From: Aneurinibacillus tyrosinisolvens
GTDB lineage: Bacteria > Bacillota > Bacilli > Aneurinibacillales > Aneurinibacillaceae
Direction: 5' to 3'
NCBI RefSeq assembly: GCF_001015055.1
Contig: NZ_BBWZ01000003.1
Span: forward strand, 116,091-140,090
Length of the DNA: 24,000 bases
Shown here: in pieces, positions 1-24,000 of the stretch
Layout of the letters: every line of letters begins with the position of its first letter
How positions within the stretch are numbered: position 1 is the first letter of the stretch
The notes under the pieces: generated by a model
What the model saw: only the letters and a program-made list of their open reading frames with translations
Database searches by the model: none
What the model was told of the DNA's origin: nothing
Made by a program: the position numbers and the translations under genes

Positions 1-1
1 A

Positions 2-124
2 GTGCTTCTGTTCAATCCGGGTTCGCCCACGGATAAGCGCCGCCAGCCGAAGTTTTCTTACGGGATCATCCAACTGGGTGAAACGGTAAAAGCGAACCAC
101 TTTTTTTATTCGGATAAGAGTTGA
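2..124 (+). CDS. Possible 3' end of an unidentified CDS entering from the left edge
   Basis: Frame 2 is open from the window edge to TGA at 122-124 (...LLFNPGSPTDKRRQPKFSYGIIQLGETVKANHFFYSDKS*), and a terminator hairpin follows about 30 nt downstream. A competing open frame exists on the minus strand (103..1), so the strand is unresolved. Confidence 0.25.
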   Translation: MLLFNPGSPTDKRRQPKFSYGIIQLGETVKANHFFYSDKS

Positions 125-153
125 AGAAAAGGCAAAACGAGCCGCACATTCAG

Positions 154-195
154 AAAAAAAGCTCATCCGCTTTAGACAACGGATGAGCTTTTTTT
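154..195. terminator. Bidirectional Rho-independent terminator
   Basis: Perfect 9-bp stem gctcatccg (161-169) / cggatgagc (180-188), flanked by an A-run (154-160) and a T-run (189-195). It lies between the left-edge ORF and the stop of the minus-strand 209..565 gene. Confidence 0.8.
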
Positions 196-208
196 GGTGA
201 TAGGAGTG

Positions 209-565
209 TCAAACAGCGTTACGAACGATACGGTAACGGGCGCGATCCGTTACAATTTGCACGTCTGCAGCCCCCAGTTCACTTTCATAAATCTCTTCAA
301 TGGGAATCTCATAGCTTTCGTAGGGGAGAGGCGCTGCCACAGCCGTTTCGCTGCGGACGCTTCCATTTCCCTTCAGCAGGAGGGAGCGGGACGGAATGTA
401 GTCATCTACAGTCTCTTCCCGTTCTTTTACAACAACTTCATCCAGCTGCAGGATGGTTGAATCTGTATCCCCATCCTCTTCTTTCGTAATTAGCAGGGTT
501 TGTCCACACCATGCATCCAGCGCGTCTTTTAGTTGAGAAACTTCCTGTTTTCGTTTGTTGTCCAT
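209..565 (-). CDS. Hypothetical acidic protein, 118 aa
   Basis: ORF-track ORF. The RBS gaggtga lies 6 nt upstream of the ATG at 565, and the terminator lies just after the stop. I recognised no motif. Confidence 0.6.
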   Translation of the reverse strand: MDNKRKQEVSQLKDALDAWCGQTLLITKEEDGDTDSTILQLDEVVVKEREETVDDYIPSRSLLLKGNGSVRSETAVAAPLPYESYEIPIEEIYESELGAADVQIVTDRARYRIVRNAV

Positions 566-677
566 ATCGCTTCACCTCGCTCATAGTACCCTTCCCTTAT
601 TGCCTGCTCCCTGAAACATTGGGCTTGTCAAATGCGGAAAAGCTGGGTAAGGAATAGAAGCGGCAGATTCCTGTAAC

Positions 678-707
678 TTGCGTCTTCGGCAGTGTTGTGA
701 TTATACT
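678..707 (+). promoter_or_regulatory. Candidate sigmaA-type promoter for nadE
   Basis: TTGCGT (678-683), 18-nt spacer, TATACT (702-707), about 45 nt upstream of the nadE ATG. Hexamer match only. Confidence 0.35.
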
Positions 708-749
708 GATCACAGCAAGACACATAGAGAAAGGAAGCGATCAATTAGT

Positions 750-1577
750 ATGACTCGTCCATTGCAGCAGCAAATTATTGAACAATTGCATGTCAAACCT
801 GAAATCGCACCCGCGGAAGAGGAACGGCGCAGAATTGACTTTCTCAAACAATACCTTGTTAATTCGGGAATGAATGGCTATGTGCTCGGCATTTCCGGCG
901 GGCAGGACTCCACTCTGTCCGGACGCCTGGCGCAGCGGGCCGTGGAAGAATTAAGAACGGAAACCGGCAAAGAGTATAGGTTCGTTGCCGTACGCCTGCC
1001 GTACGGTGTCCAGGCGGATGAAGCTGACGCACAGCGATCGCTCGATTTCATCCAGGCAGATAAGGCAGTTACCGTGAACATTAAAGGAGCGGTCGATGCT
1101 TCGATACAGGCGTTCCAGGAGGCGATCGGCGAGCCGCTGTCCGACTTTGCCAAAGGGAATACGAAGGCAAGGGAACGAATGAAGGTTCAGTACGACATCG
1201 GGGCGCATTACAACCTGCTCGTGATTGGGACCGACCATGCCGCAGAAGCTATTACCGGCTTTTTTACAAAATACGGGGATGGAGCCTGCGACGTAGCGCC
1301 GCTGGAAGGGCTGAACAAGCGCCAGGGCAGAGCGGTACTCAAGCAGATGGGTGCGGACGAGCGGCTGTATACGAAAGTGCCGACCGCGGATTTGGAGGAC
1401 AATAAGCCGCTGAATCCGGATGAGAACGCTCTTGGCATTACGTACGAGCAAATCGACGATTATCTTGAAGGAAAAGAGATTGACCCCGGAGCCGCGGAAA
1501 AGCTGGAACAGCGTTTCCTGGCTACACGCCACAAGCGCAACTTCGCAGTGACCCCGTATGACAACTGGTGGCAGTAA
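750..1577 (+). CDS. nadE: NH3-dependent NAD+ synthetase
   Basis: SGGQDS PP-loop ([10 protein letters not shown]), GTDHAAE and FTKYGDG motifs, and a C-terminal ...HKR...WW end typical of NadE/OutB. I place the start at ATG 750 (MTRPLQQQ...), preceded by agagaaaggaag, rather than at the ORF-track TTG at 678. Confidence 0.95.
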
Positions 1578-1657
1578 AGTTTTGTCGTTAATTCGTCAAA
1601 AATTGTCGAAGGAAATACAAACTCCCTGTCGAAAAAGTAAGCAGGGAGGCGATACCG

Positions 1658-1852
1658 TTGAACTATAAAGCAGAAATTATTACCGGCCGCGATGTTCAGG
1701 TAATAAAGGAGCAAGTCAAAGAGTTCCTGCAAAGGATAGCTGATAAGCCGATTGTTGAGTACTGTGAGAAATTAGGCACGAATGATAAAACAGTCCAATT
1801 AAGCAGCACAGTGGAAAATAAGTATTCTGTCCTCATTGTGTATGAGGCATAA
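1658..1852 (+). CDS. Small hypothetical protein, 64 aa (faintly reminiscent of the Cse60/YteV small sporulation protein family)
   Basis: TTG start with RBS gggagg 8 nt upstream and a strong terminator immediately after the stop. The family suggestion rests only on size and the C-terminal ...YSVLIVYEA pattern, so it is tentative. Confidence 0.6.
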   Translation: MNYKAEIITGRDVQVIKEQVKEFLQRIADKPIVEYCEKLGTNDKTVQLSSTVENKYSVLIVYEA

Positions 1853-1888
1853 AAACCAGGCATGCAAAAATGCCTGGTTTTTTATTTT
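1851..1888 (+). terminator. Rho-independent terminator
   Basis: Stem aaaaaccaggca (1851-1862) / tgcctggttttt (1871-1882), followed by a T-rich tract. Confidence 0.85.
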
Positions 1889-2050
1889 ATGCGAGGGAAA
1901 AGCTTAATTATTAGGCAAAATGGAGATATAGTTCTGCATTACCAATAACTCCTTTTGTAATCGCAGGGTTCGCCGTTCGACCCGTTTTGCGTGATGGTGT
2001 GGGATTATTTAATGAAAATAACTTAAGCGGAATTTGGAGGACCATCAAGA

Positions 2051-2245
2051 ATGTCGAAGATGTTTTTCTTTAGTATTCTAGTGCCATTATCCATCATTTT
2101 AGTAGTATCCTCATTTTATTTGGAACGAAAAGGATATAAAGAAAAAATGATATATAAAGTTGTGAATATAGGGACATCATTTATGGGTGCGTTTACTGGT
2201 GTTATGATTGGAGAAGTATTTGGTTTATCTCGGATACAGAAATGA
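2051..2245 (+). CDS. Small two-TM membrane protein, 64 aa
   Basis: ggagg lies 10 nt upstream of the ATG, and there are two hydrophobic segments. The ORF sits in a very AT-rich patch (14 G+C in the 60-nt line starting at 2101). No terminator was seen. Confidence 0.4.
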   Translation: MSKMFFFSILVPLSIILVVSSFYLERKGYKEKMIYKVVNIGTSFMGAFTGVMIGEVFGLSRIQK

Positions 2246-2368
2246 TTCAGCCGGTCTAACAATATGAGTAAGCATACCGATCTCCTTGCCTGCATGATAA
2301 AATTCATATAGTCAAGCATTTGGAGATCCTTAACAAAGGGTATCAGAATTTTTGGGGGAGGGAAGTAT

Positions 2369-3277
2369 GTGAGAATTGCGATTGCAGGAGGCACGGGCTT
2401 TATCGGTACATACCTCATACGGGATTGGATGGAAAAAAAACGTGAAGTGATTGTCATCACCCGCAAATGTGACGGACGGGTACAGGGGAAATTTCCCGGC
2501 GTCCGCTGCTTTAGCTGGGATGACCTTAAACGGAACCCATCTCCCTTAGAACATCTGGATGCGCTCGTAAATATGGCGGGAGAATCAATCAACAGCGGCA
2601 AATGGACAAATGAGCAGAAGGAAAGAATCCTTCTGTCAAGAATCGAATCTACCCGCAGCATCGCCCAGATGGTGGGAAAGCTCACATCCGGGCCGCGGGT
2701 TATCCTAAACGGTTCGGCTATCGGCATTTACGGGCACTCCACGGTGCAGAAATTCGACGAGAGCAGCCGAGCGTATGGCAGTGATTTCCTCGCCCAGGTT
2801 ACGAAGAAGTGGGAGGAGGAAGCAGACCATATTCCGGCTCCCCGCATCGTAAAAATCCGTACCGGTGTTGTCCTCGGAAAGGATGGAGGAGCCTTTCCTA
2901 AAATGGCCTTTCCCTACCGGCTGTTTGCCGGAGGGAAAATCGGAAGCGGGAGCCAGTGGTTGTCATGGATACATATTGCGGACTATGTTCGCCTGCTTAA
3001 CTTTTGTATTGAGAGGGAGAGCATAGCAGGGCCCATTAATGCAACCGCTCCCCACCCGGTGACAAACGATGATTTTGGAAGGGTGCTTGCCCGGGCGGCG
3101 CACCGCCCCCACTGGCTTCCTGTCCCGGAATTCGCCATGAAACTGCTCCTTGGAGAAATGGCCGACCTGGTGCTCAAAGGGCAGCACGTAGAACCGCGAA
3201 AATTGATGGAGGCGGGTTTTCGCTTCGAATATGATACGGTTGAGAAAGCACTGGCCGAGCTTATGGCGACGGAATAA
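2369..3277 (+). CDS. yfhF: SDR-family epimerase, YfhF/TIGR01777-like (NAD-binding Rossmann domain plus DUF1731-type C-terminus)
   Basis: N-terminal IAIAGGTGFIG dinucleotide-binding motif. Length and C-terminal pattern (GxQWxSWIHxxD) match the YfhF-type family. GTG start with ggagg 7 nt upstream. Confidence 0.85.
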   Translation: MRIAIAGGTGFIGTYLIRDWMEKKREVIVITRKCDGRVQGKFPGVRCFSWDDLKRNPSPLEHLDALVNMAGESINSGKWTNEQKERILLSRIESTRSIAQMVGKLTSGPRVILNGSAIGIYGHSTVQKFDESSRAYGSDFLAQVTKKWEEEADHIPAPRIVKIRTGVVLGKDGGAFPKMAFPYRLFAGGKIGSGSQWLSWIHIADYVRLLNFCIERESIAGPINATAPHPVTNDDFGRVLARAAHRPHWLPVPEFAMKLLLGEMADLVLKGQHVEPRKLMEAGFRFEYDTVEKALAELMATE

Positions 3278-3374
3278 AACACATTTATTGCTCGCACTCG
3301 GCAGGATTTTCTCCTTGCCATCTTTAACTTAATTAGGAGAGTGACCATTCATAACAGCAAAGGAGGCTTTTTTA

Positions 3375-4322
3375 ATGAAATATAGACGGCTTGGCAAATC
3401 GGGTTTGAAAATTAGTGAAATCGGCCTGGGCAGCTGGTTAACGTACGGTGGAACCGTAGCTGACGAGACAGCAACGACATGCATCGATAAGGCATATGAG
3501 CTGGGTATTAACTTCTTTGATACGGCCAACATTTACCGGAAGGGCGAGGCGGAAGTTGTAGTCGGCCGGGCGCTGCAAAAATACCCGCGTGAATCGTTTG
3601 TCCTTGCGACGAAAGGGTTCTGGCCGATGGGGGAAGGGCCGAACGACCGAGGTCTGTCCCGCAAGCATATTTTCGAGCAGGTCCACGCTTCGTTAAAGCG
3701 TTTGAATGTCGAGTATGTCGATTTGTGGCAGTGCCACCGCTTTGACGAAACGACACCGCTCGAGGAGACGCTCCGTGCCATTGATGATTTGATTACCCAG
3801 GGCAAAATCCTGTATGCAGGCGTTTCCGAATGGACAGCCGTCCAAATTAACGATGCCCTTCACATTGCAGATGTAAAAAACCTGGACCGCATTATCTCCA
3901 ATCAGCCGCAGTACAGCATGCTGGAGAGGTATATTGAAAAGGATGTCCTTCCGCTCTGTGAAAGAGAAGGGGTCGGACAGGTTGTATGGTCGCCGCTGGC
4001 GCAGGGCGTGCTTACAGGCAAGTACAAGAAGGGTGAAAAGTATCCGGAAGGCAGCCGCGCTACGGTTGACGATACAAGCAAAATCATCCAGCGTTTGTTA
4101 ACCGATGAAAATCTTGATAAAGTAGAGAAGCTGAAAGAAGTGGCTGAGCGCAAAGAGTGCACGCTGGCTGCCCTGGCCCTGGCCTGGGTTCTCCGCCAGC
4201 CGAACGTATCCAGCGCCATTATTGGGGCGAGCCGCCCGGAACAGGTGGAAGAAAACGTAAAGGCTGTGGATATTGAATTAACGGCGGAAGATGTACAGCA
4301 AATTGAAGAAATTCTGGCATAA
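3375..4322 (+). CDS. Aldo/keto reductase (Kv-beta/YhdN-like)
   Basis: MKYRRLGKSGLKISEIGLGSW, FFDTANIY, LATKG, DLWQCHRFD and IIGASRPEQVEEN are classic AKR motifs. RBS aggagg lies 8 nt upstream. Confidence 0.92.
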   Translation: MKYRRLGKSGLKISEIGLGSWLTYGGTVADETATTCIDKAYELGINFFDTANIYRKGEAEVVVGRALQKYPRESFVLATKGFWPMGEGPNDRGLSRKHIFEQVHASLKRLNVEYVDLWQCHRFDETTPLEETLRAIDDLITQGKILYAGVSEWTAVQINDALHIADVKNLDRIISNQPQYSMLERYIEKDVLPLCEREGVGQVVWSPLAQGVLTGKYKKGEKYPEGSRATVDDTSKIIQRLLTDENLDKVEKLKEVAERKECTLAALALAWVLRQPNVSSAIIGASRPEQVEENVKAVDIELTAEDVQQIEEILA

Positions 4323-4355
4323 TCGATCTGCCTGAAGCAAGAAAGGAGAATTTGT

Positions 4356-4799
4356 TTGTCTAATCCTCAGGATAAAGTAGGCTATACATTTACGCCGCAC
4401 AGCGGCACAATTGAGCGGGGGAAAATCCGCGAGCTTGTCCTTGCCATCGGGGATGAAAACCCGATCTACACGGATGAAGCGGCGGCGAAAGCGGAAGGCT
4501 TCACAGGCATTCCTGTCCCGCCGACCTTTATTGAGGTGCTGGATATGTGGGCCGGCCCCAGCTTTGAAGACTTAATGGAACAGCTCGGCATCGACGGAAA
4601 AAAGCTGCTGCACGGGGAACAAAGCTACGAGTATTTCGCGCCGATTCTGGCAGGGGACACGGTCCGGGCGGAAACCGCGGTAACAGACGTAAAAACCAAG
4701 CGGAACGGCATGGCATTTTACACGCTTGAAACGACATATCATAACCAGAATGACGAGAAGGTCATGACGGCCCGGATGATGCTCATTCGGATGCCGTAA
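4356..4799 (+). CDS. Hotdog-fold protein, 'N-terminal half of MaoC dehydratase' type
   Basis: TTG start with aaaggag 7 nt upstream. The ...NPIYTDEAAAKAEGF... pattern and about 147-aa size fit the hotdog fold. The stop overlaps the RBS of the next gene. Confidence 0.8.
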   Translation: MSNPQDKVGYTFTPHSGTIERGKIRELVLAIGDENPIYTDEAAAKAEGFTGIPVPPTFIEVLDMWAGPSFEDLMEQLGIDGKKLLHGEQSYEYFAPILAGDTVRAETAVTDVKTKRNGMAFYTLETTYHNQNDEKVMTARMMLIRMP

Positions 4800-4810
4800 G
4801 GAGGAATACA

Positions 4811-5242
4811 ATGGAAGCTTATTTGATACAAAATCCTGCCGTACAGGCAGGAGAGGAGCTGCCTCCGCTTACTAAACCGGCTGTCACAAAAACACAGCTT
4901 GTCAAATTTGCCGGCGCCTCGGGAGATTTTAATCCGATACATACAGTGGAAGAGGCCGGACAGGAAGCGGGCCTGGGCGGAGTCATTGCCCACGGCATGC
5001 TCATTATGGGATTTGCCGGAGAAGCCTTGACTACATGGGTGCCCCGGTCTGCCATTCGCAAGTTTTCGGTGCGTTTCTCAGCGATTACCCGGCCCGGAGA
5101 CGAAATCCAGGTGCGTGGCGAGCTGGCCGGCAGGGAAGAAACGGAAGAAGGGACACTAGTTACGATTAAGGTGCAGGCGGTTGACCAGAAGGGCGAAATA
5201 AAAGTAAAAGGGACATGTGAAGCGCTGCTGCCGCTTAAATAG
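4811..5242 (+). CDS. MaoC-like (R)-specific enoyl-CoA hydratase/dehydratase subunit
   Basis: FAGASGDFNPIHT...IAHGM hydratase-2 motif. RBS aaggagg overlaps the upstream stop (translational coupling), suggesting a two-subunit hotdog dehydratase. Confidence 0.88.
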   Translation: MEAYLIQNPAVQAGEELPPLTKPAVTKTQLVKFAGASGDFNPIHTVEEAGQEAGLGGVIAHGMLIMGFAGEALTTWVPRSAIRKFSVRFSAITRPGDEIQVRGELAGREETEEGTLVTIKVQAVDQKGEIKVKGTCEALLPLK

Positions 5243-5245
5243 AAG

Positions 5246-5280
5246 AAAAGCCTGAGACGAACAAGGGTCTCAGGCTTTTC
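5246..5280 (+). terminator. Rho-independent terminator
   Basis: 13-bp stem aaaagcctgagac (5246-5258) / gtctcaggctttt (5267-5279). Confidence 0.85.
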
Positions 5281-5339
5281 AGATTGTCGAGAAAGTAATT
5301 TAATACCATAGTTTTGCTAAAAAGCGAATTAATATTTCA

Positions 5340-5368
5340 TGCACTTTACAAATATCAAGATATATAAT
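5340..5368 (+). promoter_or_regulatory. Candidate promoter of the Ni/Co transporter gene
   Basis: Perfect TATAAT at 5363-5368, 17-nt spacer, weak -35 TGCACT (5340-5345). Confidence 0.3.
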
Positions 5369-5400
5369 CAATATAGTTGTTTGAAAATGGGGGGTATAGT

Positions 5401-6075
5401 ATGGAGGGAAGTTTGTTATCTATTCTGGGCTTGGGGTTTGTTCTTGGAATTAAACATGCAATTGAGCCAGACCATGTAATCGCTGTATCTACGATTGCTA
5501 GTCAAAGCAAGAAGTTGTCACGTTCCTCTCTTGCTGGAGTGTTTTGGGGAATCGGTCATACTGCAACATTGTTTATTATTGGAATCATGCTTATTCTTAT
5601 GAAAGGTAAAATACAAGAGAAATGGGCGATGACCTTAGAATTTTCAGTTGGAGTTATGCTTGTTTATCTCGGCACTACCAGCATCCTTTCTTTTAAAAAT
5701 GCTCATGTGCATAAACATGAACATAATGGAGAAGTACATAAACACCAACATAAAGATATCGATTATATAAAACCATTGATAGTTGGCCTGGTACATGGGT
5801 TAGCAGGAAGCGCTGCGATGGTTTTATTAACAATGAGTACAGTAAAAAGTGTGTGGGAAGGTGCAGCTTACATCCTTGTATTTGGTGTAGGAACTATAAT
5901 TGGTATGCTTTTCTTTACTACAATCATTGGGGTTCCATTTGTTCTTAGTGCTAAAAAGGTAAGTATCAATAAAACCTTAACTCAGATTACGGGTGTAATT
6001 AGCACGGTATTTGGTATCTATTACATGTACAATTTAGGAGTAACAGAAGGATTGTTCAAACTATGGATGCAGTAA
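5401..6075 (+). CDS. Nickel/cobalt transporter-like membrane protein (NiCoT/NicO/RcnA-like) with a His-rich loop
   Basis: H-x4-D-H signature (KHAIEPDHV) in the first TM segment, multiple TM segments, and a central His-rich loop HVHKHEHNGEVHKHQHKD. I place the start at ATG 5401, after a G-rich RBS, rather than at TTG 5377. Confidence 0.8.
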   Translation: MEGSLLSILGLGFVLGIKHAIEPDHVIAVSTIASQSKKLSRSSLAGVFWGIGHTATLFIIGIMLILMKGKIQEKWAMTLEFSVGVMLVYLGTTSILSFKNAHVHKHEHNGEVHKHQHKDIDYIKPLIVGLVHGLAGSAAMVLLTMSTVKSVWEGAAYILVFGVGTIIGMLFFTTIIGVPFVLSAKKVSINKTLTQITGVISTVFGIYYMYNLGVTEGLFKLWMQ

Positions 6076-6085
6076 TTGAATAAGT

Positions 6086-6330
6086 GAACTACTCGGCACT
6101 GAAGTGCCGAGCTTCTTGTGGGCAGACCTTTCGGTCTGAATTACGTGTAACCACTTGAACTTTTCATGTTTCATCGGCGTCTGCCCAACCCCAAAAAGAG
6201 GTGTGGTACAAGCATTCCTTTCGAAATTCCCATCTTGCCGTGGCTTCAGGGGCTTACAACATCTCCACATGCACACTCCGTCGTTCCAACGGTGGAAGAA
6301 AATAAAATGTATCCATTAGGCTCCGAGAAT
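6086..6330 (-). ncRNA. Probable TnpB omega-RNA (reRNA) scaffold derived from the tnpB 3' end and the right end of the IS
   Basis: By analogy to characterised TnpB systems, the guide-RNA scaffold spans the 3' end of tnpB and the right-end (RE) region. This roughly 230-nt non-coding stretch downstream of the tnpB stop contains stable hairpins (ctcggcac/gtgccgag and cagacc/ggtctg). Boundaries are not determined. Confidence 0.4.
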
Positions 6331-7482
6331 GCGGAGTCCTTCTTTTTCAAGGTTAAGGGCTGCGTTTTCATCGCGACCGTGCTTTTTGCCGCAAGAAAGG
6401 CAAACCCAGGTCCGTTCATCCAGGGTAAGCCCCTCTTTTTTCTTGTCGCAGTGCGAACAGATTTTACTGGACGCATAGAACCGATCAACGATCACAAGGG
6501 TTCTGCCTTTTCTTTCTGCTTTGTACGTTAAAAAGTTACGGAATTGATACCATGCAGCATCGGCGATATGTTTGGCTAGTTTCCGGTTCTTTACCATCCC
6601 GCGCACATTCAGATCTTCGATACAGAGGATTTGGTTTTCATCCGTCAGTTTTTTTGACTTTTTATGCTGAAAATCTTTGCGCTGATTGGCAATCTTGGCA
6701 TGAATCTTTGCCACTTTCTTTTTTTGCTTGATGTAGTTGTTCGACCCCTTTATCATACGGGAAAGGCGCTTCTGCTGCTTTCGAAGCTGCTGCTGTGCTT
6801 CACTAAAATAGTGAGGGTTAGGCACAGGGTTGCCGTCCGATAAAACCGCAAAGGTTTTGATTCCAACGTCGATTCCGATGGCCCTTCTTTTCGCTACCGG
6901 CACTTTTGCTGGTTTTGCTTCTTTTTGAACGCGAAGGGAAACAAAATACTTTCCACCCTTTCTTCGAATCGTGGCGGCTTTAATGACGGCTCCCTTATTT
7001 TTTAACAGGCGTCTGAGCCTCACAAAGGAACCTTCGCATTTCACTTCACCGAGCTTTGGAAGTTGAATCAACGTAAAGCGGTCATTGGTAAAACGAATGT
7101 TGTTGTTGGTTTGATTGGTGGTATAGCTTTGTTCGTCCCGTTTCCTTTTGAAACGGGGGTACTTGGCTTTTCCTTCAAAAAAGTTCTGATACGCATCATC
7201 CAAATCTTTGACCGTTTCCTGGAGCCCCATGGCATCGACTTCCGCAAGAAAAGGGATCCGCTTTTTGAGTTCGGGAAGCATGTCTTTTTGTTGTTTAAAA
7301 GAGATGCTTTCTTTTCTCCGTTTCCATCCTTTGGACCGTTGGTCCAGGAAAAGATTATAAATAAAGCGTCGACAACCAAAGGTTTTCATCATTTTTGTCT
7401 CTTGTTCCGCATTGGGATATAGCTGAAGAAGCATGCCAAAGGTTTGTTTATTTTCCTGCTTAGACCGTTTCTTTCGAGCCAT
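6316..7482 (-). CDS. tnpB: IS200/IS605-family RNA-guided endonuclease TnpB
   Basis: RuvC-I IGIDVGIK, RuvC-II LCIEDLNV, zinc ribbon CSHC...CLSCG, and RuvC-III RDENAALNL are all intact. The RBS ggagag lies within the tnpA 3' end. Confidence 0.93.
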   Translation of the reverse strand: MARKKRSKQENKQTFGMLLQLYPNAEQETKMMKTFGCRRFIYNLFLDQRSKGWKRRKESISFKQQKDMLPELKKRIPFLAEVDAMGLQETVKDLDDAYQNFFEGKAKYPRFKRKRDEQSYTTNQTNNNIRFTNDRFTLIQLPKLGEVKCEGSFVRLRRLLKNKGAVIKAATIRRKGGKYFVSLRVQKEAKPAKVPVAKRRAIGIDVGIKTFAVLSDGNPVPNPHYFSEAQQQLRKQQKRLSRMIKGSNNYIKQKKKVAKIHAKIANQRKDFQHKKSKKLTDENQILCIEDLNVRGMVKNRKLAKHIADAAWYQFRNFLTYKAERKGRTLVIVDRFYASSKICSHCDKKKEGLTLDERTWVCLSCGKKHGRDENAALNLEKEGLRILGA

Positions 7483-7488
7483 AGAGGG

Positions 7489-7905
7489 TTACTCTCCTTT
7501 CTTTTGATTTTCAATATACTGACGAATGGCATCTTCCGATACCGAACCCACGGTTTCCAAATAAAAACTCCGGTTCCACAACGGTCCATTCCCCAATTTT
7601 TTCTTCAGATCAGGATATTCCATAAATAGTTTTCGTGCGGATATTCCTTTCATCATTTTCACTATGTACGAGGGTGCGATTTTAGGATGAGCAGAAACAA
7701 AAACATGAAGATGGTCCTGTTCACCTACTTGGGCTTGATGGACGATAAACTCTTTTTCAGAAGCTGTCTGTTGTAAAATTTCAATCAATCGTTGTTCTAT
7801 TTCTGATGTTAAAACTTTGTTACGATATTTAACAGACCATACCATATGGTAGTTCACATTATATACACAGGTTCTTGCTTTTACTATGTTATTATTCATA
7901 CACAT
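7489..7905 (-). CDS. tnpA: IS200/IS605-family Y1 (HUH) transposase TnpA
   Basis: YHMVWSVKYR, HUH motif HLHVFV, and the catalytic-Tyr helix ...AIRQYIENQ. About 138 aa, typical of TnpA. Confidence 0.93.
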   Translation of the reverse strand: MCMNNNIVKARTCVYNVNYHMVWSVKYRNKVLTSEIEQRLIEILQQTASEKEFIVHQAQVGEQDHLHVFVSAHPKIAPSYIVKMMKGISARKLFMEYPDLKKKLGNGPLWNRSFYLETVGSVSEDAIRQYIENQKKGE

Positions 7906-8041
7906 AGTATATTTAATTGGTGTATTTTTAACAACCTTATAATCAAAAAAAGTCGGTCAAATTGAACTACCTAAAGGCAGTCCTTGACCGAAGCGCTCTC
8001 ATCTCCCCATTGAAATAGGGACGGTTCCCACGCTAATTCCT

Positions 8042-8080
8042 AAAAGCCGATATTTCTTTACTTTAGAGATACCGGCTTTT
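8042..8080 (-). terminator. Terminator hairpin downstream of the diguanylate cyclase gene
   Basis: aaaagccg (8042-8049) / cggctttt (8073-8080) with extended imperfect pairing, 15 nt after the stop at 8095. Confidence 0.65.
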
Positions 8081-8094
8081 GGTTTGAAATGGTC

Positions 8095-9786
8095 TCAGGC
8101 TTTTTTTACCTCTCCGGTACATACCCGGTTCCGTCCCTGCTGTTTTGCTTTATAAAGCGCCCGGTCAGCCGCTTCGATTAAGGTCATCTGCGAGGCCTCC
8201 TCATCGGGGACAACCCCCGCCACACCAAGGCTAATCGTAACATGGCTGCTCACGGGAGAGAGGAGGTGCGGGATGGCCAGTGCCTCTATCTGCCTCCGCA
8301 GTTGTTCAGCAAGAGCCATCGCACCCTCCAATGCAGTAGTAGGGAGCAGGAGTATGAACTCTTCTCCACCGTAGCGGGCAACAAAATCCCTGGGCCTTTT
8401 TGCCAGCACTTGCAGCGTACGGGCTACCTTTTTTAAGCATTCATCACCTTGGAGGTGGCTGTATGTATCGTTATACGCTTTAAAGCAATCGATATCCACC
8501 ATAATAGCGGAAAGAGGCACGCTGCCAAGGGTGGCACGCTTCCATTCCATGTCCAGGAAATCGTCGAAATAACGCCGGTTCATGATGCCGGTCAAGCCGT
8601 CGATAAAGGAAAGCCTGTGTAATGTTCTGTTCATTTCTTCCAGTTGCATTTCCGCTTTTTTCCGCTCGGTTATATCGCGCAAAGTAAACACCATGCCGGT
8701 AAACACCCCTTCCTGGTTGAACAATAATGTGCTCACCACTTCAAGCCAGACGTAATGCCCGTTTGCATGGCGGCCGCGCAGCTCTCTTCTTCCGGAAAGA
8801 GAGTGACCGGCAGCCATCGCTTTCGTCTCGGCCCGCAAGAGGCGCTTTTCATCCGGGTGAACGAAATCAAATACCGGTTTGCTGAGCATGTCTTTCTCCG
8901 TATATCCGAGGAGACGGTTATGCGCCGGGCTTACGTATGTATAAAGAAAGTGCTCGTCCGTCTCTGCAATCATATCCAGCATATTATCAGTAATCCTGCG
9001 CAAACGTTCTTCGCTTCTCCGCAGGGCTTCCTCCGCGTTCTTTTGTTCTGTAATGTCATGAATCATGACTTGGGTGGCCGGCTTTCCCTCATAACTAATG
9101 GCAGTCGTCGCCACTTCAACGTCAATCTCTTCCCCTTGCAGGGTAATAAACTTCTCCTGTATAAGCAGTATATTCGTCCTGTTTACATAGGATTTATCGA
9201 TACGCTCCCTCACCATGTTTTGATAATCGGGATGGACGAAGTCGAGCACCTGCCTGCCAATGAGTTCGCCTGCATCTTTTGCCCCAAACAGCTTCGCTCC
9301 CGCGTTATTAATAAATAGAAGCCACCCGTCCGCATGGACAGCGATCGGCTCGGAGGAAAACTCAACCAGGCAACGGTACCGCTCATTGCTCTCCCGCAGT
9401 GCGCGCTCTATTCGTTTTTGCTCCGTAATATCCCGCGAGATACCGGCTAATGCGGCCACCTCCCCTTCCTGATCATGGATAGGAGAAATTGTAATGCTTA
9501 TATGAAGAAGAGAGCCATCCCTGCGCTGCCGCTGTGTTTCGAAGTTGGTCACATGTCCGCCGGCCCGCACCTTCTCATAAAGCGCCCGGGTAGATTCTCT
9601 CAGGTAGTGGGGGATAAGCGGGGATGTCGATTGCCCGATGATTTCACCGGCGGGCCAGCCGTACATCTCTTCGAATGCTTGATTCACCTGAAGAATGTTC
9701 GCTTCCAAATCAATGACAATAAAGGCGTGGGTTGTATGGTCGATGAGCGATTCAATACACTTTTTCAAATCGAGTCCTTGTTTCAT
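8095..9786 (-). CDS. PAS-PAS-PAS-GGDEF diguanylate cyclase
   Basis: Three PAS-like repeats are present (each ending ...DITEQK/DITERK). The GGDEF domain has an intact GGEEF (nt 8356-8370) and an RxxD I-site (RPRD) five residues upstream. I place the start at ATG 9786, 8 nt after aaggag; the ORF-track GTG at 9795 overlaps the RBS. Confidence 0.92.
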   Translation of the reverse strand: MKQGLDLKKCIESLIDHTTHAFIVIDLEANILQVNQAFEEMYGWPAGEIIGQSTSPLIPHYLRESTRALYEKVRAGGHVTNFETQRQRRDGSLLHISITISPIHDQEGEVAALAGISRDITEQKRIERALRESNERYRCLVEFSSEPIAVHADGWLLFINNAGAKLFGAKDAGELIGRQVLDFVHPDYQNMVRERIDKSYVNRTNILLIQEKFITLQGEEIDVEVATTAISYEGKPATQVMIHDITEQKNAEEALRRSEERLRRITDNMLDMIAETDEHFLYTYVSPAHNRLLGYTEKDMLSKPVFDFVHPDEKRLLRAETKAMAAGHSLSGRRELRGRHANGHYVWLEVVSTLLFNQEGVFTGMVFTLRDITERKKAEMQLEEMNRTLHRLSFIDGLTGIMNRRYFDDFLDMEWKRATLGSVPLSAIMVDIDCFKAYNDTYSHLQGDECLKKVARTLQVLAKRPRDFVARYGGEEFILLLPTTALEGAMALAEQLRRQIEALAIPHLLSPVSSHVTISLGVAGVVPDEEASQMTLIEAADRALYKAKQQGRNRVCTGEVKKA

Positions 9787-9832
9787 CGTGCGCACTCCTT
9801 GTCTGAAGCTCTTAATTGCTGCTTCTCTTTCT

Positions 9833-9838
9833 ATTATA
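9833..9838 (-). promoter_or_regulatory. Candidate -10 box (TATAAT) for the diguanylate cyclase gene
   Basis: Perfect TATAAT on the minus strand, about 45 nt upstream of the start. No convincing -35. Confidence 0.3.
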
Positions 9839-10062
9839 GTAAATTTTTACTAGGAAATAAGGCGTGATAAGTGAAAAATTATGTAAGCTTTAACAGTTTT
9901 TCAATTACAGAAACATAAAAAGGAGTGATCAATGTACAAAAATACTGCGTATAAATTATAAATCTAGCATTTCCAAATTTAACTTATATTTTTTCTATCA
10001 AACCTGATGTACAGTAGATAGAGAAAAAATAGCCAAGATTAACTAGGGAAGGTAAAATCTAA

Positions 10063-11634
10063 ATGAAAAGAATTGCATCTTTGTCTTTACTCCTTATGCT
10101 TTTATTTACAAGCGCCTGCAGCCCACTGGGTGCAACGCAGGCAAGCGTTTATGAACCGTTTGCTGATATTGGAGCAAGCTTTGCCCGCACGGAAATTATC
10201 AATTTATATAACCAGGGTATTGTTTCAGGGGAGGGTAACCAGCGGTTTGCCCCGAAAAAACCCGTGACAAGAGCTGTCTTTTTGTCTATGCTCACCCGTG
10301 CTCTCCATTTAAAACCGGTGAGTGGGGCGATCCCGGTTTTCCAGGATGTCCCTAAAACACACTGGGCTTATGCGGCCGTACAGGCCGGTGCAATACGCGG
10401 GGTCACTTCCGGGCGAACAGCGGCACAATTTGATCCGGAAAGCCTCGTTTCCAGACAGGAGGCAGCCTCTCTGCTTGTGAAGGCCATCCACGCTTCACCT
10501 GAGGAATTGCTCCTTCCATATACGGATCGAAATGAGATAGCACAGTGGGCAGCTCCGGCGGTAGCGGCAGCGGGGCAGCGAAATCTTATGAACGGATCAG
10601 GTGGGAAATTCCATCCGAACGATTCGTTAACCCGGGAAGAATTGGCTTCCATTTTGTCTCGTTTATTGTCTCAAGAGGACGCAATCCCGGCTTCAGCAGG
10701 AAATCAACCGATACATATGGGCTGGCAGTATCTATCCAGCAGTTCTGCTTATACGCAAAAAGTGACCCAGTCAGGTATCGTCAATACGCTGTCTCCCCGC
10801 TGGTATTTCCTTGAATCTGACGGCAAATTCAGCGACAGTACAGATGCATCGCAAATCACATGGGCAAAGCAGCATGGGAAAAGCATCTGGGCTATGGTCG
10901 GGAACCGGTTTGATGATAAAGCGACACATCAAATGCTGATCCAGGCCGATAAGCGCGCGGCGGCTGTCCGCCAGCTTGCACAATACGGACAGAAATACCA
11001 GCTCGACGGATTGAACATTGATTTTGAAAACATAAAGCCCGGAGACAGGGACGCTTTTACATCGTTTATTGCCGAGCTTGCAGCGGCTCTTCATGCGGAC
11101 AACCGTAAACTTTCCGTCGATGTGCCGCCGGATCTGGGAACGGACTGGAGCGATCCGTATCATTATGCTTCTCTCGGGAAGTCTGCGGATTACGTTGTCG
11201 TTATGGCGTATAACGAATACTGGTCAGGCCAGGGAAAGCAGGGCTCCACTTCCTCGCTGCCATGGCTGAAAAAACACGTTCTAAAGCTGACACAGCAAAT
11301 GCCGGCAAACAAAATTATCGTTGCCCTGCCTTTTTATACGAACGATTGGTGGAAAGAGGGAGGGCAGGTTAAGTCGGAAGAGCTGACCATACAGGAAGCG
11401 GTGAAGCGGGTGGAACAGCGCCATGCAACAGTGCGATGGGACCCGGCAGCGGGCCAGTACATCGCTTCATATTATGCTAACGGGCAGCAGCATACAATCT
11501 GGGTAGAGGACAGCCGTTCTTTATCGCTAAAGTACCGGACCGTTATGGGAATGGGCGTTGCAGGTGCGGCGTACTGGTATATAGGTGCTGAAAGCCCGGA
11601 TGTATGGCCTGCAGTTAGCAATGAGCTCCATTAG
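10063..11634 (+). CDS. Secreted/lipoprotein-like SLH-SLH-SLH-GH18 cell-wall hydrolase (YdhD/YaaH-type GH18 domain)
   Basis: Signal peptide MKRIASLSLLLMLLFTSAC, then three about 55-aa SLH repeats (FADI..., FQDV..., YTDR...). The GH18 domain carries DGLNIDFE (nt 11005-11028). Confidence 0.9.
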   Translation: MKRIASLSLLLMLLFTSACSPLGATQASVYEPFADIGASFARTEIINLYNQGIVSGEGNQRFAPKKPVTRAVFLSMLTRALHLKPVSGAIPVFQDVPKTHWAYAAVQAGAIRGVTSGRTAAQFDPESLVSRQEAASLLVKAIHASPEELLLPYTDRNEIAQWAAPAVAAAGQRNLMNGSGGKFHPNDSLTREELASILSRLLSQEDAIPASAGNQPIHMGWQYLSSSSAYTQKVTQSGIVNTLSPRWYFLESDGKFSDSTDASQITWAKQHGKSIWAMVGNRFDDKATHQMLIQADKRAAAVRQLAQYGQKYQLDGLNIDFENIKPGDRDAFTSFIAELAAALHADNRKLSVDVPPDLGTDWSDPYHYASLGKSADYVVVMAYNEYWSGQGKQGSTSSLPWLKKHVLKLTQQMPANKIIVALPFYTNDWWKEGGQVKSEELTIQEAVKRVEQRHATVRWDPAAGQYIASYYANGQQHTIWVEDSRSLSLKYRTVMGMGVAGAAYWYIGAESPDVWPAVSNELH

Positions 11635-11643
11635 GAAAGGAAC

Positions 11644-11672
11644 GCCGTGGGATTTTTCTCACGGCATTTTTT
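11644..11672 (+). terminator. Rho-independent terminator between the convergent GH18 genes
   Basis: gccgtggg / ctcacggc stem followed by attttttg. Confidence 0.7.
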
Positions 11673-11673
11673 G

Positions 11674-12942
11674 TTATTTAATAACGCGGAAGTTTTTCTG
11701 CATATAAGACCAGTTCTGCGGAAACGGATAATTCAGGTGCCAGAATGTTGCCCCACGCAGCCGGTACACTTCCATTATTCTATATTTGGCCCGCAGGCTG
11801 CGGACGTCCTCAAACCAGACGATTCTCGCCTGCGTTCCCTGTGTGTACTGAAAAAACGGCGCTTCCGCCTGCCAGTTATATTGGATGGAAACCCTTTTGC
11901 TGATTGCCAGGTTCTGGGCGTCACCCGCCGCCAGAGCGCTTGCTGTCGTAGCAGGTGTATCCGGAAGCGGCCAATTATAACCATAGAATGGAAGTGCGAT
12001 CATGACTTTGCTCCGGTTTATCTGGCTTACTATATATTGAACGACTTGCTCAACCCACCAGATCGGAGCGATCGGGTTCGGGGGTCCCTGCGGATAGCCG
12101 TATTCAATCGTCATAACGGCCACAAGGTCGGCGATCTGGCCGATCGTCTTGTAGTCGAACGCCCCGGTGAGCCGGTTTGCAGGATCGTCCTTCGTTTTCG
12201 CAGGGACATTAATGTGCAGGGTGCCCGTGCCAGGCGCAGCTTTAAGTTCACGCAGGAAGGTGCTGAGCTCGGGTCTTCTTTCGGGTGGGATAAACTCAAA
12301 ATCAACACTGATCCCGTTATAGCCCTTCTGCTGTACTGCTCGGGAAATGTTTCGCACAAGCGTCCGCCTGGTGTCCGGGTTTTGAAGCACCTGGCCGATT
12401 CGCACCGGATCGAAGCCGCTTCCTGTCCAGTTTGTCAGAACCATAAGTGGTTTAACACCGTTTTGTTTACTTTCACGAATGGCCCTTTCATCGTCCGGTT
12501 CATTTACCGTTCCATCCGCATTAATCGTGTAGCTGAAAATCGCCGTGTAAGAAAGCTGCCTCGCCACTTCAGGAAAAATAGGATGAAGAATGTCCATTTC
12601 CTCCGGGATAAGGAATCCAAGTGATTCCATGGAATATTTTAGCGGTGTTGGAACGGAGAGCCGCTGTCCGACGGTAAGCTGGTTTGGATTTGTTCCGGGG
12701 TTTGCAGCCGCGATTAGATTTGTGCGTGTACGGTAGCGGTTGGCGATGCTCCACAGCGTATCACCCGGTTGTATTTGATAGAACTGTTCAGGTAATTCGT
12801 TTTGTGGAAGATAAAGGGCGAGCCCGGGGACGAGTGAATCGCCTGGAAGGCCATTTATCTTGCGTATCGTCTGAATAGGCAGGCGGAAGGTTTGTGAGAT
12901 TCCCCATAGTGTGTCCCCCCTTTTAACTGTATAAACTCCCAA
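11674..12942 (-). CDS. sleL: LysM-LysM-GH18 spore cortex-lytic N-acetylglucosaminidase, SleL/YaaH-like
   Basis: Two LysM repeats (YTVKRGDTLWGIS..., YQIQPGDTLWSIA...), a GH18 core ISVDFE, and C-terminal blocks recalled from B. subtilis YaaH (QYNWQAEAPFFQYT, VWFEDVRSLRAKY, FPQNW). I place the start at TTG 12942, 8 nt after ggaaaggag; the ORF-track extension to 13089 runs through a terminator. Confidence 0.9.
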   Translation of the reverse strand: MGVYTVKRGDTLWGISQTFRLPIQTIRKINGLPGDSLVPGLALYLPQNELPEQFYQIQPGDTLWSIANRYRTRTNLIAAANPGTNPNQLTVGQRLSVPTPLKYSMESLGFLIPEEMDILHPIFPEVARQLSYTAIFSYTINADGTVNEPDDERAIRESKQNGVKPLMVLTNWTGSGFDPVRIGQVLQNPDTRRTLVRNISRAVQQKGYNGISVDFEFIPPERRPELSTFLRELKAAPGTGTLHINVPAKTKDDPANRLTGAFDYKTIGQIADLVAVMTIEYGYPQGPPNPIAPIWWVEQVVQYIVSQINRSKVMIALPFYGYNWPLPDTPATTASALAAGDAQNLAISKRVSIQYNWQAEAPFFQYTQGTQARIVWFEDVRSLRAKYRIMEVYRLRGATFWHLNYPFPQNWSYMQKNFRVIK

Positions 12943-13031
12943 CTTATTCGCTCCTTTCCCCACGATTAATGCAAAAGCACCCATTTCTATGGTAAAGCAT
13001 ATGCCTGAATCCGGGAAAAGGAACCACCTCA

Positions 13032-13086
13032 AAGGAAAAAGAAAACACCCTAAACTCTGGTTCCAATCGTCGAGTGCTAGGGTGTT
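13032..13086 (-). terminator. Terminator of the 13092..13403 gene
   Basis: On the minus strand: aacacccta(g)...(t)tagggtgtt stem (13044-13053 / 13077-13086), followed by ttctttttcc, starting 5 nt after the stop. The loop is large. Confidence 0.55.
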
Positions 13087-13091
13087 CATTT

Positions 13092-13403
13092 TTATTTTGG
13101 TAAGACCAGCACCTGATTTCGCAGCGCCCTCTTAAGTTCCCTTTTTAGTTTTGGATCAACCGATTGCTCATTCATAATGCGCTGGTAGCCGTCTCGAACC
13201 CAACGCCAGGGAATGGCGCGGTTTTCTTCTTTGGCAGTTTGGATGACTTCAATATAATGGCGGACATTCTGGTTCGTCAGCGGTTTGCCGAGCAGTTCCC
13301 GGGTTACATACTCCACCATTCGTTTTTGTTTATCCTGGTGGGTGATATACGAGAAAACAATAACCGTCGTTAGCATAGCAACAATGCTGAGAAATCCCAT
13401 CAT
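13092..13403 (-). CDS. Hypothetical membrane-anchored protein (about 103 aa)
   Basis: One N-terminal TM segment (FLSIVAMLTTVIVFSYI) and a basic C-terminal domain. I place the start at ATG 13403, after gaaagagg, rather than at 13490. Confidence 0.55.
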   Translation of the reverse strand: MMGFLSIVAMLTTVIVFSYITHQDKQKRMVEYVTRELLGKPLTNQNVRHYIEVIQTAKEENRAIPWRWVRDGYQRIMNEQSVDPKLKRELKRALRNQVLVLPK

Positions 13404-13834
13404 GGCGCGATAACCTCTTTCGTATAAAGATTTGGCTACTATGTTTATACCCTGATAAACGTACTGCACACCTTCGTGTCCAGTTTTCACTTGGAAGGTG
13501 CTGTTTTATACGTTGAAATTATTTTTCAGTTTGGCAGGCGGTAACTGTAGTGTACGCTTAGCAGCTCGTACCCGGGAAAATCGGCCTTGTGTCCGGCCTT
13601 ATGATTGGCCTTGCCGTTGCGTTTCGGGATGAAAATTCAAGAAACTTTCGCAATTGACACCACAATGAAAGATGATAATGCGAAAATCCTGCGAATACCA
13701 TAACGTAAGAGAGAAAAATGGTGTTTGTAGGGGGTGGGGTAATGAAGGGGCTTTATGAGTCAGAGGTGAGATATGAATATTTTAAAGGAACCATTGCCAG
13801 CATTACATTCAACATATAATGATAAGTTTTTCAT

Positions 13835-13864
13835 AAAGGGGACCCCTGCCAGGGAGTCCCCTTT
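13835..13864 (-). terminator. Terminator of the 49-aa ORF
   Basis: Perfect 9-bp stem aaaggggac (13835-13843) / gtccccttt (13856-13864), 5 nt after the stop codon. Confidence 0.7.
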
Positions 13865-13868
13865 ACAT

Positions 13869-14018
13869 TTAACGATGTCTCGCTTCTTTCTCATCCAACC
13901 GGTAGGCTACGAAGGACGGATAGCCAAATTCTGCAATTTCTTCCCATACAGCATCCATATCAAACCCTGTCGCCTGGTGCAAACACGCTTTTTCCGTAGA
14001 ACATAATGGACATTTCAT
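13869..14018 (-). CDS. Small Cys-containing protein, 49 aa (below the ORF-track size cut-off)
   Basis: My translation is MKCPLCSTEKACLHQATGFDMDAVWEEIAEFGYPSFVAYRLDEKEARHR*. RBS agaggagg lies 7 nt upstream of ATG 14018, and a perfect-stem terminator follows directly. Confidence 0.6.
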   Translation of the reverse strand: MKCPLCSTEKACLHQATGFDMDAVWEEIAEFGYPSFVAYRLDEKEARHR

Positions 14019-14049
14019 CGTTATTCCTCCTCTTATTTGGTGAATTTCC

Positions 14050-14078
14050 TTGCTACATTGTAAAATTGATTTTATAAC
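14050..14078 (+). promoter_or_regulatory. Candidate sigmaA-type promoter for the 14171 gene
   Basis: TTGCTA (14050-14055), 17-nt spacer, TATAAC (14073-14078). Confidence 0.4.
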
Positions 14079-14170
14079 AGAATTCTTTTTTAAAAAGGTA
14101 GTTTGTAAAATTATCTGCTATTTTTTTTGTATATAAACATTGTCTTCCATATGTAGATGGAAAACAAGTA

Positions 14171-14491
14171 ATGTTTGAATCTCCGGTTGCGCGAACATTT
14201 ATTAATGTAACAGGGCAGGGTGAAAATGAATTTGCGATGAGCGAGGTCGTACAGCTTGGTGAGGGGTATGAAAAATATCTTCACTTGTTCCGCTATGAGA
14301 ATGGAAAACTAACTTCCCTTGGAACGGTAAAATACGAAGATTTTTCTAAAGTGTCAGCAACAGTTGCTACGTTCAGTCAACAAGATCAAACTTTTTATGT
14401 TCATTTCTATAAAAATAAGAAGCTGGTCGGTGTAGCTACATACCAGTGGAAAGATGGACAGATAGTAAAGACAAACGAAATAAAACAGTAA
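14171..14491 (+). CDS. Hypothetical beta-rich protein, 106 aa
   Basis: The ORF has protein-like composition and a terminator follows. The RBS is weak (gatgga) and the region is AT-rich. Confidence 0.5.
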   Translation: MFESPVARTFINVTGQGENEFAMSEVVQLGEGYEKYLHLFRYENGKLTSLGTVKYEDFSKVSATVATFSQQDQTFYVHFYKNKKLVGVATYQWKDGQIVKTNEIKQ

Positions 14492-14496
14492 AAATA

Positions 14497-14530
14497 AAAA
14501 GAAGCGGAAGAGATTCCTTCGCTTCTTTTC
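14497..14530. terminator. Bidirectional terminator between convergent genes
   Basis: gaagcgga / ttcgcttc stem flanked by A-runs and T-runs. On the minus strand it is followed by tttttattttt. Confidence 0.75.
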
Positions 14531-14554
14531 TGTTAAATGGTTCCCGTGCGGCTC

Positions 14555-16276
14555 TCACGGGTTAACGCCCCCGGTCACACTGTCTCCGCCGTTATCGACG
14601 GGAGGCAGCGGATTGTTCGGATCAGAAAGGTTCGGATCCGAAGGCACACTGCTATTGCCGCTGTCAGACGGCGGCGGATTCATCTGAACCGAGTTTGGAT
14701 CCTGCAGCCCATTATTTCCACCCTGTTCACTCCCGGGAATACCCGCAGCTGGGGCCGTAGGATAACCGCCTGCCGGGGAGGATGGGTCACTGCTGCCTGT
14801 GTATTTCGGCCCGCTGAACTTATATTCCCCGTCCAGCGGTTCGTAATAAGCCAGCTGGCCCGCGCCTTCGCCTGCTGGATTGTTTACGACCATTACACCT
14901 GGGCTTTCCATATAGAAACTATCGGCCTCAAACGCAAAGATTTGCTTAAAATCAGATTCATGAACCTCAAAGCCGGCAAACAGCGATGCACGATTGTCTG
15001 ACTGTGCTTCGACAACGATGACCGGCAATCCTTCCGGGCTAATCTTTTCCTGGGTATAAAGCGTTTTTGGGACTATTCCCTCGCCTAAGGCTCCTTCCAC
15101 TGTTTTGAAGCCATCGGAGAGGAGGCTGCCATAGTATAATTTACTGTCATCAGAGATGGCTGCCACAAACGATTTTGCGCCCCACCGGTTTTTCCCGTCT
15201 GTCGTAAACGTGAATCTCTTGTCCGGAAATTCACGCTGCAGAAGCCGGACAGGCTGCTGCTCATCCCATTTCTGCTGGGCTAACGCAATTTCCCCGCTTG
15301 TATCCTGATACGGTTTTAGCTTTTCATAAAGATCGATCGCTTTACTGAAGCTGTTCTGTGTGGCAAACCGTTTCGCTTTAGCAAGCAAACTTTTAATTGT
15401 TCTCTTAATGTACCCAAGTGTACCGGAGCCGGAAGGGTAGTATTCCTTCAGTTCTTCATATTTTTTTGCGTGTTCCGCAAAATCGGCGATATTATTTTGG
15501 CGCAGGTCTTTTTCCAGGACGCTTCGGCCAAACCTATTTACCGCTGTAAGCAGCCAGGGAACAGCGATTGAATTTTCTTTGTATATTTTCAGCGTAAGTT
15601 CAGTTTTATTCATTGTCTCGGCAAATTTTCTGCTGCTGCTGAGATAGCTGAACTTTGTCAGCTCGTATTTTTTAAGCTGCGCCTGCATCTCCTGTGTTTT
15701 CTTCTTTTCGCCTCCGAAGTATTGGGAGGGGATCTTAAAATAAGAGAGGAGAAAATCTTCCTTATCATAATTTTTACTCTTGATATTTTCTTTCATCTGG
15801 CCGACAAATCGCGCTTTTGCTTCCGCAAAGGATTTGGCCAGGCTGTTTTCCATCGTGTAATACTTTATCGCCTGGTTGAACATCTCTTTGTTTTTCTTAT
15901 CCAAGGTGCCGGATTTCTGTTTCTGCTCCTGATACCCGGCGTATGCCTGAAGCAGGAGAGGGAAGTCGCCTGTTTCTCTGGCCAGCATAGCCTGCTCTTT
16001 TAACAGCCGTATGCGCCGGACAGGATCCAGAGCGGATAAAGCTTGCTGGATCCTGTCCTCTTTATAGTCAATCGTTCTGTTTTCTTCCGCCTTCGTAAAA
16101 TACTGCTCAGCCAGTACCATGTTGTTCTGTTTCATATATTTCTCCGCTTGCGTGTAGGCGGAAATTTTCATTGAGGTATTGTACAGTTTGTAGCCGGCGG
16201 CCGCAAGAGCGAACAGAAAAGCAACAATAAGTACATTTCTTATCATGATTGTTTTTCTGGGGGATGGTAAAACCAT
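14555..16276 (-). CDS. Membrane-anchored hypothetical protein, 573 aa, with a Pro/Ser/Gly/Asn-rich C-terminal tail
   Basis: N-terminal basic stretch plus a TM segment (IRNVLIVAFLFALAAAGY), a long helical-then-mixed ectodomain, and a low-complexity tail over the last about 85 aa. RBS agaaggga; the gene starts 14 nt after the upstream gene's stop. Confidence 0.8.
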   Translation of the reverse strand: MVLPSPRKTIMIRNVLIVAFLFALAAAGYKLYNTSMKISAYTQAEKYMKQNNMVLAEQYFTKAEENRTIDYKEDRIQQALSALDPVRRIRLLKEQAMLARETGDFPLLLQAYAGYQEQKQKSGTLDKKNKEMFNQAIKYYTMENSLAKSFAEAKARFVGQMKENIKSKNYDKEDFLLSYFKIPSQYFGGEKKKTQEMQAQLKKYELTKFSYLSSSRKFAETMNKTELTLKIYKENSIAVPWLLTAVNRFGRSVLEKDLRQNNIADFAEHAKKYEELKEYYPSGSGTLGYIKRTIKSLLAKAKRFATQNSFSKAIDLYEKLKPYQDTSGEIALAQQKWDEQQPVRLLQREFPDKRFTFTTDGKNRWGAKSFVAAISDDSKLYYGSLLSDGFKTVEGALGEGIVPKTLYTQEKISPEGLPVIVVEAQSDNRASLFAGFEVHESDFKQIFAFEADSFYMESPGVMVVNNPAGEGAGQLAYYEPLDGEYKFSGPKYTGSSDPSSPAGGYPTAPAAGIPGSEQGGNNGLQDPNSVQMNPPPSDSGNSSVPSDPNLSDPNNPLPPVDNGGDSVTGGVNP

Positions 16277-16290
16277 AGCAAGCGTCCCTT

Positions 16291-17034
16291 CTAAAAGAAT
16301 CCTGAAAAGTCAGGATCAAAATCGTATTTCGCTTTAACCAAAGCTTTCGTCCGTAAATAGAGCTCCTCCCAACCGTCGGAGGGGTGAGCCGTGACCAGCT
16401 TGCAGAGCCGCAGAACTCTTTCCTTTGGCAGGTACTCCATATAAGCAACAATAAAGTCTTTATAGCGGTCGACATACGGCTTCATACGCAGTGCCGCGCC
16501 GGCCATGTTTGTAAGAATATCCCGGCCGTTCTCCTGGAGAGCAATATGATGGCAGTGGACAACGGCATAATCAAGCATGCTTTTTTTAATCAGTTCTTTT
16601 TTCACTTTGGAAACTTCCCAGGCGTAGTTAACAAAATCTTTATCATAAGAGGACGGGATGAGCGTTTCCAGCTCCAAATCCATATCTTTGCGGAGCACAA
16701 AGTGATTCAGGCACATGACTTTGCGAATTTTTATCGTATCATTGATGAGAAAACGGCCGACCTCCCGCAATTTTTCATAACTTTCTTTATACCGTTCTTC
16801 TTTAACATCCGTTACGGCGGAAGTGCTGTCCAGCAGTAGTCCTTCCTTAATTCGATAAGCCTCGCTCGTCAGCCATGCTTTATACTGCACGGTTTGTTCA
16901 TAAGGTGCGAATCTTTTATGCAGAAAAAGGTAGCCGATAAGCAATCCGATTCCGATTACAGCGCCAAGGACAAGCTCAAGCAGTGTGCCGGCGAGAACAA
17001 TGCCAAGGCAGAGAAGAATAGATACGATGAGCAA
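16291..17034 (-). CDS. Hypothetical TM protein, 247 aa as called; probably the C-terminal part of a frameshifted gene
   Basis: Begins at a TTG with no RBS and runs straight into a double TM segment. Its frame stays open upstream to a TGA at 17077-17079, next to the T3 run. Confidence 0.7.
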   Translation of the reverse strand: MLIVSILLCLGIVLAGTLLELVLGAVIGIGLLIGYLFLHKRFAPYEQTVQYKAWLTSEAYRIKEGLLLDSTSAVTDVKEERYKESYEKLREVGRFLINDTIKIRKVMCLNHFVLRKDMDLELETLIPSSYDKDFVNYAWEVSKVKKELIKKSMLDYAVVHCHHIALQENGRDILTNMAGAALRMKPYVDRYKDFIVAYMEYLPKERVLRLCKLVTAHPSDGWEELYLRTKALVKAKYDFDPDFSGFF

Positions 17035-17231
17035 ATCGATATGGAGCTTCGCCTGCTTACGGTATGTAATAAAGCTTCAATCGGTATGAATGTATGCTGT
17101 TTTCCGCAGGCAGCGCACGTATCCTCCCACAGGACGGAATAATTGCCGCAGGCTTTGCATTGCCTAAGGCGCTGGAAAGCATGGGATGTCTTTTCGCTCT
17201 TTCTAAATTGGACAGGCATTTTGTTCCTCAT
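16956..17231 (-). CDS. Zinc-ribbon protein fragment; only about the first 52 codons look genuine
   Basis: CKACG-x10-CAACG zinc ribbon. The ATG overlaps the stop of the 48-aa ORF (ATGA). After about nt 17071 the translation turns into low-complexity S/L/C-rich sequence overlapping the next ORF. Confidence 0.55.
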   Translation of the reverse strand: MRNKMPVQFRKSEKTSHAFQRLRQCKACGNYSVLWEDTCAACGKQHTFIPIEALLHTVSRRSSISICSSYLFFSALALFSPAHCLSLSLAL

Positions 17232-17374
17232 GATTTATCACGCTCGTTGTTCAGCATGGCAATCAGGCTGTCGTCGACTTCTTTGAGAGATACTTGGTTT
17301 TTTTTGTAGTTATAGAGAACCCTGAATTTGTTGGCGATAAATAGCCCAATCAGGGCCAGCGTAATATATGTCAT
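17228..17374 (-). CDS. Membrane micro-protein, 48 aa (below the ORF-track cut-off)
   Basis: My translation is MTYITLALIGLFIANKFRVLYNYKKNQVSLKEVDDSLIAMLNNERDKS*. RBS aaggtgg lies about 9 nt upstream of ATG 17374. The stop overlaps the next start in an ATGA overlap. Confidence 0.6.
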   Translation of the reverse strand: MTYITLALIGLFIANKFRVLYNYKKNQVSLKEVDDSLIAMLNNERDKS

Positions 17375-17418
17375 GTAAATCTAACCACCTTCTACTAAAA
17401 AACTCTATTACCCGGTTA

Positions 17419-17447
17419 TTTCTATCCGACCCCGGACGGAGCGTCAA
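17419..17447 (-). promoter_or_regulatory. Candidate promoter of the minus-strand operon
   Basis: On the minus strand: TTGACG (17447-17442), 17-nt spacer, TAGAAA (17424-17419). Confidence 0.3.
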
Positions 17448-17491
17448 TACAGTATAAGCCCCATTTACCAATCGACAAATTTATTGTATTC

Positions 17492-17521
17492 TTTACAAGA
17501 AGTCCCACGAATCATTATAAA
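17492..17521 (+). promoter_or_regulatory. Candidate promoter of the vWA/tubulin-like operon
   Basis: TTTACA (17492-17497), 18-nt spacer, TATAAA (17516-17521), about 90 nt upstream of the start. Confidence 0.4.
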
Positions 17522-17611
17522 TCGGGGGAACTCGTTTTTCCAGTATTTAATAGATTCATAATTTTTTCGCTAGTGTGCAAGTTTTGATAACCGAATGTGG
17601 AGGTACTCATC

Positions 17612-19384
17612 ATGTTTTGCCTGAGAAAAAGCACCAAATATCCACTGCTGCTCTTGCTCGCCTTGCTTTTTCAATTGTTTTGTATTCCATCTGCTTATGC
17701 CGCACCGGCGATGAAGTCAAATATTGACGCAGTCCTCGTTGTAGACGTGAGCGGCTCGATGAATGCAAGCGATAAAAATAAAGTAAGCAATGAAGCGATG
17801 AAGATGTTTGTGGACATGTCTTCCCTGCAGGGAGATAAAATCGGGGTTGTTGCTTATACCGACCAGGTTGCACGGGAAAAGGCACCGATTACAATCACTT
17901 CAGAGCAGGATAAAAACGAAATCAAATCGTTTATTAATAAACTGGAAAACCGCTCCTTTACCGATATTGCCGTGGGGGTAAAAGAAGCGGTTAAAATTCT
18001 TGAATCGGGCCATGATCCGTCCCATTATCCAATGGTTGTCCTGCTGGCGGACGGCAACAATGCGCTCGATCCGAAATCGGGGCGAACCCAGCAGCAATCC
18101 GACCGGGAAATGCAGCAGGCAATCCAAACCGCGAAGGCAAACGCCTTTCCTATTTATACGATTGGGCTAAATGCGGACGGTAAGCTGAATAAAACCGTGC
18201 TTGAGAAAATCGCGGCGGAAACGGACGGCAAATTTTTCATGACGAACACAGCGGACTCACTTCCTAAAATCCTGAGTGAGATTTTTGCCGATCACTTGAA
18301 GTTGAAGGTCGTTCCTCTAAAAAGCCTGGTAGCAAACGGACAGTTTCAGGATGTGACCATTTCCATCCCCAATTCAAATGTGCTGGAAGCTAACATTTCC
18401 CTTATGTCGACCCAGCCTGTAGAAGCGAAACTGTTTGATAATACGGGGCAGGAACGAAAAATTCCATCCAGCAATGTATACTACTCGAAATCGAATGCCT
18501 ATTCGCTGATTAAACTGGTCAAACCTGCTTATGGTGATTGGAAACTGAAAGTAAAAGGAATCAATCAGAACAAAATCGACATTAATCTCGTCTTTAACTA
18601 TGACCTTGAATTAAAGATGGACCCGCTGCCGGCGAAAAAGTACAGCGCAGGAGATACAATCAAGGTAAATGCTTCCTTTGAAACAAATGGAGCGAAGGTA
18701 GCGAACCCGGATTTGTATAAAAATATCAAATCCGTGCTGCTAGTAACAGACTTGCAGACGAAGCAGGTACATAAGATAGATTTACATAACACAGGAACTG
18801 CCTTTACAGGAGACTTCAAACTTCCGGAAGCCCACAGCTATGAAGTGAAAGTACGGGCTGAAGAAAAAAGCTTTTACCGGGAGACACAGCCGGTGACCAT
18901 TACCGCAGGACAGGGAGCGACCGGCGTGCAGGCGGCAAAGCAGCCGGTTGAAAAACCGTTCCCCTGGATGCTTACCATCGGCAGCATTCTCGGTCTGCTG
19001 CTCGTGGCGGCGCTCGTTATTTTCCTCCTTTCCGTGGTGAAGAAAGCAAACAAAGGCTTTACAGGGCAGCTGGCTATCGAAATTCGCGATGAAAACACGG
19101 GTGAAAAAACGAGCCCCCAGTATAAAAAACTGCATGCTTTCAAAGGAAAGGTTAAGCTGCACCAGCTTCTGCAGCTCGCTCCGGAGTTTGCCGAAACCGA
19201 TAAAATTGTCTTCTTTCCGGGCAGAAATGACACGGTTATCTTAAAGAACAATTCTGCCTGTGTTATTGAAAAAGCGGGTCGGGCGCTCGATGCAAGCAAA
19301 GGGATTGAATTGAAGAACAACGACCGCATAAGAATTTCGCTGCAGAGTATTGAAAAATCCATCTCTTTAGAATTTATTTTGTAG
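17612..19384 (+). CDS. Secreted vWA (MIDAS) domain, beta-rich ectodomain, single TM, cytoplasmic tail protein
   Basis: Signal peptide ...CIPSAYA/AP. MIDAS DVSGS (nt 17744-17758), plus a downstream T (FTDIAVG) and D (LLADGNN). TM segment WMLTIGSILGLLLVAALVIFLLSVV, then about 110 aa more. I place the start at ATG 17612, 8 nt after ggagg, rather than at GTG 17597. Confidence 0.9.
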   Translation: MFCLRKSTKYPLLLLLALLFQLFCIPSAYAAPAMKSNIDAVLVVDVSGSMNASDKNKVSNEAMKMFVDMSSLQGDKIGVVAYTDQVAREKAPITITSEQDKNEIKSFINKLENRSFTDIAVGVKEAVKILESGHDPSHYPMVVLLADGNNALDPKSGRTQQQSDREMQQAIQTAKANAFPIYTIGLNADGKLNKTVLEKIAAETDGKFFMTNTADSLPKILSEIFADHLKLKVVPLKSLVANGQFQDVTISIPNSNVLEANISLMSTQPVEAKLFDNTGQERKIPSSNVYYSKSNAYSLIKLVKPAYGDWKLKVKGINQNKIDINLVFNYDLELKMDPLPAKKYSAGDTIKVNASFETNGAKVANPDLYKNIKSVLLVTDLQTKQVHKIDLHNTGTAFTGDFKLPEAHSYEVKVRAEEKSFYRETQPVTITAGQGATGVQAAKQPVEKPFPWMLTIGSILGLLLVAALVIFLLSVVKKANKGFTGQLAIEIRDENTGEKTSPQYKKLHAFKGKVKLHQLLQLAPEFAETDKIVFFPGRNDTVILKNNSACVIEKAGRALDASKGIELKNNDRIRISLQSIEKSISLEFIL

Positions 19385-19399
19385 GAGGGCATTTACACC

Positions 19400-22300
19400 G
19401 TGAAAGCCGTTGTGAGAGAACATATCCAGCAGTTAGATGTTTCCCTGGGCGGGGGCATTGTCAGTGAAAAAATTCGTGTGGACACGATTGATAACCCGAT
19501 GCTCGTCATCGGAATCGGCGGAACAGGCATCGATGCCCTGCTTCGTTTAAAATACCAGGTAAATCGCAGATTCAAACTGCCGGAAGACCGGCTGTCTAAG
19601 AAAAAGAAAGAGAAGCCGGATAACATCGAGTTCATTGCATTTGAAACAAACGAACACGACCGCAACAAGAAATATAAAGGACTCGGGCTTGATCCAATCA
19701 CGGAGTTTGTCCTGCTATCCAATGCAGAAATCGGCGGGCTGCTGCAGAATCGCAGCATACTGGAGCCGTACATCACAGACTGGCTTTCTCCTGAACTGAT
19801 TATTACGGATGGGATCGGAGGCGCTTCAGGAATCAGGCAGGCGGGCAGGCTGCTCTTATTTACAAAAATTACTCAGGTTGTACAGACGATTGAGAAGAAA
19901 ATCAGGGCGCTCTCCGAAGGAACGAATAAAAAACTGACCGTATTTATTTTATCCGGACTGTCCGGCGGGACCGGAAGCGGCTGCTTCCTTGACATCTCGT
20001 ACATTGTGCGGGGGATTATGGAGAAGGAGCATGGCAGCGCGGGAGTAGACAGGGTCAACATTCTCGGGTATATGTTTACGCCGGATGTGAACTTATCAAA
20101 TAAAAGCTTAAGCACGCATGCGAGTGAATACATAAAGAAGAACGGATATGCGGCGTTAAAAGAACTTGATTACTGGATGAATGTGGATGAGCGCGGCGAG
20201 CGGTTCAAACAACAGTACGGTAACATTCTAACGGTAAACTCACCCATGCCCCCCTTCAACCTGTGCCACCTCATTTCCGCTACCAACCTGGAAGGCAAAT
20301 CGCTGGAAAATGCGTACGACTACTGCATGAATGTAACAGCCGAGAACATTACTAACTTCATGGCTAACGAGGAAAAGCAGTCCGGAGAAGAGTTCGCGAT
20401 CCATGATTACATTAGCAATATCCGGACAAATATTAATCAAATGCCAAAGGCATATGCCGCAAACTACCAGTACAACATCATTGGCGCTTCTTCCGCCGTG
20501 CTTCCAATTGAGGAAATGACCACATATCTTGCGTATAAACTGTTTAAGAAGATGGAGAAGATGTTCGCGATTGTGCCTGGCCAGGAGGAAACGGAGAGGC
20601 TGGCCAGAAGGCTGGGCATCGACATTGATTCGGTGCATCGTAAGTTCCAGGAAAGAGTCCCTGAACCGCTTCCGGGCTACCAGAACAGTGAGAGATTAAA
20701 TTATAGCAATGTTGTGAAGCAGCAAATTATCAATATGGATACCGAGCTGGAGCAGAACTACTTATCAAGGGCGCGGGAAGAATATATCAAATGCAAAAAA
20801 CAGTTGCCCGGGGAACTGGTTGCCGCTTTCTCCGAACAGATGACGAAGATTTTCCTTCATCCTGAGCAGGGGCCGTTCTATGCTTCACGCATCATTTACT
20901 CGGAAAAAGGCTTCAGTTTGCTGAAGATGATTTCTTCCTACATTGAGAGTTTAAAAGAGAGCAGGGAAAGAATCCCGCGCGATATTCATTCCGCCGGGGA
21001 ATTCGCTCATGAGCGGATGGGGGATGCAAGGAGCGCCTTCATTTCGAAAGAGAAGAAGAAGAATGTGTACATTGAAGCGAAAATTAATGAATACGACCTC
21101 CGCGCCGATCTGGAGAGAACAGAGCAGATGATTGATTTCTACGAGGATTTATCCAATCTGTTAAACAGGGAAAATTCTCGTATTTACCAGGTATTTACCG
21201 AAATTCTGAATGCACTGAACCAAATTTTTGAGAAGAACGGCGATATTCTGATTAGCGGACAGGAAGAACTGGACCGCGGCGGCAATAAAACGTACTACTG
21301 GAACATCGTAAGCGTACCTGACATCGCCAAAGTTATCGGCGATATACTGGATGATCGAAATGCGGACGATTTGATTCGTGAGTTTACAACAGAATTGCTA
21401 AATCGCTCAGACAAATGGGTGAAGGAGCAGGAAGTAGATATTATCAGTTCCATTTCAGACTTCCTGACAGAAGAATTCGGTGATCTAATTACAAAATCAA
21501 TGGAAGACTTCATCATGATTAAGTATGGCGAGGATGAATCGATTGAACGGATTGTGGAACGGAAAATTGCCGACAAGCTGAATGAAGAAGCCATTCCTGT
21601 TTTCCACCTGAGCAACAGTTCCGGCAACCTGCACTTCCCGTCATGGGGCTTTGTTTCCGTGCCAGTAAAGGCGCCGAATATCTTAAAAGGAATTAAAAAC
21701 TATCAAAACACGGCGGTCACACAGTCACGGTTTACCGTGAAAGAAAGTGAAGTAAAGAACCGGATTTTCTGGTTGAATACGAAAAACGGCATTCCATTGT
21801 TCGTCTATACGCCGCTCAAGGTATACGAGGAAAGCTATGAAAAAACGATCCTTGATAAAGAAGGAATTGGCCGCCATCTTGTACAGACGGAAAGGAACAA
21901 CTGGACGTATCTTCCATCCCCAATTCCAGAAAAATCGTGGGGCGACATTTATGAAAACAGGCGGGTGAAAGAATTCAATATCCGGATGCGTGAGCTATTC
22001 AATTCGGCCATCGCGCTCGGATGTATCGCCCAGAAGAACATCGACGCGAATACAAGCAACCGGTACGAGTGTATCATTACGAAGCCGTTTGAGCTTTCCC
22101 GTGTTCTAGCTAAGTACAACATGCAGCTGGATCAAATGAAGCCCAATTTGGCTGAAGTAAAAAAATGTACGTCCGAGTTAAAGGCCTTACTAAACGGAGG
22201 ACTTGAAAGAGAAGGCGTCAGGGATATCTTTGGCAGTGTTAATGAAGAGATGGCGAAGGAAAACCTTATCCGTTCTCCAGAGCTCGTTGCCCTGGTGCGG

Positions 22301-22789
22301 CAAGAAGTCCGTAAATATGAAGAAATCCGGCAGAAGGCGGAGGAACTTGAGAAGGTTCTTGCCTCCTTTGAAGGAGAAGATGAATTGTTCGAACAGTTTA
22401 TCGAAGCAATGTACACCGGCAGCATCTGCAAAAAAGGAGCGCTTTATGTGTATGACAAAGATGCGGATGAAGACGCATGGGAGCCGTTTGTTAATTTAAC
22501 CAAAACAAATCAGTTTATTGAATACGCGATTTTTGAACAGTTCCGTAATTTGGACGCGAAGCGTATGAATACGCTGCGTAAAAAATCGAGCAGACGCAAT
22601 GCGGAGCTGACCGCTTCAGAGGATGTGAACGGGTTAGTTGCCACCATCGAGGAATTGGCCGCCGCATTCCAGGAGAATAAATCCGCGCTCGATTACGACC
22701 GGGATGAAATTGTAAACGGAGAAGAAATGTACCATTTCTATAAGCAGGTATCAGGCAAAGTAAACGCGATGGTAAAAACGCTAAAATAG
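19400..22789 (+). CDS. Giant tubulin/FtsZ-superfamily-like GTPase, 1129 aa
   Basis: MLVIGIGGTGIDAL (G-I-G-G-T-G at nt 19511-19528) and VFILSGLSGGTGSGCF (S-G-G-T-G-S-G at nt 19961-19981, matching the tubulin/FtsZ signature GGGTG[ST]G). A C-terminal extension of about 800 aa is charged and helical. GTG start 11 nt after ggagg, which overlaps the upstream stop. Confidence 0.88.
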   Translation: MKAVVREHIQQLDVSLGGGIVSEKIRVDTIDNPMLVIGIGGTGIDALLRLKYQVNRRFKLPEDRLSKKKKEKPDNIEFIAFETNEHDRNKKYKGLGLDPITEFVLLSNAEIGGLLQNRSILEPYITDWLSPELIITDGIGGASGIRQAGRLLLFTKITQVVQTIEKKIRALSEGTNKKLTVFILSGLSGGTGSGCFLDISYIVRGIMEKEHGSAGVDRVNILGYMFTPDVNLSNKSLSTHASEYIKKNGYAALKELDYWMNVDERGERFKQQYGNILTVNSPMPPFNLCHLISATNLEGKSLENAYDYCMNVTAENITNFMANEEKQSGEEFAIHDYISNIRTNINQMPKAYAANYQYNIIGASSAVLPIEEMTTYLAYKLFKKMEKMFAIVPGQEETERLARRLGIDIDSVHRKFQERVPEPLPGYQNSERLNYSNVVKQQIINMDTELEQNYLSRAREEYIKCKKQLPGELVAAFSEQMTKIFLHPEQGPFYASRIIYSEKGFSLLKMISSYIESLKESRERIPRDIHSAGEFAHERMGDARSAFISKEKKKNVYIEAKINEYDLRADLERTEQMIDFYEDLSNLLNRENSRIYQVFTEILNALNQIFEKNGDILISGQEELDRGGNKTYYWNIVSVPDIAKVIGDILDDRNADDLIREFTTELLNRSDKWVKEQEVDIISSISDFLTEEFGDLITKSMEDFIMIKYGEDESIERIVERKIADKLNEEAIPVFHLSNSSGNLHFPSWGFVSVPVKAPNILKGIKNYQNTAVTQSRFTVKESEVKNRIFWLNTKNGIPLFVYTPLKVYEESYEKTILDKEGIGRHLVQTERNNWTYLPSPIPEKSWGDIYENRRVKEFNIRMRELFNSAIALGCIAQKNIDANTSNRYECIITKPFELSRVLAKYNMQLDQMKPNLAEVKKCTSELKALLNGGLEREGVRDIFGSVNEEMAKENLIRSPELVALVRQEVRKYEEIRQKAEELEKVLASFEGEDELFEQFIEAMYTGSICKKGALYVYDKDADEDAWEPFVNLTKTNQFIEYAIFEQFRNLDAKRMNTLRKKSSRRNAELTASEDVNGLVATIEELAAAFQENKSALDYDRDEIVNGEEMYHFYKQVSGKVNAMVKTLK

Positions 22790-22814
22790 CCTGACTTCCT
22801 CGGGAGGAAGAGCG

Positions 22815-24000
22815 ATGAGGAATTTAGTAAAGCAGTTTTCTGAGCAGTATGCTGCCGATATGGATAAACAAACGTACAGCACGGATGAGCAGCGGAGCCT
22901 TCATAATCCAATCGTATTTCTTTTTATCGGGGATAGGACGCTTGATGCGCTAAACGCGATGTATGAACTGAATGCAACCAAGTGGAACAACAGCACAGGC
23001 GTACTGTACGCGCATATTTACTCCACCAAAACAGCGGAAAGAACAAACGTATACAGCTTCCGGATTGAAGAGCCGGCGGAAGACAAAAAGCAGCTGCGCA
23101 GGCGTGTATACGAGCAGTTTTACGAAAACGAGAGCAGGCTTATCGAACTGAACCGGATGATGAGGCAGGTGAGCAGCCGGGTCTCCGAATTCGGGAACAT
23201 GTATTCTTCGTTTGAGCGGATGAACGTAGCGGTCGTAACCCGGGCGGACGATCCGTTAAATGTACTTCTGCCTGAGATCACTCTGCTCATGAAAAATGTT
23301 TTTAGTGAATCGTTCAGAATTGTAAACCTCGATTTATATACGCTTATTAAAGAAAAAACAGCCGGGGAAGACTTTGCTTTCACTTCTTCCCTTGGTGTTA
23401 GTTTTTTGCGGGAGATAGAATACTACCAGGCCGAAAACTATCGTTTTCACGAAATGCTGCAGGTTACGGAGGACCATATTAAGCTTCCTGTGGAGCACCC
23501 TCCGTCACCTCTTTTTGATCTCGTTTATTTATTGAGTGACAGGGATGAACGAGGCATCATTATGGAGCACAGCATGGAAACAAATTACGAGATTATTTGC
23601 AGTATTAACCTGTTGAAAAACAGGAAAGCAGTGACAAATCCGGGCGAAAACAATGCCAGCTACAGCAATATACAGTTTAAGCGAAACATCCATCCGGAGT
23701 CTGGCCGAACGGCCTATGCTTCCGCTGGCTTTGCTAAAGTAAAACGTCCAAACCGCACGATTGCGCTTACGGTTCTTCTTTATTTCTATGAAACGGTCAT
23801 TGATAGACTGAAGCAGTGTGCAAGTCTGGATAAAAAACAGGTGCTTGAGCTGTTTGAACTCGCTGGCCCCTCTTTGGGCGGGAAGCTTCGTTCTTTCGTA
23901 CCCGGAGAGGAGCGGATTGAGGAGATGACGAGCCTAATGCCGATGCGGGCTTCGTATACTGAACTGAAAAAACTGACACTTCGGCAGGCGGAGGAGAGGC
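22815..24000 (+). CDS. Hypothetical protein, 3'-partial (over 395 aa); likely a degenerate paralogue of the tubulin-like protein
   Basis: Not in the ORF track because it has no stop inside the window. I translated it by hand from ATG 22815 (RBS gggaggaag), and the frame stays open to nt 24000. Its N-terminal blocks parallel those of the upstream protein, but the Gly-rich nucleotide-binding motifs are replaced. Confidence 0.8.
   Translation, partial: MRNLVKQFSEQYAADMDKQTYSTDEQRSLHNPIVFLFIGDRTLDALNAMYELNATKWNNSTGVLYAHIYSTKTAERTNVYSFRIEEPAEDKKQLRRRVYEQFYENESRLIELNRMMRQVSSRVSEFGNMYSSFERMNVAVVTRADDPLNVLLPEITLLMKNVFSESFRIVNLDLYTLIKEKTAGEDFAFTSSLGVSFLREIEYYQAENYRFHEMLQVTEDHIKLPVEHPPSPLFDLVYLLSDRDERGIIMEHSMETNYEIICSINLLKNRKAVTNPGENNASYSNIQFKRNIHPESGRTAYASAGFAKVKRPNRTIALTVLLYFYETVIDRLKQCASLDKKQVLELFELAGPSLGGKLRSFVPGEERIEEMTSLMPMRASYTELKKLTLRQAEER

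Follow-up and report, generated by a model that had tools for sequence, protein, structure and literature searches.

Two published studies describe the systems closest to the locus reported here. The vWA/FtsZl1 operon was described by Makarova and Koonin (Biol Direct, 2010; PMC2875224), in whose work FtsZl1, the family held in Pfam as Tubulin_2, is a protein of about 1000-1100 aa with an FtsZ-like N-domain, a coiled coil and an alpha-helical C-terminus; in the available parts of that text the T6-H7 region is given as not identifiable and the family as not alignable past helix H5. The combination of tubulin, vWA, DO-GTPase and GAP1-N2 was published by Kaur, Burroughs, Iyer and Aravind (eLife, 2020; PMC7159879), the available text of which sets out a 'tubulin theme' of Firmicutes among the GAP1-N2-type DO-GTPase systems. 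In the literature searched we found no experimental work on any component of the cluster, in agreement with a first-pass annotation of this DNA which had stated that the gene combination has no experimentally defined function.

The window analysed in this work is the whole stretch of 24,000 nucleotides from Aneurinibacillus tyrosinisolvens. Within it lie the 5' two-thirds of a cluster of about ten genes, chromosomal and conserved in endospore-forming Firmicutes; the genes past nt 24000 are deduced from relatives. The genes of the cluster lying within the window are the following.

14555..16276, minus strand: 573-aa TM-anchored protein, an ORF and the last gene of the divergent upstream operon
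16291..17231, minus strand: Zn-ribbon/2-TM protein gene, split by a frameshift into the ORFs 16956..17231 and 16291..17034
17228..17374, minus strand: gene of a 48-aa single-TM peptide, with AAGGTGG upstream as ribosome-binding site
17612..19384, plus strand: gene 1, vWA1, an ORF with GGAGG 9 nt 5' of the ATG at 17612
19400..22789, plus strand: gene 2, FtsZl1 (Pfam Tubulin_2), 1129 aa, with a GTG start and GGAGG upstream
22815..>24000, plus strand: gene 3, pseudo-FtsZl1, 395 aa inside the window and cut by the window end

The three co-directional genes on the plus strand, which the first-pass annotation had described as tightly spaced, were confirmed as ORFs with gaps of 15 nt between genes 1 and 2 and 25 nt between genes 2 and 3; an alternative upstream start of gene 1 is at 17597, with the end at 19384 either way. 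The three are long, and their homologues occur in more than 80 genomes, which puts them far beyond chance. Their order and orientation, continuing into the downstream genes, are the same in 65 of 80 related loci from several families of endospore-forming Firmicutes, most of the other layouts being interrupted by a contig end, so that the trio does co-occur across genomes. With this synteny and these short gaps an accidental adjacency of the three genes was rejected as virtually inconceivable. In relatives the main operon consists of vWA1, FtsZl1, pseudo-FtsZl1, a polytopic vWA2, a 211-aa protein, a DO-GTPase and GAP1-N2, and the divergent operon of the 48-aa TM peptide, the Zn-ribbon/2-TM protein and a TM-anchored wall-facing protein. 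The trio, previously taken for the functional unit, therefore makes up no more than the first third of an operon of seven genes, with a conserved divergent operon of three genes upstream. The polytopic vWA2 is found in 76/80 related loci and has its MIDAS in 76/76, and the DO-GTPase gene is found in 77/80 with a P-loop in 76/76 and a median identity of 70%; in the related locus L001, whose downstream genes include a vWA gene, the DO-GTPase matches both PF19993 and PF19975 above cutoff (DO-GTPase1/2). The GAP1 gene is likewise present in 77/80 loci, the L001 copy matching GAP1-N2 (E 1.1e-48) and GAP1-M (E 9e-29).

We identify the cluster as the vWA/FtsZl1 operon of Makarova and Koonin (PMC2875224), and it matches the Firmicute tubulin theme of Kaur et al. 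(PMC7159879), because the Tubulin_2 match, the FtsZ fold, the synteny in 65/80 loci and the downstream genes of L001 agree point by point with the available parts of the published descriptions. The earlier proposal of an undescribed system hence had to be abandoned, the two combinations having been published in 2010 and 2020. Shared with the 2010 operon are an N-domain with T1 and T4 and a long, probably helical region in a protein of about 1000-1100 aa, an adjoining vWA protein whose MIDAS is intact and which has a signal peptide or TM, the presence (in relatives) of a divergent P-loop GTPase in the operon, and the lack of a cell-division context; nothing essential differs, and the AF2 model obtained here aligns to FtsZ over about 313 columns. 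The tubulin theme likewise has two adjacent genes combining a tubulin domain with a coiled coil, two vWA genes, of which one has an extra beta-rich domain and one is polytopic with the vWA outside, and a DO-GTPase with Zn-ribbon cysteines; it differs from our window in that vWA2, the DO-GTPase and GAP1 lie past the window end and are known here from relatives. Possibly new are some details, namely a pseudo-paralogue without T1, T4 and T7-like loop, the conserved vWA1 tail and the gene of the 48-aa membrane peptide: the motif-less paralogue and the divergent operon go without mention in the available text of PMC2875224, as do the divergent genes for the 48-aa peptide, the Zn-ribbon-2TM protein and the TM-anchored protein in that of PMC7159879.

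FtsZl1 matches Tubulin_2 (PF13809) with E 1.6e-79 (268.2 bits against a cutoff of 27), and the match at aa 35-385 spans profile positions 1-354 of 356. The motifs GIGGTG (aa 38-43, nt 19511-19528) and SGGTGSG (aa 188-194, nt 19961-19981), which had been read as the T1 and T4 loops of tubulin/FtsZ, were confirmed; the tubulin/FtsZ assignment of gene 2 holds by Pfam and Foldseek alike, and a sub-threshold match of Pfam Tubulin (PF00091) falls exactly at T4. The GGTG of T1 is present in 77/78 orthologues, as are T1 and T4 together; G40, G41 and G43 are conserved to at least 90% even in relatives at 22-35% identity, and G189, T191, G192 and G194 are invariant across 34 diverse homologues. The FtsZ-like GTPase domain (about aa 30-390) is followed by a charged, probably helical region (about aa 430-730), a conserved, globular and less charged block (about aa 730-870) and a probably helical C-terminus, with charged segments poor in Gly and Pro at aa 431-730 and 871-1129; the available text of PMC2875224 holds no description of the conserved block at aa 731-870. 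When the AF2 model of aa 1-430 (pLDDT 79, pTM 0.74) was compared with the PDB, Foldseek returned 212 matches at E <= 1e-3, CetZ included, the top 20 of which were all FtsZ; the match to 6yd1 had an E of 1.6e-7 and a probability of 1.00 over about 313 columns against a target of 305 residues, with modest TM-scores of 0.36 by query and 0.49 by target. Likeness to the tubulin/FtsZ family was thus found both by profile and by structure. FtsZl1 has in common with FtsZ the fold, the GGTG of T1, the GGTGSG of T4 and an N-x-D-E loop after the predicted H7, but it is only about 15% identical, carries large T1-T4 inserts, is more than three times the size of FtsZ (about 400 aa), has no FtsZ_C match in Pfam and no C-terminal peptide, and is paired with a GTP-blind paralogue and membrane vWA proteins. 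As the first-pass annotation had pointed out, gene 2 lies outside a dcw cluster, no dcw genes being among the neighbours of the trio in the window neighbourhood examined. A canonical cell-division FtsZ was rejected for gene 2 on its length of 1129 aa, the missing FtsZ_C match, the vWA gene and the unrelated neighbours.

Conservation of FtsZl1 spreads over the whole of the GTPase domain, a pattern to be expected if the protein self-assembles; the domain has a mean column identity of 87% across Paenibacillaceae, Bacillaceae and one Clostridiaceae MAG. The model alignment covers both FtsZ subdomains, the C-terminal one included, and N261-V-D263-E264 stands directly after the predicted H7 (aa 239-260), at the putative position of the FtsZ T7 loop; within the Firmicute clade this motif shows little or no variation, and in distant Tubulin_2 proteins it is variable. 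A non-polymerising FtsZl1, acting as a GTP-regulated signalling switch or scaffold in a fixed heterodimer with the pseudo-paralogue via the coiled-coil regions, would be consistent with this poor conservation of the T7-like acidic loop across the wider family, with the analysis of 2010, which could not locate T6-H7 and, in its available text, regarded a non-filament function as possible if less likely (PMC2875224), and with a paralogue devoid of every GTP and T7 motif, on whose side a homotypic longitudinal interface would consequently not be catalytically complete. We consider it unlikely, as both FtsZ subdomains are covered by the model, as 87% conservation across the surface exceeds what a simple switch usually needs, and as N261-V-D-E hardly varies within the Firmicute clade.

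Gene 3, announced by the first-pass annotation as a motif-less paralogue running past the window, turned out to be just that. Its 395 in-window aa gave no match in a Pfam search and contain no GGxG-type motifs, while hhalign against the FtsZl1 family gave E 9.1e-7 and, with full-length alignments, E 3.2e-6 over 350 collinear columns. The orthologues are 772-855 aa long, and that of L001 shows a weak Tubulin_2 match (E 9.7e-4). The top Foldseek matches of the AF2 model (pLDDT 71) were TubZ (3v3t, E 7.6e-5), gamma-tubulin and CetZ. Only 4/78 orthologues contain GG[TS]G, and the T4 signature is present in 0/113 family representatives retrieved (of 118 matches). Without T1, T4 and T7-like loop, pseudo-FtsZl1 is, judging from profile comparison and model, a collinear FtsZl1 paralogue with a predicted tubulin/FtsZ fold and no nucleotide-binding motifs, and because the family is uniformly without these motifs it is an ancient lineage that has been maintained, rather than a copy in decay.

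Both subunits of tubulin heterodimers bind GTP. The two adjacent paralogous tubulin-fold genes recall alpha/beta-tubulin and BtubA/B, although T1, T4 and the T7-like loop are gone altogether from one of the partners here, and by analogy the pair would point to a heterodimeric unit whose subunits differ in catalytic role. TubZ and PhuZ also have a divergent tubulin/FtsZ fold, and TubZ is the best structural match of pseudo-FtsZl1, but the cluster is chromosomal and without TubR or a centromere context, and pseudo-FtsZl1 has no nucleotide-binding loops. A TubZ/PhuZ segregation system was rejected, as no relatives were present in 50,697 phage records, the only plasmid relatives in 72,556 records were five distant matches (25-27% identity, megaplasmid), and a profile search of the window and L001 products found no DNA-binding partner in the cluster.

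For vWA1 (residues counted from the ATG at 17612) the reading of the first-pass annotation, a signal peptide, an intact MIDAS, a beta-rich ectodomain, one TM segment and a tail, was supported by the Pfam VWA match (E 4.8e-17, aa 39-221) and an alignment of 26 orthologues. The hydrophobic N-terminus is a signal peptide (aa 1-30, ending AYA|AP), and the MIDAS residues D45-V-S47-G-S49, T117 and D147 are invariant in this alignment, the MIDAS being kept in 75/76 orthologues. A beta-rich (beta-sandwich) region at about aa 230-440, with weak MG2 and hemicentin beta-sandwich matches in 19-25 of the 26 orthologues, leads into a variable linker, a TM segment (about aa 452-476) and a cytoplasmic tail of 114 aa (aa 477-590); in the 26 sequences the tail is densely conserved, far more so than linker and TM, which vary. 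The 'YtkA' call made by Kaur et al. on this ectodomain (PMC7159879, available text) was not reproduced with Pfam. From its predicted topology vWA1 is a type-I membrane protein. By analogy only, it is reminiscent of integrins, in that its extracellular MIDAS A-domain stands on beta-sandwich 'legs' above one TM and a conserved tail of short length, and in being encoded beside a cytoskeletal-type protein; there is no homology to integrins beyond the vWA domain. An extracellular MIDAS module coupled via the membrane to a cytoplasmic GTP-dependent assembly would agree with the conserved tail.

Other exposed parts of the cluster are variable. The 573-aa protein is composed of an N-terminal TM (aa 8-33), a large region which is probably extracytoplasmic, and a polar low-complexity C-terminus; a homologue in the same position and orientation is found in 72/80 loci at a median identity of only about 28%, and the C-terminal modules of its orthologues differ (SH3_3 in 4/19, NTF2_YvbJ in 2/19). 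GAP1 has a TM and a polar tail in 71/75 cases, with a median identity of 34% and tails of 34-336 aa.

The explanation we rate best, and as a single joint claim hold to be rather probable, is that the known cluster provides an envelope-spanning sensor which drives FtsZl1 assembly. In such a complex the sensor would be coupled to FtsZl1 and its pseudo-paralogue, whose assembly at the membrane would be regulated by GTP. Outside, contact with a ligand or the cell wall may be made by the two MIDAS vWA domains, by the 573-aa protein through its variable C-terminal modules and by GAP1 through its polar tail; the signal would cross the membrane via the vWA1 tail and a membrane-anchored GAP1/DO-GTPase switch, and inside it would control GTP-dependent self-assembly of FtsZl1 at the membrane. 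The GTP-blind paralogue, because it is without T1, T4 and T7-like loops, would be a non-catalytic co-subunit, cap or adaptor and not a second enzyme, and the outcome may be a filament or scaffold close to the membrane by which the envelope is remodelled or reinforced. As to the role, we lean slightly towards conserved envelope surveillance or remodelling. Points counted for this mechanism were the near-universal motif retention in FtsZl1, DO-GTPase, vWA1 and vWA2, the fast evolution of the exposed parts (GAP1 34%, 573-aa protein 28%, swapped SH3/NTF2 modules), the whole-domain conservation of FtsZl1, its two-subdomain FtsZ alignment and N261-V-D-E, the conserved vWA1 tail, and the uniform loss of the motifs in the pseudo-paralogue family; counted against it were T6-H7, unidentifiable in the available text of the 2010 study (PMC2875224), N-V-D-E being conserved in the Firmicute clade only, and the modest FtsZ TM-scores.

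The constant core beside a fast-evolving GAP1 tail, 573-aa protein C-terminus and vWA1 linker would also suit a conflict (anti-phage or anti-invader) system, in which variable modules at the surface detect invaders, the DO-GTPase/GAP1 pair is a threshold switch and the tubulin-like proteins, as effector, build a multimeric assembly to stop the invader or to halt the cell. Such a role has been predicted for the cluster architecture (Kaur et al., 2020; PMC7159879, available text), and the flanking genes of the cluster do differ between clades. The flanks are, however, stable within species groups, no recognisable toxic effector domain was found, FtsZl1, with 60-81% full-length identity across the 80 loci, which belong to different families, shows a degree of conservation unusual in immune effectors, and the phage and plasmid records gave only the five distant relatives. 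A location in a defence island, which the first-pass annotation had proposed to check, gained no support in the window: no PADLOC-DB v2 HMM matched the six window products at E <= 0.01, and the window genes on the upstream side have metabolic, wall-hydrolase and signalling functions, besides one IS200/IS605 element; none was recognisable as a defence gene. Overall we regard a conflict system as possible but somewhat doubtful.

The hosts named among the matches are Paenibacillus, Brevibacillus, Bacillus, Cytobacillus, Peribacillus, Cohnella and Clostridiaceae, all groups which we take to be endospore-forming. This would be in keeping with a housekeeping or developmental membrane-remodelling cytoskeleton, as put forward in the available text of Makarova and Koonin (2010; PMC2875224), whose vWA proteins would be wall or matrix anchors and not invader sensors, and which could serve endospore-forming Firmicutes, for example, in sporulation, in the growth or repair of the envelope, or in the behaviour of colonies. 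A cytoskeleton of this kind is a serious possibility, if short of an even one. In its favour are the strict synteny and the strong purifying selection under which both FtsZl1 and the DO-GTPase (median identity 70%) stand, together with the chromosomal location and the lack of any but distant plasmid relatives, the SH3-type wall-binding modules on orthologues of the 573-aa protein, and the fall of FtsZl1 identity to the window from 69-81% in Paenibacillus and Brevibacillus to 60-69% in Bacillus-type genera and a Clostridiaceae MAG. Against this, neither sporulation nor dcw genes adjoin the cluster consistently, promoter scans were uninformative, the distribution is not universal among Firmicutes (Kaur et al., PMC7159879, available text), and exposed modules that vary are seen more typically at arms-race interfaces.

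In the divergent operon, the Zn-ribbon/2-TM protein has an N-terminal CxxC...CxxC with weak Zn-ribbon profile matches and, in relatives, about 315 aa with a cytoplasmic helical domain. Both window ORFs match one ORF of 311-389 aa in 71-77 of 80 loci, and in a tblastn search with the L001 orthologue the frame changed from -2 to -1 between 17064 and 17037. The frameshift, which was counted against the envelope-spanning sensor mechanism, may mean that the system is impaired here, or may be a sequence error. The TGA stop of the 48-aa peptide gene overlaps the ATG of the Zn-ribbon gene (ATGA). In a tblastn search about 45 loci showed a homologue of this peptide in the corresponding position, just upstream of the Zn-ribbon gene; about 30 of these matches had E <= 0.05, and the loci include the Clostridiaceae MAG locus L049, where the module is inverted.

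The three co-directional open reading frames reported in the first-pass annotation, with gaps of 15 and 25 nt between them, were found as described. They encode a membrane protein with a vWA domain (vWA1), the 1129-aa tubulin/FtsZ-like protein FtsZl1 and its paralogue pseudo-FtsZl1, and upstream of them lies a divergent operon. The features are as follows:

14555-16276, minus strand: TM-anchored protein of 573 aa (~590 aa in relatives), present in 72/80 related loci
16291-17231, minus strand: Zn-ribbon/2-TM gene, a single ORF of ~315 aa in relatives (71-77/80 loci)
17228-17374, minus strand: gene of a 48-aa single-TM peptide, MTYITLALIGLFIANKFRVLYNYKKNQVSLKEVDDSLIAMLNNERDKS, with a strong ribosome-binding site
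17612-19384, plus strand: vWA1; ATG at 17612 is the preferred start, with GGAGG 9 nt upstream
19400-22789, plus strand: FtsZl1; GTG start, with GGAGG upstream
22815 to beyond 24000, plus strand: pseudo-FtsZl1, starting at 22815 and leaving the window

A scan of species-representative genomes found FtsZl1 at 60-81% identity across its full length of 1129 residues in 80 loci, belonging to Brevibacillus, Paenibacillus, Cytobacillus, Bacillus, Peribacillus, Cohnella, Saccharibacillus and a Clostridiaceae MAG. The proposed co-occurrence of the three genes across genomes is borne out by a ten-feature layout which is identical in 65 of the 80 loci, most of the other layouts being cut by a contig end. 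The trio is, however, not the unit that had been supposed: at L001, one of these loci, the third gene is followed by a polytopic vWA protein (vWA2), a 214-aa protein in which no known domain was seen, a DO-GTPase (PF19993/PF19975) and a GAP1-N2/GAP1-M protein (GAP1). Nor is the system undescribed, as had been suggested, since it was published in 2010 and 2020. What is given on it in the 2010 paper (PMC2875224) is a predicted vWA/FtsZl1 operon, which also contains vWA proteins with a signal peptide or TM segment and an intact MIDAS and a divergent GTPase, and for which membrane remodelling was proposed. The names DO-GTPase and GAP1, for the GTPase and its partner, come from Kaur, Burroughs, Iyer and Aravind (2020; PMC7159879), whose account of Firmicute GAP1-N2 neighbourhoods includes a pair of genes joining tubulin domains to coiled coils and a pair of vWA genes, of which one has an additional domain and the other is polytopic, its vWA domain lying outside; these neighbourhoods were read as NTP-dependent conflict systems. 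The cluster analyzed here, taken beyond the window end from its relatives, matches that account point by point, and no experimental study of the function of the FtsZl1/DO-GTPase/GAP1 cluster was found in the literature searched. Earlier work thus already covers the system as a computational prediction, and the present locus is an ordinary member of it and no new kind of system. The first interpretation is partly supported: the domains stand, and the idea of their coupling is compatible with the conserved tail of vWA1.

All of the features claimed for vWA1 were seen. Its hydrophobic leader ends in AYA|AP and is followed by a VWA domain at aa 39-221 (Pfam, E 4.8e-17), a beta-rich region at aa ~230-440, a single TM segment at aa ~452-476 and a tail of 114 aa, which had been put at about 110. 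The MIDAS residues D45xS47xS49, T117 and D147 were all invariant in an alignment of 26 orthologues, and the MIDAS is intact in 75 of 76. Alignment of the orthologues also showed that the cytoplasmic tail is densely conserved whereas the linker and TM segment are variable, which argues that the tail would bind a conserved cytoplasmic partner. The tail has no Pfam match and an FHA-like fold is suspected for it; the "YtkA" domain given for vWA1 in 2020 was not reproduced with Pfam.

The N-terminus of FtsZl1, MKAVVREH..., is common to all orthologues in the alignment. The T1-type motif GIGGTG at aa 38-43 and the T4-type motif SGGTGSG at aa 188-194 read as previously stated, and both are kept in 77 of 78 orthologues; the mean column identity of the GTPase domain is 87%. 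The assignment to the tubulin/FtsZ fold held at both the profile and the structural level. Pfam places Tubulin_2 (PF13809) at aa 35-385 (E 1.6e-79, 268 bits against a cutoff of 27), together with a sub-threshold match of Tubulin PF00091 at the T4 loop. The HMM of the N-domain found no relative among PDB sequences, with a single chance match at E 0.18, and the fold was therefore compared instead. An AF2 model of aa 1-430, built with 34 homologues of 22-85% identity, had a pLDDT of 79 and a pTM of 0.74, and Foldseek returned 212 PDB matches at E <= 1e-3, of which the top 20 were all FtsZ and which also included CetZ; S. aureus FtsZ (6yd1) matched with E 1.6e-7 and probability 1.00 over 313 columns, the target having 305 residues. 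The alignment takes in the C-terminal subdomain too, which had defied alignment in the 2010 sequence analysis. The predicted core helix (aa 239-260) is followed immediately by N261-V-D-E, at the position of the T7 loop of FtsZ. This motif is invariant or nearly so in the protein's own clade and not conserved in distant Tubulin_2 proteins, so it is taken here as no more than a candidate catalytic loop. In the work of Santana-Molina et al. (2023; PMC9871819) the Tubulin_2 proteins are handled as a divergent outgroup.

Within what had been called the helical extension of FtsZl1 there is a conserved, less charged block at aa 731-870 (window 21590-22009), reading HLSNS..FPSWGFVSVP..RIFWLNTKNG..NWTYLPSPIPEKSWGD. 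Its mean conservation is 0.81 as against 0.6-0.7 on both sides, and the block probably forms a globular domain of its own.

The third gene had been taken for an inactivated copy of FtsZl1. It is indeed a paralogue without the GTP motifs, but not one that has recently decayed. BLASTP between FtsZl1 and an orthologue of the third gene was not significant, and the matches retrieved by profile lack T4; the case for paralogy therefore rests on profile-profile comparison, a weak Pfam match and the fold. The full-length orthologue at L001 has a weak Tubulin_2 match (E 9.7e-4), the N-terminal parts of the two families match in hhalign with E 9.1e-7, and their full-length alignments match between aa 162-539 of the third gene and aa 198-580 of FtsZl1 with E 3.2e-6 over 350 collinear columns. 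The AF2 model of the third gene product (pLDDT 71) has as its best PDB matches TubZ (3v3t, E 7.6e-5), B. cereus TubZ, gamma-tubulin, CetZ and tubulins. Together with the alignment, these results show that the two are paralogues. The S1-T1-H1 stretch aligns as VFLFIGDRTLDAL in the third gene against LVIGIGGTGIDAL in FtsZl1, and the T4 position as VTRADDPLNVL against LSGLSGGTGSG; the LRELD helix is retained and the N-V-D-E loop after it is absent. GG[TS]G occurs in just 4 of 78 orthologues. The family is small (118 clusters at E <= 1e-3 for a HMMER profile searched against 1.84 billion representatives), and the T4 signature was found in none of the 113 sequences retrieved from these 118 matches. 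Judged from its sequences, pseudo-FtsZl1 is thus an old and maintained pseudo-paralogue which is blind to GTP.

The divergent operon begins with the gene of the 48-aa peptide, whose stop codon shares bases with the start codon of the Zn-ribbon gene. The peptide has a positional homologue in ~45 loci, ~30 of them at E <= 0.05, so this ORF is probably a real small membrane protein of the cluster. The Zn-ribbon gene of the window has a frameshift between 17064 and 17037 and runs in two reading frames; no homopolymer run is present at this site, and the frameshift could reflect either a genuine inactivation of the gene by mutation or an error in the sequence. Between species the TM-anchored protein exchanges its C-terminal module: it is SH3_3 in 4 and NTF2_YvbJ in 2 of 19 orthologues, and the window copy ends in a polar low-complexity tail. 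The remainder of the protein is only ~28% identical among orthologues.

The remaining genes of the window are as follows:

6316-7905, minus strand: IS200/IS605-type element (TnpA and TnpB)
7489-7905, minus strand: Y1 transposase TnpA of this element
6316-7482, minus strand: TnpB, with OrfB_IS605 and Cas12f-like TNB domains
8095-9795, minus strand: PAS-PAS-GGDEF diguanylate cyclase, upstream of the cluster
10063-11634, plus strand: GH18 wall hydrolase with SLH repeats, upstream of the cluster
11674-13089, minus strand: GH18 wall hydrolase with LysM repeats, upstream of the cluster
elsewhere in the window: NAD synthase, epimerase, aldo-keto reductase, two MaoC dehydratases and a DsbD-like protein

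Neither a defence gene nor a dcw cluster was recognisable among them, in line with the earlier remark that FtsZl1 lies outside any cell-division context. The adjacency of the cyclase and the two GH18 genes to the cluster is not conserved; none of the flanking genes of the window is common to other loci, and no further neighbour beyond the cluster is conserved throughout, genes outside the cluster boundaries being common only to members of the same species group. Such clade-specific flanks speak for a role of the cluster in conflict, and so do its fast-evolving exposed modules. Median identities to the window or L001 proteins are 72% for FtsZl1, 70% for the DO-GTPase, 57% for vWA1, 47% for the 211-aa protein (for which no Pfam or PDB match was found in relatives, and which was not confirmed as the FNIII component), 43-45% for the third gene, 44% for vWA2, 34% for GAP1 and 28% for the 573-aa protein. 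The DO-GTPase P-loop and the vWA2 MIDAS are each present in 76 of 76 orthologues, and a C-terminal TM segment followed by a polar tail (34-336 aa) is seen in 71 of 75 GAP1 proteins. Strong conservation, strict synteny and chromosomal stability favor, on the other hand, a physiological role in the envelope or in development, as do the lack of a toxic effector and of close relatives on mobile elements: among 50,697 phage records there was no relative, and 72,556 plasmid records gave only five distant matches (25-27% identity). PADLOC had no match to the six products of the window, which points the same way; NCBIfam gave nothing except generic vWA matches. With the evidence split in this way we rate the two roles about equal, the physiological one being held at a little less than an even chance and the conflict one slightly below it.

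The simplest reading is that the cluster would be an envelope-spanning device. Two vWA domains with a MIDAS, the beta-sandwiches, the SH3 or NTF2 modules that are exchanged between species and the polar tails are predicted to lie outside the membrane, and FtsZl1 with pseudo-FtsZl1, the DO-GTPase and GAP1-N2 inside. What happens outside the cell or at its wall may be relayed through the vWA1 tail and a GAP1/DO-GTPase switch and would thereby control GTP-dependent assembly of FtsZl1 at the membrane, with the GTP-blind paralogue acting as a putative non-catalytic co-subunit, cap or adaptor. FtsZl1 is very highly conserved across its surface, as would suit a protein that assembles with itself. We consider unlikely, when taken as a whole, a more specific "outside-in" link between receptor and cytoskeleton. 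It would have an integrin-like vWA1, likened to integrins by its MIDAS ectodomain on beta-sandwich legs, single TM segment and conserved cytoplasmic tail, gate membrane-proximal polymerisation together with the polytopic vWA2; the polymer would be built from obligate heterodimers in which one subunit, FtsZl1, binds GTP and the other, pseudo-FtsZl1, is permanently free of nucleotide. The DO-GTPase/GAP1 pair would serve as a checkpoint, and the previously unremarked divergent operon, with its TM-anchored protein facing the wall, would belong to the machine as an integral component.

First described sixteen years ago, FtsZl1 ranks with the most divergent proteins of the tubulin/FtsZ superfamily. 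Receptors with a MIDAS at the surface, a tubulin-fold GTPase alongside a pseudo-enzyme twin and a further GTPase switch are seldom found together in bacteria, and the function of the cluster, once shown, would be new either to the cytoskeleton or to immunity. The hosts are cultivable bacteria of the Paenibacillus and Brevibacillus type, so the question is approachable. The following points may be new: the pseudo-paralogue has lost T1, T4 and the T7-like loop entirely, the modelled FtsZl1 matches FtsZ in both subdomains, the tail of vWA1 is conserved, three genes, among them that of the 48-aa peptide, lie upstream, and the cluster is chromosomal and strongly conserved.

With regard to regulation, neither Rfam families nor tRNA genes were found in the window, and promoter-like and terminator sites were not above the shuffled expectation. 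Many Paenibacillus loci (L012, L017, L033, L069 and others) carry conserved non-coding motifs ~70-150 nt upstream of vWA1, namely AGTGGAATTTTAC at ~-147, TAATATG at ~-128, TTAGTAGA at ~-112 and TTTTACTAC at ~-72, which may represent a promoter with operator repeats; they are absent from the intergenic region of the window itself. The last of the loci named, L069 of Paenibacillus sp. 1P03SA, encodes the nearest relative of our FtsZl1 (81% identity). Its FtsZl1 gene (10001-13391) is present as two overlapping ORFs, 10001-12040 and 11946-13391, and this split is a frameshift or an assembly error.

What the first reader, a model, noticed from the sequence alone, without database searches (positions are those of the whole stretch)
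22815..24000. Active/inactive tubulin-like pair: the downstream gene mirrors the GTPase block by block but has lost the Gly-rich loops
This is a by-eye comparison of the two products. PMLVIGIGGTGIDALLRL corresponds to PIVFLFIGDRTLDALNAMY. ITQVVQTIEKKIRALSE corresponds to IELNRMMRQVSSRVSE. LTVFILSGLSGGTGSGCFLDISYIVRGIM corresponds to MNVAVVTRADDPLNVLLPEITLLMKNVF. VNILGYMFTPDV corresponds to IVNLDLYTLIKE. The order and spacing of strand and helix blocks are preserved, while GGTG and GGTGSG are replaced by non-glycine residues. That pattern suggests a nucleotide-binding-deficient paralogue acting as an obligate partner, a cap or a regulator. It loosely resembles heterodimeric tubulins or pseudo-enzyme partners.
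Basis: inference. Interest (0 to 1): 0.65.

Follow-up and report, generated by a model that had tools for sequence, protein, structure and literature searches.

The report
Dead tubulin-like partner of FtsZl1
The gene at the end of the window really is a diverged copy of the tubulin-like GTPase gene just upstream that has lost its GTP-binding glycine loops, but this two-tubulin gene pair belongs to an operon type already catalogued in Firmicutes, so it is a confirmed, modestly interesting and still untested case, not a new kind of system.

Summary
Gene 3 (22815 to beyond 24000, + strand; 395 of about 785 codons visible) is a true homologue of gene 2 (19400-22789, a 1129-aa FtsZl1/Pfam Tubulin_2 protein). 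The profile-profile alignment gives probability 95.8 %, E 6.7e-9. An AlphaFold model of gene 3 finds TubZ, tubulin and CetZ as its best PDB matches.

The glycine loops are gone in every orthologue. GLGGTG becomes F-I-G-D-K. GLSGGTGSG becomes T-R-x-D-D-P, with D146 present in 81 of 81 sequences. These replacement loops are more conserved than the rest of the protein, and the ORF is intact in 80 of 80 genomes, so gene 3 is a selected pseudo-GTPase and not a decaying copy. It follows gene 2 in 80 of 80 loci, inside a conserved operon: vWA, FtsZl1, gene 3, vWA, a small protein, DO-GTPase, GAP1-N2.

Makarova & Koonin (2010) listed this family as "B8". Kaur et al. (2020) already reported two tubulin-domain genes in these Firmicute systems. 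The only new point is that the second copy is nucleotide-dead. Whether it is a partner, a cap or a decoy is inference.

The parts
22815..24000 (+). Gene 3, N-terminal 395 codons of a ~785-aa protein (runs off the window). It is a degenerate tubulin/FtsZ-like domain: T1-equivalent F-I-G39-D40-R, T4-equivalent T142-R-A-D-D146-P147. The start of the helical region follows.
22799..22814 (+). Ribosome-binding site (GGGAGG at 22802-22807) and spacer of gene 3; the gene 2 stop codon is at 22787-22789.
19400..22789 (+). Gene 2, 1129-aa FtsZl1 / Pfam Tubulin_2 protein with intact GIGGTG (38-43) and GLSGGTGSG (186-194) loops and a long helical C-terminal part.
   Evidence: (PF13809 E 1.6e-79)
17597..19384 (+). 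First vWA-domain protein (595 aa). By eye only (no predictor run): N-terminal hydrophobic signal-like segment and a hydrophobic segment near residue 470. It is the first gene of the conserved operon.
   Evidence: present just upstream of gene 2 in 78/80 loci; cut off by the contig start in the other two, L006 and L078
16291..17034 (-). Divergently transcribed 247-aa protein with no family hit, syntenic with the operon.
   Evidence: (77/80 loci)
14555..16276 (-). Divergently transcribed 573-aa protein with an N-terminal hydrophobic segment and a P/S/N/G-rich tail, syntenic with the operon.
   Evidence: 68/80 loci

Best explanation
Gene 3 encodes a nucleotide-binding-deficient paralogue (a pseudo-GTPase) of the adjacent FtsZl1 tubulin-like GTPase. 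It keeps the tubulin/FtsZ fold and the first helical or coiled-coil region. Its phosphate-binding T1 and T4 loops are replaced by conserved acidic motifs (G-D and R-x-D-D-P). It is co-transcribed, and probably co-translated, with gene 2. Most likely it binds gene 2 through the remodelled former nucleotide face and/or the shared helical region, forming a hetero-oligomer in which only gene 2 turns over GTP. The pair is the cytoskeleton-like module of a Firmicute vWA / DO-GTPase / GAP1-N2 operon, whose own role (conflict or defence, or membrane remodelling) is only predicted. Shown here: homology, fold, loss of the loops, selection on the new loops, strict synteny. Inferred: loss of GTP binding, physical interaction with gene 2, any effect on assembly.
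For: Homology: hhalign probability 95.8 %, E 6.7e-9 over 533 columns, against controls at E >= 0.17. Pfam Tubulin_2 is hit by 21/24 orthologues in the same register, best E 2.8e-6, and above the gathering score by the distant member P0187, 29.6 bits. Fold: the gene 3 model has pLDDT 80-93 across most of residues 30-270 (71.9 overall); its best PDB matches are TubZ 3v3t (E 1.2e-4), 4ei7 and 2xkb, then tubulin and CetZ. The gene 2 model matches only FtsZ, CetZ and tubulin. Loss of loops: 0/81 gene 3 sequences against 80/80 gene 2 sequences have the Gly motifs at T1 and T4. Selection: intact 766-842-aa ORFs in 80/80 genomes. The T1-, T4- and T6-equivalent loops have mean conservation 0.80-0.82 against 0.63 overall. 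Linkage: gene 3 directly follows gene 2 in 80/80 loci and in L081, with a median spacer of 7 nt and an SD site in the window. Faster evolution than the catalytic partner: median 44 % against 72 % identity to the window proteins. Operon context: vWA2 in 78/80 loci; the B9-like protein, DO-GTPase and GAP1-N2 in 80/80. Literature: two tubulin-domain plus coiled-coil genes are reported in exactly these systems (PMC7159879).
Against: No experiment or complex prediction was possible, so interaction with gene 2 rests on linkage only. A HMMER profile of the gene 3 family does not reach any FtsZl1 protein among 1.84 billion representatives; the link needs profile-profile or structural methods. Foldseek TM-scores are low (0.3-0.4), and four of the five gene 3 models had pLDDT ~53-55. 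The gene 2 model is of low confidence, pLDDT 56. Conserved Asp/Glu residues in the former pocket could in principle coordinate a metal-nucleotide in a non-canonical way. FtsZl1 occurs without a gene 3 homologue in other lineages, so a partner is not intrinsically required.
Confidence: 0.6

Rival explanations
1. Gene 3 is a sub-stoichiometric cap or negative regulator. It docks on one end of a gene 2 protofilament and blocks further growth, because it can neither present a nucleotide nor offer a normal partner face. It would set filament length or keep gene 2 unassembled until the DO-GTPase/GAP1/vWA module signals.
For: The same data as the main explanation: dead T1/T4 loops that are nevertheless conserved. 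At the position aligned to the invariant acidic stretch S-G-E-E-F-A-I-H-D of gene 2 (residues 328-336, invariant), the gene 3 family has Y283-N-N..F and no conserved acidic pair. This hints that it also cannot activate a neighbour's GTPase.
Against: The close spacing (median 7 nt) suggests roughly equal synthesis rather than a minor capping factor. The T7 loop has never been confidently located in FtsZl1 (PMC2875224), so the claim of no activating residues rests on a low-confidence alignment and model.
Confidence: 0.2
2. Gene 3 is a decoy or sensor. In a conflict (anti-phage) system, an inactive copy of the effector-like tubulin binds invader proteins that target the active copy, or reports their presence to the GTPase switch.
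For: Kaur et al. place the operon among predicted conflict systems and propose decoy roles for inactive domains in such systems (PMC7159879). Gene 3 evolves much faster than gene 2, 44 % against 72 % identity, as expected for a component in an arms race.
Against: None of nine operon proteins scanned (vWA1, gene 2, a full-length gene 3 orthologue, up247, up573, vWA2, the 211-aa protein, DO-GTPase, GAP1) matches any PADLOC defence model. The operon is syntenic and vertically conserved across Paenibacillus, Brevibacillus, Neobacillus and Cohnella with the same flanking genes, unlike typical mobile defence islands. The most conserved parts of gene 3 are the remodelled loops, not what is expected for a diversifying decoy surface.
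Confidence: 0.1
3. Gene 3 still binds or hydrolyses a nucleotide through non-canonical residues, so the pair is two active tubulin-like proteins, as in BtubA/BtubB.
For: G39 is invariant, and several invariant acidic or polar residues (D40, D146, E154, E180, D242, E245) line the equivalent of the pocket. A T6-like N-E-x-G motif is shared with gene 2.
Against: Every glycine of the tubulin signature at T4 and two of three at T1 are replaced. The T4 loop is shorter by one aligned residue and carries two Asp where backbone amides normally hold the phosphates. No family member, including 71 distant representatives, retains the motif.
Confidence: 0.07
4. The resemblance is chance or only a generic Rossmann-like similarity, and gene 3 is unrelated to gene 2.
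For: Pairwise BLASTP E-values are only 0.03-0.05. The first narrow-profile hhalign gave 41 % probability. Foldseek also lists Rossmann-fold enzymes from rank 6 on.
Against: The broad-profile hhalign gives E 6.7e-9 with clean controls. Pfam Tubulin_2 hits are consistent in 21/24 members, and one member is above threshold. The top structural hits are all tubulin-superfamily. There is independent published assignment.
Confidence: 0.03

Closest known systems
Second tubulin-domain protein of Firmicute GAP1-N2-type DO-GTPase systems (Kaur, Burroughs, Iyer & Aravind, eLife 2020, PMC7159879)
   Same: Same operon content: two vWA genes, two tubulin-domain plus helical/coiled-coil genes, DO-GTPase, GAP1 with N2 and M domains. 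Gene 3 is the only candidate for the 'second tubulin' in the operon.
   Different: [quoted passage not shown] The window itself stops before the DO-GTPase and GAP1 genes.
Family 'B8' of Makarova & Koonin 2010 (representatives CKL_1665, BBR47_57140; PMC2875224)
   Same: Same position directly downstream of a 1129-aa FtsZl1 in Brevibacillus brevis, and the same length: 782 aa against 782-785 aa in the Brevibacillus loci here.
   Different: [quoted passage not shown] I did not align BBR47_57140 itself.
FtsZl1 / Pfam Tubulin_2 (PF13809), i.e. gene 2
   Same: Homologous over ~560 residues, with the same secondary-structure order and a shared T6-like motif.
   Different: Gene 3 has no Gly-rich T1/T4 loops, is ~345 residues shorter with an unrelated C-terminal end, falls below the Pfam threshold (13.3 bits for the window fragment) and evolves faster.
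alpha/beta-tubulin and BtubA/BtubB heterodimers (own knowledge)
   Same: Adjacent or paired paralogues of the tubulin fold with divided labour; in alpha/beta-tubulin only one nucleotide site turns over.
   Different: In those pairs both subunits keep the signature motif and bind GTP. Here one subunit has lost the site altogether. No heterodimer has been demonstrated.
ARC3 of plant chloroplasts: an FtsZ-like domain without GTPase motifs that binds FtsZ and restrains its assembly (own knowledge, not checked here)
   Same: A nucleotide-dead member of the FtsZ/tubulin superfamily that acts on an active paralogue.
   Different: Different lineage, different architecture (ARC3 carries a MORN domain), and not encoded next to its partner. 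The analogy is functional only.
TubZ (plasmid and phage tubulin-like partition GTPases; PDB 3v3t, 4ei7, 2xkb)
   Same: Best structural matches of the gene 3 model.
   Different: 10-14 % identity and TM-score 0.3-0.4. TubZ is an active GTPase working with TubR and centromere DNA. No such genes are among those identified in the operon.

Membership tests
Tubulin/FtsZ superfamily (fold level) | Rossmann-like N-terminal domain S1-H1...S6, core helix H7, then a C-terminal domain | tested here: met
   The AF2 model (pLDDT 80-93 across most of residues 30-270) has this element order. The Foldseek top PDB hits are TubZ, tubulin and CetZ with probability 0.92-1.00. TM-scores are only 0.3-0.4.
Tubulin/FtsZ superfamily (fold level) | Tubulin signature motif GGGTG[ST]G in loop T4 | tested here: not met
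   The aligned segment is T-R-A-D-D-P. D146 is present in 81/81 and P147 in 79/81 sequences, and no family member has the Gly motif there.
Tubulin/FtsZ superfamily (fold level) | Glycine-rich T1 loop after strand S1 | tested here: not met
   Only G39 is kept (81/81); the next residues are D40 (78/81) and K/R. Gene 2 has G-L/I-G-G-T-G in 80/80.
Tubulin/FtsZ superfamily (fold level) | Acidic catalytic residue(s) in T7/H8 that activate the neighbour's GTPase | tested here: inconclusive
   The stretch aligned to gene 2 S-G-E-E-F..D is Y-N-N..F in gene 3. T7 is not reliably located in FtsZl1, and the gene 2 model is poor there.
Tubulin/FtsZ superfamily (fold level) | GTP binding, GTP hydrolysis and polymerisation | not testable with these tools
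   Needs biochemistry.
Pfam Tubulin_2 (PF13809) = FtsZl1 | Score at or above the gathering threshold (27 bits) | tested here: not met
   Window fragment 13.3 bits, E 0.049. The Brevibacillus orthologue scores 22.4 bits. 21/24 orthologues hit below or near threshold. Only the distant relative P0187 passes, at 29.6 bits.
Pfam Tubulin_2 (PF13809) = FtsZl1 | Detectable homology to bona fide FtsZl1 over the whole domain | tested here: met
   hhalign probability 95.8 %, E 6.7e-9, g3 27-589 against g2 28-637; controls negative.
Pfam Tubulin_2 (PF13809) = FtsZl1 | Operonic association with a vWA-domain gene | tested here: met
   vWA at 17597-19384. vWA1 lies just upstream of gene 2 in 78/80 loci (cut off by the contig start in the other two), and vWA2 is present in 78/80.
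'B8' family (Makarova & Koonin 2010) | ~780-aa protein encoded directly downstream of FtsZl1 in Brevibacillus/Clostridium-type operons | tested here: met
   BBR47_57140 is 782 aa and lies after BBR47_57150, 1129 aa. The orthologues here are 766-842 aa, 782-785 aa in Brevibacillus. Direct sequence comparison with BBR47_57140 was not done.
Firmicute GAP1-N2 DO-GTPase system (Kaur et al. 2020) | DO-GTPase gene plus GAP1 with an N2-type N-terminal domain in the same operon | tested here: met
   Met in relatives, not visible in the window. L062 has DO-GTPase1/2 (E 3e-9) and GAP1-N2 (E 5.8e-49) plus GAP1-M. Both genes are present in 80/80 loci and in L081. The window ends inside gene 3.
Firmicute GAP1-N2 DO-GTPase system (Kaur et al. 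2020) | Two tubulin-domain proteins with C-terminal coiled-coil and two vWA proteins | tested here: met
   Gene 2 and gene 3. vWA1 is in the window and vWA2 is present in 78/80 relatives. The coiled-coil itself was not predicted; only helical content was seen.
alpha/beta-tubulin-type heterodimer | Both subunits bind GTP; a stable 1:1 dimer is the assembly unit | tested here: not met
   Gene 3 lacks the nucleotide-binding loops. Dimer formation is not testable with these tools.

The most novel reading that the evidence does not exclude
Gene 2 and gene 3 form an obligate heterodimer that is the assembly unit of a bacterial tubulin-like polymer, in which one subunit is constitutively nucleotide-free. 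The acidic R-x-D-D-P loop would occupy the former phosphate site and serve as the longitudinal contact. Polymerisation would be switched by the DO-GTPase/GAP1 pair in response to an extracellular vWA sensor. That would be a signal-gated cytoskeletal effector with no characterised counterpart.
Probability: 0.2. Interest if true: 0.65.

Novelty: already known. Interest (0 to 1): 0.33.

Why it matters
FtsZl1 proteins are the most divergent branch of the FtsZ/tubulin superfamily. Since 2010 it has been unclear whether they polymerise at all or what they do (PMC2875224). In a large block of Paenibacillaceae and related Bacilli, the active protein is always made together with a nucleotide-dead paralogue under selection. 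That gives a concrete experimental handle: co-express the pair, and ask whether assembly or GTPase activity needs both. It also corrects database annotation, because gene 3 orthologues are almost all labelled 'hypothetical protein'. It does not reveal a new kind of system. The gene pair and its operon were already catalogued by comparative genomics.

Tried and rejected
1. Pairwise BLASTP of gene 3 against gene 2 gave only weak collinear HSPs (E 0.027, 0.049), which is insufficient alone.

2. The first hhalign, with narrow profiles (Neff 3.2 against 2.2), gave 41 % probability. It joined only residues 193-470 and left the N-terminal block as a separate weak hit. It was superseded by the broad profile.

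3. A HMMER profile of gene 3 against 1.84 billion representatives returned 107 relatives, none of them an FtsZl1. So there are no intermediate sequences bridging the families at HMMER level, and no gene 2-gene 3 fusions.

4. Sequence search of the PDB with both family profiles found nothing relevant.

5. NCBIfam gave no family for gene 2, gene 3, up247 or up573. PADLOC gave no defence-system model for any of the nine proteins scanned.

6. The C-terminal ~200 residues of full-length gene 3 against gene 2 residues 630-1129 gave E 0.18. An impression by eye of a shared C-terminal beta-rich motif was therefore not supported.

7. Pseudogene idea: the first database search returned mostly truncated or frameshifted entries, but all 80 genomic copies are intact. 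Rejected.

8. The gene 2 AlphaFold model was of low confidence (pLDDT 56) because its alignment is 81-95 % identical. It was used only for secondary-structure order and fold class.

9. Two gene 3 orthologues matched a loose Gly-motif regex. The match (GGGSG at residue 89) lies in the variable insert, not at T1 or T4.

Full report
**What is at the coordinates**

An ORF starts at ATG 22815, eight bases after a GGGAGG ribosome-binding site and 25 bases after the stop codon of the preceding gene. It runs without a stop to the end of the window at 24000, giving 395 codons.

The preceding gene (19400-22789, + strand) encodes a 1129-aa protein that matches Pfam Tubulin_2 (PF13809) over residues 35-385 with E 1.6e-79. 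This is the FtsZl1 family of Makarova & Koonin 2010 (PMC2875224). A 595-aa vWA-domain protein is encoded just upstream at 17597-19384.

**Is the similarity real?**

Pairwise BLASTP gives only two weak collinear matches: g3 194-253 against g2 249-305 with E 0.027, and g3 28-46 against g2 29-47 with E 0.049. The window fragment hits Tubulin_2 only below threshold (13.3 bits, E 0.049).

I therefore collected relatives. A genome scan found 279 tblastn-confirmed gene 3 relatives (E <= 1e-3) in a collection holding one genome for each of 185,579 species. The best 80 were fetched, from Paenibacillus, Brevibacillus, Neobacillus, Cohnella, Fontibacillus and Bacillus.

- A first hhalign with narrow profiles joined only g3 193-470 to g2 248-519 (E 2.8e-4, probability 41 %).
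- I added the more distant relatives found by a profile search of 1.84 billion representative proteins. The gene 3 profile then had Neff 6.25.
- With that profile, hhalign aligned g3 27-589 with g2 28-637 in one piece: 533 columns, score 82.3, probability 95.8 %, E 6.7e-9.
- A reversed and 20 column-shuffled versions of the gene 2 alignment scored 15-23, with E 0.17-0.79.

Independent support comes from Pfam. Of 24 full-length orthologues, 21 hit Tubulin_2 in the same register (residues ~197-326 to profile positions 227-352), with a best E of 2.8e-6. A distant family member, P0187, passes Pfam's own threshold at 29.6 bits.

**Fold**

An AlphaFold2 model of the 395 residues was built from a 14-sequence alignment. 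It has mean pLDDT 71.9, and 80-93 across most of residues 30-270. Its element order is S1-H1-S2-...-H3-S4-H4-S5-H5-S6-H7.

Its best PDB matches are TubZ structures (3v3t E 1.2e-4; 4ei7; 2xkb), followed by tubulins and CetZ with probabilities 0.92-1.00. TM-scores are low (0.3-0.4), and generic Rossmann-fold enzymes appear from rank 6.

A model of gene 2 residues 1-440 is poor (pLDDT 56) because its alignment is 81-95 % identical. Even so, it shows the same element order and matches only FtsZ, CetZ and tubulin, with 122 hits at E <= 1e-3. No solved structure is related to either family by sequence.

**The lost loops**

| Loop | Gene 2 (80 sequences) | Gene 3 family (81 sequences) |
|---|---|---|
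| T1 | G-L/I-G-G-T-G, invariant | P32-x-V-F-L-F-I-G39-D40-K/R; G39 81/81, D40 78/81 |
| T4 | G-L/I-S-G-G-T-G-S-G, invariant | T142-R-x-D145-D146-P147...E154; D146 and E154 81/81, P147 79/81 |

None of 71 more distant representatives has a Gly-rich motif either. Two regex matches in orthologues lie in a variable insert at residue 89, not at T1 or T4.

The loss is therefore ancient and universal in the family. The replacement loops are among the best-conserved parts of the protein: mean top-residue frequency is 0.80-0.82 for the T1-, T4- and T6-equivalents, against 0.63 overall. The ORF is intact at 766-842 aa in all 80 genomes. This is the signature of a selected pseudo-enzyme, not of decay.

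The first protein-database search had returned mostly truncated or frameshifted entries. That is an artefact of what the index retrieved.

**Extent of the mirroring**

Homology covers the tubulin-like domain and about 200 residues of the following helical region. The last ~200 residues of full-length gene 3 and residues 638-1129 of gene 2 are not detectably similar (E 0.18).

**Context**

- In all 80 loci, gene 3 directly follows a gene 2 orthologue. A vWA1 orthologue lies just upstream of gene 2 in 78 of the 80; in the other two (L006, L078) the contig starts inside or just before gene 2.
- The two divergently transcribed upstream genes of the window are also syntenic: the 247-aa protein in 77 of 80 loci and the 573-aa protein in 68 of 80.
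- Downstream, beyond the window's end, relatives encode a second vWA protein (78/80), a ~211-aa protein (80/80), a DO-GTPase (80/80) and a GAP1 protein with N2 and M domains (80/80).
- A Paenibacillus polymyxa-type contig reached from the gene 2 side shows the same order.
- The gene 2-gene 3 spacer has a median of 7 nt over 64 loci, is 10 nt or less in 33, and exceeds 100 nt in 17.
- Gene 2 is far more conserved than gene 3: median 72 % against 44 % identity to the window proteins.

**Comparison with the literature**

Makarova & Koonin (2010) list Brevibacillus brevis BBR47_57160 (vWA, 597 aa), BBR47_57150 (FtsZl1, 1129 aa) and BBR47_57140 ('B8', 782 aa). [quoted passage not shown]

Kaur, Burroughs, Iyer & Aravind (2020) define the GAP1-N2-type DO-GTPase systems. 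[quoted passage not shown] That is this operon, and gene 3 is the only candidate for the second tubulin.

I found no statement in that main text that one copy is inactive. I found no experimental work on FtsZl1, B8 or DO-GTPase systems. No PADLOC defence model matches any of the nine proteins scanned.

**Mechanism**

Shown:
- Gene 3 is a paralogue of gene 2 with a tubulin/FtsZ-type fold.
- It lacks the canonical phosphate-binding loops.
- Those loops have been remodelled into conserved acidic motifs.
- It is co-encoded with the active paralogue without exception in the 81 loci examined (80 from the genome scan plus L081).

Inferred:
- It does not bind GTP.
- It binds the gene 2 product, through the former nucleotide face (the longitudinal contact surface in tubulin-family polymers; established knowledge of FtsZ and tubulin filaments) and/or the shared helical region.
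- It thereby forms a heterodimer or co-polymer, or caps and limits gene 2 assembly.

I rate the heteromeric-partner reading as most likely, a capping or negative-regulator variant second, and a decoy or sensor role in a conflict system third. Residual nucleotide binding and chance similarity are unlikely.

A pairing requirement is lineage-specific. The 2010 neighbourhood table lists FtsZl1 with only a vWA gene for Bacillus anthracis, B. cereus and B. thuringiensis. Actinobacterial systems have one tubulin gene.

**Verdict**

The functional interpretation is reasonable but untested.

The gene pair and its operon are already in the comparative-genomics literature. What this analysis adds is explicit, controlled evidence on four points: the second tubulin-like protein is nucleotide-dead, is under selection, evolves faster than its partner, and is unannotated in domain databases. 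Interest is modest, because it offers a clear experiment on a 15-year-old open question about FtsZl1 but is not a surprise to a specialist.

Noticed in passing
window 6316-7482 (-), and ORF 7489-7905 (-): IS605-family OrfB/TnpB-like protein (OrfB_IS605 E 9e-29, Cas12f1-like TNB domain E 1.7e-23, HTH_OrfB_IS605) with a 138-aa ORF directly upstream. Probably an IS200/IS605 element.
   Followed up: no
window 8095-9795 (-): 566-aa protein with three PAS domains and a GGDEF diguanylate cyclase domain.
   Followed up: no
window 10063-11634 (+) and 11674-13089 (-): Two convergent glycoside-hydrolase-18 proteins, one with SLH domains and one with two LysM domains. These are cell-wall or spore-cortex-type enzymes next to the operon's upstream genes.
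   Followed up: no
window 14555-16276 (-) and 16291-17034 (-): Two proteins with no Pfam or NCBIfam family: 573 aa with a P/S/N/G-rich tail, and 247 aa. They are divergently transcribed from the vWA gene yet syntenic with the operon in 68/80 and 77/80 genomes. They may be further, undescribed components of the system.
   Followed up: partly
window 19400-20719 (gene 2 N-terminal 440 aa): Extreme conservation: 81-95 % identity across Brevibacillus and Paenibacillus with more than 200 invariant positions. This is much higher than for the vWA protein (median 57 %) or gene 3 (median 44 %).
   Followed up: partly
window 17597-19384 (+): By eye, the vWA protein has an N-terminal signal-like hydrophobic segment, a second hydrophobic segment near residue 470, and a ~100-residue C-terminal domain without a family hit. 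This suggests an extracytoplasmic vWA domain with a cytoplasmic tail that could contact the tubulin-like proteins.
   Followed up: no
proteins P0003, P0006, P0007, P0012, P0014: Many database entries for gene 3 homologues are frameshifted or truncated, and the word-indexed search returned only 23 hits, although intact orthologues exist in at least 80 genomes. This is a retrieval artefact worth remembering when judging family size.
   Followed up: yes
L023 and L042 (Neobacillus), downstream of gene 3: These two loci lack the second vWA gene but keep the 211-aa protein, DO-GTPase and GAP1.
   Followed up: no
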